Positions 1-51,955 of a stretch of 51,955 nt of DNA are shown here, in pieces; within the stretch, counting starts at the first letter, position 1; every line of letters begins with the position of its first letter. The notes below the pieces were generated by a model. The model worked only from the letters and a program-made list of their open reading frames with translations. It was not told the origin of the DNA and ran no database searches. The translations under genes and the position numbers were made by a program. The stretch covers positions 1 to 51,955 of IMG/VR virus record IMGVR_UViG_3300037297_000097, one strand, 5' to 3'. The DNA is from a virus.

Positions 1-127
1 GGCCGATCTGCGCGGGGCCAATCTGCACGACGGCCAGAACATATTGCAAATCGGCCCTGGCGGCTCATCAGGGCGCATGCTCTATGCCATCAGGCACGAC
101 GACGGGTTACGTATCAAAACCGGCTGC
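1..127. repeat. Exact 127-bp overlap with 51829..51955 (circular closure or terminal redundancy)
   Basis: Direct comparison: bases 1-127 are identical to 51829-51955; unit length 51,828 bp. Confidence 0.95.
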
Positions 128-256
128 TTCTGGGGCACTATCGACGAGTTCCGGGCGGCGGTTAATGAGAAGGCTGCCAATGATCCGCACCGACAATATT
201 ATACCGCTGTGTTGGCGCTGTTGCTGGTACAGCAGGCATTATGGGAAAATGAATGA
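1..256 (+). CDS. Pentapeptide-repeat protein, C-terminal part (5' part is 51233..51955)
   Basis: Same reading frame as the 51233 ORF once 51,828 is subtracted; track ORF 44..256 is its tail; stop TGA 254-256. Confidence 0.8.
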   Translation, partial: ADLRGANLHDGQNILQIGPGGSSGRMLYAIRHDDGLRIKTGCFWGTIDEFRAAVNEKAANDPHRQYYTAVLALLLVQQALWENE

Positions 257-474
257 TGACCAACAAACAAGCACCACCCGAAGATCTCGCCGCCTATATC
301 CGTGATCTGCCAACGCATGAGCGTCACGCGCTGGTGGCAAAACTGAATCGCCCACTTCGTACCTGGGGTGAAATGGTCTATTTTCCCAATGCCTCAAAAC
401 CGGTAGCTTATCGGTTACAATATTTTCAATGGCTTGTGAATACCTACATCCGAAACGATCAACCCCATGACTGA
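253..474 (+). CDS. Hypothetical protein, paralog of 51028..51240
   Basis: Shares the [17 protein letters not shown] motif with the 51028 product; ATG overlaps the upstream stop. Confidence 0.6.
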   Translation: MMTNKQAPPEDLAAYIRDLPTHERHALVAKLNRPLRTWGEMVYFPNASKPVAYRLQYFQWLVNTYIRNDQPHD

Positions 475-889
475 CATCGACAAGCTACGCGCCGACCTGA
501 AAGAAACGGAACGCAGACTGATGCTAACGCTTGAGGATATAGAATACATGGAGGGCGAGGTAGGCTTACGACGCTCCGATCAACGCTTTTATCAAAAACA
601 AATCACCGACCTGCGCTTTGCGATCCTGAGCGCTGTTCATGGCGTTGATCTGTTCGCGGGGGCGGAAGTGGTGATGACTGAGGCTATCCGTGAAAGGGCG
701 CTCACAGACGATCCTCAAGCCGCCATAGGTACAGAGTGGTGTATCGAAGCAATACATGAGAGTTTCGATGTTATGGAGATCAAACCACTGGAAGGACGGG
801 CGCGGGGTTATTTTAACGGAATGCCGCCCGCCCTAGTCGCCGATGCGCGACGGACGTGGCTTAAACAGCAGGAGGATAGCAATGGCTAG
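467..889 (+). CDS. Hypothetical protein
   Basis: ATGACTGA start/stop overlap with the upstream gene; 140-aa ORF with ordinary composition. Confidence 0.6.
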   Translation: MTDIDKLRADLKETERRLMLTLEDIEYMEGEVGLRRSDQRFYQKQITDLRFAILSAVHGVDLFAGAEVVMTEAIRERALTDDPQAAIGTEWCIEAIHESFDVMEIKPLEGRARGYFNGMPPALVADARRTWLKQQEDSNG

Positions 890-1136
890 TGATACGTTAG
901 TGGAAATCGAAAAGCTGCAAGACGAACTGGCGACGGCGCGGGAAATTCTCATCATATTCACGAGACCCGTGAATTGGAAAGATGTAGATGCCGCATGGCC
1001 CAAGTGCAGTTATTGCGGGCGCTATACCCGTTCGGGTAGCTATAACAATATCAAACATGATGCGACTTGCCCCATCACCCGCGCGTTAGCGTGGCTTAAG
1101 CAGCACACAGACGACAGCGCCAGCGACGGCGAATGA
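882..1136 (+). CDS. Small putative Zn-binding protein (CxxC...HxxxC family)
   Basis: Start moved from 843 to ATG 882 behind SD GGAGGA 871-876; motif CSYC...HDATC; paralogs at 7528 and 30794. Confidence 0.6.
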   Translation: MASDTLVEIEKLQDELATAREILIIFTRPVNWKDVDAAWPKCSYCGRYTRSGSYNNIKHDATCPITRALAWLKQHTDDSASDGE

Positions 1137-1144
1137 GGTGAACA

Positions 1145-2176
1145 ATGGCTAACGGAACGTGGGCACAGAAGCAAGGACAAGTTAACCGACGCAAACGGGA
1201 AGCCGACGAACTCGATGCACGGGTCATCGGCAATCTGAAACCGGCGACAACCGGTTTCCCGCCAGAGCCGGAACAGACGAAGGTGAAAGGAATTGTGATA
1301 CCTATGAATGAAATTAAACCAGCACCCAAATTTACACGCGAAGAAATCCAGCAACTTTACGCACCATTCCCCCTGGAAGCCCACGACATCCGAGAAGGCT
1401 ACCGCACCAGCAACGGTAAAATCCGGTGGTTTGTCTACCTGAGTCGTAACGCCATTCAGCGCCGCCTTGACGAATTGTTTCCCGGTGAGTGGGAGTTTGT
1501 ACCCGGCGAACGTCACCAGACTGATACCCACGTCACCTATTCGGCCACGTTGATTATTCGCGGCATGAAGCGTGGATTCAACGGTGCATCAGACCCGGCC
1601 ACACGATGGGACGGGCCAAAAGGCAACAAAGAGCAAGTTACTGTTTTCAACGCCGATGTTGAAAAAGGCGCAATGACCGATACTTTCCGCCGGGTTGCTA
1701 GCCTCTGGGGATTGGGTGATTATCTCTATGATAGCGTCATGATCCATACCGCAGGCTATGAGCGCGGTCAATGGGACGATCAACGGGCGCGTGAAGTCGA
1801 TGCCAAAAAACAATTTGCGAATTGGTATAACGGATTGCCGCAAGGTAAATCCGCTGCTGAGACTCCCGCAGAAAATACCCCCACGCCGCCACAGACGCCC
1901 GAACCTGAAGCGCAGCAACCGAAAAGCCGCCAGGATACCAGTAACGCTGCAAAAACGCCAGAATGGTTTACGCCTCTGGTCACAATCATGAAGAAATGGC
2001 CGCACTTCGCAGATGGCAAAAAAGGCGCGGCCATCACCAAGCACGTTATCCATGCGCTCAACGCCATGCTGGAATCGGGCGAGTTATCATCGGATATGTC
2101 GCAAGCCGCCGCGCTTGAGATGGCAACGGCGAAATACAATTCACCCATTCAAGTAGAAGATGACGTGCAATTCTAA
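1145..2176 (+). CDS. Rad52/Rad22-like single-strand annealing protein
   Basis: RRLDELFPGEWEF and KGAMTDTFRRVASLWGLGDYLYD match the Rad52-family signature; Pro/Thr/Glu-rich C-terminal tail. Confidence 0.75.
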   Translation: MANGTWAQKQGQVNRRKREADELDARVIGNLKPATTGFPPEPEQTKVKGIVIPMNEIKPAPKFTREEIQQLYAPFPLEAHDIREGYRTSNGKIRWFVYLSRNAIQRRLDELFPGEWEFVPGERHQTDTHVTYSATLIIRGMKRGFNGASDPATRWDGPKGNKEQVTVFNADVEKGAMTDTFRRVASLWGLGDYLYDSVMIHTAGYERGQWDDQRAREVDAKKQFANWYNGLPQGKSAAETPAENTPTPPQTPEPEAQQPKSRQDTSNAAKTPEWFTPLVTIMKKWPHFADGKKGAAITKHVIHALNAMLESGELSSDMSQAAALEMATAKYNSPIQVEDDVQF

Positions 2177-2254
2177 CCCGTCAACCCGCCCGGCGGCGTC
2201 CGGTCTATGGGGGCTGGGGCCGCCGGGGTGTGGTGTAGTGAAAGAAGTCAAGCA

Positions 2255-2548
2255 ATGGACATCCAAAAACGTGTAGGTAAGGCCATCAAATTGTGTCGCA
2301 CATGGCGCGGCTATAGTCAAACGGAACTGGCAATCCTGGCGAAAATATCCGTTAGCTACCTGTCGCTACTAGAACGCGGCAAACGGGACGCACCCATCTC
2401 GACGCTTTGTAAACTATCTACTGCATTGAATGTGTCCATGATAGTTATCATGTTTTTAGCCAATAGCGACGATGACCAGTTGCCTGCTGACGTGCGCGAA
2501 AAATTGGCACATATCACAATTCAGATCGTTAACCATCAGGAGTCATAA
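2255..2548 (+). CDS. XRE-family helix-turn-helix transcriptional regulator
   Basis: YSQTELAILAKISVSYLSLLERGKR is a classic Cro/C1-type HTH; start moved from 2207 to ATG 2255. Confidence 0.75.
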   Translation: MDIQKRVGKAIKLCRTWRGYSQTELAILAKISVSYLSLLERGKRDAPISTLCKLSTALNVSMIVIMFLANSDDDQLPADVREKLAHITIQIVNHQES

Positions 2549-2550
2549 CC

Positions 2551-3270
2551 ATGCAGTACACAGAGAAACACGTATGGGACATTTTTCTTGGTCGTAAGAC
2601 GATGACGCGACGTGTCGTGAAATGGCATGATAGCGCCGATGGTCGATATGTTCATTGTTATCATGGCGATGGTTTTTGCCGATTGGCACATGAGCCTAGT
2701 GAGCCAGCAATCCAGGCAGATGAGGGAAGTATTGAATGTGCTCATCATGGCATAGATTATGGGTGTATAGGGCAATTAAAAACCATCACCTCTGTTAAAG
2801 TTGATGGTGGCAATCTCAAATGGCGCGTGGGCAACGATTACGCCGTCGTGCCCGGACGCGGTAAACCCGCCGCCATGTGGCGCGGTGACGAACTGGCGCT
2901 GTGGGACAAGTCAATCGGTATGCCGGGGTGTGTCTGGAAGACGCAGCGCCTTGCCGACGGCTGGCGCGAACTGCGCCATGTCATCACAGAGATACGCCGG
3001 GAACCGTTGCAGGCAATCAGTGGATCCGATGCGATTGCAGAGGGATGTGAGCCACTTAGATGTCCTACATGTGGAGGGTACGGATGGGTTACATACGATA
3101 TGGTGGAGCATGATAAAATCACCTGTTCTCAATGCGCGGGATATGGTTCGATTGCGCCAGCAACCTATGTTTTCGAGGGCCTCTGGAACTCCATCAACAG
3201 CAAGCCGCCGCATCGATGGGAAGACAATCCAGACGTATGGGTCATCCGCTTCGAGGTGGTGCGGGCATAG
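2551..3270 (+). CDS. ASCH (PUA-like) domain protein with inserted DnaJ-type CxxCxGxG zinc finger
   Basis: N-terminal GRKTMTRR and C-terminal NPDVWVIRFEVV are ASCH-like; CPTCGGYG and CSQCAGYG motifs sit between them. Confidence 0.6.
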   Translation: MQYTEKHVWDIFLGRKTMTRRVVKWHDSADGRYVHCYHGDGFCRLAHEPSEPAIQADEGSIECAHHGIDYGCIGQLKTITSVKVDGGNLKWRVGNDYAVVPGRGKPAAMWRGDELALWDKSIGMPGCVWKTQRLADGWRELRHVITEIRREPLQAISGSDAIAEGCEPLRCPTCGGYGWVTYDMVEHDKITCSQCAGYGSIAPATYVFEGLWNSINSKPPHRWEDNPDVWVIRFEVVRA

Positions 3271-3333
3271 CCTACAGTCGCGCGGCTGGCGGCGGGTATG
3301 AGGATGGTGATTCTGTAAGCATAAGAGGAAAAC

Positions 3334-3852
3334 ATGAATGAGAGTATCTTGGCACTATTGCCGACTGATAGATATACACAATTCGAGATATACAAGGGGT
3401 TACAAGAACGCTGGCCTCAAATCAATGACCAAACTCGTGTATCACTAACTGACCAACGATCTGTCTACATTAGCGAGCCTGTTGACTTTAACATTGCTAC
3501 ACAAGAAATACCCCTCAGTGGTTGGCAACGATTTAAGCGTGTGTTGTTCCCCTGGTCATGGGAAGACATGAGCAACCCACGAGATCGTGCTGCTTATGCG
3601 CGACGCCTATGGAAGGCATTGGTAACTATTCCTGTGCCCCGATTCTGGCGTATTGCGGGGCATTTGACAAACAATGATCGATGGATACGACGCGGCATGA
3701 CATTGGAGCCTAGTATGCCTGCGTCAGCACTGGGGAATACGGAGCAAATTGATCTCATTCAATTTGGCTATATGGACAATAATGGGTATACCTGGACATG
3801 CGCTTGCGGATATCACGTGGCAACAGATACATTGTACTGGCGACGATTGTAG
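3334..3852 (+). CDS. Hypothetical protein
   Basis: 172-aa ORF with SD AGAGGAAAA upstream. Confidence 0.55.
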   Translation: MNESILALLPTDRYTQFEIYKGLQERWPQINDQTRVSLTDQRSVYISEPVDFNIATQEIPLSGWQRFKRVLFPWSWEDMSNPRDRAAYARRLWKALVTIPVPRFWRIAGHLTNNDRWIRRGMTLEPSMPASALGNTEQIDLIQFGYMDNNGYTWTCACGYHVATDTLYWRRL

Positions 3853-3870
3853 CTTGTGATAACGGGATTG

Positions 3871-3895
3871 CCCCCCAATCATTAGGGGGTTTTCT
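3871..3895 (+). terminator. Putative intrinsic terminator (CCCCCCAATCATTAGGGGG plus TTTTCT)
   Basis: 5-6 bp G:C stem followed by a T-run, directly after the stop at 3852. Confidence 0.5.
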
Positions 3896-3897
3896 GC

Positions 3898-3926
3898 TTG
3901 ACACAAAACGCATATCCGCATATAAT
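3898..3926 (+). promoter_or_regulatory. Sigma70-type promoter with consensus -35 and -10
   Basis: TTGACA 3898-3903, 17-nt spacer, TATAAT 3921-3926. Confidence 0.65.
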
Positions 3927-3988
3927 AGGAACATAGCAAACAAACAAAAACCCGGTTGCAGCCGGGTTGATGCAAAAAGAGGATTGAA

Positions 3989-4258
3989 ATGTTTCACAAC
4001 CAGAGTACCACAACTGTTTACGAAATGTCAAGCGAATTGTTGGAAACCATGACCCGTGAAGCCAGCAGCATCGATGACAACAGCGTTGCCAAAATCACCA
4101 GCTACGCAGTGATGGCAAGCGACGGCGCGGTAGTCATGATCCGGGTGTTGGTGACAATCGCACTCGACATCGTATACCAACTGATGAGCTACGACGGGTT
4201 TTTCGCCACCGAACGGTTAGACCGCGCCGCCAAAGCGCTGGCGCTGGCAGTGAGCTAG
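3989..4258 (+). CDS. Hypothetical protein
   Basis: SD GAGGA upstream; 89-aa ORF. Confidence 0.5.
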   Translation: MFHNQSTTTVYEMSSELLETMTREASSIDDNSVAKITSYAVMASDGAVVMIRVLVTIALDIVYQLMSYDGFFATERLDRAAKALALAVS

Positions 4259-4269
4259 GAGGAATTGAG

Positions 4270-5226
4270 ATGAGTTATTATCGCTTCGAAGTGCAAAACG
4301 GGCCAGACAAATGGACACAGGTCAAATACGTTGACTATGATCGCCGCAAAGCCGAACGGCTGGCGATCAAGTACAGCAAGCAGTTTTCCGGCGTGAGCCT
4401 GCGTATCAGCGAGAGGCGACGCTATACCCAGACCGTTGACCCTCAATACGCCTACTATGTCGGCGGCGCGAAAGTTGATGCGCCAGCGCCCTACGAACCG
4501 TTTGAAGCCTTCATTCATGAATGGCTCGGCGAGGATATATTCGACGACTACCGCAAGGGGACGTATAACGATCCTGTCAGCCTGGACATGCACAAAGCCA
4601 AGCAGGGACGCTATGCTGAGGGCATATTCCGGGTGACGTACCAGGACGGTTCTGTGTCCTATTACCAGGGCGCGGTTGCCAAAGCGCGGCGCGAGATCAG
4701 CGCGGAGGCGTTCGCCGAGATGGTTGAGCGCGACAAGAAGATTAAGGCCGAGCGCCGCGAACGGGATCGGCACAAGTTGGCAAGCAACCTGAAAAACCCA
4801 CAGCAACGTATGAAGATTCTTGGAGCCGGTACGAGGTTTAGCCCCTTCGGCGGCGTTCTGGAACACAGCGATACCGTTGCGCTGTGGGAAAAACTCAACG
4901 CCCTGGCCTACGAATTGGAAAACCTTCCGGGCGGTGAGTTCAAAGCGGTTTGCGCCGCGATCCGCGCCGGGGTTGAGACTGACGATCTGGAGGAGATGGA
5001 TACGCCAGAAGAAGATGAAGCCACAACCGATCCCTACTCGCCTGCGCCGAACCCCGATTGGGTTTGCAATCGACTGCCAGATGGGTGGACAGGAGGCCCG
5101 ACGACTACCCTGTCTTTTGTGAAGGCATTCCGGGCATATCATCACTGCGAACTGCGCGAAGCCGTTAACACCTGGAACCATCTTCAGGCGCACCGCAGTG
5201 AGACAAGTGAGGCAAACCAATCATGA
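4270..5226 (+). CDS. Hypothetical protein
   Basis: Strong SD TAGGAGGAATTGAG before ATG 4270; ordinary composition, unlike the mirror ORF on the minus strand. Confidence 0.65.
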   Translation: MSYYRFEVQNGPDKWTQVKYVDYDRRKAERLAIKYSKQFSGVSLRISERRRYTQTVDPQYAYYVGGAKVDAPAPYEPFEAFIHEWLGEDIFDDYRKGTYNDPVSLDMHKAKQGRYAEGIFRVTYQDGSVSYYQGAVAKARREISAEAFAEMVERDKKIKAERRERDRHKLASNLKNPQQRMKILGAGTRFSPFGGVLEHSDTVALWEKLNALAYELENLPGGEFKAVCAAIRAGVETDDLEEMDTPEEDEATTDPYSPAPNPDWVCNRLPDGWTGGPTTTLSFVKAFRAYHHCELREAVNTWNHLQAHRSETSEANQS

Positions 5227-5432
5227 CCGATGACACGAGCGAAAAAACCAACACCCGAATCACCATCGCACTGACTGATGAGCAGTCCGAAATATTTCAC
5301 CGCGAAGTGCCGGGCAACAAGTCGGTTTTCATCCGGCGTCTGATTGCCAACCATTTCATGGCGCGGGCGATTGCCTGGCCGGAGTGGAAAGATGGGCGCC
5401 GGACACGGCATGAGAAGCAGGAGAGTGAATAA
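5223..5432 (+). CDS. Ribbon-helix-helix (CopG/Arc-like) DNA-binding protein
   Basis: TRITIALTDEQSEIF...SVFIRRLIANHF fits the RHH beta-alpha-alpha pattern; ATGA overlap with the upstream stop. Confidence 0.55.
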   Translation: MTDDTSEKTNTRITIALTDEQSEIFHREVPGNKSVFIRRLIANHFMARAIAWPEWKDGRRTRHEKQESE

Positions 5433-5433
5433 C

Positions 5434-5967
5434 ATGACCGATCCAACCATTTACGCAGATCAACACGACGCCAACGCCGCGCAGCATGAGCGCGATACAG
5501 CGCTTGCCAATCATCCGGCGTGGGCGCAAATCGAGGCGCTCCGCAAACAGCTACCGACGCCCACCTGCCGTCTGTCACGGTACACCAGTGCACGGCTGGC
5601 ACGAATGTACTGGCAAGCTGAGCGCGTGCTTGATCTGGCGCGGAATATCGCAAACGCCTATGTACCACAACCGATCAAATTCGCTGTGACCGATTTACGT
5701 CGCGATGCCCGGCGGGTTATCGAGAACATCAACGCATTTTTTGAGGATAGCCATGACAACGGGCGGCGCGAAGATTGGGCATGGAATGAGCGCTATAAGA
5801 TGTGGTTCCAGCCCGACGCCGAGCGCCAAGCCGACTATTTCTACCGTCGCCAAGACGAAGTAGAGCATAAATGGTGGCTAGAGCATATGGCCGCCATGCC
5901 CCCGCGTACACGTCAACTGGAACTGGCCTTTGACCGCGCCGACGAATTGATGGAGGATCGACTGTGA
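5434..5967 (+). CDS. Hypothetical protein
   Basis: Start moved from 5344 to ATG 5434 behind SD AGGAGAG. Confidence 0.55.
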   Translation: MTDPTIYADQHDANAAQHERDTALANHPAWAQIEALRKQLPTPTCRLSRYTSARLARMYWQAERVLDLARNIANAYVPQPIKFAVTDLRRDARRVIENINAFFEDSHDNGRREDWAWNERYKMWFQPDAERQADYFYRRQDEVEHKWWLEHMAAMPPRTRQLELAFDRADELMEDRL

Positions 5968-6338
5968 ACACAACCACCATTTTTGACTACCCGGAAGGCC
6001 GCGACTACGAGTCATCAATCCATGATTACGAACGCGCCATCTATCGCCTGCACGTGGCACGGGAATACGGGTTTGATGTCACGCGGTTGAAGGCGAATCA
6101 TTTCGCCCTGTTCATCGACCTGAAAAGCCACTGGGATTATGAAGACGTGGCCGATCATCTAGAGTTGAAACTCGACACCGCCGACGCTGCAATGATCCGC
6201 GCTGGCAACGCATTGCGAAACCGCCTCATCAAGTCCGCCATCATGCACCCCGACGCCGCACGGGAACGGGTTATTGATTTCAGTCTGATGATTGGTGAAC
6301 AGGCACAACGCCGGTTACGGAAAGGGGCAACCCGATGA
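5964..6338 (+). CDS. Hypothetical protein
   Basis: GTG start overlapping the upstream stop; 124-aa ORF. Confidence 0.5.
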   Translation: MNTTTIFDYPEGRDYESSIHDYERAIYRLHVAREYGFDVTRLKANHFALFIDLKSHWDYEDVADHLELKLDTADAAMIRAGNALRNRLIKSAIMHPDAARERVIDFSLMIGEQAQRRLRKGATR

Positions 6339-6402
6339 CTGACACCCCGGAAGTCGCCATTAACGCCGCGTGGGAAGCGTGGCAGAAAGCGCAGGAAAGC
6401 TG

Positions 6403-7014
6403 ATGGCAAAGATACCCGATGGGTTTGTGCAGATTCCCGATTATCCACAGTATTTTATCAATGCTGATGGAGTCGTTTTGTCCACACACTACAAGCAGCC
6501 ACGTTCACTAACGCCTATACAAAATAGGGGATTTTGGTCAGTGTCACTTGTCAGAAACAAGCGCCCCAAAACCCATTATATTCACCGCTTGGTGGCTTCT
6601 ATTTTTTTGGAGCCAGCACCTTACCCAACGGCAAAGGTTGGTTTCATTGATGGCAATTCCAACCATTACTATGTTGGCAATTTGGAATGGATGATAGAAC
6701 GAACCCAACCACGATTTCAGTTATTGACCAGACAACAAGCCGCCGCTATATGGTTTCGTGTGCGCCGGGGCGAGATACAGGCTGATTTGGCAAAGGAATA
6801 TGGTGTTAATCCATCAACGATCTGCAATATTTGGAAAGGTCACATTCATAAGGCCCCACGACGGAAACTTTCTTCTGTGCAAGAACGCGCTGTTTATGAA
6901 CAGATTAGAAACGGTGCAACGTTGCGGGAAATAGCTCAGAAATATAATGTATCAATCTCCGTAATCCAACGAGTTATGATGCATCAAATTCATAAGGAGT
7001 CCCAAGCGGAATGA
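6403..7014 (+). CDS. HNH homing endonuclease (NUMOD4-like N-terminus, HNH_3-like core, C-terminal HTH)
   Basis: IPDYPQYFINADGVV, HRLVASIF and DGNSNHYYVGNLEW motifs; two HTH-like segments at the C-terminus; visibly AT-richer than its flanks. Confidence 0.75.
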   Translation: MAKIPDGFVQIPDYPQYFINADGVVLSTHYKQPRSLTPIQNRGFWSVSLVRNKRPKTHYIHRLVASIFLEPAPYPTAKVGFIDGNSNHYYVGNLEWMIERTQPRFQLLTRQQAAAIWFRVRRGEIQADLAKEYGVNPSTICNIWKGHIHKAPRRKLSSVQERAVYEQIRNGATLREIAQKYNVSISVIQRVMMHQIHKESQAE

Positions 7015-7110
7015 ACACCCGCCGTCATCACCAGCGCCACCGACGTAACACGCCACAGCATCCCGTCTGGCGTCGGCGTTCGCATACGTATAAGACTAGG
7101 AGAATAGAAC

Positions 7111-7317
7111 ATGGAACAGCGTTACGTTTTGGAAATGGTACAGCGCGGGAACAATACACCTATCGCATGGAGCAGAAACAAACCCTGGCTGGATTACGTT
7201 GCCGAGCAAAAGACCCGGCGCTTCGATGGATCATTCCAGGTGCGGCCTATGCGCGACGGCGAAACCAACATTCCGCGCGTGGGGGCAACGGTCAAGATCG
7301 TTCCAAATCAGAATTGA
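7111..7317 (+). CDS. Hypothetical protein
   Basis: SD TAGGAGAA before ATG 7111. Confidence 0.55.
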   Translation: MEQRYVLEMVQRGNNTPIAWSRNKPWLDYVAEQKTRRFDGSFQVRPMRDGETNIPRVGATVKIVPNQN

Positions 7318-7527
7318 AGCCGGTACAGGGCTGCAAGACCATCACGGAATGTTACCCGATTGACATGTTTGTGTATACCAAATACGGGCGTGGTACAATT
7401 GCAGCCCACCATCGGTTAATGAGCGGTGCAATCTGGATACAGGTACGACTCACTGACATGCGTATACCAACAACAGTAGGGTGTGGCGCGGGGGATTTGC
7501 GTCCTATACCCGTATGAGAGGAAATCT

Positions 7528-7815
7528 ATGAGCGAAAACGAAAAACGATTGTTACACGATGCCATCGATCCGCTGCCACGCGGCATACGCACCGACGCGG
7601 ACGAACTAGTCAAGCTGCGGCTGGCGGTGGCTGAGGCGCGGAAGATAATGGTCGATTTGACCGCCCGGTATGGCTGGGAAAACCAACTAAACCCGATACA
7701 ATGTAGTTTTTGCCGATATGAAGTTCACCCGATTAAGCAAACAACACACGCCCCCGATTGCCCCGTCGCCCGCGCCGAACGCTGGCTGGCGGCGAATAGT
7801 GAGGATGAGTCATGA
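7528..7815 (+). CDS. Small putative Zn-binding protein (CxxC...HxxxC family)
   Basis: Start moved from 7483 to ATG 7528 behind SD GAGAGGA; motif CSFC...HAPDC; paralog of 882..1136. Confidence 0.6.
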   Translation: MSENEKRLLHDAIDPLPRGIRTDADELVKLRLAVAEARKIMVDLTARYGWENQLNPIQCSFCRYEVHPIKQTTHAPDCPVARAERWLAANSEDES

Positions 7816-8177
7816 ATGAAGATTGGCAAGCAAAGTATAAAGCATTGCACCAGGTCGTGTTGAATTTTGCCATTGCCTATGATTTTGAGGGATGGATTAA
7901 AGAAGGCGTGACGAATGGTGACGATGCTGATATGACCGTATTCTTGCAAGCGATCATGGATATACTTGGTAATCCCAAAATTCCCGCCGGATTACGCATC
8001 GCGCGGGACACTGAAATTATGGGCAGTCATGCAAAGGTCGCTGTTCTGGCCCACTTTCCAGATTATCCAGGACGGCGCGGCGATGGCCGTAATTGCTGGT
8101 GTCAACCGCTCGATGGCACGGGCTGGGGTTGGTGGGCCTCAGAAGAGGAACTCGAATTTACAGGGGAAATCACATGA
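7812..8177 (+). CDS. Hypothetical protein
   Basis: ATGA overlap with the upstream stop; 121-aa ORF. Confidence 0.55.
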   Translation: MNEDWQAKYKALHQVVLNFAIAYDFEGWIKEGVTNGDDADMTVFLQAIMDILGNPKIPAGLRIARDTEIMGSHAKVAVLAHFPDYPGRRGDGRNCWCQPLDGTGWGWWASEEELEFTGEIT

Positions 8178-8347
8178 CCAACTGGCAAGCCAATCTTTTT
8201 CTCGGCATCCCCGCGCTGCTCATGATCGCCATTGCCGTCCGCCACCTACTACGCGGTGAATACTGGTATGCTGCTGTGGCGCTATTCGTGGCGGCGGTCT
8301 GGTGTGTGCTGCTGGTGTTGGCGTGGGCGCTGACGGGAACGACGTAG
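8174..8347 (+). CDS. Small membrane protein with two TM helices
   Basis: Start moved from 8093 to ATG 8174 (ATGA overlap); hydrophobic stretches LFLGIPALLMIAIAV and AAVALFVAAVWCVLLVLAWAL. Confidence 0.55.
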   Translation: MTNWQANLFLGIPALLMIAIAVRHLLRGEYWYAAVALFVAAVWCVLLVLAWALTGTT

Positions 8348-8395
8348 GGTAACTACAGAGACATCCGGTGAGACGTAGTGAAGAGGTGAGGTTCT

Positions 8396-8626
8396 ATGAA
8401 CATTGAAATAGGTCACATTTACTGGACAAACCTAAGTCAACCTGGCGGCCCAGTTCGTGTTCTCAAAATTGAACCGGAATGGAGCGGGCACGGGCGACCT
8501 ACTGCATACATAGAACATGTGACCGATCACCCCTATGGTTACGAAAAAGGCACACGTGGTTGGTATTATCTGGAAGAATTGCGCGAATTAACACCAGATG
8601 AAATCGCAACACTTGATATGTCGTGA
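8396..8626 (+). CDS. Hypothetical protein
   Basis: ATG preceded by a family A junction repeat containing the SD. Confidence 0.55.
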   Translation: MNIEIGHIYWTNLSQPGGPVRVLKIEPEWSGHGRPTAYIEHVTDHPYGYEKGTRGWYYLEELRELTPDEIATLDMS

Positions 8627-8666
8627 CAAGCGCCAGTCGGTGAGGCGTAGTGAAGGAGTGCGAGGG

Positions 8667-8843
8667 ATGAACGAACAGATCGACCAATTGGAATCGGAAT
8701 TAAAACGGCATCGTGAGGCAATGCAACTGATTGTCCAGATATGCAAGCGTATGGAGGAATTGACTATCAGTGTTTTAGCACAATCCGATCTAAGGTCAAT
8801 ACGACAAATCGCTGAGCAATATAGCCAGAAAAACAACTCATGA
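8667..8843 (+). CDS. Hypothetical small coiled-coil protein
   Basis: Start moved from 8598 to ATG 8667 just after a family A repeat (GAAGGAG SD). Confidence 0.5.
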   Translation: MNEQIDQLESELKRHREAMQLIVQICKRMEELTISVLAQSDLRSIRQIAEQYSQKNNS

Positions 8844-8883
8844 TACCGGGCATACGGTGAGACGTAGTGAAGGAGTGCAAGGG

Positions 8884-9075
8884 ATGAAACCATATCGCAA
8901 TTTACTTCACGCGCTGTATTCCGAGTATCAAGAGTGTTTGATGAGCGGATCAGACGCACTGTTTATGCGACAAGTCCGGGCCATCGAAAAGGCACTACAC
9001 AAAGACGGCATTTCGCAGGCGACTATTGACGCAGTTAAACGCATGGCGGCTAAGCGTGGGTTGTCGTTGCTGTAA
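8884..9075 (+). CDS. Hypothetical protein
   Basis: Start moved from 8857 to ATG 8884 after a family A repeat. Confidence 0.5.
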   Translation: MKPYRNLLHALYSEYQECLMSGSDALFMRQVRAIEKALHKDGISQATIDAVKRMAAKRGLSLL

Positions 9076-9126
9076 TTAACTCGTGATGTCGGGCTTATCG
9101 ACCAGTAACCATAGGAGGTTAGGACG

Positions 9127-9333
9127 ATGAATCTGTTAAATGTTTCAAAAGGATGGCAGTGCCCAGTATGCGGCAAGGTGTGGTCGCCATCGATTCCATA
9201 CTGCGATTGCCACAAAAAACGTTATAACATATCTGGGCCAACCGGTGATTGGAGCAGGTATACGTATAACGTTTGGTATACGAAGGATGGGCAAGCGGCC
9301 CTGTACGAATATCGGGCATACGGTGAGACGTAG
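9127..9333 (+). CDS. Small Zn-ribbon protein
   Basis: CPVC...CDC motif; preceded by a family B repeat; its 3' end reads through a family A repeat. Confidence 0.55.
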   Translation: MNLLNVSKGWQCPVCGKVWSPSIPYCDCHKKRYNISGPTGDWSRYTYNVWYTKDGQAALYEYRAYGET

Positions 9334-9349
9334 TGAAGGAGCTAGATCA

Positions 9350-9673
9350 ATGTATTGTACATGCCTCGAAAGAGACCTAAGAACTGCATACAGCGTTGAG
9401 GAACGCGGGGATACAATCTATTGCGCTCGATGCAATCGAGAGATTGATCCTGATTCGCTATCTTCAGACGAATCCGCAAAATGTGAAGTGGATTTCTGGA
9501 AAGCGCAGTATCGCGACTTTGTTCAGGCTGTATGGAAAATGGTTGAATGTGATGGCCCATACGAATACCCTGGGCAGGTTTTACGCTATCTGGAGCAGGA
9601 TATTACAGGATACAAGCGTAAGGTAGCTGAATTAGAGAGTAAGCTCCAAACGCTTGATGACATCCCGTTTTAG
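9350..9673 (+). CDS. Hypothetical protein with Cys motifs
   Basis: Start moved from 9140 to ATG 9350 after a family A repeat; CTC...CARC motif. Confidence 0.55.
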   Translation: MYCTCLERDLRTAYSVEERGDTIYCARCNREIDPDSLSSDESAKCEVDFWKAQYRDFVQAVWKMVECDGPYEYPGQVLRYLEQDITGYKRKVAELESKLQTLDDIPF

Positions 9674-9718
9674 TAGTGATATCGGGCTATCGACCAGTAA
9701 CCACAGGAGGCTAGGACG

Positions 9719-9937
9719 ATGGAATACAATAACCAATGCGATAAGTGTGAGCATATTCTAGACGATGACGGGAAATGTTGGTATTGCGCGATGCAAGAAT
9801 ATTACAAACTGGTGTTGAGGTCGGGGTTTATGTGTCGAAGTATATTGACGCCAATAGTTGAGAGACCAATGCGGCGCAAACCAAAACCATTCGAGAATTT
9901 CATAGAAAACGAACTCGACATGAATGGTCTACAATGA
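9719..9937 (+). CDS. Small Zn-ribbon protein
   Basis: CDKC...CWYC motif; preceded by a family B repeat. Confidence 0.55.
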   Translation: MEYNNQCDKCEHILDDDGKCWYCAMQEYYKLVLRSGFMCRSILTPIVERPMRRKPKPFENFIENELDMNGLQ

Positions 9938-10260
9938 CCCGCCTAACCCTACTCGCACTCATCCTACTCGCCGCCTGCACCGCGCCAGAGCCGACGCCGA
10001 CGCCTGAAATCATCTGTGTACCGCATTCATGGGCGCGGGTTTTAGAGACGACGGGCCTGTATCTCACACCCACGCATACAGCGCGAATTGGCACGATTGA
10101 CGCGGGGATAGATGTACTGTTTCGGTCAGGGTATGACGCGGTAGCGGGTATGCGTGAAATTGCGCTGGCAACTGAACCTCTGGCGTGGTCTTGGTGGGGC
10201 TGGATCGATGTTGACGTATTGCCGCCAGATTGCCGCGTCAAGCCGCCGAGGTATCCGTGA
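9934..10260 (+). CDS. Putative lipoprotein
   Basis: Signal peptide with lipobox LLAAC followed by a PT-rich linker. Confidence 0.6.
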   Translation: MTRLTLLALILLAACTAPEPTPTPEIICVPHSWARVLETTGLYLTPTHTARIGTIDAGIDVLFRSGYDAVAGMREIALATEPLAWSWWGWIDVDVLPPDCRVKPPRYP

Positions 10261-10298
10261 ATTGAGACTAGCGATTCTACAAACATAGGAGGTGAGAC

Positions 10299-10622
10299 AT
10301 GCCGACGATGCTTGAATGGGTACAAGAGGAAATTGAGAGACTCCGGCAGTGGATGGAAAAAAACGGTCAACTGCCACCATACAATCGCCAGCGACTAACA
10401 GAGCTTGAGGTAGAGGTTGAATGGTACGAAACCAATGAAGTGCGGCCATGCTGGACTGTTGAGAACCTGTTTGACCGTCCGGTGATTTATGTTGAGGATG
10501 GCGCGTGGAACGACTGGCTCGATACTCTCGATATTGATGAGGAATGGCGCGAGTCAATCACCGTGACCGAGGGCACAATCACCGGGCGAGAAGCTGGCGA
10601 CCTAGATTATTATGAGCCATAG
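10299..10622 (+). CDS. Hypothetical protein, paralog of 44801..45120 on the minus strand
   Basis: SD AGGAGGTGA; shares E(V/I)RPCWTV...VTVTEGTI(T/S)GR(E/D)AGDL with the 44801 product. Confidence 0.6.
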   Translation: MPTMLEWVQEEIERLRQWMEKNGQLPPYNRQRLTELEVEVEWYETNEVRPCWTVENLFDRPVIYVEDGAWNDWLDTLDIDEEWRESITVTEGTITGREAGDLDYYEP

Positions 10623-10694
10623 GCGTAGCTTGCGATAACGATGATTATGCACACTCTTCATAAATCCTCTACGCAACAGTGCGCGCTACTCGCA

Positions 10695-10700
10695 TATAAT
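10695..10700 (+). promoter_or_regulatory. -10 element TATAAT in a cassette homologous to the 3898 promoter (weak -35)
   Basis: CGCATATAATAGGA is shared with 3915-3929. Confidence 0.4.
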
Positions 10701-10738
10701 AGGACTATCGTAGAGTTGAGTAGTGACTGAGGATTGAC

Positions 10739-11020
10739 ATGATAGACTATGCCGAGTTGACCGAACAGGAACGCGAATTACTGACCCGCTACCGTACCAT
10801 CGTCTGGAAAATCACCCAACTGGTTGATCTACTGGATCGCGGTGAGATGACGCGCGATGAATATGCGTCCAATCGCGACAACCGCGACAAGGAACTTGAC
10901 GCCATGCACATCGAGGCTGCACAAGCCGGGTTTGACCGCGCCACGCAGAAATGGCTTGAAGATCGGTTCGTCCTGGATTACCGCGATGCACAGCGCAAAA
11001 CCGGCGTCAACGTTCACTAG
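10739..11020 (+). CDS. Hypothetical protein
   Basis: SD GAGGATTGAC before the ATG; 93-aa ORF. Confidence 0.55.
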   Translation: MIDYAELTEQERELLTRYRTIVWKITQLVDLLDRGEMTRDEYASNRDNRDKELDAMHIEAAQAGFDRATQKWLEDRFVLDYRDAQRKTGVNVH

Positions 11021-11043
11021 CCGCCAGCCAGCGCGCAGCAGCC

Positions 11044-11066
11044 AAGCCCCGCTAAGGGGCTTTTTT
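11044..11066 (+). terminator. Intrinsic terminator
   Basis: AGCCCC / GGGGCT stem, 5-nt loop, then TTTTTT. Confidence 0.65.
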
Positions 11067-11190
11067 CTTGCGTATGACGCGGGATACCGGATTGCGCCCA
11101 AATCGCCGGAAATAGCCGTTTTCGTGGCGGGAGGGGGTATGCCAGAAATGAACCCCCCAATTATTAGGGGGTGAATTCATGACCAATTGC

Positions 11191-11219
11191 TTGACATATG
11201 TACATATGTGTGGTATATT
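11191..11219 (+). promoter_or_regulatory. Sigma70-type promoter with extended -10
   Basis: TTGACA 11191-11196, 17-nt spacer ending in TGG, TATATT 11214-11219. Confidence 0.6.
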
Positions 11220-11250
11220 AGAGTCAACGATAGGATATAGGAGAAACGAA

Positions 11251-11427
11251 ATGAACTACATCAATGTCAGTGACCGGTACGGTGATGCGGTGGCAGTGAC
11301 CATTGGGGATTATCAGGAATTGAATCCCTCCGGCAATTTTGAGACCCGCCCAGATGGTATCTACGAAGATGGCGAGCAAATTGCGGAACTGATCGAAGAC
11401 GAAGAAGACCCTGACCATTTGAGCTAG
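11251..11427 (+). CDS. Small highly acidic protein
   Basis: Start moved from 11179 to ATG 11251 behind SD AGGAGA; C-terminus ELIEDEEDPD. Confidence 0.5.
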   Translation: MNYINVSDRYGDAVAVTIGDYQELNPSGNFETRPDGIYEDGEQIAELIEDEEDPDHLS

Positions 11428-11489
11428 GCCATTTCCTATCATTAGCAGGGGCGGCGTCACAGCCGCCTCTCATCCGAAATGAGGATCAT

Positions 11490-11678
11490 ATGCGAAAGCC
11501 TGCACGTATCCAGTTATCCGAAGAACACAGCGAAAAGGCGCGGCTTCTGGCGGAAAAACTAGAGCAGCGTGGCGAGATCGAACGCTATCATACCGCTTAT
11601 GTGCCAATTAATCGTGCGATTGAATGGTTGATCGACCAGTTTCTAGAAGACAGCGTGAATCAAAAAGCGGCGCGGTAA
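11490..11678 (+). CDS. Hypothetical small protein, possibly RHH-like
   Basis: SD GAGGA; 62-aa ORF; last gene of the rightward arm. Confidence 0.45.
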   Translation: MRKPARIQLSEEHSEKARLLAEKLEQRGEIERYHTAYVPINRAIEWLIDQFLEDSVNQKAAR

Positions 11679-11708
11679 GAGGAGAGGGGTCAAACTCCAT
11701 ACCGCGCC
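11662..11708 (-). terminator. Intrinsic terminator at the end of the late operon (between convergent arms)
   Basis: 9-bp stem GGCGCGGTA 11669-11677 / TACCGCGCC 11700-11708; on the minus strand it is followed by GC then TTTTT. Confidence 0.55.
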
Positions 11709-11733
11709 GTGCGAAGTGGGCAAGAGGTGGGGG

Positions 11734-12936
11734 TTATAGCAGATGGCGCTTGTGCCCAAAACCCGGTGTACCCATCGCGCGAGCCTTGTTGTATCCCAAC
11801 GCAACGGCCACGTTTGCAATCGTGCCACCGAAGATGTACGGGCCGACCAGATCAACCAATTTGGTAACGAACTCCACAACTTCACGCAAAGCACTGTCGT
11901 ATTCTAGTTCCACCGCCAGCCCATGCGCGGCGAAGAAGAAGGCCACCAAGACAACGGCCAGGACTTGCGGACTGGGACGTAATTTTTCGGGCAGATACCC
12001 CGCCACGAACCGCTTCCACAATTCGACCAGCAAAATAATCAGACTGCCGGTATAGGCCACTGCTGACACACCCGGCAACGCGAATAGTGCTTCCAGAAAT
12101 TCAATGATTTCCATACTTTCCTCACTCTCAGTTTCAATTGTCAGAACAGCGTTACTATGGCGTGTCAACGGGATAACTACGTCGTCGCCGTAGTCATCGG
12201 GCACGCGCTGTAATTCGATATCGGTCAGAACGAATGACCCGCCAATGGTGCGATGAATGATGTCAACGCGGAAGCTATCGAGCAGGAGCGTTCCAACATC
12301 ATTCTGGATAACACCTAGCAACAATTCTACGTTTTGTCCATAGCGCGGGAACGGCACAGAATAGGTGCTGGCACTACGGCCATCTGAGGTCTGGAAATAG
12401 GCATAGGCCGAGATGTTCCAGTCATACCACACCCCCGATGCGACGTACTCCGGCAGACTAGCCGCCTGCGCTGTGGGCAGCGGCGCTAGATCAATCCAGT
12501 CGAGCTTGAGCAGGTAAACATAGCGGCCAGCGGGTAGCCAGTACATCGACTCGGTGGCGATATCGTAACCGAACCCAGATCGATATTCAACAGCATAACC
12601 GTCGCCGTCTAATGGTCGCCCGATGTTATCGACCTCGAAAATAAAATCACCCGTTTCGCCAACATTCAGGATGTGGGGGGCTGTCCCTTTAGCGGTTTGT
12701 CCGGCGTAGACATACCCCGCTGGCACAACCACATCGCGCGGATCATTGCCCTCTATTGAGGCCGAAACATGCTGCATATGAAACGGTGCAGACAGGTCAC
12801 TATTGGGATTGACCGGCTCAAAATAGATGACCGTCGGGTCTGGTGTTGGCGTCGGTGACGGTGTGGGAGTAACGGTGGGATCGCCCGTACACGCTGCTAT
12901 CAGCAGCATGAGCGTAATTAGCATAATACGTTTCAT
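11734..12936 (-). CDS. Lipoprotein with a C-terminal three-TM holin-like region
   Basis: Lipobox LIAAC and PT-rich linker at the N-terminus; three hydrophobic helices in the last ~125 aa, after an internal Met (MEIIEF). Confidence 0.6.
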   Translation of the reverse strand: MKRIMLITLMLLIAACTGDPTVTPTPSPTPTPDPTVIYFEPVNPNSDLSAPFHMQHVSASIEGNDPRDVVVPAGYVYAGQTAKGTAPHILNVGETGDFIFEVDNIGRPLDGDGYAVEYRSGFGYDIATESMYWLPAGRYVYLLKLDWIDLAPLPTAQAASLPEYVASGVWYDWNISAYAYFQTSDGRSASTYSVPFPRYGQNVELLLGVIQNDVGTLLLDSFRVDIIHRTIGGSFVLTDIELQRVPDDYGDDVVIPLTRHSNAVLTIETESEESMEIIEFLEALFALPGVSAVAYTGSLIILLVELWKRFVAGYLPEKLRPSPQVLAVVLVAFFFAAHGLAVELEYDSALREVVEFVTKLVDLVGPYIFGGTIANVAVALGYNKARAMGTPGFGHKRHLL

Positions 12937-12944
12937 GTGGACTC

Positions 12945-13685
12945 CTAGAGATGCTCAATAAGAAATTGAATGAACGCACCGGCAATGCCCGACAATCCTA
13001 TGCCAATAAGTTTGGCCTTTGCTGAAAGACCGTCGTACTTTTTACCTGTTTCAACCAGGCTGGCCCAAAATTGTTTACGGCGCTGCCGTTGGCGATGGTC
13101 ACTTTCCAGAATTTCAAGGCGTTCGTGATGACGTATCTGGTTGCCAGCAATGCGATCCAGCGTCGTCTTGATGTCCAATTGCATCGTTGAGATGGCATCG
13201 GTGATACGATCTACCACCGATGTAGGGGCGTTAGGGTCATTTGTGCCCATGATGTCAACCCTCAACTGTTTACTGAATTGTAACGCCGCTGTGCCTTCTG
13301 CATGGGCAATCGCTACCTTTTCCAGCAGGGTATCGTCCTGCCGTTCCAGCGCAACAATATCAGTGCGATTGTGCTCGGCCATCTTTTCAATACCCTCGAA
13401 TTTGGTGGTTAGTGTCGTTGTGAGAGCGTCAATTTTGGTATTGATATTTTCGAAAAACGGCCTCATCTGTTTGGCAATAGTTTCCCTCACCAAATCCTGA
13501 ACCCCTGTTTTTGTTGGGGTATCCTCAAGCCGCTTTTCATGGTCAGATAGTGCCGATTTTACATCCTGGGCAATTTCTTCCATACGCGCCATAAACGGTT
13601 GCACCGCTACGGACACTTCCGCCTGAATCACTGCTACAACAGCCGAATCCAGTTCGACCTTCTGGGTTGTGTTGTCATCATTCAT
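12945..13685 (-). CDS. Coiled-coil protein with a C-terminal membrane anchor
   Basis: Heptad-like acidic helical sequence; the C-terminal LIGIGLSGIAGAFIQFLI is hydrophobic. Confidence 0.55.
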   Translation of the reverse strand: MNDDNTTQKVELDSAVVAVIQAEVSVAVQPFMARMEEIAQDVKSALSDHEKRLEDTPTKTGVQDLVRETIAKQMRPFFENINTKIDALTTTLTTKFEGIEKMAEHNRTDIVALERQDDTLLEKVAIAHAEGTAALQFSKQLRVDIMGTNDPNAPTSVVDRITDAISTMQLDIKTTLDRIAGNQIRHHERLEILESDHRQRQRRKQFWASLVETGKKYDGLSAKAKLIGIGLSGIAGAFIQFLIEHL

Positions 13686-13793
13686 AGCGAGGTGTCCTGT
13701 GTTATACTGATTTCAGGTGTCATACGATAGCCTCCTATCTGTGACACTTAGACAGTGCCCGCCTCCCCTTGACGCGGGTACTGTCGCGTTGGG

Positions 13794-14213
13794 TTAATTG
13801 CCCTGTAAATCAGGACAAATGTGATTGCGTAAATACATAATCGCTTTCGCCATTGCCTTGAGTGCCGTCTTCGCACTGGCTAAATCAGTAACATTGTTTT
13901 CGATCCATGTTTCAGCTTCCGCCCCCGTCCATGATGCCCACCCAGGCAATGCCGTAAAATCATCACATGCCCCCGATTGTACCACTTCAACCATCTCTTG
14001 ACTAGCCACCGCGTCTAACACGGTTGCTAACGCTGAGAGAAGTTCAGGTTCGGTAGGTTCATCATATGTCGGATCGCCCGTACTCCACACCGACAACAGC
14101 GATGCAATACTCCCTGGATCACCTTTGACAATGACACCAATATCAGGATAGATTTCTTTGATTACCAGCGACCAATTTGCGGTTAACGCATCGAGTTCTT
14201 GTTGTGTTGCCAT
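13794..14213 (-). CDS. Hypothetical protein downstream of the tail fibre
   Basis: 139-aa ORF abutting the upstream stop. Confidence 0.5.
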   Translation of the reverse strand: MATQQELDALTANWSLVIKEIYPDIGVIVKGDPGSIASLLSVWSTGDPTYDEPTEPELLSALATVLDAVASQEMVEVVQSGACDDFTALPGWASWTGAEAETWIENNVTDLASAKTALKAMAKAIMYLRNHICPDLQGN

Positions 14214-15644
14214 TTAGATTTTCTCCAAGCGAATGGTCATATAGACTTCGTTTGTACCATCACCGACGGCCAAGCCAAGTCCGTCATTAGCGCGTACCGT
14301 TACGGTGTAATGGTCAATGCGATACGCATCTGTACCATTAGCTGTAAATTTTGTACACAGTACAGCGGTTGAAGTCGTCGCCCCGGCTGATGAAGATTTG
14401 GTATTTAAACCTTCATCAACTGAGGCCGTGCCAGTGACATTATAGAGACGTAATCGGTTTTCGTCTCCCTGATGACAGGGGGCAAAAACAGTAATGATAA
14501 AATCGCCAGCGATAGGCGTGAATTGGTTGGCCGCAATGGTGACAATGTTATCAGGATCATAAACCTCTGTATTGACATCGCGATTATTCCATGTTGTTGC
14601 CGCACATCCCCCGCCGTCTGTGGTTGTCGCCTTTTCATCGCGCAGGATGGCATAGGATATACTAGACCCCCCGGCACTGGTGGTTTCTGTCCACACCGCC
14701 GCGCCGTCCGTATTATCGAGGCAGACATATTCTTTATCGGCTGTTACATCAATCCACCGTGACCCGACAACATATCCCTCATCAATATCGTTATCCGCAT
14801 CGGGAGCAACATTAGCTGTCCAATTGGTTTTGACATTGGATGTTGCGCCCCCCGTAATATGAATAAGGCCATCATAAGCATTCACATCGGCTTCTAATCC
14901 GCCACGCTCATGAGTAATTGTCGTGAGAATGGATGTAGCACCACCGGTAATGAGCGGAATACCATTGGCAGCACTTACATCAGCTTCGAGGCCACCGCGT
15001 TCGTGTGTGAGAGTACCCGCTGCAATTACAGAAGCGTTGAGTGTTCCGCCGTTAGCAGCGTCCGCGTGGGTATGTGTTTTGGTGTTGAGATCGGAAAAAT
15101 CGACTGAGCCTAAATCAATGTCTACTTCGTCATCGCCCACATCGTCCGTAACGGTAATTTTGGCGCTGCCGGCGTTGATTTTCTTGAACTCTAAATCCAC
15201 ACCGGTTTTCTGTTTAAAGACGCCCACACCCGCCGTACCGACGTTGCTGGCGGTATTGGCCTCACCATCAGAGATAGCCGCCTTTGCTGCTTTAGTCGTT
15301 GTGTAATTGCTACCATCCCATATAAACACCGTCCAGGCGTCGGTTGCCAATACAAAATCGGTATCATCGGGCAGGTCAATGTTATCCTGACCGTGCCTTA
15401 CTGTAATAGTATCACCCGACTTGCCCTTGAGATAAACAAATGGGTGATAATCCGTGCCGTCAAGTGACAAGGTTGTATAGCCGTTGGTGATGGTATCGAG
15501 ATTATCAGCACCGCCGCCATTGGCCGCAACCGTGTGGAAAAACCCCGTAACGGTAATTGCACCCCCGGCGGTGATTTCTAATTCTGTAGTTGCAACCAGG
15601 GCCAAAGCAGGCAAACGCGATGTAGCGCTCATAAATTCGTCCAT
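14214..15644 (-). CDS. Tail fibre / receptor-binding protein
   Basis: Position in the tail module; tandem ~31-aa repeat containing THERGGLEADV; alternative ATG at 15632 gives an ATGA overlap. Confidence 0.6.
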   Translation of the reverse strand: MDEFMSATSRLPALALVATTELEITAGGAITVTGFFHTVAANGGGADNLDTITNGYTTLSLDGTDYHPFVYLKGKSGDTITVRHGQDNIDLPDDTDFVLATDAWTVFIWDGSNYTTTKAAKAAISDGEANTASNVGTAGVGVFKQKTGVDLEFKKINAGSAKITVTDDVGDDEVDIDLGSVDFSDLNTKTHTHADAANGGTLNASVIAAGTLTHERGGLEADVSAANGIPLITGGATSILTTITHERGGLEADVNAYDGLIHITGGATSNVKTNWTANVAPDADNDIDEGYVVGSRWIDVTADKEYVCLDNTDGAAVWTETTSAGGSSISYAILRDEKATTTDGGGCAATTWNNRDVNTEVYDPDNIVTIAANQFTPIAGDFIITVFAPCHQGDENRLRLYNVTGTASVDEGLNTKSSSAGATTSTAVLCTKFTANGTDAYRIDHYTVTVRANDGLGLAVGDGTNEVYMTIRLEKI

Positions 15645-16540
15645 TCTCCCTGTACAGTAAATTCACCCTGTACGGTTAAATCAAAGGTGATTTGCTGGTG
15701 TGTATCCCGTATCAAAATCGCCTGCCCCGCTGCAATCGGATTCGGGAAGCCATAGACGCGCGGCGCGTTCAGGAATTGCCGCAAATCCAACGTTTCATCA
15801 TTGACATCTATCGACGCCTGATTGTCGGCCAGCGTGTACAGCTTCAGCGGTGTAAATTCGTTGTGAGGCAGTTGGTCGAAACATTCTTGTATGTCGGTAT
15901 CATCGAGATCGGTAGTGATAACCTGCGCGGTGCTGGCGTAGACCGCATTTGTTTGCAGATAGGTGTCCCAAAAATGTACCGCATAACAATGATATCCGGC
16001 GGCGGGGATGTAGGACGCCAAATCAGGCTTGCTGGCGGCGGCGGCTGTGCCCTGCGTTTCGTGCGTGATGATACCGGCGTCGTCAGCAAAGAACGGAATT
16101 TCCCGGCGCGTGATTTTCGTACTGAGTTCGCCAGCCCAACCAACTGCCGCCGATAACCCCCGCGCAACCCACTTTAGATACACCCATTTAGAGCGCTTGG
16201 CATTGGGATTGAATGCCGTACTGTCTACATCAACACGCTCACAATAGTCTGGCGTGAGTTCTTTGATTGTTAACACGCCGTCTTTAGGGTGACGATAAAC
16301 CTCGACTTCAATACCGGGCTGTTCTGGAGGTGCACCGTTGCCCGTATAGCGAAGACGAATCGGTGCACCATAGGCGGTATTCCCTTGCTCATCTGTCCCT
16401 TGCGGTCGCCGTCCCCAGTAGTGACTCGGTGGAGACTGCACAACACCGTTACCATTACCCAACACATAAGTTGTGGTTTCTTGCCGAATTTTCCAGTAAA
16501 CGTATTGTTTAGTGCGTTGTCGCTTAGCGGTTGTGCTCAT
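15629..16540 (-). CDS. Hypothetical tail/baseplate protein
   Basis: Start moved from 16552 to ATG 16540 behind SD GGAG; the longer form would overlap the terminator T-run. Confidence 0.5.
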   Translation of the reverse strand: MSTTAKRQRTKQYVYWKIRQETTTYVLGNGNGVVQSPPSHYWGRRPQGTDEQGNTAYGAPIRLRYTGNGAPPEQPGIEVEVYRHPKDGVLTIKELTPDYCERVDVDSTAFNPNAKRSKWVYLKWVARGLSAAVGWAGELSTKITRREIPFFADDAGIITHETQGTAAAASKPDLASYIPAAGYHCYAVHFWDTYLQTNAVYASTAQVITTDLDDTDIQECFDQLPHNEFTPLKLYTLADNQASIDVNDETLDLRQFLNAPRVYGFPNPIAAGQAILIRDTHQQITFDLTVQGEFTVQGEWTNL

Positions 16541-16553
16541 AGAACTCCACACG

Positions 16554-16578
16554 AAAAAACCCGCACAATGGCGGGCTT
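16554..16578 (-). terminator. Intrinsic terminator after the membrane-protein gene
   Basis: Minus strand reads CCCGC CATTGT GCGGG followed by TTTTTT. Confidence 0.6.
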
Positions 16579-16602
16579 AGGATTGATGGGTTGTGTTGCT
16601 GG

Positions 16603-17553
16603 TCAGTCAGTAGCGGCGCGTTGCGATGTTATCATAGTATCAGGCAATCCAGTCAGTAAAAGCGGAATGGCAATCGGAAACACCGTTAACCACAATCGAA
16701 TTTCATTCCACTGTCCAAAATAGAACGCTACCATACCATAGGCCGGAACCAACCAGATGAGCCGTTTAATACGGCGCGGAATATTCCGATGGACCGCGCC
16801 GACAATCATCAGCAACCACAACGGTAATAGCATGGCATTGTTAATCAATGCGTCATCAAGGAATACCGTGAGTGAACGTGATAAAGCGCGCTCTGGTGGC
16901 GTTGCCATACGCGCCGGGCCAATGATCCATCGTAAACCGAAATAAACCGCCAATGATAACGCCAGATAGCACACAACCGTTTTCCAGTTGCGCCGATTGA
17001 TGCCATACATAGCGACATAGGCTACCGGCAGCAACAATCCGGTTGCTCTGTTTAGGCTCGCCGCTAACACCAATAATCCAAACAACCATGCCATCGACTT
17101 GGGACGTGACGGCAAACGCCACAGTGTCCACAATCCCCACGCCATAAAACAGACCTCAACGGGGGTATAGATCGCCCCATTGTAGGAGTGGCGGAATATC
17201 AGCGACATCGTAACGGCCATGATCGCAACACCGAGCAGCGCCCGTGACGTATCGTGTACCGCTTGCAGCCAGTTGAACAGCATACCATACATGACGCCAA
17301 AGACGACAAGGTGCGCTACCGTATACGCCTGCAAATAGCTGACCAGTGTGTGTAATGGTGTCAATGATTCCACCGCATAGGGTACAAGGATGCGATATTG
17401 AAATGGTGACGTAAACGTTTGGGTGACAGTTTTAATGTGCCAGGAATAGCATGTCTGATGACACACGGCCAGAACATCGTTGATGTAGTAGTAGGTGGTA
17501 AACAGCGTGACAATAACCAGTATCCCGACGATAGGTAACGTATTGCGCTTCAT
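16603..17553 (-). CDS. Polytopic integral membrane protein (8 or more TM helices)
   Basis: Repeated 18-22 aa hydrophobic segments throughout; SD AAAGGAG before the ATG; sits inside the tail gene block. Confidence 0.7.
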   Translation of the reverse strand: MKRNTLPIVGILVIVTLFTTYYYINDVLAVCHQTCYSWHIKTVTQTFTSPFQYRILVPYAVESLTPLHTLVSYLQAYTVAHLVVFGVMYGMLFNWLQAVHDTSRALLGVAIMAVTMSLIFRHSYNGAIYTPVEVCFMAWGLWTLWRLPSRPKSMAWLFGLLVLAASLNRATGLLLPVAYVAMYGINRRNWKTVVCYLALSLAVYFGLRWIIGPARMATPPERALSRSLTVFLDDALINNAMLLPLWLLMIVGAVHRNIPRRIKRLIWLVPAYGMVAFYFGQWNEIRLWLTVFPIAIPLLLTGLPDTMITSQRAATD

Positions 17554-17608
17554 GTTCTACTCCTTTCGTTACCTCCACCCTACACCCAAAATCGACAACA
17601 AAAACCCC

Positions 17609-20518
17609 CTAAGATTGGGTCATTCCATCGCCACAGATGTTGACTACCAGATTTCGGTTGTCATTGTCGGTGTGGTCATTGTCATTGTATTTGAACCCAA
17701 TCGGTGCACCGGTTCCCGTGTGGAAAAAGATATACTGGTGATTCGGGCTGTAGGTTGGGATACTGCCCGGCTTGCTACCATCAACGACAAACCCATATGT
17801 GCCTGTGTATAGGACGGGTTCGCCGCCCTCTTGATAATTGGTATAAAACGCATCGCCTCTCACACCCGCGCCCGTCCCGTAGTTGGTGGCATTGGCAGCA
17901 AGTTGGGTGGGTATCGTGCCTGTCCCCGTGATGTAGAATTTTGTCACGGTAGCCGCACCACTGTAACTACTGGTGTTCAAATGACAGCGCACAAACAATG
18001 TTAAATCCGTTCGCGGGTTGGCATTGCCACCATAATTATAGGTTTGGTCATTGCCATTCGACATGGCACTAAACGCAATAGCCCCCCCGCGCGCGATATC
18101 ACGCACCGCTGCCAACGCGGGATTAACAAATGACCCTTTGGTAAAATCATAGGTCATGATAGCGCTTGAAATTACGGTGCTGTCAATGGCTAATCCAATA
18201 TTGACAGAGCGCACATTGTTGGAGCCGTCTAATTTGTCATCATGCACCCAGCCAATCCCAGATGACCAGATGCCACTGGCTGGCTCTGACCACCAGGGCG
18301 TACTAGCCGCAAATCCGCAGGCGGACTGGGTGAAATCACATTCAGCCCACCAATCCACATCAGCGATCTTCGCATCGCCTTCGACGCTGACCGCATACGT
18401 ATTGCCAAATGTGGAGAGGCCGTTGGTGGTAACTACATTGCCCGTTCTCATAGATACATTCAAAACCTGACACCCAACGGCTGGCTCAGGCTGCACCGGC
18501 CCCGGTTGGTTATACCCACCGCCGCCGCCCGGTAATTCATAGTCAGGGTCATCAACCGGATAATTCACCAGCGGGTCTAGCGGTTCATTGCCCGCACTCA
18601 GAGGCGGCAAATCTGGGTAGCCCAACTGATTCACGTCGGGGATGATCGTCACCAGATTAGAGAAATAGCCACCTTCTGTAACCGCTTCAAACGTAGCCGT
18701 GACTTCGTAGGTTCCCGTTTCGGCGTTGTAGGCGTAGGCCGTGTCAATGCATAGGAATTTGTCTGCACTGGTGAATGTGCGCCCGCGCGTGTTGTCAGTA
18801 GCCGTAATATCAAAAGCATAGAGTTGCCATGTCGAGGGCACAATCCAGTAAAGTCCCCCGCGCAATGTAACAGTAATCCTGGTTTTGGGGTTGACATAGG
18901 CCAGCGTGTTAGCAACCCGTAACCCCATCTCGGCTTTCGCATCGGCGTCGGAAAGATTGACCTTGAGAATTTGCCCGTTAATGGTGGCCGTTTCCCAACC
19001 GGGCGAAAACGCCATCGCCGGGGCACGTCCCCGATAGGCAATAACCCTATTCAGCGTCGTATTGTAGGTTCCCCCGCCAGCAATCGCTTGCGCGTGGGTC
19101 TCGATATATTCCCAGTTGATGCTCAGATCGCGCATATCCCACGCGCCGCTACCGTCATCAACAGCGAGTGTCATGATGGTATCCAACCCGCCCGCTCCTG
19201 CAATACTGGCGTGGCGTTGAATGGTGGATTGCCCGTCGGCGGCAAATTCAAGCGCGGCATTCTGGCTACCCCCCACATCGTTGACCCATTCCAGAAGTGA
19301 TGACTCGTGAATGGTCAAGGCGTTGAAACGGTAGTCGTCACTGTCTGCGCCAAACGTCAATCCAGATACTGTGAGAAATGTTGAATGCCACGCCAGCAAA
19401 TAGACGATGGTGCGCTTCAGTGTGAGGTTGGTAATCTCACCCCATGCACTGGCGGCGCTATCAGTAACCAGATAGAGCGCCGGGCCGTTCAAGTGGCCTA
19501 ACTGCGTGGCGAATCCCTCTATGGTAAACGTGGTGTCTTTGAGCACTGCATAGCGTTCATCACCGCGCGTCGGGCTATCTTCCATACGCAACCGTCCCAC
19601 AAATGAGACATTTTGCGTGATAGGCGTTGCTGTACCGCCGTAATTGTCTACCGAAACAATCGCGCAGCGCGTTCGATCCAACACCGTATCAACCCCGTCC
19701 CATGCGCGAACAGTAGCGTTGTAGCCGTCCATTGTGGATGCCGTAATGTTGACATCGCCACTATTTAACGCGACAACGTTGCTAGACGTGTCCGTTAACG
19801 AGATGGTGTAAACCTCGAAGGCAAAGTAATTTGAGACATTGTTGTCATCTTCGTGCGTGGCAACTACCCACCGATGCTCATTGGTCGCATAGCCAGGAAA
19901 GGTAATATTGGGTGTTGCCGTTGTACCGCCGCTGTTGATCGTGCCGTCGTCTGCGTCCCATGTCCATGTCCCCTCACTCGCCCCCGATGCTGTAATGTCA
20001 ACGACGGCGCTGAAATCAAATGTCACCGTTGCAGCGCCGCTGGTATCCACATACACCGACTGTAAGCCAGTGATAATCGGCGGCAGGGCTTTAAATGTTA
20101 AATCCCAGTCCTTATACGCCACGTCCGCCGCTGTACGCCGTTCCAGGCGTTCGTGAATGTCGAAATCATAGATAACGGTCACGTAGTCAGTGACGGCGAG
20201 ATCATAGTCTATTTCGTTGATGTAGAACGTTGTAGCGGTGGGAGCCTTGCGGACACGGCCTCGCACAAACGTTGTGGTACGGTAATCTGACGTGCTGCTG
20301 ATGAGCACCGTCATGCCTTGCAGTACGTCGGTATACGCGCCCTGGTCTGTGCCCGACCATTCAAATTCTGCGAACGACGTGGAGCCGTCTACTACAGCGG
20401 CGGGTTGTGTCTGGAATACTACGTCATTGGGACACAGCAATAGAAGCTGAATAAATGCTTGACTCGGTTGTCTAACCTGGGTTAATTGTCCAGCGGATAG
20501 CGTTGATGGGAAGGGCAT
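17609..20518 (-). CDS. Large tail tip / host-specificity protein
   Basis: 969-aa ORF downstream of the tape measure; SD GGAG; Thr/Gly/Asn/Ser-rich, beta-rich composition. Confidence 0.65.
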   Translation of the reverse strand: MPFPSTLSAGQLTQVRQPSQAFIQLLLLCPNDVVFQTQPAAVVDGSTSFAEFEWSGTDQGAYTDVLQGMTVLISSTSDYRTTTFVRGRVRKAPTATTFYINEIDYDLAVTDYVTVIYDFDIHERLERRTAADVAYKDWDLTFKALPPIITGLQSVYVDTSGAATVTFDFSAVVDITASGASEGTWTWDADDGTINSGGTTATPNITFPGYATNEHRWVVATHEDDNNVSNYFAFEVYTISLTDTSSNVVALNSGDVNITASTMDGYNATVRAWDGVDTVLDRTRCAIVSVDNYGGTATPITQNVSFVGRLRMEDSPTRGDERYAVLKDTTFTIEGFATQLGHLNGPALYLVTDSAASAWGEITNLTLKRTIVYLLAWHSTFLTVSGLTFGADSDDYRFNALTIHESSLLEWVNDVGGSQNAALEFAADGQSTIQRHASIAGAGGLDTIMTLAVDDGSGAWDMRDLSINWEYIETHAQAIAGGGTYNTTLNRVIAYRGRAPAMAFSPGWETATINGQILKVNLSDADAKAEMGLRVANTLAYVNPKTRITVTLRGGLYWIVPSTWQLYAFDITATDNTRGRTFTSADKFLCIDTAYAYNAETGTYEVTATFEAVTEGGYFSNLVTIIPDVNQLGYPDLPPLSAGNEPLDPLVNYPVDDPDYELPGGGGGYNQPGPVQPEPAVGCQVLNVSMRTGNVVTTNGLSTFGNTYAVSVEGDAKIADVDWWAECDFTQSACGFAASTPWWSEPASGIWSSGIGWVHDDKLDGSNNVRSVNIGLAIDSTVISSAIMTYDFTKGSFVNPALAAVRDIARGGAIAFSAMSNGNDQTYNYGGNANPRTDLTLFVRCHLNTSSYSGAATVTKFYITGTGTIPTQLAANATNYGTGAGVRGDAFYTNYQEGGEPVLYTGTYGFVVDGSKPGSIPTYSPNHQYIFFHTGTGAPIGFKYNDNDHTDNDNRNLVVNICGDGMTQS

Positions 20519-20530
20519 TCAGACTCCATT

Positions 20531-20555
20531 AAAAAACCGCCTCAGTGGGCGGTTT
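20531..20555 (-). terminator. Intrinsic terminator
   Basis: Minus strand AAACCGCC CACTGA GGCGGTTT followed by TTT; overlaps the stop of the 20542 gene. Confidence 0.65.
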
Positions 20556-20721
20556 CGCATTTTTGCTCTTGCTTGCGCAACTGGCTGTTGATTTGTGCCA
20601 ACCATGCGGGGATATACCCCGCCTCTCGATAAGCTTGCTCCATTGCAAACGCCTCATCATATTTGCGTTGCTGATAGGCTTTGGCGATTTGATTCAATTT
20701 GCGACGCGTTTGTTCACTCAT
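20542..20721 (-). CDS. Hypothetical small protein
   Basis: Start moved to ATG 20721 (MSEQ); ATGAGTGA overlap with the upstream stop. Confidence 0.45.
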   Translation of the reverse strand: MSEQTRRKLNQIAKAYQQRKYDEAFAMEQAYREAGYIPAWLAQINSQLRKQEQKCETAH

Positions 20722-21070
20722 CTTGCACCGCCTCACAGTCTGCCAATACATCCCGCAAGCACATGGCAACCTCAGTAGGGTGTATCTTGTTGGCAGTAAG
20801 CAAACGCGGGCGCGGGGTCTCGTCGGCAGCATAACGCAAGAAAATTAACTGTTCGACAAATTCAATCTGAACTTGTGCCAAATTCAACCTATGGTGCATG
20901 TTGATAGGATGATCTAGAAATGGTTCGGCTTGCTGTATTATAGATTCCGTATCACAAATGAGGCGCTTAAGTTGCGCGATAGCTTGTTCGCGTGGCATAC
21001 CATGAACAGTTGTAAATAATTCGTCATTGGGTGTGTCATCACCAATAGGATAATGCGGCTGGTCACTCAT
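20714..21070 (-). CDS. Hypothetical protein
   Basis: Start moved to ATG 21070 (MSDQ); the same ATGAGTGA junction as at 20721. Confidence 0.5.
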   Translation of the reverse strand: MSDQPHYPIGDDTPNDELFTTVHGMPREQAIAQLKRLICDTESIIQQAEPFLDHPINMHHRLNLAQVQIEFVEQLIFLRYAADETPRPRLLTANKIHPTEVAMCLRDVLADCEAVQDE

Positions 21071-21368
21071 CTTGCAACGCCTTGCCCCGTTCCATATATG
21101 CCCGATAGGCAATGTCCCAGTCAGGATTATTCAACACATCATGTATTAATTCATGGAGGGTTAAATAGGATTTTAAGTCTATTCCCTTCTTTTGCAAATG
21201 CCACCGCACTAACCCGCGCCCACACATTGTCTGATGGGTTTCAAACAACCAATCGACAATGATTTGTGCTACCAATTCATAGTCTGCGATTTTCAGGGCG
21301 ATTTTAGTTAGATCAATTTCTGTGGTATCATGTTTCTGGGACATGGGAACATCACTCCTGTGTCTCAT
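21063..21368 (-). CDS. Hypothetical protein
   Basis: 101-aa ORF; alternative ATG at 21344 behind AGGAG. Confidence 0.5.
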   Translation of the reverse strand: MRHRSDVPMSQKHDTTEIDLTKIALKIADYELVAQIIVDWLFETHQTMCGRGLVRWHLQKKGIDLKSYLTLHELIHDVLNNPDWDIAYRAYMERGKALQDE

Positions 21369-21399
21369 GCGCCCGGATGATCGGGCGCAACCTATTTAC

Positions 21400-21427
21400 A
21401 GTATACCACACTTTTACAGCGCTTCAA
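21400..21427 (-). promoter_or_regulatory. Promoter with extended -10 (TTGAAG, 16 nt, TGgTATACT)
   Basis: Minus strand: TATACT at 21405-21400, TGG at 21408-21406, TTGAAG at 21427-21422. Confidence 0.45.
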
Positions 21428-21860
21428 GGCGCGTGATATGTAACCGCACATTGTCATAGGCTGGCCCGGTAAAACCTGGGGCATACATCGTAACAATAGC
21501 ATTTGGAATATAATCCGCTGCCGTCTTTGGGTCAAGCCACGCTACTGCATTGTAATTGGCATAGCTGCTGCCGCTGTTGAGCGTCGTCTTGACTGTGACA
21601 AAACCCGTATAGGTGGCGCGCAGCAATTCATATTGCGCTACCGTCATAATACGAAATTCAAAATCCTGACGCTGGAAGCCATCATACACCGCCACGCCAT
21701 TTGGCCCGAAGAGCATCTCGCCCTCTTCGTGATATGGTACGGTACGTGGCATAACGAACTTGACACCGTTGCCATCGACAATCGCGTCAAACCGCGTCAA
21801 TCCAGCGGCGTTATTATGCCCGGCGGCAATTTGGGTGTTGGGTGTAATCGTTGCCATCAA
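21414..21860 (-). CDS. Minor tail protein (distal-tail position)
   Basis: Immediately downstream of the tape measure, with overlapping stop/start. Confidence 0.5.
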   Translation of the reverse strand: MMATITPNTQIAAGHNNAAGLTRFDAIVDGNGVKFVMPRTVPYHEEGEMLFGPNGVAVYDGFQRQDFEFRIMTVAQYELLRATYTGFVTVKTTLNSGSSYANYNAVAWLDPKTAADYIPNAIVTMYAPGFTGPAYDNVRLHITRLEAL

Positions 21861-24133
21861 CCAATTCCAATCCGGGCCAATTCTGCGAACAACTCCGTTT
21901 GCATACCAGCGGCTTTCGAGGGGCCAGAACTGCCCCCATTCCCCGCGCTACCTTGCCCCGCTGCAATCGCAGCGCGTTCTTTCCACAACGCCCGTTCCAC
22001 ATTTAGCAACGCCTTTTTACCGGCATTGGCGATTTCCAATTCGCGCCGCAATGCCACACGTGCTTGCTCTAATTGCCGTTGTTTGGCCGTCTGAATATCC
22101 CGCAATTCGCGGTTGGCAGCGGTGCGCTGATCAATGCTTTGGCGGGTGTAATCGGTTTGCCGCTCACGGCGTAACCGCGCATTCTGAAGTTGCATATCAC
22201 GCAGCGCTTCACGGTTGCTGATATCGCGTTCTCGACCTTCATCTTTGGCGGCCTGCTTCTGGTCATCTAATTCACGTTCTGTCTGTTTCGCCAGTTGATC
22301 CAACGACAGAAAATCACGTTCGGCAAGCAAATCCTCTTGCGAACGGCTGGCCTGTTTGATGAGATCGCGCACGGCTCTCGCTTGATCGCGATAGGCCCGC
22401 TGTTCGTCGCTAAACTGCTCCTGTTGCAGATCATACAGGTCTTCACGTTGCGCCAGCGCGTCATCAATGAGTTGGCGCTGATACCCGGTAGACAAATCCT
22501 TGAGGCTGTCTACCAGCTTGGTCTTCGTGTCTTGCGCGGCCTGCCGTGCGGCCCGGCCCGCATCATCAATGGCATTGGCATAGGTAGTATGCGCTTGTGC
22601 GGCGCGTTGGGCGGCTTGCTCGGCTTTGCGCTGCTGTTCTTCAATGGCGCGTTGCTGTTCTTTTTGTGCTTCCCCCAATTCATCCGTTTGTTTAGTGGCC
22701 TTTTCACGTTCAGAAGCCAAGAATTTTTCAGCTTCGGCGGCTTGTTCGGCAGATAAAAGGCCACTTGCTAAGGCCTCTTCAATGGCTATAACTTCACGGG
22801 TTTTTCCAGTTGCCTCCGCTCTTGCGGCAGCTAAGATGGCTTCGACTTCAGCCAATTGCAGCGATTGTTCAACACTTTTTTGAGCAGCATCATTGGCTTC
22901 CAATGCGCCATTAGTCAATGCTTCGTTGAGCGCTTCAATCTCGGCGTCATAGGACTGCATGAGGGTTTCACTGTTTTTGATATCCTCATTGAGTTGGGGA
23001 ATTTGTTTGTTAACCAGTCCCACAACATCACGCGTGACGCCGAGCTTGTCATTGAGTTCATCTTGCCCGGCTTTGAGTTCGTCATAGATGTCTTTTTCTT
23101 TTTCACGTAAGGCGTTGAGTTCCTCTAGCCGCTGTTGCGCGTCTTCACTGGTCAATCCAGCGACGATTTGTTGGTTGACATCGCGCGTGGCCTCAACCGT
23201 AGAGGCCAGGAGTTTGGCTTGTTTCTCAGACTCCTTGCTCAGGGCGTTCATGGCAATTACCACGCCGCCAATTGCCGCCGCGCCAATGCCGAGCGCTAAC
23301 GCTGCTGTGCCCGCACCACCAACAAGCCCAGAGAGTGCCCCCGTCAATCCACCCGCGCCCGACAGGCCCGACACCGCGTCTTTGGCGTTCTGTGCCAACA
23401 ACGGCATCGCTTCGCGCAAATCGGCAACCGCCTCGACACCTTCCAATAACCCGCCAACCGCGCCTAACTGTCCACCGGCAAAGACATCAAACGCGCCGCG
23501 TATTTGGGCGCTACGTCCAGCCACATCCCCGGCAATTTCAGTGCCCGATACCCCGCCACGTCCCGTACGAAAACGCGCAAACTGGGATGCGGCGGATTTT
23601 ATTTCATCTTCCGTCGCGCCAACGCGCTCTAATTGTTTCGCTAGTTTTTTGGCGGCTTTTTCAGCATCTTTCGTTTCTTCAGCCAATTTAGCAGCGTCTC
23701 GCGCTAACTGCTCAATGGCATCTTGACGCCGAATTTTACCCAGTTCACCGGTCAATTGCTGGGTGGCAGTTTTATACTCTTTAGCAGCTTTGGCTTTGTC
23801 TTCTAATGCATTTGCCGCCGCCTCCTCTGCTACCTTTTGTTTTTGCAGCTTTATCAGAACTTTTTGAAGTTCCGATTCATAGGCTAATGCCTGAATCTGA
23901 GCCTTTGCGAGTTCTTCACCCTCAAGTCCTTTCATTTCTAACTTGAGTTGTTCTAGTGCGGCTGTAGTCAGTTCAAAAACGCGCGCTTGTTTTTCAGCAT
24001 CAACTTTAGCCAGGCGTTTTTCCATTTCCAAAAGTTCCCGCTGTGAAGCGGTAACTTCTTCGCCTGCCTTAAGTGTTGCGTCAAGCGTCGGTTTATCTGT
24101 GCGGTATTTGACAAGAATTTCAGATTCAGGCAT
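21857..24133 (-). CDS. Tape measure protein
   Basis: 758 aa, long Ala/Glu/Lys/Gln coiled coils with a central Gly/Ala-rich hydrophobic block; follows the chaperone pair. Confidence 0.85.
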   Translation of the reverse strand: MPESEILVKYRTDKPTLDATLKAGEEVTASQRELLEMEKRLAKVDAEKQARVFELTTAALEQLKLEMKGLEGEELAKAQIQALAYESELQKVLIKLQKQKVAEEAAANALEDKAKAAKEYKTATQQLTGELGKIRRQDAIEQLARDAAKLAEETKDAEKAAKKLAKQLERVGATEDEIKSAASQFARFRTGRGGVSGTEIAGDVAGRSAQIRGAFDVFAGGQLGAVGGLLEGVEAVADLREAMPLLAQNAKDAVSGLSGAGGLTGALSGLVGGAGTAALALGIGAAAIGGVVIAMNALSKESEKQAKLLASTVEATRDVNQQIVAGLTSEDAQQRLEELNALREKEKDIYDELKAGQDELNDKLGVTRDVVGLVNKQIPQLNEDIKNSETLMQSYDAEIEALNEALTNGALEANDAAQKSVEQSLQLAEVEAILAAARAEATGKTREVIAIEEALASGLLSAEQAAEAEKFLASEREKATKQTDELGEAQKEQQRAIEEQQRKAEQAAQRAAQAHTTYANAIDDAGRAARQAAQDTKTKLVDSLKDLSTGYQRQLIDDALAQREDLYDLQQEQFSDEQRAYRDQARAVRDLIKQASRSQEDLLAERDFLSLDQLAKQTERELDDQKQAAKDEGRERDISNREALRDMQLQNARLRRERQTDYTRQSIDQRTAANRELRDIQTAKQRQLEQARVALRRELEIANAGKKALLNVERALWKERAAIAAGQGSAGNGGSSGPSKAAGMQTELFAELARIGIG

Positions 24134-24135
24134 GG

Positions 24136-24408
24136 TTATAGACTCAGGCGTTTAACCTCAGTGTCGGGTTGCTCTTCATAGGCATCTGGATCGGTATACA
24201 ACGTCGGGTTGTCAGGGTCATTGACACGTCGATTTTCATTTTGCCAACGCACCATATCGAAAATGAGGCTTTCCGGTTGGTCAAACAGACCGCCAGCGAA
24301 CGGCAATACATGCCACGCCTCGACGCCAAACACGGCCAATTCGACCAAGAATGTGTCATGATGAAAACCTAGACCGGTGGCATCTGGCGGCGGCGTAGTA
24401 CCCGCCAT
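24136..24408 (-). CDS. Tail assembly chaperone extension (gpT-like, possibly reached by a -1 frameshift)
   Basis: This frame is -1 relative to 24447..24806 and is open from 24492 across the upstream stop at 24447-24449. Confidence 0.5.
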   Translation of the reverse strand: MAGTTPPPDATGLGFHHDTFLVELAVFGVEAWHVLPFAGGLFDQPESLIFDMVRWQNENRRVNDPDNPTLYTDPDAYEEQPDTEVKRLSL

Positions 24409-24446
24409 ACGGGCGCGAATTGCCGCTTGGAACTCACGCCGCCGCG

Positions 24447-24806
24447 TTATGCTTCCGGGTCGTCGGGTTCCATATCGGGGGCTAAAGCCGGATCAACCGG
24501 CGCATCGTATTCTCGCATCGCGCGTTCAATGTCATAGACCGCCCCTGTGGTTGTCGTATTCAGATAGGCTACGAATTTGTCACGCACTACATCAGGCGTA
24601 TCTGAGGGCACAATCAAGTCAAAATCGAGCTTTTTCTTGTGCCCATTCACACGCAAGGACACCGAAGCAAAGTCCAACAATGCCAGATAGATTTCATCGT
24701 CAGTCACGCCGTATTCTACTGCAACATCGGCAAACCAGGGTTGACTTTTCCGCAGAATAGCCGTGCGCTGCATTCGGATGGCCGGGGTAAACGGTTTGAT
24801 CTTCAT
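24447..24806 (-). CDS. Tail assembly chaperone (gpG-like)
   Basis: Position between the major tail and tape measure genes; acidic C-terminus. Confidence 0.6.
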   Translation of the reverse strand: MKIKPFTPAIRMQRTAILRKSQPWFADVAVEYGVTDDEIYLALLDFASVSLRVNGHKKKLDFDLIVPSDTPDVVRDKFVAYLNTTTTGAVYDIERAMREYDAPVDPALAPDMEPDDPEA

Positions 24807-24807
24807 G

Positions 24808-25653
24808 TTAGCTCAAATCCGCTTCCGCCACTTCATAGAGCACCACAATTACCGCGTCGGTAGCTGGCGCTGCCACGAAAGTCAATGTTTTCCCTGATAC
24901 CGCGTATTCAGTGGTGATGGTTTGTTGAACATCATTGACAAACACGTAACACTTTGCGCCTGACACCGCCGTATAATCCAGATTAAAAACCGTTTCAGCA
25001 TTATCCCCGGTGAACCGCTGCATATGCAAAGGGTTGTCAGAATCAATCGGGAAAATAGACGCTGCGGTTGTGCCATGATTGGTTTCACTGACTGTTGACC
25101 ACCCGGTACGATCTGAACGCGATGCATTGATAGAATACTGATACGGTGTATGAGTGCGTTGTTCAATACTTGCGCCCAATGGTTTAATGGTACATCGTGG
25201 TACAAACAGTGACTCCCAACGCGCCACACCGCGCGTCCCGATTTGCCAGGACTTTGCGCGGCGAGACAAGAGTAAACACATTGTCTGACTGGCCCGGTCT
25301 TTGGGATCAAGCACCGACACTTCCGCATCACTGCTCAATACATTGACACTCGTGCCCTGAATCAATGCCTCGAAGGTGTTGTCACGCGCCGCCATTTCAA
25401 AAGCGCCTGAAGGCAGGTTTTCACTGTCAAACTCAAAGGACACCATAGGTTCGTCGTCACCAGTCACCACCTGAATATCAGGTTCCGGGATATTCAGGGG
25501 TAGCGTGCGTGCTCCATTAAGTCGGATCATACCACTACCATCTTGATCGCCTGCTGTGGGAGCCGTTGCTGTGCCGCCGATAAAGTAACCATCGCTATCC
25601 ACTACCCCGTAAAAGAGGTCACGGAAGCCCGCCGCAATTGTAGTTTTAGCCAT
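24808..25653 (-). CDS. Major tail protein with a C-terminal Ig-like domain
   Basis: Position upstream of the chaperones; beta-rich; C-terminal ~80 aa resemble an Ig/FN3 decoration domain. Confidence 0.6.
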   Translation of the reverse strand: MAKTTIAAGFRDLFYGVVDSDGYFIGGTATAPTAGDQDGSGMIRLNGARTLPLNIPEPDIQVVTGDDEPMVSFEFDSENLPSGAFEMAARDNTFEALIQGTSVNVLSSDAEVSVLDPKDRASQTMCLLLSRRAKSWQIGTRGVARWESLFVPRCTIKPLGASIEQRTHTPYQYSINASRSDRTGWSTVSETNHGTTAASIFPIDSDNPLHMQRFTGDNAETVFNLDYTAVSGAKCYVFVNDVQQTITTEYAVSGKTLTFVAAPATDAVIVVLYEVAEADLS

Positions 25654-25671
25654 GTTTTACACTCCTATAGG

Positions 25672-26145
25672 CTAGTAGACACTTCTCATGTAGGGCAGTT
25701 CAAAAGTGAACTCAACTCCTAATTGATTCGATCCAATACCGGCGTTCTGAAACACCACCAGCCCGGTATGCGATACCATACGCATTTCATAATGTAAAAA
25801 ATCCGGGGGGGCGGTGTAACTACCCGCGTCGGTTGTGAGCATCGGGTGAGTACGAAAATAGGTTTGTATATCACCAAGCCAATCAACTAGTTTGTCGGCG
25901 TTCTCGCCATGATAACCACTTTCAAGATGAGCAATCACAAACCGGGCCAACACCTGATGTATGTATTGCTGAATGTCTTCACCGAATTCACTATCATTGA
26001 GCGTCATTGTGCCTAAGCGGTTTGACCAGTACGGGAATGCCCCTTGCTGATACGGCCAGTATGGGGCAGCATCACACCCGGATACCGCCTCCTCCTCCAT
26101 TGCCGCGAATCGCGCCAGCATATCTTGCAGGTAATTACTGGACAT
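25672..26145 (-). CDS. Putative neck / tail terminator protein
   Basis: Synteny only. Confidence 0.45.
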   Translation of the reverse strand: MSSNYLQDMLARFAAMEEEAVSGCDAAPYWPYQQGAFPYWSNRLGTMTLNDSEFGEDIQQYIHQVLARFVIAHLESGYHGENADKLVDWLGDIQTYFRTHPMLTTDAGSYTAPPDFLHYEMRMVSHTGLVVFQNAGIGSNQLGVEFTFELPYMRSVY

Positions 26146-26989
26146 AACTGAACTCCGTTAACACGTTCAGTAATTCTGTTAATAAATCCTGTGGGTAGGT
26201 AATGATGCCAACGCCGTCTAAGGTTTCCACCTGGAACGCCCCCATACGGGTATAGAGCAATGCCGCCTGTCGCGCTGTAACCCGCCGAATACGCTCGTCT
26301 ACCCGGAACGTGGCAATGGCCGCGCCGTTGGTATGAGCCGCCGCTGTGGAACCATTGACACCCCTACGCACGGTCAACACGTTAGTTGTCGTATTGACGG
26401 CGGTTACATCTAACCATTCCGTGCCGATTTGGAGCATATGTCCCGGTGAGAAACGCGGCGTAAAGCCGTCTAAGTCTGCACCATCAGCATCAGCAACCGT
26501 GATACTGGTGACACTGGCATTGATACCCCCAACGTCTTGTACGGTGTCTACGGATTCCCATGCGTTATCGTAGTCATCGTGATACCCCCAGATACCCGTC
26601 ACGTAAAGTTGTTGCTTGAGTGTAGATTGTGTTGGATACCAATCATAGGCACTGTTCGATAACCAGAGCATCGTTGCCACTTCGTTGTCGAGGGTATACA
26701 ATTCTGTTGCGCTGGTGAGCGCGGTTGTTTGCTTGACAACGGCGGTCACATCCAAAATCGGCATACGCAATAGAAAGGTATTGAACGCTGTACTGATGCG
26801 GTCTGTCGTCAGTGGAAACGTGCGTTGTTCGATATAAGGTGCGAAGTAAGGCCGCTTTTTGGGCAGGTTCATGGTGCTGTCAATACGAGCACTCACCTGC
26901 TGAATGAACCGACGTAGTTTCGCGTCATCAAGTGCAGTCTCGGCTTTCAGTTCGCGCTTGGCATCGTCTAGTGTGCAATAATTGGTCAT
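26135..26989 (-). CDS. Putative head-tail connector protein
   Basis: Start moved to ATG 26989 (ATGA overlap); N-terminus MTNYCTLDDAKRELK resembles gp6-like connectors. Confidence 0.5.
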   Translation of the reverse strand: MTNYCTLDDAKRELKAETALDDAKLRRFIQQVSARIDSTMNLPKKRPYFAPYIEQRTFPLTTDRISTAFNTFLLRMPILDVTAVVKQTTALTSATELYTLDNEVATMLWLSNSAYDWYPTQSTLKQQLYVTGIWGYHDDYDNAWESVDTVQDVGGINASVTSITVADADGADLDGFTPRFSPGHMLQIGTEWLDVTAVNTTTNVLTVRRGVNGSTAAAHTNGAAIATFRVDERIRRVTARQAALLYTRMGAFQVETLDGVGIITYPQDLLTELLNVLTEFSYVQ

Positions 26990-27492
26990 AGATCGGTCAA
27001 TATCCCTTCCACCTGTTGCACAGCAGTATCCAACACCACACCCGATTGATACCAACCCGTGTCTTTGTGAAAACCCTGTTGATGGATACCCGTCACATAT
27101 TGCTCAACAGGTGACGGGTTCGCAATCCTTACGATTACATCTGACGCGGGGGGCGTGGGCGCGGTAGCGGCTGTCACTTTTGCCAGAAAATTGAGCAGCG
27201 CGATAAAGAAGCGTTCCCGGCGGGTAATCTGGTCAATATCGACATCGACTGCCCACTGTGCCACCAGTTTGCCAGTACGACGATACGGCAAGTTCCCCTC
27301 ACGTCGCAATTTCGCCATAACAAATTTACGCTGGCGCTCCGATGTCCACCGAATAGGATATTTCGGACTTCCGGGCTGTGTCTGCAATGTCGCTCGCGTT
27401 TGTGCCTGCCAGCGCTGTAACTGTGAGACCGTATCCCGTCGCACACGTGGTTTATCTTCTGTAACCGTAATGACAATCTCTTGGCTAATCAT
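26986..27492 (-). CDS. Putative neck protein
   Basis: Start moved to ATG 27492 (AATGATTAG overlap with the upstream stop); synteny only. Confidence 0.45.
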   Translation of the reverse strand: MISQEIVITVTEDKPRVRRDTVSQLQRWQAQTRATLQTQPGSPKYPIRWTSERQRKFVMAKLRREGNLPYRRTGKLVAQWAVDVDIDQITRRERFFIALLNFLAKVTAATAPTPPASDVIVRIANPSPVEQYVTGIHQQGFHKDTGWYQSGVVLDTAVQQVEGILTDL

Positions 27493-27781
27493 TGAGGCCC
27501 GCCCCTGTGTAACTCCGTAGCAGCATTCCCAAACCTGAAAAGGCAAACGGATACAAAAGTAAATCCAAATCCCAGAGCCACAGCAGCATAGCAAAGAAGC
27601 CAATCCATACCGACGTACAATAGATACAATCAAAAAGGCCGCCCATTTTGAGCGACCTTAGTTTGGTCAGCATATCGAGTGGCCCGGTTTCCGTTACCAG
27701 CATGTGGCTAATGCGCCACGTGGCAACAGACAGGACAATGAGGTCAAGTGCTGTCAATGAAGGGACTCCATATCCGATCAA
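27485..27781 (-). CDS. DUF1360-like small membrane protein
   Basis: SVATWRISHMLV ... FDCIYCTSVWIGFF matches the DUF1360 pattern; three hydrophobic helices. Confidence 0.6.
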   Translation of the reverse strand: MIGYGVPSLTALDLIVLSVATWRISHMLVTETGPLDMLTKLRSLKMGGLFDCIYCTSVWIGFFAMLLWLWDLDLLLYPFAFSGLGMLLRSYTGAGLND

Positions 27782-28832
27782 TGTTCCAGGTCGAATGGTT
27801 GCCGTTCTTTTCCCATACCGGATGTTGTACCTCGATCCCGGCTAATTCTCGAAAGATGGGCGGTTCACTGAATGTCATGTAATTGTAAACACTGCGTACC
27901 GTTTCGGAGATAGTGAACTGCGGTTGCCATCCTAGTTCCGACATGGCGCGGTTGGCGTCGGGGTACTTATCGGCAGCTTCCGTGTAATGCGGCCCGTAAA
28001 TGGTGACTGGATCAACGTGGCTTATCTCACCATGTCCAACAATTTCAATGACCGTCTGTGCCAAATGATTGATGGTGGTTTTGTTATCGGGATTGCCAAT
28101 GTTGTAGGCTGTTCCCGTCTTCCCGCATTGCGCGGCCTGGATAATTCCGTCTACGATGTCGTACACGTGAGTAAAGGCTCGAATCTGTGTGCCGTCACCA
28201 AACACTGTTAACGGTAGCCCCGTCATCGCTTGCGCCACAAAACGCGGCAACACAAAACCGCCTTTACCCGACTGGCGCGGGCCTGAGACATTGAACGGGC
28301 GAATAATCACGGCATCAAGCCCGTGCAGGCGACATTGATTGATGAGTGCGGTTTCCGCTGCCAGTTTGCCGACGGCATACTCAAGTCGTATGGTGGTTTC
28401 CGCCTGGATCATGCGTGGCATGGTCTCACTGCAATATCCCGCCTTGCCCCCGCCATAAATCTCAGATGTACTGACATCGATCAACCGGCATTCACAGCGT
28501 TTAGCAAGATCAATAAGCGCCATTGTATCATGCAAGATATGATGCGCCATGACACCGCCATGTTGCAAAACTCCGGCAGGGCCAACCGGCGCGGCCAGAT
28601 GATAGATGATGTCCCATTTGGCCTCAGGCCGATTGGCAAGCCATGTATCAATGGGCGCGATTTCATAGGTCAGATTGGCGGGGTGATTTAAATCATTGAG
28701 CAACACTTCAACGGGAACTGGATTGCTACTCAGATCATCAACGATATGCACCTGATTATCCGGGTTGTCGGTTAGCTGTTTGACCAGATGCCCACCGATA
28801 AACCCCGCGCCACCGGTTACGAGTATATTCAT
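27744..28832 (-). CDS. NAD-dependent nucleotide-sugar epimerase/dehydratase (extended SDR)
   Basis: N-terminal MNILVTGGAGFIGGHL Rossmann motif; catalytic YxxxK as YAVGKLAAE. Confidence 0.85.
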   Translation of the reverse strand: MNILVTGGAGFIGGHLVKQLTDNPDNQVHIVDDLSSNPVPVEVLLNDLNHPANLTYEIAPIDTWLANRPEAKWDIIYHLAAPVGPAGVLQHGGVMAHHILHDTMALIDLAKRCECRLIDVSTSEIYGGGKAGYCSETMPRMIQAETTIRLEYAVGKLAAETALINQCRLHGLDAVIIRPFNVSGPRQSGKGGFVLPRFVAQAMTGLPLTVFGDGTQIRAFTHVYDIVDGIIQAAQCGKTGTAYNIGNPDNKTTINHLAQTVIEIVGHGEISHVDPVTIYGPHYTEAADKYPDANRAMSELGWQPQFTISETVRSVYNYMTFSEPPIFRELAGIEVQHPVWEKNGNHSTWNIDRIWSPFIDST

Positions 28833-29065
28833 GAGAAATCCTCTCTTAGAACAAATTCCTCAATGCCGCCGACGCGCGGCCATACTTTTAAATGTTTCCG
28901 CTTTATCAAAACAGCAATAGCGCTCCACTGTACAGGGATAACCTCGCCATTCGTTCGCTTTAGCTGATAGCGGATTTTTTTAGTCCACGAACCCCCTACC
29001 CAATGTGATTTTAATGTCGCGCCTTCTCGCATTTCAGACAACAGTTCGTCAGCATTCGGCTTCAT
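28829..29065 (-). CDS. Hypothetical protein
   Basis: 78-aa ORF with ATGA overlaps on both sides. Confidence 0.5.
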   Translation of the reverse strand: MKPNADELLSEMREGATLKSHWVGGSWTKKIRYQLKRTNGEVIPVQWSAIAVLIKRKHLKVWPRVGGIEEFVLREDFS

Positions 29066-30804
29066 GCGCTTTTATCCTTTTCCAATCGCGCAACGACATC
29101 AGTCAATAATTGCCGCATACGCGCCGGGTAAGTATGCCGCTTCATACACAGCTTATGCGCTTGGCTGGCGATTTTCTTGCGTTTGGCCTCATGCTCTGGC
29201 TTTAGCCAATAGCGGATTTTCTGTTTCAGGTCGTCGTAATTGTCCCACGTGTCATAATGAACGCCCTTGCGAAGACCCATCAACTTACTAAAACCCTTCG
29301 TTTTCTGATGCAAGATCATTCCACCATTGGCAATGAGGATGTCAAAAAACCGCTTGCTGACATAGCCTGTTGCACAAAATTCGTTATCGGAAATCACTAG
29401 TTTGGCATTATGATTCAAGCTCTGCGTCTGGTCAAAGTGCCAGAACGTGTTACCAGTGGCACGGGGATCATTCTGTTGTTCGCAATAAATCCCCACGTCA
29501 ATATTTTCGGCGCGTAGGTCATGTAACGCATCAGCCAGCTTTGTCCGGTGTCCACATTGCGCGGCGCGGCGGTGCAAGTTACCCTGGAATACCACATCAT
29601 GCGCGGGCATCACGGGGTAATTCTCATATTCCTCTGGGCCAGACTGCCAATAATACGCATGGATGCCAACCTGTTTACAGGCGTCTACCATATCCGCATT
29701 GACAACCAATAACCCATCCATTCCCGCCCATACCTCACGCCAGGGTGATTCGGTATGGTAGCGCGGCCAGACATCCCCAATCCAATTGAGCCAGATTGCG
29801 CCCGGCGCGGCGCGGCGTATCCGGTTGATTTCATCGGGTGTCAGCAAGTGGGGATCATGGATGTTAGACAGAATCAAATGGGGCTGTAACGCCCATGATG
29901 CGCGTGTCAGCTTGTGAACAATCTGATCATCGTCTTTGTAGAGATGTTCCCAGACAATTCCACAATCGGCCACCGCATTCTTAAACGCCGGTTTTGCTGT
30001 CTCCCAGTGGGGCACACGCCGAATGTAATCATTCACAAATAGAATGCGAAGTTCTTCGTCATGTGGATTCGGGACTTGAGGGCTACCCGGATAGCGCACC
30101 TCTGGTTTAGGTTGATTCGGGTTGCCATATTCACGCACACGGGTTTGTCTATCTTTCAGATTCACACTGCGCTGGTAATGAAACGTGTCGTCTTTGACCA
30201 CGTAGGCGACGTTCTCGACACCGGGCACTTTGTCCACCGTATACCCACGCATATAAATTTCATAGCCTAACGCATTGTCCCCGGCATACGTCCAACAATC
30301 GGTCATCTTGCCACGCCCGCCCCACCAATCACAGGCATTGCCCAGCCATGTACGCAGCATCGATGTTTGTGGATAATTGACCTGCATTAACTGACCATCA
30401 GGCCCCCAAACATTTTGCTGGTCATATCCATCTAACCAGCGATCCTCAAATTGAATAGCCCCACATTCAAGATGGGTCTCCAAGTAGGATATGGCACGTA
30501 CAATGGCATATGGCGGGAATGCGCAATCATCGGTTGCAATGAGGGTGTATTTCCCCTTTGCCGCGTGTCCGGCCTCGGTCAGTGCCTTAACACCCCCGAC
30601 TGCCTTTCCCATTTGAATGAGTCGACAATCCGACTGTGCTTCAATCCACTCCGGCGTACCATCTGTTGAGCCGTTGTCGGCCAGTACAAATTCATAACGT
30701 ATGGTTGACGGTACGGTTTGGCGTACCGACTCCACCATACGCTTGAGACCCGCAAGCCGGTTGATGGTTCCAGAACAAATTGAAAGCGTGATGTCAGTCT
30801 GCAT
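29062..30804 (-). CDS. Two-domain glycosyltransferase (N-terminal GT2, C-terminal CgeB/Glyco_trans_1_2-like)
   Basis: ITLSICSG...FVLADNGSTDGT...ATDDC is GT-A/GT2-like; the C-terminal FFDILIANGGMILHQK...HTY region is CgeB-like; start moved to ATG 30804. Confidence 0.75.
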   Translation of the reverse strand: MQTDITLSICSGTINRLAGLKRMVESVRQTVPSTIRYEFVLADNGSTDGTPEWIEAQSDCRLIQMGKAVGGVKALTEAGHAAKGKYTLIATDDCAFPPYAIVRAISYLETHLECGAIQFEDRWLDGYDQQNVWGPDGQLMQVNYPQTSMLRTWLGNACDWWGGRGKMTDCWTYAGDNALGYEIYMRGYTVDKVPGVENVAYVVKDDTFHYQRSVNLKDRQTRVREYGNPNQPKPEVRYPGSPQVPNPHDEELRILFVNDYIRRVPHWETAKPAFKNAVADCGIVWEHLYKDDDQIVHKLTRASWALQPHLILSNIHDPHLLTPDEINRIRRAAPGAIWLNWIGDVWPRYHTESPWREVWAGMDGLLVVNADMVDACKQVGIHAYYWQSGPEEYENYPVMPAHDVVFQGNLHRRAAQCGHRTKLADALHDLRAENIDVGIYCEQQNDPRATGNTFWHFDQTQSLNHNAKLVISDNEFCATGYVSKRFFDILIANGGMILHQKTKGFSKLMGLRKGVHYDTWDNYDDLKQKIRYWLKPEHEAKRKKIASQAHKLCMKRHTYPARMRQLLTDVVARLEKDKSA

Positions 30805-31333
30805 AATAATCCACCAAGAATTGTCCCAGAAACTTAAGCGTTGAAATGATGTCCCCACGCGCACAGTTTGGATATTTTTCACGCAAGTCTTTCGGTGAAA
30901 GCCTTAAGCTCTTTTCCCCTTCGTCCAAACACCATTTGATGTGATGTTCATCAAAATTGTCATCGCTCAAAACAATGTGCCCCGGACCCCATTCGGCGTT
31001 TGGATATATCGCAAGAAAGCTATTAATATCCTGTTGCATCTGCTGTTTCCGCCGTGCTTCACTGTCGGGCAGCGGGATGTTATGCGCCTCAAAAAAAGTT
31101 TCTATCCGGTTGAGTAAGCAATCCCGCTTATGCTCGCTATCCCCCTCTACACCACAATAAGTACAATAACAATCCGTAGGCCAGAAGGCATATTTACCCA
31201 ACCAGGGGTTTGCTTGCAATGCAGTGACAAGCAATTCAATCATGGCGTTGCGTTCAGTCTCAAATTCTTGAATACGTTTCTCAAGTTCTTCAATTTCAGT
31301 ATACATATCGGGTTCAAGTTCACCGGTCCACAT
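30794..31333 (-). CDS. Hypothetical protein; N-terminal half is a member of the CxxC...HxxxC family
   Basis: Coiled coil followed by CTYC...HKRDC, as in the 882 and 7528 products. Confidence 0.5.
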   Translation of the reverse strand: MWTGELEPDMYTEIEELEKRIQEFETERNAMIELLVTALQANPWLGKYAFWPTDCYCTYCGVEGDSEHKRDCLLNRIETFFEAHNIPLPDSEARRKQQMQQDINSFLAIYPNAEWGPGHIVLSDDNFDEHHIKWCLDEGEKSLRLSPKDLREKYPNCARGDIISTLKFLGQFLVDYYAD

Positions 31334-32357
31334 ATAATACCCTCCCCAACTCTACCAACCGCGCATAATCGGGCGCTATCGCATCGGCCAGTGTCGGCGT
31401 GTAAGGATTAGCAAGTACGGTTTCATTCATGAGCGTATAGCCCTCTATCGGCGTACTCTCCACTTTCGGCGGCGGGTTGATAATCCCCGACTGTATCACT
31501 GCATCAGCCAGCGCTGCAACGCCCGTCTTCTGGCCGTTGCCATTGTCGGGCTTAGCCACCTGCATCTTCTCGACAGCACGCCAGGAGCGCGGGTCACGCT
31601 CGATGTCACGTGGATCAACATAGGCAGTTTTGGGCCAACTCATACGGGGGTAACGGCGGCCTGTGGCTTTGCCCCGCACCACATGATTGCCCTTCCATCG
31701 CGCCATTGCCAATACATCGCCCGGTTGACGCTCCCCTTGTGGAATAGCAACCTCCGGCGACTGGTGTCCACAGCAACCCATTTTGTATGCGTACCTTTCC
31801 CTAAGCTGTAACTTGACATTATTCATCTGCCCCCATTGAATAGCCTGTTGGGAGCGTTGCCCATTTTTGGTGTAATGCACCAGCGGTTTGGCAACACGCT
31901 GGCCGCAAATGTCATAAAGCGCCGCCTTGAGAAACCAATCGGTATCTTCCATTGCGGCCAGCGTATGGTCAAACGGGCCAATGCGCCGCGCGTCGATAGT
32001 CAGAAGCAGCACATTGATAAGATGCCAATCGTCTTCATGGAGCCAGGGGTAATCGGTGGCCTCACGGTGGCGATCCTCAAGCCACCAATCCGTGTACGCA
32101 TAGACACCTTGCCGCACGGTTGGGATACAGGACTCTACGAAGTCCGGCTCTAGCCAGTCATCGGCGTCGCAGAACCCTACATATTCCGTGTCTACCTGTT
32201 TCAATAGTTCGTTGCGAATCCATCCTGGCCCGCGCTTATCCGTGTCCAGCATCGTGAGCGCTTTGGTAGGCACAGTCTGATTTTCAACAGCCTTTACCGC
32301 ACGGGGTAGCAGGGATTCATGGTGTGGAGCACACGGAATAATGATTGTGGCTTTCAT
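31320..32357 (-). CDS. Family 2 glycosyltransferase
   Basis: TIIIPCAPHH...AVENQTVP...GFCDADDW (GT-A fold with DxD). Confidence 0.8.
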   Translation of the reverse strand: MKATIIIPCAPHHESLLPRAVKAVENQTVPTKALTMLDTDKRGPGWIRNELLKQVDTEYVGFCDADDWLEPDFVESCIPTVRQGVYAYTDWWLEDRHREATDYPWLHEDDWHLINVLLLTIDARRIGPFDHTLAAMEDTDWFLKAALYDICGQRVAKPLVHYTKNGQRSQQAIQWGQMNNVKLQLRERYAYKMGCCGHQSPEVAIPQGERQPGDVLAMARWKGNHVVRGKATGRRYPRMSWPKTAYVDPRDIERDPRSWRAVEKMQVAKPDNGNGQKTGVAALADAVIQSGIINPPPKVESTPIEGYTLMNETVLANPYTPTLADAIAPDYARLVELGRVLYVDR

Positions 32358-32677
32358 ATTAAATCCAAGTCAGAGCGGTCAGTATGAAATAAGATGCTCA
32401 TATCATCAGGAGTGTCTATTATCTCCTGAGATGTATATCCGCTTTGTCGCAAGGCTGATAATATGGTATCCATCTGCTGTTGTTGATAGTTCCATGCTAG
32501 ACCCAATGGGGAAATATAGAGCAATGTACCCTTATCTGCATAGAAAGAATAACGTGTGAATTCTGCTGTCCGGGTACGCTGAACCTTCAACGACTCACCC
32601 CGCCGAATCGCCTCAAACAATCGCGCCGGGTTGCATTCATGCTCATACGGGAATAGGCATTCTGTGTTATCATTCAT
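32354..32677 (-). CDS. Hypothetical protein
   Basis: 107-aa ORF; its first 15 nt are identical to the start of the upstream gene. Confidence 0.5.
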   Translation of the reverse strand: MNDNTECLFPYEHECNPARLFEAIRRGESLKVQRTRTAEFTRYSFYADKGTLLYISPLGLAWNYQQQQMDTILSALRQSGYTSQEIIDTPDDMSILFHTDRSDLDLI

Positions 32678-32949
32678 GTGTCGCCGGTTCCCTCATGTCG
32701 TGTTGCGCCGGGCCAATTACTCCAGATAGAGGATGTTGTTCCGACAAAAGCATCATGGATTTCCCGTAAAGCCGCATTGCTACCACGAAAAGTAATATGA
32801 AAAGTTGAATTTAATAATCCCCAATGTTCACGCTCGGAATATTCCACATCATTGAGAAAACAATAATCACGTATGCTTTGAATACCGCACTTGCGATTCA
32901 AAACATTATAGCGCACGATCATATAGAGGGTGTTTGTGTTATCATTCAT
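32674..32949 (-). CDS. Hypothetical protein
   Basis: Start moved to ATG 32949 behind SD AGGAGG. Confidence 0.5.
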   Translation of the reverse strand: MNDNTNTLYMIVRYNVLNRKCGIQSIRDYCFLNDVEYSEREHWGLLNSTFHITFRGSNAALREIHDAFVGTTSSIWSNWPGATRHEGTGDT

Positions 32950-33075
32950 AAGGCTATGCCTCCTGTTAGGCGTAGAGCCGTTGGGTGTTTCCGCACCGCG
33001 AACGGCTTCAACTGGCTGAGGTGGGCGCAACGACAACCCACCTCAGTATAGCACAGTTTCAACCCAACAACAAGA

Positions 33076-34524
33076 CTACGGTTTGTAGACCGTATTACCA
33101 GGGCCGTTCGCGTAGAAACTGCTACCCGGCAGCGCGTTGCGGATTTCAGTCGTGAAGTAGTAGGACACGTTATCCAAGCGACCAGCCAGGAACGGCGTTT
33201 CCATAATCAACCGCATCTTGCAACCGAACTCGTATTCTTTACAGAGGCCGGTACTGTTGACGCCTGCAATCCAGAGGCCGTTATTCAGAATGGTGATATC
33301 ATCCGAATCGGCAAACCCTCGGAACTGCGTGGCATACTGATTATCCATCGGGAAATACTGAAGGTAGGTCAATTTCTGACCGTTCCAGGTGTCGGGCACC
33401 AGATAGATGTCACTGGTGAATGTGCCCGCTGCGTTGGTTTGCGGAATGCCCTCTGAGAAGACCACCGGATAGGCCACACCGTCAACCAGGAGGTATTGGC
33501 CCGCGATCATATCCAGCATCAGTTTTTGGGTTTCGGTTGCCATCGTTACCAGATTGTTTGCGCCGGAACCGGAGCACCGGTAACTGGCATAGTTGCAAGC
33601 ATATTCTTCGACAACGCGATGGAACGCCTCCTCACGCATCAAGAAATACCAGGATACGTTTGCCCCATAACCCATCTTGCGAGCACGATTGCGAACAGCG
33701 CGTACCAATTCGGTGATAGCAATCGTGATGTTGCGGGCACTGGCAGCGGGTTCGCTGGGGATGGTTGCTCCTACGTCCGCCCCAAAGGTGATAACCACGC
33801 TATCCATTGCCGCGCACGTCTGCGAGGTTTTCACATCGGTATAACCCGTCTTAATCATGCTGTCGATGCCGGTAAACTCGGATGTCCAGCCGTGTTCAGT
33901 GGCGGTATAGGCCTGCGAATTGTCGCCAGCCACACCCACAACATCGATTGTGCGTTCAAACTCGACGCCAATTTTCCACAGTTCGTAGGCCAATTGATCG
34001 CGTGTATCCACAAGGCGATAGAATAAATCCGGGATTAACGGATTCCGCATTTCAGGATTACTGAACCCCGGCATCACAGAACCGGGAACATCAGACCGAT
34101 TACGCAGTTGCCCGATTTCTGGCACGGCATTCAGTTGCGTTTTGACAAAATACTGCCCCCAGTAGAACGCCTGTTTACATTCTTTGGCGTTACCGACTTC
34201 CGGCGGATTATCACACCATGTTTCCGCGTTCGTTCCGCTGGCTTCCGTTTGCCCCAAGAGCACAGACAGCAGTTCTTCATAAAACTGACTGGCCGTCGGA
34301 GCGCCCAACGCCTGAGCAAACGAATAAGGCCGCGCCATTGCACTGTAGCGCTCTGGCCGTACACCGGGATAGGTGAACAACCCGAATTGTGTCGTACTGC
34401 CCTGGAACGGGCCTTGCAACGTCGGCGTATAGAGCGTCGTACTGGCCGGGTCGTGCTTTTCAGCCAGTCCCATCGCATCGCGCAGTTCTTTCAATTCTTC
34501 AATCGTGTATTGTTTGTCAGCCAT
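33076..34524 (-). CDS. Major capsid protein
   Basis: 482-aa ORF immediately after the prohead protease/scaffold gene; SD AGGAG. Confidence 0.75.
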   Translation of the reverse strand: MADKQYTIEELKELRDAMGLAEKHDPASTTLYTPTLQGPFQGSTTQFGLFTYPGVRPERYSAMARPYSFAQALGAPTASQFYEELLSVLLGQTEASGTNAETWCDNPPEVGNAKECKQAFYWGQYFVKTQLNAVPEIGQLRNRSDVPGSVMPGFSNPEMRNPLIPDLFYRLVDTRDQLAYELWKIGVEFERTIDVVGVAGDNSQAYTATEHGWTSEFTGIDSMIKTGYTDVKTSQTCAAMDSVVITFGADVGATIPSEPAASARNITIAITELVRAVRNRARKMGYGANVSWYFLMREEAFHRVVEEYACNYASYRCSGSGANNLVTMATETQKLMLDMIAGQYLLVDGVAYPVVFSEGIPQTNAAGTFTSDIYLVPDTWNGQKLTYLQYFPMDNQYATQFRGFADSDDITILNNGLWIAGVNSTGLCKEYEFGCKMRLIMETPFLAGRLDNVSYYFTTEIRNALPGSSFYANGPGNTVYKP

Positions 34525-34528
34525 GCGC

Positions 34529-35692
34529 CTACTCCTTTACCCTGACGCCCAAAACGGTTTTTTGTGGTTCACCACCATCTTCGAGAGATTTTTTAGCATC
34601 TTCGATATCCTTGATGGTGAATTTCGGCTTGCTGGCAACCGAACGCGGCGTTTCGCCAAGTTGCTTTTCAAGGGCTGCCATACGCTCCACAACGCCCACG
34701 ATCTCTTTTGCGTTTTCGGTCAACGGAGCCAGTTCCTTGAGGATGGTCAACGCTTCAATGGTCGCTTTCGCCACTTCGTTCATTTCCTCTTCACGGGCGG
34801 CATTGTCCAGCGCCAACGCCTTTACGGTTTCGGTCAGTTCGCGCATTTCCTCAAGCGGGATAGGCGACGCGTCGTCATCTTCGGTGTCGGCCATTTCTTC
34901 CATTGGCAATTCTTCGACAACTTCAGTAGCCGTACCCATCAATTCCGAAATGATCGTATTCGAGATTGCATCGCGCTTGCCTTCGTCATCGGTGATTTCA
35001 GACAGCAGTTCGACAATACGCGCCTGCAAATCTTCCACCAATCCTTTGACCCGTTTGTGGTCAAACTCTTTACGCGCCACGCCTTCGCTATCCAGCTTGT
35101 CGCGCACGTCTTCCAATGCCGCATCGATGGCTTTTGCTGTGTCTGTTTTCAGACCCAGAATTTCCATAACGCTGCGGCGTTTCGTCTTGACGGCATTGCT
35201 CATAGGTTCTCCTCCTATCACATTGCTTAACGTTATGCCGTTTGCCGCATCTTCAAGCGGCAGTGTTGACGTTTCTTTCTTCAGGATGGCACTGAACGCG
35301 CCGTCCTGTTCGTCACCTTTCTGGTAATAAAATCCAATACTTGCACCCCAGGGGATGGTATTCTTTTCAATGGCATCCCAGACGGCTTTACGACTGACCC
35401 AAATATCCGGCTCTTCCCCACGCGCCAGATTAATTCGTGCGTCAGGTAATTCCCGGCTGACTTCCAACAAAAACGGGCCGTGCATTTCTGCGGCAATAAT
35501 CTCGCCAATAGGATCGCCCCCATGCCAGAACAAATGTGGCGTTGGCTCGAAATGGTCAACATAGGCTTTGAGTGCCTTCTCTTTGACAATCTCGTCTTCT
35601 CTATCCTGGTAGCTGTTGCTGGCAATGAGCAGCATAAACCGGCGTTCACCGGCCTTGATAATCAGGGATTTGGTTCCAATGGATTCAGGCAT
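34529..35692 (-). CDS. Prohead serine protease (HK97 S78/U35-like) with a C-terminal acidic scaffold-like domain
   Basis: ASNSYQDREDEIV, LFWHGGDPIG and GASIGF resemble the U35 His/Ser motifs; C-terminal half is an acidic coiled coil. Confidence 0.65.
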   Translation of the reverse strand: MPESIGTKSLIIKAGERRFMLLIASNSYQDREDEIVKEKALKAYVDHFEPTPHLFWHGGDPIGEIIAAEMHGPFLLEVSRELPDARINLARGEEPDIWVSRKAVWDAIEKNTIPWGASIGFYYQKGDEQDGAFSAILKKETSTLPLEDAANGITLSNVIGGEPMSNAVKTKRRSVMEILGLKTDTAKAIDAALEDVRDKLDSEGVARKEFDHKRVKGLVEDLQARIVELLSEITDDEGKRDAISNTIISELMGTATEVVEELPMEEMADTEDDDASPIPLEEMRELTETVKALALDNAAREEEMNEVAKATIEALTILKELAPLTENAKEIVGVVERMAALEKQLGETPRSVASKPKFTIKDIEDAKKSLEDGGEPQKTVLGVRVKE

Positions 35693-37655
35693 GTTTCCGC
35701 CTCACAAACCGCACCGCACGGAAGCGCCCACGCGCTGGGGCATCTGTTGGTTCCAGGTGGCATTTACAACCACCATTACAAATAAGTTTTTTCGCTTGTG
35801 GCAAAAACCCCGCTTTGATGTAATCTTTCATGCGGTGTATCTGGCCGTTGAGCTTCAAACAGGATTTACAATGTTCGGCCAGGACATTGACAACCCACAG
35901 ATAGCGCTTGTTGGCGGCGGCATACGCCAGTCCTTCGTAGTACAGCGGGTTTACGGAGTTGGCAATCCAGAGATCGGCACGGCGTTGCAACAGCGCGAGC
36001 GACATGGCTTTGCTAAATATCTCATCCATGAACTTGCGAATAAAAGGCCGCTGTTTGGCCCGCCAGATAGCAATCATGGCGCGGTGGTCATCGTTGAGTT
36101 GTCGCTCCGCCCCACCCGCCTCAAGGCCGTCCAAGAGCGCTTCAGACCCGGCCTCAACCAATACCAATCGGAACGCGGGCGCGGCAACGGCCCGTGATAA
36201 AGAGCGTGTCTGTATTTCGCCCACCAAATTGAGGAACTGCGCTTTAAAGGCGCTCTGAGTTGCCACCAACATCTTGGCCGCTTCGTCGGTGTCGTCAACA
36301 ATGGCTTGTTGGGGCTGCTGTGGCGCGGCTGTTAGCTGTGGACGCGCCTGCTCTGGCGTCTTCGGGTCAGCATCGGCCACACGAATCACATCACCCGATT
36401 CGTCGGTGATAACATCACGAACCGCCTCTACCTGATTTGCAAGCAACCGCCGCCGCTCATCGGCACTCAACTCGTCTGCCAACGACAGTACGGTCTGTGT
36501 CCATGTTGCCGCCATGTCCGCTTGTTGCTGGTCTTCTTCTTCGTCGCGCCATTGGAACTCGAATTGCAATTCGCGCGGCAACGCCTGATTAATCATCCGT
36601 TCCAGCGTTTTGTAGAGATAGCCTAACGCTCGCCCTTTGGACTTTTGCGCCAGCACTTCAGATTGCGTACCAGAACCAAGTGTGTTTCCGGTCAATTCCC
36701 ACATATCTTGAATATCCAGGCCAATACCGAGTGCAATCTCTTTGACGTTCAGTTCTTTGTAGGCGGTGTAATCGAATTTTTCCGGCGGCGTGGAATACGG
36801 TACACTGGTAATCTCTGGTGTGGTATCCGCATGGAGTCCATACAATCGGACAGTACGCCCCCATTTGCCGCCAAAATCGGTCTGCTGTTCTTTGTCGAGG
36901 CGGCCAATGGCCTCCTGGAATGTTACCTCATTGAGGTTTTTGAAGATCATCAATCCAGGCGGCGCGTTGTCATCAAGCATTTGCTCAACATAACGATTCA
37001 TCAGCACGTCACGCCATACCGGAGCAACACAGCGCGATAACGCGCATTGTCCATAGGCATGGCTGTTGATAAAACTTTGCGGCATATCCACCAAACGGTA
37101 TACCCGTGTACGGTGCATGAAAAAGATGTCGCCCTCTTGGTTCATGTACACACACGGATATTCTGGGTCTGCCGTCGGCCAACAACGCAAACTATCCAGG
37201 ACGTTAAACCCTGAGATGTTACCCAATAGCGGCGTGTCCGATTTGCCCGGCCCCAACACCTCGACAAAGGCCCCCGCATCGTATACGCTAAAATCCCAAA
37301 TGACCTTACTTAAGAAAGACTCCCAACCAGCCCCAAAATCGCTATTCCACAACACCGTTTGATACAGCGGTACGCGATTCGATTCGCTGCCCGCATCGTT
37401 CTTCAGTTCCCAGGGTGTCGAGACAATGCGCTTGGTTAAGCCGGTGACGGCTGATTTAAACAGCGTGTTATAGTCATGATGAGCCAGTTGGTAGAGTTCC
37501 CATTCCCGTTGACGGGTACCGGGCGCGCTCAATAGCGGGCCACGCCATTGCGTATTGAGAAATAACGTTTGCGCCACATCGCCATCTTTGACGCGAGGGC
37601 GTTTGTCTACCGACTGTTGTTGTTGGACTTCAATAACGCGGTCTTCGGTTATCAT
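35685..37655 (-). CDS. Portal protein fused to an SPP1 gp7/Mu F-like head morphogenesis domain
   Basis: Position after TerL; the C-terminus EHCKSCLKLNG...LICNGGCKCHLEP matches the MuF/gp7 Cys signature. Confidence 0.75.
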   Translation of the reverse strand: MITEDRVIEVQQQQSVDKRPRVKDGDVAQTLFLNTQWRGPLLSAPGTRQREWELYQLAHHDYNTLFKSAVTGLTKRIVSTPWELKNDAGSESNRVPLYQTVLWNSDFGAGWESFLSKVIWDFSVYDAGAFVEVLGPGKSDTPLLGNISGFNVLDSLRCWPTADPEYPCVYMNQEGDIFFMHRTRVYRLVDMPQSFINSHAYGQCALSRCVAPVWRDVLMNRYVEQMLDDNAPPGLMIFKNLNEVTFQEAIGRLDKEQQTDFGGKWGRTVRLYGLHADTTPEITSVPYSTPPEKFDYTAYKELNVKEIALGIGLDIQDMWELTGNTLGSGTQSEVLAQKSKGRALGYLYKTLERMINQALPRELQFEFQWRDEEEDQQQADMAATWTQTVLSLADELSADERRRLLANQVEAVRDVITDESGDVIRVADADPKTPEQARPQLTAAPQQPQQAIVDDTDEAAKMLVATQSAFKAQFLNLVGEIQTRSLSRAVAAPAFRLVLVEAGSEALLDGLEAGGAERQLNDDHRAMIAIWRAKQRPFIRKFMDEIFSKAMSLALLQRRADLWIANSVNPLYYEGLAYAAANKRYLWVVNVLAEHCKSCLKLNGQIHRMKDYIKAGFLPQAKKLICNGGCKCHLEPTDAPARGRFRAVRFVRRKHA

Positions 37656-39037
37656 CTAAAATTCCATAATAGATAGCGGAGGGCATCACACAAATGGTCA
37701 TCGACTTTCAACGGTTTTGGCTCACCAGCATCCACAGTACGCGAGCGGTCATCGTAGCGATAGGCTTGTAATTCACGTATCAGGTTCACACAACGCGGAT
37801 GTATCTTGAGTAAACGCACACCCTGACCGTCACAGATAAACCGGCGTACCACCTTAATGCCGTCAACGATTTTGTGTGTCGCGCCGGCATTGATAATCCC
37901 CGCATCAGCCAAGCGGCGCCGCAATTCTGCCGCGCTGCTGTCTACCATTGCGAGTCGCGGTTTATGATAGCCACGCTCTACGCATTCACGTATCGAAGTT
38001 TCAGGCAGTTCTAACGTTTGATAGTATTCATCAAAGATATTGAAACCACCGTCGCCACGCTGTTGCGCCAACAAAAACGCGCGAGGATGATAGCCTGCTG
38101 TACCCGGCCCTTCCCCATGCGCGTAACCGTCATCACAGCCCCAAAACGTATGCCATGCTGGATTGTATTCAGCGTCGGGTGTGACGTTGTATTCCAGGGA
38201 GAAGTTGTCGTATACAGCGCCTTCGGCCTGTACCCACAATCCCAACCGGCCACGCTCATAGCGTACACCTGTCAGGTTATCCAGGTGACGCATGGTTTTG
38301 ACGCCTTGCGCGGTCAATTCACCGGCGTCGTCATAGAGCGCCGGATTATGTTCGTGCATCTGCTGGTACAGTTCCAGCTTGCCCGCTTGCGCCCGCGTTT
38401 GTATCCAGTGGCCCGGAAAAGAGGGGTTACAGTCACCCAACACCTGCGTAAAGTCCGTATTCCCCGCGCGCCCTGTAGCACGGCCCGTCAGGATTTCATA
38501 GGTATTGAGGTCTAACTCTTCAACCTGATTGATGTAGATAAAATCAAACTCGGCAGACAATACACTGCCGGGACGATCCAGTCCCTTGAGCAGAATCTCA
38601 CTGCCATTGCGATACATGTATTTCTCAGGCTTTTCGCCGCCATATTTTTGCACGGGGGATGCTGGATCATCAATGTCACGCTCTAGCACCTTGCGTTCAT
38701 AGGTCTCGCACGCCGACGCGACCAAATCTTTATAGACCTTGCGAATCCACAACCCTTTAGCATTGGGGTAATGGCACATCAACCAGTGAAACCATGCTAG
38801 CATCCCAAAAGTTTTCCCCGTCTCATACGGCCCATGCAAGATGATCTCTGACACATGGTTATGTACCATCTTCGCACACCCGCCACGCATGGGCGGCAAT
38901 TCATAGGGAACACCCCCCGCCCCCTGGCTAACCCCTAACCCGTAATCAATGAGTTCATCATCATCAACGTCACTGGATACGTTCGCTGTTGGCACGATCA
39001 ATGACACGTGACATGAACTCCTTTGGGTCTTTGCCAA
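37652..39037 (-). CDS. terL: Terminase large subunit
   Basis: Walker A GPYETGKT, Walker B-like DFIYINQVEE, C-terminal nuclease-like region; true start may lie downstream of 39037. Confidence 0.85.
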   Translation of the reverse strand: MAKTQRSSCHVSLIVPTANVSSDVDDDELIDYGLGVSQGAGGVPYELPPMRGGCAKMVHNHVSEIILHGPYETGKTFGMLAWFHWLMCHYPNAKGLWIRKVYKDLVASACETYERKVLERDIDDPASPVQKYGGEKPEKYMYRNGSEILLKGLDRPGSVLSAEFDFIYINQVEELDLNTYEILTGRATGRAGNTDFTQVLGDCNPSFPGHWIQTRAQAGKLELYQQMHEHNPALYDDAGELTAQGVKTMRHLDNLTGVRYERGRLGLWVQAEGAVYDNFSLEYNVTPDAEYNPAWHTFWGCDDGYAHGEGPGTAGYHPRAFLLAQQRGDGGFNIFDEYYQTLELPETSIRECVERGYHKPRLAMVDSSAAELRRRLADAGIINAGATHKIVDGIKVVRRFICDGQGVRLLKIHPRCVNLIRELQAYRYDDRSRTVDAGEPKPLKVDDHLCDALRYLLWNFR

Positions 39038-39434
39038 TCGAAGTCAGCGCTTCCACAAACCCCGGAATGACTTCGATAATCTCAGTGGGTAAGCCTTGCA
39101 ACAATCGCATCTTGTCGGTAGCCGTAGCAGCGGCAATCACCGCATCACGCCCCGACATGGCTTCGATGACATCTTCCCGTTGAGCATGAGCCAGCATCTT
39201 GTAGGCGATGTCTTCAAACACAATCGCCAACTCTGGTCTTTTTTCACGTACAAGATATGACGGCGGCGGATTGTTTTTGCTGTGAAACCAGCGATGCAAA
39301 GTCGGATGTGGCACATTAAGCGCATTGGCAACAATCTTCAAAGCGCCCTTCACATCGGGGTAGCCTTGCGCCTCAAGCATCACCACAGCGCTCGCCCTGA
39401 ATTTGTCATCATAGCGCCTACGTTTTCTTGCCAT
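38970..39434 (-). CDS. terS: Terminase small subunit (N-terminal HTH)
   Basis: Position upstream of TerL; HTH NALNVPHPTLHRWF; ATG 39434 chosen over GTG 39437. Confidence 0.6.
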   Translation of the reverse strand: MARKRRRYDDKFRASAVVMLEAQGYPDVKGALKIVANALNVPHPTLHRWFHSKNNPPPSYLVREKRPELAIVFEDIAYKMLAHAQREDVIEAMSGRDAVIAAATATDKMRLLQGLPTEIIEVIPGFVEALTSIGKDPKEFMSRVIDRANSERIQ

Positions 39435-39691
39435 CACATCACCTTTGTTTCACCCCGCCAGCTAGTTTGAGCCTTAGCTTTGGGGAACACCTTATACCAA
39501 CGAAAAGGAACTGGCGGGGCGCTCCACAACGAAAACACCACGTCACCATGAAATCTCGTGATACCAATCGCTCACTCATTTGGGGGAAGTGGTGACGTGG
39601 TGATATTACCGATACGAGTCTACTGCTGCCCCGTCGCCATGCGTGGGCCTGTCCCACTTATCCCCTAACCGGGTAAGCTGCAACGGGCAAC

Positions 39692-39718
39692 AAAAAACGG
39701 CTCCACAAGGGAACCGTT
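39692..39718 (-). terminator. Intrinsic terminator close to the late promoter
   Basis: Minus strand AACGGTTCC CTTGT GGAGCCGTT (9 bp including one G-U) followed by TTTT (six consecutive T including the last two stem bases). Confidence 0.65.
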
Positions 39719-39744
39719 GCGATAGACATTGAGTGCTAGTATAC

Positions 39745-39774
39745 AGTTTACACGAACTTTATAGATACTGTCAA
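39745..39774 (-). promoter_or_regulatory. Candidate late promoter
   Basis: Minus strand: TTGACA 39774-39769, 18-nt spacer, TAAACT 39750-39745. Confidence 0.5.
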
Positions 39775-39782
39775 GATAGAAT

Positions 39783-40136
39783 TTACAAATCCAGTTCGGC
39801 GCGGCGCTTCTCTATACTTTCCACCTTCTTTAAGATGGCGTCAACATCGGGCGCGGACAACTGCATTCGTCGCCCAATCCACCGCAAGAGTCGTAAGCCA
39901 GATAGAGCGCGGACGGGCTTATCGGGATACTCTTTGAATGTATACTTATGAGGTTGTGTGGCAACTTCGAGTAAATGCAGTACGCGCTTTTGCGGCGGGG
40001 TAAGTGCTGGCGGCGGCTTGAGCAATGCCTGATTTTCAGTATTGCGCGGCCTGAGATTGGCCGGTACAGCGTTATCGATGTCGCCAAACCGCTTGCGCTC
40101 TTTGACAGGAATGTAGGATTTGTTGGGATTGGTCAA
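39783..40136 (-). CDS. Hypothetical protein, candidate late-gene regulator
   Basis: Last gene before the late promoter; LTPPQKRVLHLL ... LSAPDVDAILKKV is HTH / sigma region 4-like. Confidence 0.4.
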   Translation of the reverse strand: MTNPNKSYIPVKERKRFGDIDNAVPANLRPRNTENQALLKPPPALTPPQKRVLHLLEVATQPHKYTFKEYPDKPVRALSGLRLLRWIGRRMQLSAPDVDAILKKVESIEKRRAELDL

Positions 40137-40151
40137 TGTGCGCTCCCATGT

Positions 40152-40349
40152 TTACTGCTGTGAATGGCTCCAATATTGCGCGGCGGTGCGATAGCCATTA
40201 CGTAGCGCCACAAATGGGCCAAACTGCGTCAGGTCGTGAATGAATGATTCAATGAGATTTTGCCGGTTGATCTGCCAACCTGTACCCCAATAGACCGGGC
40301 GTACATGGATATGGCGTTTGAACACCGTATAATACAGACGGGTTATCAT
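40152..40349 (-). CDS. Hypothetical protein
   Basis: 65-aa ORF with an ATGA overlap. Confidence 0.45.
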   Translation of the reverse strand: MITRLYYTVFKRHIHVRPVYWGTGWQINRQNLIESFIHDLTQFGPFVALRNGYRTAAQYWSHSQQ

Positions 40350-40711
40350 TCTTGCGCCTTTTCGTATTCAACATCTGGCGTGTTCGGATCGAAACGAGTC
40401 AACATTCCCGTGATGATTTCCATCAGCGCCGCATCAGAACATACCCGCAAGCGCTCATGCTCAATGACACCCCAATGATGCCAGGTACACTCAGGATCAT
40501 CCTGGTCAGGCCAACCCACCGTGACCCGCACATGGGCCTTGCGTGGCACGTCATAGCAGGCCAGCACGAAACAATCCCCCGGATAGAGATAGCAGGCGGT
40601 TTCAAGCAAATGTTTCACCCGTCTAGACCGGGATGTCAAGAGACTGTCCGCGTTCCCGTAGGATTCATCGTGCATGACTTGATCGAACTGGTTTTCGATT
40701 GACTGGCTCAT
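40346..40711 (-). CDS. Hypothetical protein
   Basis: Start moved to ATG 40711 behind SD GGAG. Confidence 0.5.
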   Translation of the reverse strand: MSQSIENQFDQVMHDESYGNADSLLTSRSRRVKHLLETACYLYPGDCFVLACYDVPRKAHVRVTVGWPDQDDPECTWHHWGVIEHERLRVCSDAALMEIITGMLTRFDPNTPDVEYEKAQE

Positions 40712-40735
40712 GGGCGCTCCGTTGCTGTTTCTCTC

Positions 40736-40744
40736 AGTATACCA
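40736..40744 (-). promoter_or_regulatory. Extended -10 promoter element TGgTATACT
   Basis: Minus strand CTGTGGTATACTG, 25 nt upstream of ATG 40711. Confidence 0.4.
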
Positions 40745-40789
40745 CAGGCTGTCAATATCCCAAATATATCCCAAACGCAAGCGTCAACC

Positions 40790-40825
40790 AAAAACGCCGC
40801 CTGGACAAGTCCACGTTGGCGGCGT
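40790..40825 (-). terminator. Strong intrinsic terminator
   Basis: 8-bp stem ACGCCGCC 40794-40801 / GGCGGCGT 40818-40825; on the minus strand it is followed by TTTTT. Confidence 0.65.
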
Positions 40826-41035
40826 CTCTGGCTTGCTTCGTTTTACCGGTCTAGCGTCTAGCTTTACAGCCCTCCCACTTTCGAGGCTTTTTCACGCGTA
40901 GACCCGTATCGCCCTCTCAGGCTCCCACGTTTACGGCACGTGGTAGGCCGGGTGTTAGGGCTTTTCAGTCGGGCGATTATCCCTAACTTTTCCGCCTGCC
41001 CCTCTTGCGAGTTCGTCCGAGGCGGTTCCGCGTAT
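40790..41035 (-). ncRNA. Candidate structured non-coding RNA of about 245 nt
   Basis: Promoter-like TTGCAT (41070-41065), 17 nt, TATACT (41047-41042); multiple 6-8 bp GC-rich hairpins; ends at the 40790-40825 terminator; no credible ORF. Confidence 0.35.
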
Positions 41036-41191
41036 GCATTCAGTATACACCCAAACGCGCCGGGATGCAACTATTTTCTCGGCGCTTTCCCACCAAACCC
41101 GCGACGGCGGTCTGCCGTCTTCCGCGCCCTGCCCCGCGCTTTTCACGGCGCGGTGGCCCCTACCTGTCATGAACGCCAACACCCATTGCCG

Positions 41192-41398
41192 CTATCGTCC
41201 CTTAATCTCATCGCGCACCGCTTCCAACAGCGCGATTTCTTCGTCCGTGAAAAACTCTGGCCCTTCATAAAACGCCGCCCACACTATATCGAACAGCGCG
41301 TCCCGCTGCTCCGTCACCGCCGCCAGCTGTGCGCGGTAGGTTTCCTTGTCGGCTAATGCTTGCCGTATGCCGACGGCGATGTTCTTTTCGTAGGTCAT
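41192..41398 (-). CDS. Hypothetical protein
   Basis: 68-aa ORF with an ATGA overlap with the upstream methyltransferase gene. Confidence 0.5.
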   Translation of the reverse strand: MTYEKNIAVGIRQALADKETYRAQLAAVTEQRDALFDIVWAAFYEGPEFFTDEEIALLEAVRDEIKGR

Positions 41399-42216
41399 AA
41401 TGACTCCTCGCTTGCTAAATCGAATAGGGGTAATCCGGTCATATCATTATCCGACTTCACATGGCGCGGCTCCAGGATACTGGTTCGCAAGCGATCCCGC
41501 GCGATGGCGACGTATTCGGCGCTGGTATCACCCATGATGAAATGGCGCTTGAGATTACGCACCGCTACGCCAGTTGTGCCAGAGCCACAGAACGGGTCGA
41601 GAATGAGTTCGCCCGGTTGGGTGTAAGTTTTGATGAGATATTCGTAAAGGGCGACGGGCTTTTGGGTGGGATGGAGACCGGTTTCGTAAATATATTCTAA
41701 GACGCTACTTGGAACACGTAAATTAACATCAAAAGCCCTTCGGTGAGGAAAATTCACGCTACCATACGCATACCCTGTGTCTATACGCTTGTCCGGTTTG
41801 TATCCATATTTAGCGCGTTCCCTATCTTTTCGGCCAATTAAAATAGGATAATAATTCGGAGTACCGTCTGAGAAAACAAGAATATTTTCATGTTCCTTCA
41901 TTGGTTCAATTTTAGCATTTAGAAAATTTGACCCTCGGTTTTTCCTCCATACCCACTCATACCGAAACCACGCCAAATTACTACACACCAGAATACTCGT
42001 AAACGGTTGGCTTGCCGTCGTCACGAATACCCCGCGTGGCTTCAGTATGCGCTTGACCGCCTTCCACCATTGATCCAGATCAACCCGTGCATCCCACGAG
42101 CAGGCCGTCGTACCGTAAGGCATGTCAGTGATGATCGCGTCCATACTCGCGTCGGGCAGCGCCGCCATGAGGTCGAAGCAATCCATCTGATGCACACTGT
42201 CTAACTCAACGCTCAT
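41395..42216 (-). CDS. DNA methyltransferase (beta-class N6-adenine or N4-cytosine)
   Basis: Motif IV variant DMPY near the N-terminus, HPTQKP, and motif I FCGSGTT near the C-terminus. Confidence 0.85.
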   Translation of the reverse strand: MSVELDSVHQMDCFDLMAALPDASMDAIITDMPYGTTACSWDARVDLDQWWKAVKRILKPRGVFVTTASQPFTSILVCSNLAWFRYEWVWRKNRGSNFLNAKIEPMKEHENILVFSDGTPNYYPILIGRKDRERAKYGYKPDKRIDTGYAYGSVNFPHRRAFDVNLRVPSSVLEYIYETGLHPTQKPVALYEYLIKTYTQPGELILDPFCGSGTTGVAVRNLKRHFIMGDTSAEYVAIARDRLRTSILEPRHVKSDNDMTGLPLFDLASEESL

Positions 42217-42832
42217 AATGATCCACCGCTTTCGTCTCCGTTGCCACCGTCGCTATCGCCTCAAAAATATCCAACCCGTCAATCTCATTGCCCAAGCAAA
42301 ACCAGTTATCCCGCACCCGCCGCGCGAACAGTTCGCAGTACGGGCCATCGACAAGGCGCTCAATGCGATCTTGCGCCGCTTCCGGCTTCTCACTGTGGCG
42401 TGTCACTGGCGCAACGACCACCTGCGAAATATCTTTTGCCTTGCGCTTCGGGCTGCCCCAGGTAAACAGCAATACCAGTTCCGCATTGCCCCGTGTCCAG
42501 TAGCCGAGTCCCATTTTCCACACATCGGTAGACATGGGCTGTGTGAACCAGACCCCCGTGTGAGACTCGTTAATTTTCACCCACGTGAAGGCGACGGTCT
42601 TGTAGGTCAACCCCCACGCTTTCCCTAGCGCGATTGCCACGTCAAGCTTGGGCATGGTGGCCCACATGAATACAGCAGCGTCGGGTAGGAGTAGCGATTG
42701 AATGGGTAGTTCTGAGAGATTGCAATCGGTCAACAATGGATATTGAGACTCAGCAATTCGCGTAGGTACAGTCGCGCCGCTCCATGCCTCATATGTCCAG
42801 GGCGGATCAATGACAACCGCGCCAAATCTCAT
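42206..42832 (-). CDS. MT-A70 family adenine methyltransferase
   Basis: VVIDPPWTYEAWS (DPPW) motif near the N-terminus; about 200 aa, typical of phage MT-A70 enzymes. Confidence 0.8.
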   Translation of the reverse strand: MRFGAVVIDPPWTYEAWSGATVPTRIAESQYPLLTDCNLSELPIQSLLLPDAAVFMWATMPKLDVAIALGKAWGLTYKTVAFTWVKINESHTGVWFTQPMSTDVWKMGLGYWTRGNAELVLLFTWGSPKRKAKDISQVVVAPVTRHSEKPEAAQDRIERLVDGPYCELFARRVRDNWFCLGNEIDGLDIFEAIATVATETKAVDHYER

Positions 42833-44757
42833 GAGTATTCGAATCCTTTCTCTGGTTTCGCCACCGTCACCGGTAGCTCGCGCTGGGCCGTCGCTGGCGG
42901 CTGGGCGGGCAGGTTGGGCAGTACCCGCGTCGTCAACTGGGCATCCCGCGCCCCTGCCGTACTGCGCCGTGCATCATAGACCATGAGGCGTTCAGGACAC
43001 CAGGGCACGTAGAACTCTGGCGACGGCCCGGCAGTGCTGTTTTTCATGATCCTGGCACGGAGCAAAGCATTGCCTTCTTTGTCGCGCTGTGGCACACCGT
43101 CGGCCACATGCGGTACGGCAAACAATAGCAGTTGAAAGGGCTGCTCAGACATCCACTGCATGGCGCTCAATTCAAACTCGCCGCCATCGCGCACCTTGTC
43201 GGCGTCGGACTTTTTCATCTGTGATGCCACGAACAGCGCCAACTCCAACTGGTTGCAGACTTCCCTGATGATTTCCAGCGCCACGTCAAGCGGCATCCGG
43301 CTGCTACGCTCCTGATTTTCGAGCCATAGTTGCTGGCCGTAATCGATCCAGACTGCCGACGGCTTGTTGCCCGCTGCTACCATCTTTTGGTAGTATTTGC
43401 GGATAGCCTTTACAATACCCTCAGCCGACAACCCCGGCACGGTTCCGTAACAGTTGCGCCCCGGCATTTCGCGTAGTTGCGTCACAATCGCCTGGGCCTT
43501 TTGCACCTGCTCTGAATCCAATTTTTGGTAGCCATTGCAGGATCGCCCCGATGCTTCCGCCCGCAACGCCAACTGGTGCGCTTGCATCTGGTTATACGTC
43601 GGGCCGCCCATACGCTGCATGAGCCGGTTGCCAAACTTGCGCCCGTGTTTATCCATCCACTCACCGGATATGAGAATGCTGTGAACGCCACGCTGCATGA
43701 GATTGAACACACCCGTTTCCATCCAAATCGTTTTTCCGCCGCCCGACGGCGCAACAATGCCCATGATCTCGTTTTGGGCGATGATATGGGCGATACCGCC
43801 GTATTGATGCAAAATGCGGTACGGGTTCTCGATGCTCATCAGGCCGTCGGGTTCGTGCAGGCTGCCGAGGATGTTGCTGTACACCGCATCGCTGCTGATG
43901 GATGTCAGGTGCGGATCAACTTCGTCCTGTTCTGGCACTGTGAACGCCGAACGCTGCAACTCCCGTAACGCCCTGTCGCCATGCAACATACAGAAATCGG
44001 CCAAATCGCCACCGTTTGTCAATCCCAGTTCGGCGACCCGTGCCCGGTGGCCGAGTTGCGCTTGCAGCGTCTTACGCCAGTTGTCACCCGTCATATCGCA
44101 GTCGGGAGCCAGGATAATGTCACCCGTCCATTTGTCGTCTAGTTCCTGGATCATGGAGTCAGTCAGCGCACTTTCGCCGCCGGTCTTGCAGGCCACCGGC
44201 AGTCCGTGATGCAGCCCGGCTACAACCGACGCTTCGCCATTGCACAAAATGATGGGTAGCTGTTGCTCAGTTGCCAGCGCTACCGCCTTGTCGAGACCAT
44301 ACCAACATGGTACGTATTCGGTGGGCGAGTCGTAGGTTGGTTTGTTGCCGTCCATGAACCGGGCGCGTTCCCCAGTCTGCGTCTGGAACAGCAGCGCCTT
44401 ACGTCCTTTACGTTCACCCTCAGACCATTTCGCCCGTTCATAGGCGTCTAGCGTTGCGCCGTGTGCAATGGCGTATTCTTCCAAATTGGCATACGTGCGC
44501 TTGGTGCTGGTGACCTCCTTGCGCGGTGTCGGGATTTTGAGGTAATCGGCCAGCGCATAGAGGGAACCGCTTTGACCGGCTGGAAAATCGATGTACGCCC
44601 CATGTTCACCGTCCGGGTCGATGGTTAGCACAAACCCCATACTGTCACTGCCAGGGCGATACGGACTGTTGGAGCGCCACTTGCCGCCGCGCTCCGCTCT
44701 GGCGTTGCAATGCGTTTGTAGGTGGGCGATGACTTGCTGGCCGGTGGTCTGGGTCAT
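42829..44757 (-). CDS. Bifunctional DNA primase / replicative helicase
   Basis: Toprim-like CNGEAS...APDCDMTGD in the middle; Walker A APSGGGKT and Walker B-like VWIDYG in the C-terminal half. Confidence 0.8.
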   Translation of the reverse strand: MTQTTGQQVIAHLQTHCNARAERGGKWRSNSPYRPGSDSMGFVLTIDPDGEHGAYIDFPAGQSGSLYALADYLKIPTPRKEVTSTKRTYANLEEYAIAHGATLDAYERAKWSEGERKGRKALLFQTQTGERARFMDGNKPTYDSPTEYVPCWYGLDKAVALATEQQLPIILCNGEASVVAGLHHGLPVACKTGGESALTDSMIQELDDKWTGDIILAPDCDMTGDNWRKTLQAQLGHRARVAELGLTNGGDLADFCMLHGDRALRELQRSAFTVPEQDEVDPHLTSISSDAVYSNILGSLHEPDGLMSIENPYRILHQYGGIAHIIAQNEIMGIVAPSGGGKTIWMETGVFNLMQRGVHSILISGEWMDKHGRKFGNRLMQRMGGPTYNQMQAHQLALRAEASGRSCNGYQKLDSEQVQKAQAIVTQLREMPGRNCYGTVPGLSAEGIVKAIRKYYQKMVAAGNKPSAVWIDYGQQLWLENQERSSRMPLDVALEIIREVCNQLELALFVASQMKKSDADKVRDGGEFELSAMQWMSEQPFQLLLFAVPHVADGVPQRDKEGNALLRARIMKNSTAGPSPEFYVPWCPERLMVYDARRSTAGARDAQLTTRVLPNLPAQPPATAQRELPVTVAKPEKGFEYS

Positions 44758-44800
44758 GGGTCTATTGTCCTATGTTTGCAGAATCACTAATTGCTGGCAG

Positions 44801-45120
44801 CTACATCTCGCAGTAGTGCAAATCGCCAGCATCGCGCCCGCTGATTGTGCCCTCGGTTACGGTTACATCGGGTTTGAATTCATCGTCCAAATCATCAACC
44901 CAGTCATCCCACTCGCCGTCCTGAGTGAAAATCAGGGGTGTTTCCCAGATACCCGTTACTGTCCAGCATGGGCGAATTTCATCGGTTTCAAACCACGCCA
45001 AATCATCTTCATAGCGGGCGATAGACATGGGATAATATTTGGGCACATTCGCTCCATACTTGGACTGAACGCGCCGCATTTGTTCGAGTTCCGCTTCCCA
45101 TTGTTCGCGTACTGTTGCCA
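44801..45120 (-). CDS. Hypothetical protein, paralog of 10299..10622
   Basis: Start moved to ATG 45120 behind SD GGAGGAAAA; conserved RPCWTV and VTVTEGTISGRDAGDL motifs. Confidence 0.6.
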
Positions 45121-45149
45121 TTTTTCCTCCTGCGATCATAGAACCTCGC

Positions 45150-46151
45150 TTATCCTCTACCCAACTCATCAAGCGTATCCTGCAACAGCGTGGCCGAGTC
45201 CGCCCATTCGATGTCTTCGTTGGTGTCGATCTCTTTCGCGGGCGTTGGCTTGCCGTTCGGCTTGCCTGCGTGTATCCAGGACATGACACTGCTCTGGACT
45301 TTGGGTATACTTGTCATCATACTCAATTCGGCATTATTGCCCTGATCGCGCCACCATTTCGCCCACCGTCGTATATCCTCAACATCGTCAAGGGGCGGCT
45401 CAACATTCCAACCCTTCTCTGACTTGACCGTCAATTTACCTTGAAGTACCTTACACATCTTGCCGTTCAAAGAACCCGCCAACCCAAACACCTCGAAAAT
45501 CGTATCATACCAGGGATTACGTGGCCGTTCTTTTTTTGGTGGCGCATCTGGTAAATCAGGAACAAAGTTCTGCCTTTTAAGCCGAACTCCTTTTTGTGCG
45601 ACAACTTCCATTTCCGTCGCATCGGGCAACCCATCCACAGGCGTTACCGCAATGTCATCCTCTGTCACATCGTAAGAGGTTGCCGCCACGTCACCGCTTG
45701 CCGCCACGTCACCGCTTGCCGGTGGCGTAATAGACTGACGGTTAACTGACGGTTCTAAGGACGTTTCGTCGGACATCTGGGTGTCAGGGGTAGGTAGGAC
45801 ACCCAGATGTCCGACCTGGGGTGACACCTGGGTGTCAGGGGTGACACGGGTGTCAGGGGTAGTGTTTGGCTTGTATTCGGGCTTCAAAATCGCGTTCTCA
45901 AATGCAGTCTTGTACTTCGTTGTCTTTCCCGCCCGGCGTTCTTGCACGACAAGCAATTTTTTCTCAACAAGCTTACGAATTAGTCGCCTAACCTGCCGTT
46001 CAGAGTAGTTGGTTTTCCATGCGATAAGTCCCATACTCGGATACATATTCTCGCCCTGATGGTCGGCGTGGTCAGTCATCGCTAGCAATACAACCAATTC
46101 ATTGGTTGGTAGATCAAAATCCCATACCTGTCCCGATATTTTTCCGCTCAT
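45150..46151 (-). CDS. Replication initiator-like protein (N-terminal winged HTH)
   Basis: N-terminus NELVVLLAMTDHADH...YSERQVRRLIRKLVEKKLL is wHTH-like; iterons lie inside the gene; the primase-helicase gene is 1 kb downstream. Confidence 0.6.
   Translation of the reverse strand: MSGKISGQVWDFDLPTNELVVLLAMTDHADHQGENMYPSMGLIAWKTNYSERQVRRLIRKLVEKKLLVVQERRAGKTTKYKTAFENAILKPEYKPNTTPDTRVTPDTQVSPQVGHLGVLPTPDTQMSDETSLEPSVNRQSITPPASGDVAASGDVAATSYDVTEDDIAVTPVDGLPDATEMEVVAQKGVRLKRQNFVPDLPDAPPKKERPRNPWYDTIFEVFGLAGSLNGKMCKVLQGKLTVKSEKGWNVEPPLDDVEDIRRWAKWWRDQGNNAELSMMTSIPKVQSSVMSWIHAGKPNGKPTPAKEIDTNEDIEWADSATLLQDTLDELGRG
45681..45859. repeat. Origin-like repeat cluster inside the initiator gene
   Basis: 18-bp unit x2 at 45681-45716; 18-bp perfect inverted repeat 45768-45785 / 45798-45815; TGGGTGTCAGGGG at 45778 and 45829, a 12-nt form at 45848; GGGGTGACAC at 45818 and 45838. 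Confidence 0.7.
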
Positions 46152-46163
46152 GTTACTACCTCA

Positions 46164-46436
46164 CTAGTCCCAGTCTTGCCGTCTGAAAAAACCGTACTGA
46201 TTCACGGTTGGATAGTCTGGATCATAATAGATACATTCGTTGAAATACAAGTAGGCTTTGGGGTCGTCGCCCTCATTGATGATACCCAACCCAATAACGC
46301 GCTTGACTTCTACCGGGGCAATCAGTTTGCCGTTGTGTATCCAGTCATAGGCGCGTAGAAGTTTCTCATCGAGGATTTCGAGAATGCGCGGTTGGGGGCG
46401 ACGTTTGTAGGTATAGGGCTTTTTCTTTTTACTCAT
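46164..46436 (-). CDS. Hypothetical protein
   Basis: SD GAGGTGA within the junction repeat; 90-aa ORF. Confidence 0.5.
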   Translation of the reverse strand: MSKKKKPYTYKRRPQPRILEILDEKLLRAYDWIHNGKLIAPVEVKRVIGLGIINEGDDPKAYLYFNECIYYDPDYPTVNQYGFFRRQDWD

Positions 46437-46445
46437 GCTGTCACC

Positions 46446-46655
46446 TCAGAATGGAATGTCATCATAATAGTCGGGGATATAGGTTTCCCAGGGAATGTCA
46501 TTGTCATTGGCGTAGGGCGTGTTGTATTCAGTCCATTCCTCGCAAACCCATTCCTCGCCATTGTGCCAGGAGGTGCGAAAATGCACAACGTCATCGTCGC
46601 CCCATTGTTCGCATAACATCCCGTCGCCAATGTCCCAGTCGTAATTATCGCTCAT
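46446..46655 (-). CDS. Small very acidic, Trp/Tyr-rich protein
   Basis: 69 aa rich in D/E and W/Y; ATGA overlap with the upstream stop. Confidence 0.5.
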   Translation of the reverse strand: MSDNYDWDIGDGMLCEQWGDDDVVHFRTSWHNGEEWVCEEWTEYNTPYANDNDIPWETYIPDYYDDIPF

Positions 46656-46903
46656 GATTGATCCTCAGGAACCAATGTATCACTGTGCCAGGGCCTCACT
46701 TCGATATGCTCAGCAAAATCGGCATCGGCCCTGATAATGAGTTTACCATTAATGTAAATCAATTCTACAGGATAGCCATAGGTTGAATCTTCTGGGCAAA
46801 CCCTGATACTCATATACTGATTGCGAAATACATCAACATCAGTTAGATTCGTCTGACTTCTAACCATTGCTGGATAGAGACCTTCTCCCATTGATTTGCT
46901 CAT
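46652..46903 (-). CDS. Hypothetical protein
   Basis: SD GAGGTGA within the junction repeat; 83-aa ORF. Confidence 0.5.
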   Translation of the reverse strand: MSKSMGEGLYPAMVRSQTNLTDVDVFRNQYMSIRVCPEDSTYGYPVELIYINGKLIIRADADFAEHIEVRPWHSDTLVPEDQS

Positions 46904-46931
46904 GCTATCACCTCAGAAACTAAAAACCGAT

Positions 46932-47068
46932 TGGACACAGCGGGACTCGAACCCGCTCCCCCGACACTCTGGTCGGGCATAGGCTGGCGTGATACGGCGT
47001 CCCGCGTCCGTTTCAGCCTATCGTCTGGCGTACTTACCAGACCGATGCTGCCATTACACCATGCGCCC
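46932..47068 (-). ncRNA. 137-nt tRNA-like element with no canonical anticodon arm
   Basis: Minus strand: acceptor GGGCGCA/UGUGUCC (two G-U pairs), U8, D-arm with A14/GG/A21, T-arm GCGGG-UUCGAGU-CCCGC, discriminator A; an 86-nt core of three hairpins replaces the anticodon arm. Confidence 0.5.
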
Positions 47069-47077
47069 GTAATGGAA

Positions 47078-47320
47078 TTAGCGATACTCGTAAATCCGCA
47101 CTACCTGAATATCGGGTGGGTCTTGTGGGTAATATTTTCCCTCCACCCTAATCTCTGAAAGAGATAGGCGTATTGGGTCTGCGCCCTTTCGCATCTGAAC
47201 GCGGAAACACCCAGGTTCGATGGTTTTATATACCCCACGAACACCGGGTATCCATTCCTTGAGCAATTTCTTCACGTTGCCCACATCGGTTTCGTTTGAA
47301 TTTAGCCAGCATTTCACCAT
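47078..47320 (-). CDS. Hypothetical protein
   Basis: Start moved to ATG 47320 behind SD AGGAGGAAAA. Confidence 0.5.
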   Translation of the reverse strand: MVKCWLNSNETDVGNVKKLLKEWIPGVRGVYKTIEPGCFRVQMRKGADPIRLSLSEIRVEGKYYPQDPPDIQVVRIYEYR

Positions 47321-47480
47321 TACTTTTCCTCCTGGGATACAAAAACCCACTTGTCTCAAGATACTTTCCGGCTTCCTGGCAGTCCCGACGTGGGTAGGAA
47401 AAGACAGAAAGCACCCTGAGAAAAATGGGTTTTTCCACGTCGTCTAGAGGGCTGCCAGTCCCGTTTATCACTCGCCTACC

Positions 47481-47508
47481 AGTATACCGCAAACCGGCGC
47501 GGTGTCAA
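47481..47508 (-). promoter_or_regulatory. Sigma70-type promoter
   Basis: Minus strand: TTGACA 47508-47503, 16-nt spacer, TATACT 47486-47481. Confidence 0.6.
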
Positions 47509-47516
47509 GGGGTTAG

Positions 47517-47744
47517 TTATTCCCATCGCGCCAGCACAAACACGGTATCCCCCTCGATCTCAGAGTCAAATACCAGTTGATGGTTATCGAGAAAATCCTT
47601 GTATCGTCCCATGATGCGGTGCATGACATCGGCGGGGCATACCTTAGCCGATACGGTATCGTCGCCATTGTCTATAACCAAGATGACATCGCTTTTGCCG
47701 TCCCAGTCTGCTAGTGTTGAAATGATGTTTAGCGGAGCGCTCAT
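47517..47744 (-). CDS. Hypothetical protein
   Basis: SD GAGGTA; 75-aa ORF. Confidence 0.5.
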   Translation of the reverse strand: MSAPLNIISTLADWDGKSDVILVIDNGDDTVSAKVCPADVMHRIMGRYKDFLDNHQLVFDSEIEGDTVFVLARWE

Positions 47745-47753
47745 CAGTCTACC

Positions 47754-47972
47754 TCACTTCTGATCTCGCTTAATCCATCCATCAATCAAACCGCTCAAAA
47801 GCCATCTATACTTTGGCGGCAATTCATCAGTCTCATGATATGGAATCCTGTCTGTTTCGTTATATGATTGAATTAGTTTGGATACGGTGTTTTGTTGCTC
47901 CTCTAGAGTTGCCCGATATAATCCGTGTTCAAAGCCATCGAGATACCAGTCGGTCAATGATTTGTCAGTCAT
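47754..47972 (-). CDS. Hypothetical protein
   Basis: Start moved to ATG 47972 (TGATG overlap with the upstream stop; MTD start). Confidence 0.5.
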   Translation of the reverse strand: MTDKSLTDWYLDGFEHGLYRATLEEQQNTVSKLIQSYNETDRIPYHETDELPPKYRWLLSGLIDGWIKRDQK

Positions 47973-48199
47973 CAGTCTATTTTCTCCCATGTGCCATTAC
48001 TATCCCATATCGCGCCGATCTGTTCGTTGGTTAGTCCACATGTCGTCAGGTGTCGTACAATGCGTGTCTGTAAACCATCTGGAAAATACGTCACACGTGG
48101 GGCAAGGCGGGCAGCCATGCGGGTAAACAGAGGGTACTGCGTAAGTAGCCAGAGTCGCAGGCACAACAGCCACAGCGCATTAGCAAACGATTCATGCAT
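47972..48199 (-). CDS. Hypothetical protein
   Basis: Start taken as ATG 48199 (TAATG coupling to the upstream small ORF); the track ORF starts at 48211. Confidence 0.45.
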   Translation of the reverse strand: MHESFANALWLLCLRLWLLTQYPLFTRMAARLAPRVTYFPDGLQTRIVRHLTTCGLTNEQIGAIWDSNGTWEKID

Positions 48200-48339
48200 T
48201 AGTACTGCCATCGTTCAATAGAAAAAGGGTGTCGCCATGTCCAGCGGCGAAAATATCCAGTTTTATACCAGGAAATATGGAAGCCGTAACAACCGCCAAA
48301 ACATATGTTAAATTCCCATTTGTCACATTCTTCATTCAT
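48199..48339 (-). CDS. 46-aa Cys/aromatic-rich small protein (below the track cutoff)
   Basis: Hand-translated as MNEECDKWEFNICFGGCYGFHISWYKTGYFRRWTWRHPFSIERWQY; SD GGAGAG 6 nt before the ATG. Confidence 0.35.
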   Translation of the reverse strand: MNEECDKWEFNICFGGCYGFHISWYKTGYFRRWTWRHPFSIERWQY

Positions 48340-48358
48340 GATTTATCTCTCCTCATCC

Positions 48359-48658
48359 TCACTTCTGGTTCGCTGGATTGCGGTATTCTGTGCGCTTCGA
48401 TGACGTTTTGTAGCGGCGCTTCGGCTTGTGTTTTGGCGGCCCAATCAGTTTCAGAGGTGCGGGGGCCTGCGACTTGGCTCTGCCATCGAAATGTTGACGT
48501 GCGGCTTCAATGGCTAAATTCTCAGTGCGCTTGACCGTCGTGTATTCAATCGTGCTGGTCTCTTTTGCGCCACTGCGAACGATGAGGCGAACGCCGAGCG
48601 CGTGGGGTTCTGTCCAGGCATAAAAGCGATCCAGTCGAAATGGGTAGAGCCGTTCCAT
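48359..48658 (-). CDS. Hypothetical protein with a basic C-terminal tail
   Basis: SD GAGAGGGAA; 99-aa ORF. Confidence 0.45.
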   Translation of the reverse strand: MERLYPFRLDRFYAWTEPHALGVRLIVRSGAKETSTIEYTTVKRTENLAIEAARQHFDGRAKSQAPAPLKLIGPPKHKPKRRYKTSSKRTEYRNPANQK

Positions 48659-48661
48659 GAT

Positions 48662-49018
48662 CTATTCCCTCTCATCAAATAGACGCTGCAAATCAGTGAA
48701 GACCTGAACGCCGCTATCATCCAACAGCATATTGCTAGTGTACCGTAGCACACGCCAACCGTTGACAACGGCCAGATTGTATTTCTCACAATCCCGTGCG
48801 TAACCCGCGCCGCGTGTGTGCCGTCCGTTACGCCATGTACCACCCTCGATCTCAACGGCAACACGGTGTTCAGGCCATGCGAAGTCAAAGCGGAATCGGC
48901 GTGGTTTGGCAAATCGGTATTGTGTTTCTGGTTTTGGGATATTGACACCGTTCCATCGCATGAGCGTTAAAAACGCCTGCTCAAGTTGGCTCATCGGCGC
49001 TGGCCTCCAATGCTTCAC
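48662..49018 (-). CDS. Vsr/DUF559-like endonuclease-fold protein
   Basis: FRFDFAWPEHRVAVEIEGG...WRVLRYTSN matches the DUF559 / very-short-patch-repair core. Confidence 0.65.
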   Translation of the reverse strand: MKHWRPAPMSQLEQAFLTLMRWNGVNIPKPETQYRFAKPRRFRFDFAWPEHRVAVEIEGGTWRNGRHTRGAGYARDCEKYNLAVVNGWRVLRYTSNMLLDDSGVQVFTDLQRLFDERE

Positions 49019-49421
49019 GGGCGATTGTTAAGGCAAGGTCTTGCCATGTCGCAAACGCATCACGTTCATGCTTTATATCACCAGACAGTGGGAAATAGTA
49101 AATTTCCAGATTGGCAATTGCTTCAAGCGCTGCCCGCAGCCGTACCAAATATCTCTCAATCCAATCTGCCACATCGCCAGACGTGTCGGGAACATTGTTC
49201 TCCTTGACCATGCCAAGTAAGCGGGCGCAAAGGACACGATATTCCTTTTCCAGGAAGGCATTGTCTTTTAGCAACCGCGCGTTGTCGGCTTTGAGGGCTT
49301 CGTGTTCCTGCGCCCATTCGTTGCGCCACTGTAGCAAATTGCCCAGCGTAAAATCGTCGGAACCGTCAACATCGGGAAATTCGAACGGGGCGTTATCCAT
49401 TGCGGCTGTATCATTCATCAT
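48981..49421 (-). CDS. Hypothetical protein
   Basis: 146-aa ORF, coiled-coil in the middle. Confidence 0.5.
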   Translation of the reverse strand: MMNDTAAMDNAPFEFPDVDGSDDFTLGNLLQWRNEWAQEHEALKADNARLLKDNAFLEKEYRVLCARLLGMVKENNVPDTSGDVADWIERYLVRLRAALEAIANLEIYYFPLSGDIKHERDAFATWQDLALTIAREALEASADEPT

Positions 49422-49641
49422 GATCCTCCAATGCCATCTTTAGGTAGTTTGCCACCTCATGGCGCGGCTTAATGGTTTTCAAATCTTCAACCGCTTGCTG
49501 AATCGCCGCCCGCAGTTGCGTGTTCTCTGCTGTGATAGCCTCGATATGCAATAGCAATGTATGCACATCGCCACGTGAACTGACTGCATATTTCCCCAAT
49601 TCCTCAGCCGTTAACCGGCCGCCCCTTTTTACGGTCATCAT
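49411..49641 (-). CDS. Hypothetical protein
   Basis: 76-aa ORF; SD GGAGGTGA. Confidence 0.5.
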   Translation of the reverse strand: MMTVKRGGRLTAEELGKYAVSSRGDVHTLLLHIEAITAENTQLRAAIQQAVEDLKTIKPRHEVANYLKMALEDHDE

Positions 49642-49695
49642 TCACCTCCGTTTTGAATAGCGCTTGTCGGTTCAAATACCATGTGAAGCACCGCT

Positions 49696-50358
49696 TCACC
49701 CATCATGATCCTCCAGGTCAATCCAGATAGTGCCACGTAATGGTGAACTGGTCATCAGCCGTTCACAATCTGCGCAGGTGATTTCGAGCGTAACCGTAGC
49801 ATGTCCGTTCTCACTATAGCCCATTGGCATCACTGGGACACCCGCCACAATGTAATCCCGTTTCGCCAGCACCGCCTCACGCGCCTCGGCTTGCACCCGC
49901 TCGGCCACTGCCTCGACAACCGGCTGCTGTGTGCCATCGGCCAGTTCCACCGCGCCCGTTGCGATAGTCTGGGAGAAGCATTCTAGCGCCGATTTGATCT
50001 TGGGCGCGGTCAGTACGTTCGTGCCGTGCAGCGTGGCGGCGTTGTAGACTTGCTGTGTCAATTCGTCGGGCACATCACGGAACGCAATCAGCGCGGCGTT
50101 AGACTGTAACACATGTGATACATTTTTCAGCGCCTTGAGTTTGTCAAGCCCTTCTGCTGCCCACAGCTGGCGGTACAGCCATTGCCGTTTCTTGCCGAAA
50201 TATTTGAGGCAAAACGCCTCCCAGGATAGGCCAAAGAGTTTGTTGGCGTTCATGTCGTAGAGGCGCTTGAGGGCGTGTTGCGCGGCGTCGAGATGATCGT
50301 TTACGGAGACAATGAGTTCAGCAGCGATGCTCATAGGGGTTCGGTCAATTTGGGGCAT
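49696..50358 (-). CDS. Putative DNA-binding protein
   Basis: SWEAFCLKYFGKKRQWLYRQL resembles ParB/KorB-type HTH proteins; second gene of the leftward arm. Confidence 0.4.
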   Translation of the reverse strand: MPQIDRTPMSIAAELIVSVNDHLDAAQHALKRLYDMNANKLFGLSWEAFCLKYFGKKRQWLYRQLWAAEGLDKLKALKNVSHVLQSNAALIAFRDVPDELTQQVYNAATLHGTNVLTAPKIKSALECFSQTIATGAVELADGTQQPVVEAVAERVQAEAREAVLAKRDYIVAGVPVMPMGYSENGHATVTLEITCADCERLMTSSPLRGTIWIDLEDHDG

Positions 50359-50360
50359 GA

Positions 50361-50609
50361 TTAAGCATCCTCAGGTTCAATTACTCTGAGCGAATTTGGT
50401 ACTGTGTACCCATTGATGACAATTGCTGATAATTTGCCCTCGGCAAGCATACGCTTGATATGATACCGTGCCCCGTTATCTGACATATGCAGTGTCTTGG
50501 CAATGTCTTTTACTGACGGGGACTCGTCATATCGGGCGCGGTGACGTTGGATTTTGTCAATGATTTTTTGCTCTTTGATTAGTGTTTGCGGCCAGCGCGA
50601 TTTTGACAT
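50361..50609 (-). CDS. Winged-helix transcriptional regulator (LexA-N/MarR-like), candidate repressor
   Basis: SPSVKDIAKTLHMSDNGARYHIKRMLAEGKL; first gene of the leftward arm, next to the promoter cluster. Confidence 0.6.
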   Translation of the reverse strand: MSKSRWPQTLIKEQKIIDKIQRHRARYDESPSVKDIAKTLHMSDNGARYHIKRMLAEGKLSAIVINGYTVPNSLRVIEPEDA

Positions 50610-50619
50610 AATTTAACCC

Positions 50620-50649
50620 TTGACAGTTACTAAACTTTTGGTCTATACT
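50620..50649 (+). promoter_or_regulatory. Rightward early promoter
   Basis: TTGACA 50620-50625, 18-nt spacer, TATACT 50644-50649. Confidence 0.6.
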
Positions 50650-50650
50650 G

Positions 50651-50679
50651 AGTTTAATCGTTTTGGCGTTTTTTGTCAA
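50651..50679 (-). promoter_or_regulatory. Leftward early promoter, overlapping face-to-face with the rightward one
   Basis: Minus strand: TTGACA 50679-50674, 17-nt spacer, TAAACT 50656-50651. Confidence 0.55.
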
Positions 50680-50792
50680 TACCTACCTACCCTATCGTGA
50701 TATATCCCAAAAAACTACCAGAATTGAAGTGTTTAGAGGGTAGAAATGAATGGTGGGGCAGGGGGCGCAACAGCCCCCGGAGAGGATGTGCG

Positions 50793-51023
50793 ATGGAAAA
50801 ACCCATGAAAGAATTACTGGAACAGTGGAGCGCGGCAATGCACTCTGATGACGTCAACCTACGTAATGAAGCGTTGCTGTTTTTCTATTATATGACACGC
50901 GGTGGATTGCATATGCTGAACAGTAGCGCCAAAGCCCCTCTACAATCCGAAACATCAACCCAAGCACGGGAATACCTCTCAACGTTACATGCTTGGTTGA
51001 GTGAAGAACTGGGCAAGGACTAA
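50793..51023 (+). CDS. Hypothetical protein
   Basis: Start moved from 50673 to ATG 50793 behind SD GGAGAGGA. Confidence 0.55.
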   Translation: MEKPMKELLEQWSAAMHSDDVNLRNEALLFFYYMTRGGLHMLNSSAKAPLQSETSTQAREYLSTLHAWLSEELGKD

Positions 51024-51027
51024 CCCA

Positions 51028-51240
51028 ATGCCCCACACACCACCTGACGAACTCGCCGCCTATATTCGCAGTCTGCCAACGCACGAGCGGCACGCGCTGG
51101 TGCGACTGTTGAGCAAGACGTTTGTGTCGCCAACGACAGGCGACAACGTGTATCCATATGCCAACGATAGATATGGTCATGATGTGAAATATTTTCAAGC
51201 GCTCGTGTGCCATATGAAGGAGGATCACCCCAATGACTGA
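51028..51240 (+). CDS. Hypothetical protein, paralog of 253..474
   Basis: Start moved from 51001 to ATG 51028 behind SD AAGGA; motif [18 protein letters not shown]. Confidence 0.6.
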
Positions 51241-51955
51241 CACCACACGCACATTTGACGAACTAAAGGCCGCGCGTATGCAGGCCGCAGATAAAAGCAT
51301 GAAATGGAGTTTGACGGCAGACGAAGTGAAGATCGTTATGGAGCGCGAGGCCAATCTGAGCGAGGCCAATCTGCGCTACGCCGATCTGAGCGAGGCCAAT
51401 CTGAGCGAGGCCAATCTGCTCTATGCCAATCTGCTCTATGCCAATCTGAGTGAGGCCAATCTGAGCGAGGCCAATCTGAGCGAGGCCAATCTGAGCGAGG
51501 CCAATCTGAGCGAGGCCAATCTGCGCGGGGCCGATCTGCGCGAGGCCGATCTGAGCGGGGCCAATCTGCTCTATGCCAATCTGAGCGAGGCCAATCTGCG
51601 CGGGGCCGATCTGAGCGAGGCCAATCTGCGCGGGGCCGATCTGCGCGGGGCCGATCTGAGCGAGGCCAATCTGCGCGGGGCCAATCTGCTCTATGCCAAT
51701 CTGAGCGAGGCCAATCTGCGCGGGGCCGATCTGAGCGAGGCCAATCTGCTCTATGCCAATCTGCGCGGGGCCGATCTGTACCGCGCCGATCTGAGCGAGG
51801 CCGATCTGCGCGGGGCCGATCTGCGCGAGGCCGATCTGCGCGGGGCCAATCTGCACGACGGCCAGAACATATTGCAAATCGGCCCTGGCGGCTCATCAGG
51901 GCGCATGCTCTATGCCATCAGGCACGACGACGGGTTACGTATCAAAACCGGCTGC
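51233..51955 (+). CDS. Pentapeptide-repeat protein, N-terminal part (continues at 1..256; 283 aa in total)
   Basis: Hand-translated: [15 protein letters not shown]..., then about 32 consecutive A(N/D)L(S/R/L)(E/G/Y) units; open to the window end, so absent from the ORF track. Confidence 0.85.
51345..51860 (+). repeat. Tandem 15-bp coding repeats (GAGGCCAATCTGAGC and close variants)
   Basis: Near-identical 15-bp units, up to five exact consecutive copies at 51441-51520, in frame with the pentapeptide-repeat ORF. Confidence 0.9.
51829..51955. repeat. Second copy of the 127-bp terminal overlap
   Basis: Identical to bases 1-127. Confidence 0.95.

Follow-up and report, generated by a model that had tools for sequence, protein, structure and literature searches.

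Gene order at the head locus

The window analysed here, a stretch of 51,955 nucleotides, holds a complete, circularly assembled, siphovirus-like viral genome (~51.8 kb, with a 127-bp terminal repeat) having an overall GC content of ~52%; its host is probably not a high-GC actinobacterium. The sugar-enzyme genes of this genome lie on the minus strand in a single overlapping putative late operon, between a capsid candidate and the neck genes. The gene order in this region is TerL, a portal-sized protein, a scaffold-like protein and a 482-aa protein (33076..34524), followed further on by a tail tube candidate and the tape measure, and the TerL assignment was supported by Pfam and PHROG. The 482-aa protein belongs to a family of at least 262 members, with 474 clusters at 50% identity. 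Searches of Pfam, PHROG and PDB sequences gave no match for it, including those run with profiles built from 5 and 15 sequences, and hhalign against the Dagobah MCP returned a probability of 0.4%. Sequence profiles did not place it in the HK97-fold family and, since no profile matched, its designation as the putative major capsid protein is drawn from synteny.

Downstream of the capsid candidate, all on the minus strand, are two small ORFs in a variable slot, g120 (32674-33036) and g107 (32354-32677); a soluble GT2 (GT-A) glycosyltransferase, GT2a (31320..32357); the ORFan g179 (30794..31333); a fusion glycosyltransferase (fusion GT) composed of a GT2 domain and a CgeB-like GT-B domain (29062..30804); the ORFan g78 (28829..29065); an extended SDR similar to UXS and ArnA (27744..28832); and a small DUF1360-like protein with three TM segments (27485..27781, start codon tentative). 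The module is bounded downstream by the first putative head-tail (neck) gene (26986..27492), whose place in the order is kept in relatives. It was assigned by gene order, as the neck genes gave no match in Pfam, PHROG or PDB sequences, a 15-sequence profile included. The four sugar-related and membrane protein genes named in a preliminary description of this DNA were all found at these positions, and g120, g107, g179 and g78, described there as small genes between the enzymes, are real open frames. The same description had all of the genes coupled by ATGA overlaps; this holds for four junctions with 4-bp overlaps (g120/g107, g107/GT2a, fusion GT/g78 and g78/SDR), while the remaining genes overlap by 8-38 bp, including 8 bp between the DUF1360-like gene and the neck gene. 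The operon is uninterrupted despite these mixed overlap lengths, and the overlapping or abutting minus-strand order supports the placement of the enzyme genes within the late structural operon. A promoter and terminator scan gave no signal above chance; the gene overlaps suggest that the enzymes would be expressed late, together with the virion proteins.

Core and cargo genes among related phages

The conservation of the locus was assessed in related sequences. A glycosyltransferase gene adjoins the capsid-candidate gene in about 44 of the 47 related loci with enough flanking sequence, and this linkage persists where the capsid candidates share only 21-28% identity. When loci were counted as having a GT2a and/or fusion-GT homolog beside the capsid homolog, meaning directly downstream of it or between the portal and capsid genes, 18 of the 19 informative loci from IMG/VR, Logan and NCBI (the window included) and 27 of the 29 informative metagenome loci showed this arrangement. 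The most divergent members (L104) preserve this layout with another type of fusion, GT4 plus GT2, and in three loci (L109, L130 and L131) the available sequence showed no glycosyltransferase beside the capsid gene. GT2a is nearly always the first glycosyltransferase after the capsid-candidate gene, and the DUF1360-like gene directly follows the fusion GT in the synteny of relatives, ahead of the neck genes. Two-domain homologs of the fusion GT number at least 100, on phage-sized contigs. A tblastn search of 50,697 GenBank phage records with the fusion GT and the capsid candidate gave no match.

These data do not bear out the earlier view of the locus as an inserted island. The two glycosyltransferases and the small membrane protein form an ancestral conserved core with the GC and GC3 of the structural genes, and the variable parts are the SDR and the small ORFs only. 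The g120/g107 slot is occupied in relatives by an HNH endonuclease or unrelated ORFs; g120 and g107 have a GC content of 0.44-0.46 against 0.51-0.55, and their homologs were absent from all related loci examined. The low-GC g179 was seen only on an identical contig and had no family match in Pfam, PHROG or NCBIfam. The slot of g78 holds a PIG-L deacetylase and an LpxD-like N-acyltransferase in close relatives. Across the lineage, the exchanged cargo is all of a glycan-tailoring kind and comprises, besides this pair, the SDR, an O-methyltransferase-like protein, an FkbM methyltransferase, a sulfotransferase and an extra GT2. As a separate observation, the PIG-L and LpxD-like cargo of relatives is typical of envelope pathways, which counts against the virion as the site of the glycan.

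The sugar enzymes and their likely target

The HMM searches and AlphaFold models upheld the assignment of a GT2, a two-domain GT2 plus CgeB-like transferase and an SDR made in the preliminary description. GT2a matched Pfam Glycos_transf_2 with 34.3 bits (cut-off 23.3) and PHROG 14775 'glycosyltransferase', and has 69 homologs. Among 36 of these, DADD (aa 64-67) and EDTD (aa 137-140) show little or no variation, with D64-A-D66-D67, the DxD metal-/nucleotide-sugar-binding motif, invariant in all 36 sequences; CCG and GRRYPR are also conserved in the family. Its AlphaFold2 model (pLDDT 83.6) consists of a GT-A fold, a small beta domain and a flexible helical tail. The fusion GT matched PF00535 with 53.9 bits (cut-off 23.3) and PF13524 (Glyco_trans_1_2) with 47.6 bits (cut-off 25), and its AlphaFold2 model (pLDDT 92.8) has a GT-A domain at about aa 1-230 and a full CgeB-like GT-B domain at about aa 250-580. 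D92-D93 was invariant in 30 sequences. The ORF can be extended to a GTG at 30882, but its homologs begin at the ATG at 30804. In Foldseek searches the GT-A folds of the two models matched SpsA, RmlT, TarS, K4CP and ppGalNAc-T2, and residues 250-580 of the fusion GT matched PglA, HepE and ManT; these matches are generic GT-A and GT-B enzymes, with TM-scores of 0.25-0.39. The same residues also matched giant-virus YkvP/CgeB-like proteins.

One reading of these folds is that the enzymes produce an oligo- or polysaccharide, or a glycolipid, either free or associated with a membrane and lacking any covalent bond to virion protein. It might, for example, serve as a matrix or help assembly at the membrane, with the DUF1360-like protein as organiser. 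Alternatively, the DUF1360-like gene would be a holin or exclusion gene with no relation to its neighbours. The GT-A domain of the fusion GT resembles bifunctional polymerases (K4CP, PmHS2), a two-domain enzyme could assemble a repeating disaccharide, the LpxD-like N-acyltransferase of relatives could attach an acyl chain, and the membrane protein is conserved. However, the structural matches are of the generic kind given above, export machinery was not found in the genome, and the reading does not account for the capsid-gene linkage; we consider this reading improbable.

The SDR matched PF01370 (Epimerase) with 141 bits and contains both of the motifs reported for it earlier, GGAGFIGG (aa 7-14, Rossmann) and YxxxK (YAVGK, aa 152-156), along with STSE (aa 121-124) corresponding to T-S-E. 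Its closest solved relatives are human UXS1 (E 4e-35) and the C-terminal domain of ArnA. The conserved Arg of UXS enzymes, which we take to be R277 of hUXS1 and R619 of ArnA, is replaced by the Lys of DKYPD (aa 288-292), and close relatives also have Lys at this position. The SDR scored below every NCBIfam equivalog cut-off (92.7 against 294 for NF008872, and 110 against 365 for TIGR01181, dTDP-glucose 4,6-dehydratase), so from its sequence it is classed only as an extended, UXS-like SDR, with a probable activity as a UDP-glucuronate decarboxylase giving a pentose donor. It is confined to the window and two relatives, L001 and L002.

Such a pentose donor would also fit the glycosylation of phage DNA through base hypermodification, as DNA is often the target of phage glycosyltransferases and the cytosine of Shewanella phage Thanatos carries a pentose (PMC12838424). 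Against this, no dCMP/dUMP hydroxymethylase, thymidylate-synthase-like, C5-methyltransferase or TET-type gene recognisable by Pfam was detected in the complete genome, the sole DNA modification genes being N6/N4-type methylases at 41395-42832. In addition, the glycosyltransferases are in the head operon, away from the replication genes, and the SDR is missing in most of the relatives that have them. We regard DNA as a highly improbable target.

The small DUF1360-like protein was assigned from a borderline Pfam score (21.9 bits against a cut-off of 21) that spans only 25 residues, and its homologs carry precomputed Pfam matches labelled 'weak' or 'faint'. A TM scan predicted about three TM segments, and a CxxC motif was invariant in an alignment of eight sequences. 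It is not obvious what this conserved membrane protein would do in the glycosylation of proteins in the cytoplasm, and its presence counts against a virion target. The protein would find a place in late modification of a host envelope glycan (LPS, teichoic acid, capsule or exopolysaccharide) that blocks readsorption or superinfection, or aids release. Here the substrates of the glycosyltransferases would be lipid-linked precursors at the membrane's inner face, and the 3-TM protein conserved behind the fusion GT would anchor the enzymes or act as their partner. This is the main rival explanation, and GT2 plus GT-B combinations, SDR, PIG-L and LpxD-like enzymes are usual in envelope polysaccharide pathways; JGI gives homologs of the fusion GT the generic label 'glycosyltransferase involved in cell wall biosynthesis'. 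Other slots of the late operon also hold envelope-acting cargo, namely a polytopic protein in the window (16603-17553) and, in a relative, a GDSL-like hydrolase. The polytopic protein had been brought forward as backing for the envelope idea, but it is not conserved, and since its slot in a close relative holds that membrane-anchored GDSL-like hydrolase, to which it is unrelated, it represents independent cargo.

A tight linkage to the capsid candidate throughout the lineage, persisting where most other genes are unrecognisable, is unexpected for host conversion, the known conversion genes being located near lysogeny genes. Searches of the complete genome with Pfam also found no integrase, initiating phosphoglycosyltransferase, flippase, polymerase, Wzx/Wzy or GtrA/GtrC-type partner. 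GT2a, the fusion GT and the SDR had no TM segments in the TM scan, which together with the lack of such partners fits direct glycosylation in the cytoplasm. The solubility of the glycosyltransferases does not by itself discriminate between the readings, because peripheral glycosyltransferases acting on lipid-linked envelope precursors likewise lack TM segments. Taken together, we consider modification of the host envelope unlikely.

Glycosylation of the virion, as proposed in the preliminary description, is the best reading of the locus, and the lineage-wide linkage of the glycosyltransferases to the capsid-candidate gene has raised its support. We hold it somewhat probable that the module, built into the head-morphogenesis operon, glycosylates virion proteins in the cytoplasm, likeliest the capsid, with a glycan that diversifies between phages. 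Late in infection, soluble cytoplasmic GT2a and the fusion GT, two proteins with three catalytic domains, would use nucleotide sugars as donors to build a short glycan directly on a virion protein. The most likely acceptor is the 482-aa capsid candidate encoded just upstream. In the clade of the window the UXS-like SDR would add a donor, probably a UDP-pentose made from UDP-glucuronate, and the exchange of tailoring enzymes among relatives would make the glycan vary between phages while the core transferases stay constant. More tentatively, and in our estimate rather doubtfully, the whole uncultivated lineage, defined by an unannotated capsid family (~470 clusters at 50% identity), may have glycosylation of its own head fixed in morphogenesis, with the core pair and the CxxC protein flanking a rapidly exchanged tailoring cassette (methyl-, sulfo- and acyl-transferases, pentose synthase) that would act as a virion 'serotype' locus. 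If so, it would be the first such case outside the actinobacteriophages, and it would imply selection on phage surface glycans in the environment.

Significance and comparison with known systems

To our knowledge, experimental demonstration of phage virion glycosylation is limited to a few mycobacteriophages, in which it alters antibody recognition. If the module described here glycosylates virions, it extends the phenomenon to a large uncultivated lineage without match among GenBank phages, and it makes the transferases capsid-linked through deep evolutionary time rather than optional accessories. The swappable tailoring genes would then represent a natural experiment on the diversification of surface glycans, for which particle stability, adhesion to matrix or mucus, evasion of recognition by hosts or grazers, and avoidance of readsorption are candidate reasons. 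Should it modify the host envelope instead, the module would amount to a conversion system of an unusual kind, expressed late and linked to the capsid gene. The compact soluble enzyme set, three GT domains and a nucleotide-sugar enzyme, may also be of use in protein glycoengineering.

Among known systems, the SDR shares its Rossmann, T-S-E and YxxxK motifs with UXS1 and ArnA, and differs in the Lys at the Arg277/Arg619 position and in far lower equivalog scores. The GtrABC seroconversion systems resemble the module in having a phage GT2 and a small membrane protein. O-antigen modification of the GtrABC type was rejected, as the glycosyltransferases have no TM anchor and no GtrA, GtrC-type GT-C or integrase is found in the complete genome. 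The small protein here is a DUF1360-like 3-TM protein and not GtrA, and the genes are in the late head operon, not near attachment or lysogeny genes.

Giant viruses (chloroviruses, mimivirus relatives and marseilleviruses) glycosylate their capsid proteins in the cytoplasm with their own glycosyltransferases and nucleotide-sugar enzymes, and among viral proteins their multidomain GT-A plus GT-B enzymes and 'YkvP/CgeB-like' glycosyltransferases are structurally the closest to the fusion GT. This likeness is at the level of the fold only (8-16% identity), between viruses that differ in realm and capsid fold, and the matched proteins are predicted enzymes. A further parallel is the spore crust of Bacillus subtilis (SpsA, CgeB, CgeD). 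The C-terminal domain of the fusion GT falls in the Pfam family Glyco_trans_1_2, some of its homologs are labelled 'spore maturation protein CgeB' by JGI, and SpsA (1qg8) is among its top GT-A matches; this is a resemblance of family and fold, not orthology. The spore-crust enzymes decorate a self-assembled protein shell (PMC13317609).

The closest functional precedent is found in mycobacteriophages. Three later papers (PMC11256854, PMC11600133 and PMC12363180) credit Freeman et al. (2023) with virion glycosylation in Che8, Corndog and Myrna. In these accounts the glycosyltransferases are considered to modify capsid and tail tube subunits in the cytoplasm, and the cassettes for capsid and tail-tube glycosylation pair them with an O-methyltransferase (PMC11600133; PMC12363180). 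The present lineage is similar in having phage glycosyltransferases with intact catalytic motifs, and O-methyltransferases in related genomes. GT2a matched the Che8 glycosyltransferase Q855A2 over the GT-A fold (E 2.4e-8, TM 0.44, 16% identity), a generic GT-A likeness. No sequence-level homology was seen, and this match in fold is the sole sign of kinship to the Che8 gp110 and Corndog gp38 transferases. Placement beside capsid and tail genes, cited earlier as the habit of some glycosylating actinophages, does not describe the closely related F1 phage Maravista, whose genome carries the glycosyltransferases towards its 3' end (PMC11256854); in the lineage studied here the genes are set between capsid and neck and conserved across the lineage, not near a genome end, and the core is a GT2 plus CgeB-like fusion with a small membrane protein. 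In mycobacteriophages the glycans have been demonstrated, whereas here they are predicted from genes, and the module would be a variation on known phage virion glycosylation.

A complete genome with one long operon

An exact 127-bp direct repeat was found at both ends of the window (1-127 and 51829-51955), so the contig is taken as a circularly closed complete genome of ~51.8 kb, with a GC content of ~52%. One long minus-strand operon runs from ~39 kb down to 11.7 kb. It begins with the gene for the terminase large subunit (TerL, 37652-39037; Pfam Terminase_3C and PHROG terminase matches), followed by genes for a portal-sized protein of 656 aa (35685-37655), a scaffold-like protein of 387 aa (34529-35692) and a 482-aa protein (33076-34524), which gene order and size mark as the putative major capsid protein and which we call the capsid candidate. 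After the glycosyltransferase (GT) module come genes for four conserved proteins taken, from this position, as neck and tail tube (24808-27492), with the tail tube candidate placed at 24808-25653 by its position in the operon, then a tape-measure-like protein with a weak PHROG match and, by operon order, tail and fibre proteins. The preliminary description had all genes of the module coupled by ATGA overlaps; all junctions indeed overlap, but ATGA accounts for four of them and the remaining ones overlap by 8-38 bp. A promoter and terminator scan of the region gave nothing beyond chance. The strongest terminator-like hairpin of the region (27635-27659, minus strand, 11 pairs and then a T run) lies within the last gene of the module, that of a DUF1360-like membrane protein, and is probably coincidental, since it overlaps the codons of the most conserved motif of that protein, LRSLKMGGLFDC. 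The window contains no tRNA genes, and a search for a recognisable endolysin or lysis cassette yielded a LysM match only. Adjacent N6_N4_Mtase and MT-A70 DNA methyltransferase genes (41395-42832, minus strand, 11-bp overlap) adjoin the gene for a 642-aa replication protein with a Toprim domain.

The capsid candidate and the neck genes had no match in Pfam, PHROGs or PDB sequences, including searches with profiles built from 5 or from 15 related sequences, and the same three collections gave no match for the portal-sized protein or the neck and tail tube candidates. Comparison of the capsid candidate with a Streptomyces phage major capsid protein by hhalign was negative. For the capsid candidate, the 90% clusters yielded at least 262 family members; at 50% identity there are 474 representatives, 148 of which have E < 1e-30, and these ~474 clusters come from metagenomes only and are all unannotated. 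The capsid candidate defines a large lineage of phages whose structural proteins lack annotation. Among GenBank phages, tblastn with the capsid candidate and with the larger transferase of the module found no homolog, and megablast with the window found no match. TerL is ~30% identical to those of Thermobifida phages, Streptomyces phages and haloviruses, the structural modules of which carry no GT module. A scan of genome contigs with a generic GT2 motif returned unrelated cellular GT2 genes only, and no prophage or host.

Linkage of glycosyltransferase and capsid-candidate genes

The module contains two transferase genes, a GT2 enzyme (GT2a, 31320-32357) and a fusion of GT2 and CgeB-like domains (fusion GT, 29062-30804), and the preliminary description had treated these and their neighbours as an island inserted between capsid and neck genes. 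IMG/VR and a metagenome collection were searched with capsid alignments, and every locus was then analyzed by tblastn; associations were counted at E <= 1e-5 and, as GT2 domains cross-match, they show the presence of a GT and not always which one. The gene order of the window recurs in two IMG/VR contigs, the capsid candidates of which are 83% identical. In more distant relatives (fusion GT 33-45% and capsid candidate 33-51% identical) the order is capsid (466-479 aa), GT2a, variable cargo, fusion GT, DUF1360-like protein (91-107 aa) and neck genes, and the sugar-nucleotide epimerase-like gene of the window (SDR, 27744-28832) is absent. A homolog of GT2a and/or the fusion GT adjoins the capsid homolog in 18 of the 19 informative loci from IMG/VR, Logan and NCBI, the window included. 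Of the 28 metagenome loci with at least 1.5 kb of sequence downstream of the capsid homolog, 26 have a GT homolog on that side. The total of about 44 loci in 47 with a capsid-linked GT is approximate, as some contigs occur in both collections. The usual place of the GT is directly downstream of the capsid gene; the most divergent branch (L101-L103 and L144) has it between portal and capsid genes, L144 being a further metagenome locus with the fusion GT in that position. The linkage is kept at 21-28% capsid identity, and a very divergent branch (L104/L141) carries a GT4 and GT2 fusion (608 aa), then a GT2a-like gene and then a DUF1360-like gene. In addition, GC and GC3 of the GT and SDR genes are the same as those of the structural genes (GC 0.51-0.55). 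Conserved linkage and matching composition make the supposed insertion an ancestral constituent of the head module.

Three loci, L109, L130 and L131, are exceptions to the linkage. L109 (Logan SRR14194066, a 108-kb contig from a much larger genome) has a 44% identical capsid homolog; genes for proteins of 1065 and 1073 aa lie upstream of it, and no GT is closer than 10 kb. L131 is a second case of a GT-less neighbourhood. A conserved C-terminal tail of the capsid protein was considered as a glycosylation-specific feature and rejected, since L109, which has no adjoining GT, also has it.

Module enzymes and their variable cargo

Pfam and PHROG HMM searches, together with structural models of the two GTs, bore out the GT2, GT2 plus CgeB-like and SDR assignments made earlier. 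GT2a scores above the Pfam GT2 cut-off and matches a PHROG glycosyltransferase family; its DADD motif is invariant, EDTD nearly invariant and CCG conserved, and a small beta domain of five strands (aa ~205-262), in which GDVLA and GRRYPR are conserved, precedes a poorly ordered helical tail. The fusion GT (580 aa) has Pfam GT2 and Glyco_trans_1_2 (CgeB-like) domains, modelled by AlphaFold2 (pLDDT 92.8) as a GT-A domain and then a complete GT-B domain, both with residues invariant over 30 sequences down to 25% identity. Foldseek matched the GT-A domains to K4CP, RmlT, PmHS2, ppGalNAc-T2, SpsA and TarS and the GT-B domain to PglA, HepE and a mycobacterial mannosyltransferase, all of them generic relatives only, and assignment of specificity by this route was abandoned. 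In comparisons with viral models, giant-virus multidomain and CgeB-like GTs came closest to the fusion GT, and GT2a matched many uncultured-phage GT2s, with a Che8 glycosyltransferase at rank 11. The SDR, of the extended type (362 aa; Pfam Epimerase, 141 bits), has human UDP-glucuronate decarboxylase as its nearest relative (E 4e-35), with T-S-E and YxxxK motifs in common. As it has Lys at the key-Arg position of UXS1 and ArnA, and scores far under every NCBIfam equivalog cut-off, a UDP-pentose synthase is a best guess only. A scan for membrane segments found none in GT2a, the fusion GT or the SDR. The DUF1360-like protein (27485-27781, 98 aa) has, as proposed before, the character of a membrane protein, with ~3 predicted helices; its DUF1360 match is borderline.

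The genes between these conserved members vary. The SDR itself counts as cargo: the window's clade has it, and most relatives lack it. The two closest relatives carry a PIG-L de-N-acetylase and an LpxD-like hexapeptide N-acyltransferase (L001 15422-16908; L002 15262-16736; the latter enzyme scoring 217.6 bits where NF002060 requires 207), a pair implying, from its predicted activities, that the N-acetyl group of an amino sugar would be replaced by another acyl group; the LpxD-like gene also hints weakly at a diderm (lipid-A-making) host. In the window this slot holds a 78-aa ORF (g78) alone. Other relatives have Methyltransf_24 or O-methyltransferase-like proteins, FkbM methyltransferases, a sulfotransferase and additional GT2 proteins. 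A module of ~260 aa (one weak Glyco_trans_1_2 match) recurs in relatives and is absent from the window's clade; it is fused to the C-terminus of GT2a (L107 9539-11404; L108 9745-11508) or encoded by a separate gene just downstream (L006, L092, L094-L097). Since every identifiable cargo gene is one for sugar modification, the locus gives the impression of a conserved framework of transferases around which the tailoring set diversifies. Four small ORFs, g120 and g107 (32354-33036), g179 (30794-31333) and g78 (28829-29065), have GC 0.44-0.46 and GC3 0.41-0.46, clearly below their neighbours. Homologs were found in none of the roughly 100 related loci, and the four may be recently inserted ORFans or may not be genes. 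Where the window has g120 and g107, L001 has an HNH endonuclease gene (11557-12219), and the slot between capsid gene and GT2a has the look of a site where homing endonucleases insert. On the upstream side of the packaging genes, L002 has a gene for a transporter of the Vut_1 family, with vitamin uptake as its putative role (4265-4897), and L001 one for a polytopic membrane protein of 534 aa that matches no family (2552-4156).

Proposed virion glycosylation and its alternatives

We somewhat favour direct, stepwise glycosylation of a virion protein, in which the soluble GTs would add sugars one after another in the cytoplasm, the acceptor being most simply the capsid protein. The strongest discriminating fact is the evolutionary linkage of the GT genes to the capsid-candidate gene within the morphogenesis operon. 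This reading also fits the solubility of the enzymes and a complete genome in which no lipid-carrier, flippase, polymerase, GtrA/GtrC or integrase genes were found, as well as the structural likeness of the fusion GT, which among viral proteins is greatest to giant-virus multidomain GTs. It leaves unexplained the conserved CxxC membrane protein, i.e., the DUF1360-like one, which is the main reason to keep two other explanations: modification of the host envelope by the module, which we consider doubtful, and a glycan product that is non-covalent or associated with the membrane, which seems quite improbable. The same protein may instead be a holin or act in exclusion, unrelated to the GTs. A second membrane protein had been cited for the envelope, the polytopic protein at 16603-17553 (minus strand, at least six membrane segments, no family match) between two tail genes; it is not conserved and was dropped as a part of the GT system, the same slot in a close relative (L110 16517-17389) holding an unrelated N-terminally anchored GDSL-like hydrolase. 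This slot is a second variable cargo site, for envelope-acting genes, inside the tail module. Glycosylation of DNA by the transferases is very unlikely, given that no acceptor-synthesis genes were found in the genome and that the SDR is missing from most relatives.

Virion glycosylation in mycobacteriophages and capsid glycosylation in giant viruses are functionally most alike, and at the sequence level the module is a member of neither. Mycobacteriophages that glycosylate capsid and tail tube are described in two reports as having cassettes of a GT plus an O-methyltransferase (PMC11600133; PMC12363180); the tailoring cargo of the relatives resembles these cassettes, which again fits glycosylation of the virion. 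An F1 phage closely related to Che8 has its GTs near the genome end (PMC11256854), whereas those of the module are wedged between capsid and neck genes. The core architecture of a GT2, then a GT2 plus CgeB-like fusion, then a DUF1360-like protein in this position is distinct.

What the first reader, a model, noticed from the sequence alone, without database searches (positions are those of the whole stretch)
46932..47068. 137-nt tRNA-like RNA with canonical acceptor, D and T arms but a three-hairpin core in place of an anticodon arm
The minus strand begins with a textbook tRNA 5' end: GGGCGCA, U8, then D-arm GUGU-AAUGGCA-GCAU with A14, GG and A21. It ends with a textbook 3' end: GCGGG-UUCGAGU-CCCGC, then UGUGUCC pairing with the 5' strand through two G-U pairs, then discriminator A. 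No CCA is encoded. Between these ends lie 86 nt that I fold into three hairpins. One is GUCUGG/CCAGAC with an 8-nt loop (about 47023-47042). One is an 8-bp AUAGGCUG/CAGCCUAU stem enclosing 27 nt (46979-47021). One is CCCGAC/GUCGGG with a 6-nt loop (46960-46977). None gives a 7-nt loop with U33. At 137 nt it is too long for class I or II tRNAs and too short for tmRNA or for a tRNA carrying a group I intron. It lies in a 175-bp gap inside an early operon, downstream of the 47481-47508 promoter. Possible roles are an unusual intron-bearing tRNA, an RNase P or CCA-enzyme processing signal, or a decoy for tRNA-targeting defence nucleases. These roles are speculation.
Basis: partly seen in the sequence, partly recalled or inferred. 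Interest (0 to 1): 0.75.

Follow-up and report, generated by a model that had tools for sequence, protein, structure and literature searches.

The report
Anticodon-less alanine-type tRNA mimic in phage
A phage early operon carries a 137-base gene that keeps the acceptor, D and T arms of a tRNA, including the marks that alanyl-tRNA synthetase reads, but has no anticodon arm; the same shell forms the tRNA-like domain of Ro60-associated Y RNAs in Streptomyces phages, and here it stands alone.

Summary
Window 46932-47068 (minus strand) is a 137-nt tRNA-shaped gene. Rfam tRNA scores 30.3 bits at exactly these coordinates, default ARAGORN finds nothing, and the three inner hairpins are very stable (z -4.4).

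A syntenic homologue in a related phage contig (L028) keeps the first 24 nt and 25 of the last 28 nt. Its interior is unrelated in sequence and not significantly structured, so the three-hairpin core is not the conserved part.

The conserved shell (acceptor GGGC...GUCC-A, D arm, T arm) is the module that forms the tRNA-like domain of YrlA-type Y RNAs next to Ro60 genes in Streptomyces phages (Alone3, Faust and others), where its order is circularly permuted. Across 11 shells:
- all 176 pair cells pair;
- 7 of 16 pairs covary;
- G1-C72, G2-C71, G3·U70, C4-G69 and A73 never vary, and four of these make up the alanine identity set.

The window phage has no Ro60 gene and no convincing Ro-binding motif.

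Best reading: a free-standing, non-decoding tRNA mimic carried as an accessory early gene. It is probably matured by RNase P and CCA addition and chargeable with alanine. It is not an intron-bearing tRNA or a tmRNA. I class it as a new variant of a known kind.

The parts
46932..47068 (-). Whole tRNA-like RNA gene, 137 nt
   Evidence: Rfam RF00005 at 30.3 bits over exactly these coordinates. Fold -68.1 kcal/mol, z -3.88. Syntenic homologue at L028:5448-5574.
47062..47068 (-). Acceptor 5' strand GGGCGCA (positions 1-7)
   Evidence: Read. Positions 1-4 (GGGC) are invariant in 11 of 11 shells, and positions 5-7 covary with the 3' strand.
47045..47059 (-). D arm GUGU-AAUGGCA-GCAU (positions 10-24), preceded by U8 and G9
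   Evidence: Read. Has A14, G18, G19 and A21. Identical in L028. The first 26 nt are 25/26 identical to a canonical phage tRNA-His in L046. The D stem covaries across the family.
47023..47042 (-). Inner hairpin H1: GUCUGG / CCAGAC with an 8-nt loop (7 bp and a 6-nt loop in the MFE fold)
   Evidence: Not conserved in L028.
46979..47021 (-). Inner hairpin H2: the 8-bp stem AUAGGCUG / CAGCCUAU enclosing a 27-nt sub-structured loop
   Evidence: Not conserved in sequence in L028.
46960..46977 (-). Inner hairpin H3: CCCGAC-CAGAGU-GUCGGG, directly before the T arm. It occupies the position of a tRNA variable arm, or of the YrlA 'V' stem-loop.
   Evidence: L028 has a small GCGG-CUA-CCGC hairpin at the same place. 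The V stem-loop is described in PMC4201824.
46940..46956 (-). T arm GCGGG-UUCGAGU-CCCGC (positions 113-129)
   Evidence: Read. Pairs 49:65 and 50:64 covary across the family, and the loop UUCGARU is conserved.
46932..46939 (-). Acceptor 3' strand UGUGUCC plus discriminator A; no encoded CCA
   Evidence: Read. G3·U70 and A73 are invariant in 11 of 11 shells.
47481..47508 (-). Sigma-70-type promoter TTGACA-16-TATACT. It is the nearest promoter-like site upstream on this strand.
   Evidence: 11 of 12 consensus match. An analogous promoter lies upstream of the L028 copy.
47339..47441 (-). Structured leader: a long imperfect hairpin followed by a U run, between the promoter and the upstream ORF
   Evidence: Read. 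Only weak sub-threshold Rfam matches. A similar leader is present in L028 and L027.
47078..47320 (-). Upstream 80-aa ORF of unknown function, in the same transcription unit
   Evidence: No Pfam hit. No relatives in IMG/VR.
46652..46903 (-). Downstream 83-aa ORF of unknown function. Its start codon lies 28 nt after the element.
   Evidence: A singleton in the protein database. No Pfam hit.

Best explanation
The element is a genuine, selectively maintained tRNA mimic that cannot decode. It keeps the acceptor stem, D arm and T arm of a tRNA, which is the half of the L-shape read by RNase P, 3'-end trimming enzymes, the CCA-adding enzyme and alanyl-tRNA synthetase. The anticodon arm is replaced by an 80-90-nt insert whose sequence is free to change.

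Shown:
- The shell is conserved and covaries.
- The alanine identity set (G1-C72, G2-C71, G3·U70, A73) is invariant across the family, as is C4-G69.
- The same shell forms the tRNA-like domain of YrlA-type Y RNAs beside Ro60 genes in Streptomyces phages, in circularly permuted order.
- This phage has no Ro60 gene.
- The element is an optional insertion in the early operon.

Inferred:
- It is co-transcribed from the 47508-47481 promoter.
- RNase P cuts before G1, the 3' end is trimmed to A73 and CCA is added, releasing a stable RNA of about 140 nt.
- That RNA can be charged with alanine but cannot pair with a codon.
- It acts in trans through its tRNA-like half by occupying or recruiting a host or defence factor that recognises tRNA. 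This would be analogous to what the unknown partner of the YrlA tRNA-like domain does, or to the way a TLD-only tmRNA titrates SmpB.

The insert is either a spacer or a lineage-specific second module.
For: tRNA-likeness:
- Rfam tRNA hits at the exact coordinates in the window and in L028.
- All the elbow nucleotides are present: U8, A14, G18, G19, A21, G53-C61 and UUCGAGU.

Selection on the shell rather than the core:
- 24 of 24 and 25 of 28 identical at the two ends, against 29 of 88 columns in the interior and unalignable flanks.
- The helicases of the two phages are only 65% identical.

Family-wide structure:
- 11 distinct shells, with 176 of 176 cells paired.
- 7 of 16 pairs have changes on both sides.
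- 0 of 500 shuffles reach the observed pairing, and slid controls pair at most 51%.

Alanine identity:
- Pairs 1-4 (G-C, G-C, G·U, C-G) and A73 never vary, while pairs 5-7 change with compensation.
- The acceptor top matches a canonical phage tRNA-Ala in L045, GGGCCUG/CAGGUCCA.

Kinship with Y RNA modules:
- The 3' 25 nt of the L028 element are identical to those of the L045/Alone3 module, and the adjoining 5' half is 20/24 identical to the window's 5' end.
- The YrlA model matches that module in the order T, acceptor, D.
- A TROVE+VWA protein, annotated 'Ro-like RNA binding protein', lies directly downstream.
- M. smegmatis YrlA, which has a 7-bp acceptor, is cleaved by RNase P and gets CCA in vivo (PMC4201824).

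Accessory nature: the close relative L027 has the same promoter and leader but no element.

Recurrence of anticodon-less mimics in related phages:
- An 88-nt TLD-only tmRNA in L037 (62.2 bits).
- Odd tRNA-likes in L031 and L033.
Against: - There are no expression, processing or charging data, so every step after transcription is inferred.
- Only two tRNA-ordered members are known (the window and L028). The other nine shells are permuted Y RNA modules that I rearranged by hand, and several of them are closely related to each other.
- CCA is not encoded and the host is unknown.
- G3·U70 could be kept for a reason other than AlaRS.
- The window's insert is far more structured than chance (z -4.4), which suggests it is more than a spacer. 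Yet nothing about it is conserved in L028.
- No binding partner can be named.
Confidence: 0.5

Rival explanations
1. It is a cis-acting processing signal, like the t-elements of plant mitochondria. The tRNA-like fold exists only so that RNase P and a 3' endonuclease cut the early polycistronic transcript, separating or stabilising the downstream replication-gene mRNA. The released RNA has no function of its own.
For: - It has no promoter or terminator of its own and sits 28 nt (window) or 36 nt (L028) before the next start codon.
- Only the half of the tRNA recognised by RNase P and RNase Z is conserved.
- The interior is free to vary.
- t-elements are an established precedent (PMC1920247, listed).
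Against: - RNase P needs shape, not sequence. Yet the first 24 nt are identical in two diverged phages, and GGGC...GUCC-A with the G·U wobble is invariant in 11 shells.
- The element is absent from the close relative L027, whose operon is otherwise similar.
- Its position relative to the genes differs between the window and L028.
- The same module serves in trans-acting Y RNAs.
Confidence: 0.17
2. It is a natural tRNA scaffold. The conserved shell only provides excision from the operon transcript and nuclease resistance. The variable insert is the active part, a lineage-specific small RNA or protein-binding aptamer.
For: - Conserved ends with completely different inserts in the window and L028.
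- The window insert is exceptionally structured (z -4.43, 0 of 200 shuffles).
- The Y RNA relatives use the same shell to carry another functional module, the Ro60-binding stem.
Against: - The longest Watson-Crick complement between either insert and its own genome is 9-11 nt, no better than shuffles, so no antisense target is evident.
- The L028 insert is not significantly structured (z -0.72).
- A scaffold alone does not explain the invariance of the alanine identity set.
Confidence: 0.15
3. It is an unpermuted Y RNA. Hairpin H1 and the following GACGAUAG would form a closed Ro60-binding site, and the RNA would work with a host-encoded Ro60 (Rsr) as YrlA does.
For: - The shell is homologous to bona fide phage YrlA modules.
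- The overall layout (D arm, effector stem, V-like hairpin, T arm) matches YrlA once permuted (PMC4201824).
- A relaxed motif G.CGA[AU].?G sits on the 3' strand of H1, where the permutation would put it.
- The nearest cultured-phage terminases belong to Thermobifida and Streptomyces phages, about 30% identical.
Against: - The strict GNCGAAN0-1G motif is absent from both inserts.
- The relaxed motif arises in 13% of shuffles and is absent from L028.
- There is no TROVE/Ro60 gene in the window or in the related loci, whereas YrlA genes lie within 4 kb of rsr on the same strand.
- The host is unknown.
Confidence: 0.08
4. It is a decaying tRNA gene. A former phage tRNA, with a His/Glu/Gln-type body, lost its anticodon arm to an insertion and is drifting.
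For: - The first 26 nt are 25/26 identical to a canonical phage tRNA-His, and the D arm is identical to a mycobacteriophage tRNA-Glu.
- The interior shows no conservation.
- The element is dispensable in L027.
Against: - The ends are perfectly or nearly perfectly kept while the flanks and interior are saturated with changes.
- The changes that do occur in the stems are compensatory.
- The acceptor is not that of tRNA-His, Glu or Gln. It carries the alanine set that is invariant across the family.
Confidence: 0.06
5. It is a functional decoding tRNA with an unusual intron, or a mini-tmRNA with a very short tag.
For:
- G3·U70 and A73 are also the tmRNA acceptor marks.
Against: - The intron calls disagree: Val(cac) with a 44-nt intron against Ile(gat) with a 40-nt intron. 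They use a non-canonical 33/34 insertion site and mismatched stems.
- The deletion scan gives dozens of different isotypes.
- There is no Rfam match to any intron or ribozyme family at E up to 10.
- ARAGORN's tmRNA mode finds nothing.
- The window scores as tRNA rather than tmRNA, while a true TLD in L037 scores 62 bits.
- No shared reading frame or plausible tag exists in the two inserts (direct reading).
Confidence: 0.03

Closest known systems
tRNA-like (effector) domain of YrlA-type bacterial and phage Y RNAs. Sources: Chen et al. 2014, PMC4201824; Wang et al. 2018, bioRxiv 10.1101/312249. Here this means specifically the copies upstream of the 'Ro-like RNA binding protein' genes of Streptomyces phages Alone3, LuckySocke, GiJojo, pSt2308, Faust, Moab, Comrade, Forrest, Gilson and TunaTartare.
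   Same: - The same acceptor, D and T shell, at sequence level: GGGC...GUCC-A, D loop AAU(U)GGCA, T loop UUCGARU.
- A 7-bp acceptor stem, as in M. smegmatis YrlA, which is cut by RNase P and receives CCA.
- A small hairpin just before the T arm.
- No anticodon loop.
- Phage-encoded.
   Different: - The order is that of a tRNA (5' strand, D, insert, T, 3' strand) rather than the permuted T, acceptor hairpin, D. The acceptor ends are therefore free without any cleavage.
- There is no Ro60 gene in the phage.
- There is no convincing Ro60-binding motif.
- Closed hairpins fill the place of the Ro60-binding stem.
- It sits in an early replication operon, not in a tRNA cluster.
TLD-only (reading-frame-less) tmRNA of mycobacteriophage DS6A (PMC4131195, PMC11915505), together with the 88-nt example found here in the related phage contig L037:3124-3211
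   Same: - A phage-encoded, anticodon-less alanine-type acceptor (G3·U70, A73).
- About 90-140 nt long.
- No encoded CCA in the examples here.
- In L037, a position inside the early operon upstream of the replication genes.
- A plausible action by titrating a tRNA- or tmRNA-binding factor.
   Different: - The window element has a true tRNA D arm rather than the tmRNA D-loop analogue GGAUUCGAC.
- It scores as tRNA, not tmRNA.
- It has three hairpins instead of the single P2 stem.
- Binding to SmpB is not predictable.
t-elements of plant mitochondria and other tRNA-like processing signals such as mascRNA (PMC1920247; Rfam RF01684)
   Same: - A tRNA-like fold embedded in a longer transcript, with no decoding role.
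- Expected recognition by RNase P and 3' processing enzymes.
   Different: - Those elements are defined by function in RNA end formation and keep only shape.
- Here the sequence, including an aminoacylation identity set, is conserved, and the element is optional in the operon.
Canonical phage tRNAs: tRNA-His(GTG) in L046, tRNA-Glu(CTC) of phage MrMagoo, tRNA-Ala(TGC) in L045
   Same: - The 5' 26 nt are 25/26 identical to the tRNA-His.
- The D arm is identical to that of the tRNA-Glu.
- The top four acceptor pairs and the discriminator match the tRNA-Ala.
   Different: - No 5-bp stem with a 7-nt anticodon loop.
- 137 nt long.
- A chimeric identity: an Ala-type acceptor on a His/Glu-type body.

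Membership tests
Canonical decoding tRNA | 7-bp acceptor stem, D arm with A14/G18G19/A21, and T arm with a UUCRANY loop and G53-C61 | tested here: met
   Direct reading. The Rfam tRNA model is matched over positions 1-71 at 30.3 bits against a gathering score of 29.
Canonical decoding tRNA | 5-bp anticodon stem with a 7-nt loop carrying U33 and a purine at 37; total length about 70-95 nt | tested here: not met
   No hairpin qualifies: the loops are 8 (or 6), 27 and 6 nt. The length is 137 nt. Default ARAGORN finds nothing.
Intron-containing tRNA | Removing one insert gives the same isotype, with a canonical anticodon arm, in homologues; the intron is of a known type or at a known position | tested here: not met
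   ARAGORN -i gives Val(cac) i(34,44) for the window and Ile(gat) i(34,40) for L028, both between positions 33 and 34 and with mismatched stems. The deletion scan gives many isotypes. There is no intron or ribozyme family at E up to 10.
tmRNA / TLD-only tmRNA | Match to the tmRNA covariance model, including the D-loop analogue (GGAUUCGAC) and the P2 stem | tested here: not met
   The best clan match for the window is tRNA, not tmRNA. ARAGORN's tmRNA mode finds none. As a positive control, L037 scores 62.2 bits against a gathering score of 47.
tmRNA / TLD-only tmRNA | Alanine-type acceptor: G3·U70 and A73 | tested here: met
tmRNA / TLD-only tmRNA | Tag reading frame with a resume codon and a stop (full tmRNA only) | tested here: not met
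   The inserts of the window and L028 share no frame or tag, and stops occur in all frames (direct reading).
YrlA-type Y RNA | A tRNA-like domain with conserved T and D arms and tRNA tertiary nucleotides | tested here: met
   The shell aligns with 9 phage YrlA modules. All 176 cells pair and 7 pairs covary.
YrlA-type Y RNA | Module order T arm, closed acceptor-like stem-loop, D arm, with the RNA's own ends forming the Ro60-binding stem | tested here: not met
   The window and L028 have the tRNA order with open acceptor ends. The YrlA model was not among the matches at E up to 10 in the window region, but it does match L045.
YrlA-type Y RNA | GNCGAAN0-1G (GGUCCGA-like) Ro60-binding motif | tested here: inconclusive
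   The strict motif is absent from both inserts. The relaxed form GACGAUAG is present in the window only, and arises in 13% of shuffles.
YrlA-type Y RNA | Encoded within about 4 kb of a Ro60 (TROVE) gene, on the same strand | tested here: not met
   No TROVE domain among 40 window ORFs scanned with Pfam or PHROGs. tblastn with the L045 Ro60 against the window and all held loci finds nothing. As positive controls, a Ro60 gene is present beside the module in L045, Alone3, Faust, GiJojo and pSt2308.
Alanine-accepting tRNA-like RNAs (AlaRS substrates) | G3·U70 wobble pair, with A73 and G1-C72/G2-C71, in a 7-bp acceptor helix stacked on a T arm | tested here: met
   Present in the window and invariant in 11 of 11 family members, while pairs 5-7 covary. 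That these are the AlaRS determinants is established knowledge, not tested here.
Alanine-accepting tRNA-like RNAs (AlaRS substrates) | A mature 3' CCA end and actual aminoacylation | not testable with these tools
   CCA is not encoded. Addition of CCA and charging need experiments.
tRNA-like RNA processing signals (t-elements) | Cleavage by RNase P and RNase Z that defines mRNA ends | not testable with these tools
   Only the context is compatible: the element lies inside an operon, 28 nt before the next start codon.

The most novel reading that the evidence does not exclude
The tRNA-like half of phage Y RNAs may be an autonomous, alanine-chargeable functional unit that exists in two topologies. 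In one it is circularly permuted and fused to a Ro60-binding stem (Streptomyces phage YrlA). In the other it is free-standing in tRNA order with open ends, in phages that lack Ro60 (this window and L028). If so, the long-unknown partner of the YrlA tRNA-like domain works on the module itself. Candidates are AlaRS, EF-Tu and the ribosome, or a tRNA-sensing defence system. Phages would then deploy anticodon-less Ala-tRNA mimics, alongside TLD-only tmRNAs, as a general early-gene tool against host translation surveillance or tRNA-targeting immunity.
Probability: 0.25. Interest if true: 0.8.

Novelty: new variant of a known kind. Interest (0 to 1): 0.6.

Why it matters
Bacterial and phage Y RNAs were shown in 2014 to contain a close tRNA mimic, but what that domain binds is still unknown.

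This element is the same module stripped of the Ro60-binding part, with free acceptor ends, in a phage without Ro60. That argues the module has a function of its own and gives a simple construct to test it with: RNase P cleavage, CCA addition, alanylation, pull-downs and phage deletion.

The finding that the alanine identity set, together with C4-G69, is invariant across eleven shells while neighbouring pairs covary is a concrete, falsifiable prediction. It says these RNAs, including the Streptomyces phage Y RNAs now annotated as tRNA-Ser or tRNA-Arg, are AlaRS substrates.

Together with the TLD-only tmRNA and the other anticodon-less tRNA-likes in neighbouring phages, it points to a wider class of phage-encoded non-decoding tRNA mimics that default gene finders miss or mislabel.

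Tried and rejected
1. Direct homologue searches for the element:
- INPHARED phages by blastn: only generic T-arm and D-arm matches.
- E. coli genomes: none.
- IMG/VR patterns: none.
- Genome collection: only chance hits beside normal tRNAs, plus one odd locus, L039.
- Metagenome pattern: 22 of 23 hits were two adjacent tRNA genes, and 1 was an unrelated long tRNA-like (L014).

2. Flanking small proteins as handles: singletons. Success came only through the helicase and through a pattern built from the conserved 3' end.

3. Antisense (C4-like) hypothesis: the longest complement of either insert to its own genome equals the shuffle expectation. A first attempt with duplex energies timed out.

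4. Hidden tRNA or intron: inconsistent calls.

5. Mini-tmRNA with a tag: no frame, no tmRNA model match, and ARAGORN -m negative.

6. attP or integration remnant: no integrase was recognised among the scanned ORFs, and both halves of the acceptor stem are present and pair, so I rejected this.

7. Retron or reverse-transcriptase-associated RNA: no RT among the neighbours.

8. Ro60-binding motif: not significant.

9. Conservation of the three-hairpin topology: with the tRNA arms constrained, L028 also gives short, long and short hairpins, but this is weak (z -0.7) and cannot be tested with two sequences.

10. Other relatives: the Rfam scans of L027, L032, L033, L035, L036, L042, L043 and L044 found no copy of this element. 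The only tRNA-clan match among them is the unrelated L033:692-763.
Full report
**1. The observation**

On the minus strand, window 47068-46932 reads as follows:

GGGCGCA-UG-GUGU-AAUGGCA-GCAU-CG-[GUCUGG-UAAGUACG-CCAGAC]-G-[AUAGGCUG-27 nt-CAGCCUAU]-G-[CCCGAC-CAGAGU-GUCGGG]-GGA-GCGGG-UUCGAGU-CCCGC-UGUGUCC-A

The only omission is G9 between U8 and the D stem.
- The nucleotides that build the tRNA elbow are all there: U8, A14, G18, G19, A21, G53-C61 and the UUCGAGU loop.
- No CCA is encoded.
- The Rfam tRNA model hits exactly 46932-47068 over its full length, at 30.3 bits against a gathering score of 29. It bridges the core with large local insertions.
- Default ARAGORN finds no tRNA in the window, and its tmRNA mode finds none in the element.
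- The minimum-free-energy fold is the acceptor stem, a D-arm hairpin (not in the canonical register), three hairpins and the T arm, at -68.1 kcal/mol and z -3.9. Constraining the canonical tRNA arms gives the same three inner hairpins.
- The 88-nt stretch between the D and T arms folds on its own at -42.5 kcal/mol, z -4.4, with 0 of 200 shuffles as good.

**2. Genomic setting**

- The window is a phage genome. It encodes a large terminase, two DNA methyltransferases, an O-like/HTH_36 replication initiator at 45150-46151 and a primase-helicase at 42829-44757.
- No tRNA is detected by ARAGORN.
- No integrase, reverse transcriptase or Ro60 was recognised.
- The same sequence exists as a 51-kb Logan contig from run SRR12668987.
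- The element lies in a 174-nt gap between an 80-aa and an 83-aa ORF of unknown function.
- Upstream are an 11/12 sigma-70 promoter match at 47508-47481 and a long leader hairpin with a U run.
- The nearest cultured-phage terminases belong to Thermobifida and Streptomyces phages, about 30% identical. This is only a hint at an actinobacterial host.

**3. Homologues in tRNA order**

- No DNA collection held a copy, and the flanking small proteins are singletons.
- Through the helicase I reached three lineages at 65% identity.
- One of them, contig L028 (with an identical copy in L029), carries a 127-nt element at 5448-5574. It follows an early promoter and a leader hairpin and lies 36 nt before the replication initiator gene. 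Rfam tRNA scores it 34.5 bits.
- Alignment with the window element gives these identities:
  - 24 of 24 at the 5' end;
  - 25 of 28 at the 3' end, including one compensatory T-stem change (G-C to A-U) and G5·U68 becoming G5-C68;
  - 29 of 88 columns in the interior;
  - no alignable flanks.
- The L028 interior is not significantly structured (z -0.72). With the tRNA arms constrained it also falls into a short, a long and a short hairpin, but that cannot be tested with two sequences.
- A second 65% relative, L027, has the promoter and the leader but no element.

The conserved, selected part is therefore the tRNA shell, not the three-hairpin core. The element is also an optional insertion in the operon.

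**4. What it is not**

*Not an intron-bearing tRNA.*
- With introns allowed, ARAGORN calls Val(cac) with a 44-nt intron in the window and Ile(gat) with a 40-nt intron in L028. Both introns sit at position 33/34 and both calls use mismatched stems.
- Scanning all deletions yields dozens of isotypes.
- No intron or ribozyme family matches at E up to 10.

*Not a tmRNA.*
- There is no tmRNA model match and ARAGORN's tmRNA mode is negative.
- The two inserts share no tag frame.

*Not an antisense RNA against its own genome.* The longest complements are 9-11 nt, the same as for shuffles.

**5. The shell is the tRNA-like module of phage Y RNAs**

- A pattern built from the conserved 3' end found one IMG/VR contig, L045.
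- There the sequence ACGGGUUCGAGUCCCGUUGCGUCCA is identical over 25 nt to the L028 3' end. After a 5-nt linker it is followed by GGGCGUAUGGUGUAAUUGGCAACAC, which is 20/24 identical to the window's 5' end and pairs perfectly with the upstream 3' strand.
- This is the same shell in circularly permuted order. An outer 8-bp helix closes the whole RNA.
- The Rfam YrlA (Y RNA-like) model matches it in the order T arm, acceptor hairpin, D arm, at 23.3 bits and E 0.011, below that model's threshold.
- The gene that starts about 80 nt downstream encodes a TROVE+VWA protein, that is, Ro60.
- The L045 segment is 100% identical to Streptomyces phages Alone3 and LuckySocke. The module recurs at 76-90% identity in GiJojo, pSt2308, Faust, Moab, Comrade, Forrest, Gilson, TunaTartare and others.
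- In each of the four records I examined with enough flank (Alone3, Faust, GiJojo and pSt2308) it lies upstream of an annotated 'Ro-like RNA binding protein'. In some records it is labelled tRNA-Ser or tRNA-Arg.
- These loci meet the published criteria for YrlA: conserved T and D arms with an acceptor-like stem-loop between them, a GGUCCGA-like motif near the 5' end, and a location within 4 kb of rsr on the same strand (PMC4201824).

**6. Family-wide test**

I put nine permuted modules into tRNA order by hand and aligned them with the window and L028 shells (A4).

| Measure | Result |
|---|---|
| Paired cells | 176 of 176 |
| Pairs with changes on both sides | 7 of 16 |
| Shuffles reaching the observed pairing or covariation | 0 of 500 |
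| Pairing in slid registers | at most 51% |

- Within the acceptor stem, pairs 5-7 vary with compensation (G-C, C-G, U-A, G·U and others).
- Pairs 1-4 are G-C, G-C, G·U, C-G in all eleven shells, and the discriminator is always A.
- G1-C72, G2-C71, G3·U70 and A73 are the determinants read by alanyl-tRNA synthetase. This is established knowledge of tRNA-Ala and tmRNA identity and was not tested here.
- The top of the stem equals that of a canonical tRNA-Ala in L045, GGGCCUG/CAGGUCCA.
- The body is not Ala-like. The first 26 nt are 25/26 identical to a phage tRNA-His, and the D arm equals that of a mycobacteriophage tRNA-Glu.

A wobble pair held fixed while its neighbours covary is hard to explain by helix stability alone.

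Caveats:
- Several of the nine phage modules are close relatives of each other.
- I constructed the permuted alignment myself.
- Only two members have the tRNA order.

**7. Membership**

- The element is not a YrlA Y RNA in the defined sense:
  - the order is not permuted;
  - the phage has no Ro60 gene;
  - the strict Ro60-binding motif is absent;
  - a relaxed match (GACGAUAG, on the 3' strand of hairpin H1) arises in 13% of shuffles and is missing from L028.
- It is not a tmRNA-like domain either.
- It shares with both the property of being an anticodon-less tRNA mimic.
- It shares with the YrlA module actual sequence homology.

**8. Related mimics nearby**

Phages related through the replication initiator or the helicase carry other non-decoding tRNA-likes.

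- L037:3124-3211 is an 88-nt TLD-only tmRNA. It scores 62.2 bits against a gathering score of 47, with the 300-nt mRNA and pseudoknot part replaced by 16 nt, and it has G3·U70 and A73. It sits in the early operon.
  - The precedent is mycobacteriophage DS6A.
  - A similar TLD-only molecule strongly inhibits tmRNA, perhaps by titrating SmpB (PMC4131195, PMC11915505).
- L031:4886-4958 is tRNA-shaped, with a closed hairpin instead of an anticodon loop.
- L033:692-763 has an 8-bp acceptor stem, a 5-bp T stem and an 8-nt loop.

**9. Most likely mechanism**

*Shown:*
- a conserved, covarying tRNA shell with an invariant alanine identity set;
- a free-to-vary insert;
- optional presence in an early operon, with no promoter-like site between 47481 and the element and no terminator-like site on its strand;
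- homology to a module that in M. smegmatis YrlA is cleaved by RNase P and CCA-tailed in vivo.

*Inferred:*
- transcription from the 47508-47481 promoter;
- RNase P cleavage before G1;
- 3' trimming to A73 and CCA addition;
- a stable RNA of about 140 nt that AlaRS can charge but that cannot decode;
- action in trans through the tRNA-like half on a tRNA-recognising host or defence factor.

I put this at about 0.5. The main rivals are:
- a pure cis processing signal, weakened by the sequence-level conservation and by the element's dispensability in L027;
- a tRNA scaffold for a variable active insert, favoured by the strong structure of the window insert but weakened by the invariant identity set;
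- a host-Ro60-dependent unpermuted Y RNA, for which no motif or rsr gene was found;
- a decaying tRNA gene, contradicted by the compensatory changes.

**10. Novelty and interest**

- Anticodon-less tRNA mimics are known (YrlA domains, TLD-only tmRNA, t-elements), so this is not a new category.
- What appears new is a free-standing, tRNA-ordered version of the Y RNA module in phages that lack Ro60.
- Also apparently new is the observation that the whole module family carries an invariant alanine identity set.
- This makes the unanswered question of what the YrlA tRNA-like domain does experimentally approachable with a simpler RNA.
- I rate interest at 0.6.
- From memory only, and not checked here: the stable 'species 1/2' RNAs in the phage T4 tRNA cluster may be a further historical analogue.

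Noticed in passing
L037:3124-3211 (+); identical context in L038: An 88-nt TLD-only mini-tmRNA in a 51-kb phage contig related through the replication initiator. Rfam tmRNA scores 62.2 bits (gathering score 47, E 2.7e-22), with the 300-nt mRNA and pseudoknot region replaced by 16 nt. It has G3·U70 and A73 and starts right at the stop codon of a 100-aa early gene. It is a new example of the DS6A type.
   Followed up: partly
window 47339-47441 (-); L028:5330-5428; L027:8340-8418: A conserved early leader. After a sigma-70 promoter comes a long imperfect hairpin ending in a U run, with a shared GGUUUCUCAGGGCGUU-like motif in three related phages. It is present whether or not the tRNA-like element follows. 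It looks like a regulated terminator or antiterminator leader.
   Followed up: no
L045:8925-9300 (-), identical to Streptomyces phage Alone3 10912-11062; also L047, L050, L051: Streptomyces phage Y RNAs upstream of Ro-like genes are annotated as tRNA-Ser(gct) or tRNA-Arg(cct), or not annotated at all. Two or three tandem units carrying a CCGAUGCG(Y)AG motif and ending in UUUCUAGG precede rsr, which suggests several Y RNAs per locus. All have a 7-bp acceptor with G3·U70 and A73 closed by a 5-7-nt linker, so RNase P cleavage and alanylation are predicted.
   Followed up: partly
L031:4886-4958 (+) and L033:692-763 (+): Two more non-canonical tRNA-like genes in helicase-related phage contigs. One has a 9-bp hairpin with a tetraloop in place of the anticodon arm (ARAGORN calls it 'tRNA-???', with a 2-nt anticodon). 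The other has an 8-bp acceptor stem, a 5-bp T stem and an 8-nt loop AUCGUAUG (tRNA-Sec model at 31 bits, below threshold).
   Followed up: partly
L014:14624-14732 (-): An unrelated tRNA-like RNA of about 127 nt in a 28.6-kb metagenome contig, with the same D-loop start and the same T loop. It has a large insert in the D loop and a long hairpin instead of an anticodon arm. Its context was not examined.
   Followed up: no
window 27744-32357 (-): The phage encodes an NAD-dependent epimerase/dehydratase (GDP-mannose 4,6-dehydratase-like) and two glycosyltransferase-family proteins, in the stretch of large minus-strand genes downstream of the terminase gene. This hints at modification of host surface sugars or of the virion.
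   Followed up: no
L027:15499-15565; L032:15120-15189; L037:11461-11536: Matches to the int-alpA RNA family at comparable positions in three related phage contigs, between the methyltransferase genes and the terminase genes. The scores are 35.7 bits (0.1 below the gathering score), 29.8 and 24.2 bits. No such match appeared in the window at the gathering threshold.
   Followed up: no
L039:5344-5468 (-) (Actinomycetota MAG JBCCRO010000038.1): An odd locus with two alternative 5' acceptor strands (GGGCGCA and GGGCGUUCUGGAU) facing one T arm and an AGCGCCCA 3' end. The second strand resembles the 5' end of a tmRNA-like domain. No Rfam family reached E 1 at this locus.
   Followed up: no

Follow-up and report, generated by a model that had tools for sequence, protein, structure and literature searches.

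The window, a phage contig of 51,955 nt (IMG/VR record IMGVR_UViG_3300037297_000097, positions 1-51,955), encodes a 283-aa protein that is divided between its two ends and comprises a 37-aa N-terminus (N-cap), 34 A(N/D)LXX pentapeptides and a 76-aa non-repeat C-terminal domain. The C-terminal domain, treated as incidental in the original prediction, is the defining and most conserved part of a large phage family, and the repeats that precede it form a rapidly changing tandem array. We are confident of this identity and of this evolutionary behavior. Taken as a whole, the explanation we favor is a two-module phage solenoid protein acting as a binder or decoy, which we judge evenly poised between right and wrong; its mechanistic component, the binding or decoy action itself, is more tentative and falls somewhat short of even.

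The contig represents a circular or terminally redundant phage. Positions 1-127 are an exact copy of 51829-51955, either a direct terminal repeat or an assembly overlap, and because they duplicate sequence already counted they must be dropped, so that the gene is joined as 51233-51955 plus 128-256. The length of 283 aa originally given for the product is correct, whereas the 3′ piece is 128-256 and not 1-256, which would include the 127-bp terminal copy. The joined ORF is intact over 852 nt (283 codons plus TGA), with codons 1-241 at 51233-51955 on the + strand, continuing past the window end, and codons 242-283 plus TGA at 128-256, also on the + strand.

The product is a genuine pentapeptide-repeat protein, as had been predicted, and matches PF00805 in five stretches with 203 bits against a gathering cut-off of 20.2 (E=2.8e-61). 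Translation and Tandem Repeats Finder place the array at 51344-51853 on the + strand, where 34 units of 15 bp encode residues 38-207 in the xxA(N/D)L register; the program itself reports 51343-51864, with period 15, 34.7 copies, 82% matches, 0% indels and a score of 608. The uninterrupted run and the boundaries of the flanking modules (37 and about 75 aa expected, 37 and 76 found) thus agree with the original prediction, and its count of about 32 pentapeptides is replaced by 34 in-register units. In a single-sequence AlphaFold model, residues 71-190 have pLDDT values of 83-98 and one strand every five residues, and the top 38 Foldseek matches in the PDB are all pentapeptide solenoids, led by synthetic consensus pentapeptide solenoids, Np275/276, HetL, MfpA, QnrB1 and AlbG (E 1e-13 to 1e-8). 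The repeat region is accordingly modeled, at high confidence and as anticipated, as a pentapeptide beta-helix, predicted to be right-handed and quadrilateral with four units per coil. About 8.5 coils would give a rod of ~41 Å (about 4 nm) at the rise per coil assumed for this fold. Ahead of the rod, the N-terminal 57 aa returned 0 candidates from a 5.8-billion-protein set. Homology of the N-terminus to that of the 140-aa protein at 467-889 was considered, as both begin ATGACTGACA, and rejected as non-significant (E=0.84).

At the DNA level, the array consists of 11 unit types, the commonest of which, AGCGAGGCCAATCTG, occurs 12 times. GCC serves for Ala in all 34 units, as does CTG for the central Leu, against shares of 0.32 and 0.27, respectively, among the Ala and Leu codons of the genome. 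Unit-to-unit variation is found only in the codons of outward-facing residues, with the inward Ala and Leu codons invariant, and codon differences between unit pairs amount to 19 synonymous versus 997 non-synonymous. A tract of perfect 15-bp periodicity (51452-51523 on the + strand, 72 bp, 4.8 units, encoding SEANL about five times) is the most recently amplified stretch of the array; it holds four complete GAGGCCAATCTGAGC units at 51452-51511, so that the "up to five exact units in a row" described originally slightly overstates the case. In addition, 51555-51629 and 51675-51749 are an exact 75-bp duplicate at a spacing of 120 bp, which corresponds to eight units or two coils. With near-identical units and near-zero synonymous differences, the array looks recently expanded or homogenized, in line with the recent expansion originally predicted.

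The same behavior recurs among relatives, whose loci were sought with a single-sequence query and an 8-sequence query. Thirteen arrays from independent phages were compared, and in 9 of them the units show zero synonymous differences. Within a clade of 27 proteins whose C-terminal domains are at least 90% identical, lengths range from 122 to 189 aa. Among 387 close pairs, the stretch ahead of that domain is unequal in length in 374; one clade of near-identical relatives spans 4 to about 18 units, and unit number also differs between the related loci L011 and L012 and between L002 and L003. The comparison with related phages therefore confirms that copy number may vary, as the original prediction had supposed. 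The window protein, with 34 units as assembled, has the highest count among 221 members (median 11), and BFVD also holds a 332-aa pentapeptide member of the family. Copy number differs even in near-identical phages, presumably because DNA-identical 15-bp units slip or recombine unequally. Together, recent expansion and variable copy number are well supported. Variable-number tandem-repeat (contingency) loci are similar in having in-frame DNA-identical units and copy-number polymorphism in near-identical genomes; unlike them, a 15-bp unit preserves the reading frame, so that on/off switching is not expected and variation affects how long the rod is and what surface it presents.

The gene could be real and its 34-unit number or order still be in part a product of assembly, through collapse, expansion or the consensus of a heterogeneous population, and the original caveat to this effect was justified, since contigs break within the array both in this phage and among its relatives. 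The contig stops 2.3 units short of the array's end, an independent 51670-bp contig of this phage from JGI begins 149 bp deeper in the array, and four of eight related IMG/VR contigs terminate within their arrays; the copy-number polymorphism of close relatives points the same way. Against it, the longest exact internal repeat (75 bp) is shorter than the 127-bp terminal overlap, and on the assumption that this overlap stems from assembly with k = 127, the path through the array contains no repeated k-mer. The overlap at the junction also includes 91 bp of unique sequence, and joining restores GC|FWG, an invariant family motif cut by the window edge. We consider a partial assembly origin of the unit count and order unlikely. 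Exact DNA patterns from the gene had 0 matches in IMG/VR and JGI metagenome contigs, and a megablast of 40000-51955 against INPHARED phages likewise gave 0 matches. The terminase of the window phage is just ~30% identical to actinophage terminases.

The C-terminal domain (residues 208-283, encoded by 51854-51955 plus 128-256) has no matching model in Pfam or NCBIfam but matches phrog_20532 (E=7e-11) and phrog_7964. It is found in 722 representative clusters (50% identity) at E<=1e-3, with 49 representatives at E<=1e-10, and always occupies the C-terminal end among family representatives. All 801 proteins carrying it at E<=1e-5 are named only 'hypothetical' or 'pentapeptide repeat'; the window's copy is 35-55% identical to family members. 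Examples include Mycobacterium phage Boilgate gp64, a hypothetical protein of Paenibacillus phage Pd_22F and EBPR siphovirus 1 gp3, as well as A0A6J7X720 and L0LC68 in BFVD, and a search of 185,579 species genomes gave only three matches on MAG contigs. An MSA-based model predicts a beta4-alpha2 arrangement (pLDDT 92.3, pTM 0.82). Foldseek found nothing significant in the PDB (best E=0.15); in BFVD, the domain aligns (TM ~0.7, rmsd 1.5-2 Å) with the C-terminal ends of phage solenoid proteins of the pentapeptide, hexapeptide and other types. The solenoids preceding the domain are of several kinds, namely pentapeptide, hexapeptide and Cys-rich. The window protein fits the family layout of a short N-cap, tandem solenoid repeats and the domain at the extreme C-terminus. 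Characteristic motifs of the domain are I..IGP.GS, GCFWG and a Tyr in the last helix, and all conserved positions of the family are present here (I213, G217, P218, G220, S221, G240, C241, F242, W243, G244 and Y266). In an unbiased family alignment, the first G of GCFWG (G240) is invariant and the C is at least 90% conserved. Y266 is 99% conserved.

In a different division of labor, the C-terminal domain would be the effector, either a small enzyme or a ligand- or protein-binding module around the invariant Gly-Cys and Tyr, and the rod would be only an adjustable rigid spacer or scaffold that does not imitate DNA. Conservation over more than 700 clusters is confined to this domain, which occurs behind pentapeptide, hexapeptide and Cys-rich repeats alike and follows rods whose charge is not conserved. 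Rod length moreover shifts by single units, each of which turns the rod ends by 90 degrees, and therefore no fixed end-to-end geometry appears to be needed. GCFWG also locally resembles the MsrA active-site motif, yet the likeness covers just 13-20 residues: a profile comparison with PDB sequences gives E=0.09 over 20 residues, hhalign gives 31% probability over 13 columns (with an approximate E. coli MsrA sequence), and MsrA is absent from the Foldseek PDB matches of the domain. We thus reject MsrA homology. Apart from one Cys and one Tyr, most residues conserved in the domain are Gly, Pro or aromatic, a makeup that a purely structural cap could also have, and one family member (P0026) has Asp in place of the motif Cys. 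An effector domain would also leave unexplained why the acidic SEANL unit was amplified in the window member. On balance, we consider the effector reading unlikely, though it is the least unlikely of the alternatives.

Known pentapeptide proteins offer two points of comparison. The closest matches are the consensus-type proteins Np275/Np276 (Nostoc), HetL, Alr5209 and the synthetic 'Beta1' solenoids (4ycq, 4yc5), at 42-50% identity and E ~1e-13, whose units likewise come close to the ideal A(D/N)LXX and have a Leu at each center. The Alr5209 and HetL models score highest in NCBIfam, and it is the repeat itself that produces these scores, in four stretches on a 113-position model. These proteins are cyanobacterial cellular or designed proteins rather than phage proteins, and they lack the C-terminal domain, for which they yield only E>3 matches at the repeat edge. 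Qnr, MfpA, AlbG and McbG resemble the window protein in the predicted quadrilateral beta-helix, ~8 coils and a probably acidic surface, but they have a C-terminal dimerization helix where the window protein has its 76-aa beta4-alpha2 domain, and they belong to resistance or immunity loci rather than to a phage operon. In Qnr, loops A and B interrupt the helix and are required for gyrase protection (QnrB1 and AhQnr structures), and MfpA forms a tail-to-tail dimer through its C-terminal helix, giving a DNA-sized rod.

A Qnr-, MfpA- or AlbG-type DNA mimic acting on host gyrase, inhibiting or protecting it during infection, is a further candidate, and the Qnr/MfpA comparison was part of the original prediction. 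It draws on the shared predicted fold, a coil number near that of the MfpA monomer, the presence of MfpA, QnrB1 and AlbG among the Foldseek matches and the acidity of the window protein. The sequence scores nonetheless lie far below the family cut-offs, at 72.2 bits versus 240 for the Qnr model (NCBIfam NF033086), 40-66 versus 425-500 for its subfamily models and 57.9 versus 360 for the MfpA model (NCBIfam NF000349), and identity to the Qnr, MfpA and AlbG structures is 14-27% compared with the 42-50% noted above. The 34 units run without insertion and hence without any helix-interrupting loop, the C-terminus is a different domain, and relatives bear non-pentapeptide solenoids. From the literature, a Listeria phage protein has HHpred-type links to gyrase-inhibiting pentapeptide proteins (PMC12282133), whereas McbG and QnrB failed as general anti-defence DNA mimics in a BREX test (PMC7261183). 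We therefore depart from the Qnr/MfpA-type reading and consider a gyrase-directed role very improbable.

Charge bears on DNA mimicry more generally. The rod carries a net charge of -15 over 170 aa (29 D/E and 14 K/R), and the N-terminus plus rod, at -17, is the most acidic among 219 family members. Averaged over the family, the repeat parts are near-neutral, with a net positive charge in 28% of members. Given such rods, which moreover differ in fold type, imitation of DNA cannot be the mechanism that the family conserves; action as a DNA-mimic decoy is possible for this unusually acidic member. As a small, acidic and putatively early protein, it is reminiscent of T7 Ocr, ArdA, lambda Gam, T7 gp5.9 and T4 Arn, from which it differs in that the folds are unrelated and family rods are inconsistently acidic. 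Several relatives of the window gene are placed on the promoter side of recombination genes, comparable to gam adjoining bet and exo in lambda. PADLOC defence models gave 0 matches with the whole protein and one non-significant match with the C-terminal domain (E=0.03). Our literature search found no characterized phage pentapeptide or anti-defence protein of this sort, nor a characterized homolog that ties the family of solenoids with a GCFWG domain to a function.

The genomic setting is that of a promoter-proximal phage operon. A candidate sigma70-like promoter (TTGACA-18-TATACT, 50620-50649 on the + strand) matches the consensus at 11 of 12 positions, this being a consensus match only, and a divergent partner lies on the - strand at 50679-50651. 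The pentapeptide-repeat gene is the third ORF downstream of 50620-50649, with no terminator-like site between. It is flanked on the + strand by a 70-aa gene at 51028-51240, whose end overlaps its start, and a 73-aa gene at 253-474, which shares an ATGA overlap with its stop. These two neighbors are paralogs (47% identity, E=4e-18), and the 70-aa product has no Pfam or PHROG match. A strong ribosome-binding site read from the sequence, AGGAGG at 51218-51223 (+ strand), stands 9 nt upstream of the ATG. The same operon contains, at 1145-2176 on the + strand, a putative Erf/Rad52-like single-strand annealing protein (phrog_1097, E=2.9e-10; weak Rad52_Rad22, E=0.0035); the window contains no tRNA genes. 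The promoter-proximal place in a rightward operon thus stands as originally described, while 'early' is a suggestion from position and promoter consensus. Family genes in general sit in phage genomes amid replication, recombination or accessory genes, and the window fits this pattern: neighbors in relatives include ERF and SSB (L004), SSB (L005), a PD-(D/E)XK nuclease (L018) and SNF2 helicases (L016 and L002), as well as a primase/helicase in Mycobacterium phage Boilgate and a DUF2800 protein and DNA polymerase in Paenibacillus phage Pd_22F.

Thirty-four tandem copies near a divergent promoter region might instead work chiefly as DNA, in the form of iterons, an origin or a protein-binding array, with the ORF incidental. 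ORFs are also open on the opposite strand, but this is a consequence of the repeat. The + frame has the ribosome-binding site, starts and stops that overlap those of its neighbors, a strong Pfam match and a C-terminal domain with hundreds of homologs, and relatives keep the protein architecture despite quite different DNA units. Given these coding features and the restriction of variation to outward-residue codons, we reject an iteron or origin reading and give a primarily DNA-level role next to no probability.

Returning to the two-module explanation, we envisage a cytoplasmic protein in which a consensus-like pentapeptide rod of 34 units is joined to the conserved 76-aa C-terminal domain. 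The domain is constant and the solenoid evolves fast, gaining and losing units by slippage or unequal recombination. Judging from position, the gene would share both an operon and the rightward sigma70-like promoter with the single-strand annealing recombinase. The protein may then stoichiometrically bind or sequester a host or phage protein of DNA transactions or defence, with the C-terminal domain providing a constant contact or oligomerization and the rod an interaction face tunable in length and surface, which in this acidic member could imitate DNA.

Annotation of phage pentapeptide-repeat proteins is routine, but they then receive no attention or are loosely termed gyrase inhibitors. The informative part in this case is a C-terminal domain that lacks a Pfam or NCBIfam model and a solved-structure relative yet defines hundreds of phage proteins, and the repeat part is a hypervariable tandem array with near-zero synonymous diversity, in whose copy number near-identical phages differ. 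Because contigs repeatedly break at such arrays, gene callers systematically cut these genes short or overlook them, and the window is a case in point. More speculatively, and with a probability that we place well below even, the family may be a widespread, unrecognized 'modular solenoid' class in which a constant C-terminal domain and a rod rapidly replaced in length, surface and fold type make up a contingency locus at phage-host or phage-phage conflict, for example as a length-tunable protein that decoys or inhibits host complexes of DNA-targeting defence or of repair, with the window member as an extreme, acidic, DNA-like expansion. If these proteins do not act at such an interface, the domain and its arrays would still provide a useful annotation and an assembly caveat for phage metagenomics; if they do, they would add a new, evolvable class to the proteins that counter defence or take over the host.

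The pentapeptide-repeat gene that crosses the window edge is real, and its product is a member of a phage family, large and unnamed, whose hallmarks are a novel C-terminal domain and, joined to it, hypervariable solenoid arrays. Bases 1-127 of the window are an exact copy of 51829-51955, leaving 51,828 unique bases, and this 127-bp terminal direct repeat shows that the contig either is circular or has redundant ends. The gene lies on the plus strand, starting with an ATG at 51233 that has an AGGAGG 9 nt upstream, and its frame leaves the window at the 3' end. Resumed at base 128, with the duplicate removed, the frame ends in a TGA at 254-256 (51233-51955 plus 128-256; 852 nt in total). The join is independently valid because the overlap includes 91 bp of non-repeat sequence and because the family's invariant GCFWG motif (residues 240-244; 51952-51955 plus 128-139), split GC/FWG at the window edge, is whole again after joining. 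The start of the gene overlaps the stop of the upstream gene, and its stop overlaps the start of the downstream gene. As an observation, the original prediction holds with small corrections, and its interpretation is supported in part: the length of 283 amino acids was right, and the continuation from base 1 overlooked the 127-bp overlap. The protein comprises 37 N-terminal residues, 34 unbroken pentapeptides (residues 38-207) and a 76-residue non-repeat tail.

At the DNA level, the array is strikingly uniform. Tandem Repeats Finder reports a period of 15 at 51343-51864, with 34.7 copies, 82% matches and no indels. Only 11 unit types occur, including SEANL (AGCGAGGCCAATCTG) twelve times, RGADL seven times and LYANL five times. 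The alanine codon is GCC and the central leucine codon CTG in all 34 units; elsewhere in the genome, these codons supply 0.32 and 0.27 of their synonymous sets. Comparison of unit pairs yields 19 synonymous against 997 non-synonymous codon differences, and within each unit only the three residues that point outward vary; the assignment of inward and outward positions is established from pentapeptide structures. The longest perfectly periodic tract spans 72 bp (51452-51523) and holds four complete GAGGCCAATCTGAGC units, one fewer than the five in a row originally counted, and a 75-bp block is present in exact duplicate 120 bp (two coils) apart. The units therefore have a very recent DNA ancestor in common and were amplified both singly and in blocks. 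Most unit variants within 51344-51853 are a single substitution at one codon base (AGC/CGC, GAG/GGG or AAT/GAT). In three coils, LYANL (five units in all) takes the fourth place of the coil and thus the same helix face, where it may form a hydrophobic stripe.

The exact number of units, 34 in the window assembly, is provisional. The window breaks 2.3 units short of the array end, and the contig of this phage in a second assembly (JGI 3300042731, 51,670 bp) begins 149 bp further inside the array, where the gene is called only as a 70-aa TTG-started fragment. Four of eight related IMG/VR contigs (L008, L009, L010 and L013) also end inside their own arrays, and metagenome annotations probably miss or cut short genes of this family in a systematic way. 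The longest exact internal repeat, at 75 bp, is shorter than the 127-bp overlap, which speaks for the sequence as given.

The repeats are predicted to fold as a pentapeptide solenoid, as the original prediction had proposed. The protein matches PF00805 at 203 bits, and a single-sequence AlphaFold model places one strand every five residues, with pLDDT of 83-98 over residues 71-190 and poorly predicted termini. Top Foldseek matches in the PDB are exclusively pentapeptide solenoids, led by synthetic consensus 'Beta1' proteins and Nostoc Np275/276 (42-50% identity, E ~1e-13) and followed by HetL, MfpA, QnrB1 and AlbG. With 29 acidic against 14 basic residues, the rod has a net charge of -15. A gyrase-directed role of the Qnr/MfpA type is very improbable, because the protein scores far below the cut-offs of those families, its rod is free of loops and its C-terminus is different. 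Of the original interpretation, the fold and the repeat dynamics stand; the Qnr-like and DNA-mimic function is not supported.

The constant part of the family is the C-terminal domain, which matches no Pfam or NCBIfam model and hits phrog_20532 and phrog_7964, neither of known function. Searched exhaustively with phmmer, 1.84 billion cluster representatives yielded 722 proteins at E<=1e-3 and 49 at the stricter E<=1e-10; those listed are 70-297 aa long, with one exception of 1980 aa, and carry the domain at the extreme C-terminus. A profile search of a 5.8-billion set returned 801 proteins at E<=1e-5; almost all are metagenomic, several lie on contigs the size of a phage genome (40-50 kb), and their only names are 'hypothetical' or 'pentapeptide repeat'. 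In the consensus (ILxIGPxGSRGDxLYAVxHxxGxMxKxGCFWGTLxEFxAAV...H...Y.AA), Gly240 never varies, and Cys241, Pro218 and Tyr266 hardly ever do. A confident model built from a 44-sequence alignment (pLDDT 92.3, pTM 0.82) predicts four strands followed by two helices; compared with solved structures, even its best match is not significant (E=0.15). Its structural matches in BFVD are the C-termini of predicted phage proteins (TM ~0.7, rmsd 1.5-2 A) whose annotations read pentapeptide, hexapeptide or YdcK-like transferase, 'polymer-forming cytoskeletal' or beta-solenoid; Bacillus phages phiAGATE and Bp8p-T are among the sources, as are, with weaker matches, Listeria phage LMTA-57 and Staphylococcus phage Twort. 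Methionine sulfoxide reductase A (MsrA) has the identical motif, GCFWG, in its active site. Homology to MsrA was considered and rejected, as the likeness covers only 13-20 residues (E=0.09; hhalign probability 31%) and is absent at the fold level.

Ahead of this domain, the family varies widely. The 34 units of the window are the maximum among 221 members, whose median is 11, and BFVD holds a pentapeptide member of 332 aa. Nine of 13 arrays from independent phages show zero synonymous differences among their units, each lineage with its own codon set. Among pairs with C-terminal domains at least 90% identical, 374 of 387 differ in the length of the preceding part; a clade of 27 proteins sharing both termini ranges from 122 to 189 aa; and unit number differs between the near-identical phages L011 and L012, and L002 and L003. 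Low synonymous diversity and these length differences mark concerted evolution, in which units are often gained and lost, as a trait of the whole family, and support the earlier suggestion of recent expansion or slippage with variable copy number. On strong support, the repeat protein is a solenoid protein of two modules, with turnover of repeats driving the evolution of its rod.

Repeats of other types precede the same domain. Hexapeptides with the pattern A(R/W/Q)VxG(D/N), a repeat of the YdcK-like left-handed beta-helix type, occur in two IMG/VR proteins (L010, L013), in Mycobacterium phage Boilgate gp64 (L022, 3485-4258) and in a Paenibacillus phage Pd_22F protein (L023, 3542-4279), the last two being the sole cultured-phage representatives found by sequence. 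Proteins of two IMG/VR contigs (L002, 5389-6189; L003, 5686-6198) instead have Cys at every third residue (CSDCRGCIGCIDCRGC...) over ~160 or ~65 residues; between these near-identical phages, the Cys repeat differs by ~96 residues. Across the family, rods average close to neutral, and 28% of them have a net positive charge. Judged from these sequences, the near-neutral rods and differing fold types argue against DNA mimicry as the family's conserved principle, which makes the main rival reading one in which the conserved C-terminal domain is the effector and the rod a spacer; we consider it rather unlikely.

The genomic setting is one of recombination and accessory functions. Two sigma70-like promoter candidates, TTGACA-18-TATACT (50620-50649, plus strand, 11/12 matches) and TTGACA-17-TAAACT (50679-50651, minus strand), lie back-to-back in the 64-bp gap separating divergent gene blocks, adjoined by a minus-strand HTH protein gene (50361-50609); no terminator-like site was found before the repeat gene. 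The rightward block, which extends from 50673 across the junction to ~12 kb, contains small unknown genes, HTH regulators, an HNH endonuclease with an HTH domain (6370-7014) and, three genes downstream of the repeat gene, a 343-aa Erf/Rad52-like single-strand annealing protein (1145-2176). The leftward block encodes a DnaD-like replication protein, an N6/N4 DNA methyltransferase (41395-42216; PF01555, E=1e-33), terminase and presumably the structural genes. The small genes flanking the repeat gene (51028-51240 and 253-474; 70 and 73 aa) are paralogs without a family match (47% identity, E=4e-18) that share a motif beginning PP(D/E), and ATGACTGACA opens both the repeat gene and the gene that follows the second paralog (467-889), suggesting local duplication or cassette insertion. 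Relatives likewise sit within recombination or replication modules: ahead of ERF and SSB (L004), a short way downstream of an SSB gene and separated from it by one small ORF (L005), ahead of a PD-(D/E)XK nuclease (L018), beside SNF2-type helicases (L016, L002), near VRR-NUC (L001), adjoining primase/helicase (Boilgate) and near DUF2800 and polymerase (Pd_22F). Megablast of 40000-51955 against INPHARED phages gave no nucleotide match, and the terminase is ~30% identical to actinophage terminases; the phage itself is novel.

The repeat protein would act by binding another macromolecule. Stoichiometric action, as a binder or decoy of some DNA-transaction or defence protein, is what we tentatively regard as the most likely mode, given the place of the gene in an accessory/recombination operon, the acidic character of the protein and the recent amplification of SEANL, itself an acidic unit. 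No characterized phage protein of this kind was found in the literature searched, which offers hints only: a P100-like Listeria phage encodes a pentapeptide-like protein in an operon of hypothetical genes (PMC12282133), and the Staphylococcus phages Remus and Romulus, bred for host range, each gained a substitution in their pentapeptide-repeat protein (PMC8065394). The interest of the phage family described here, set apart by its novel C-terminal domain and hypervariable arrays, would be greater should it act at a phage-host conflict interface.
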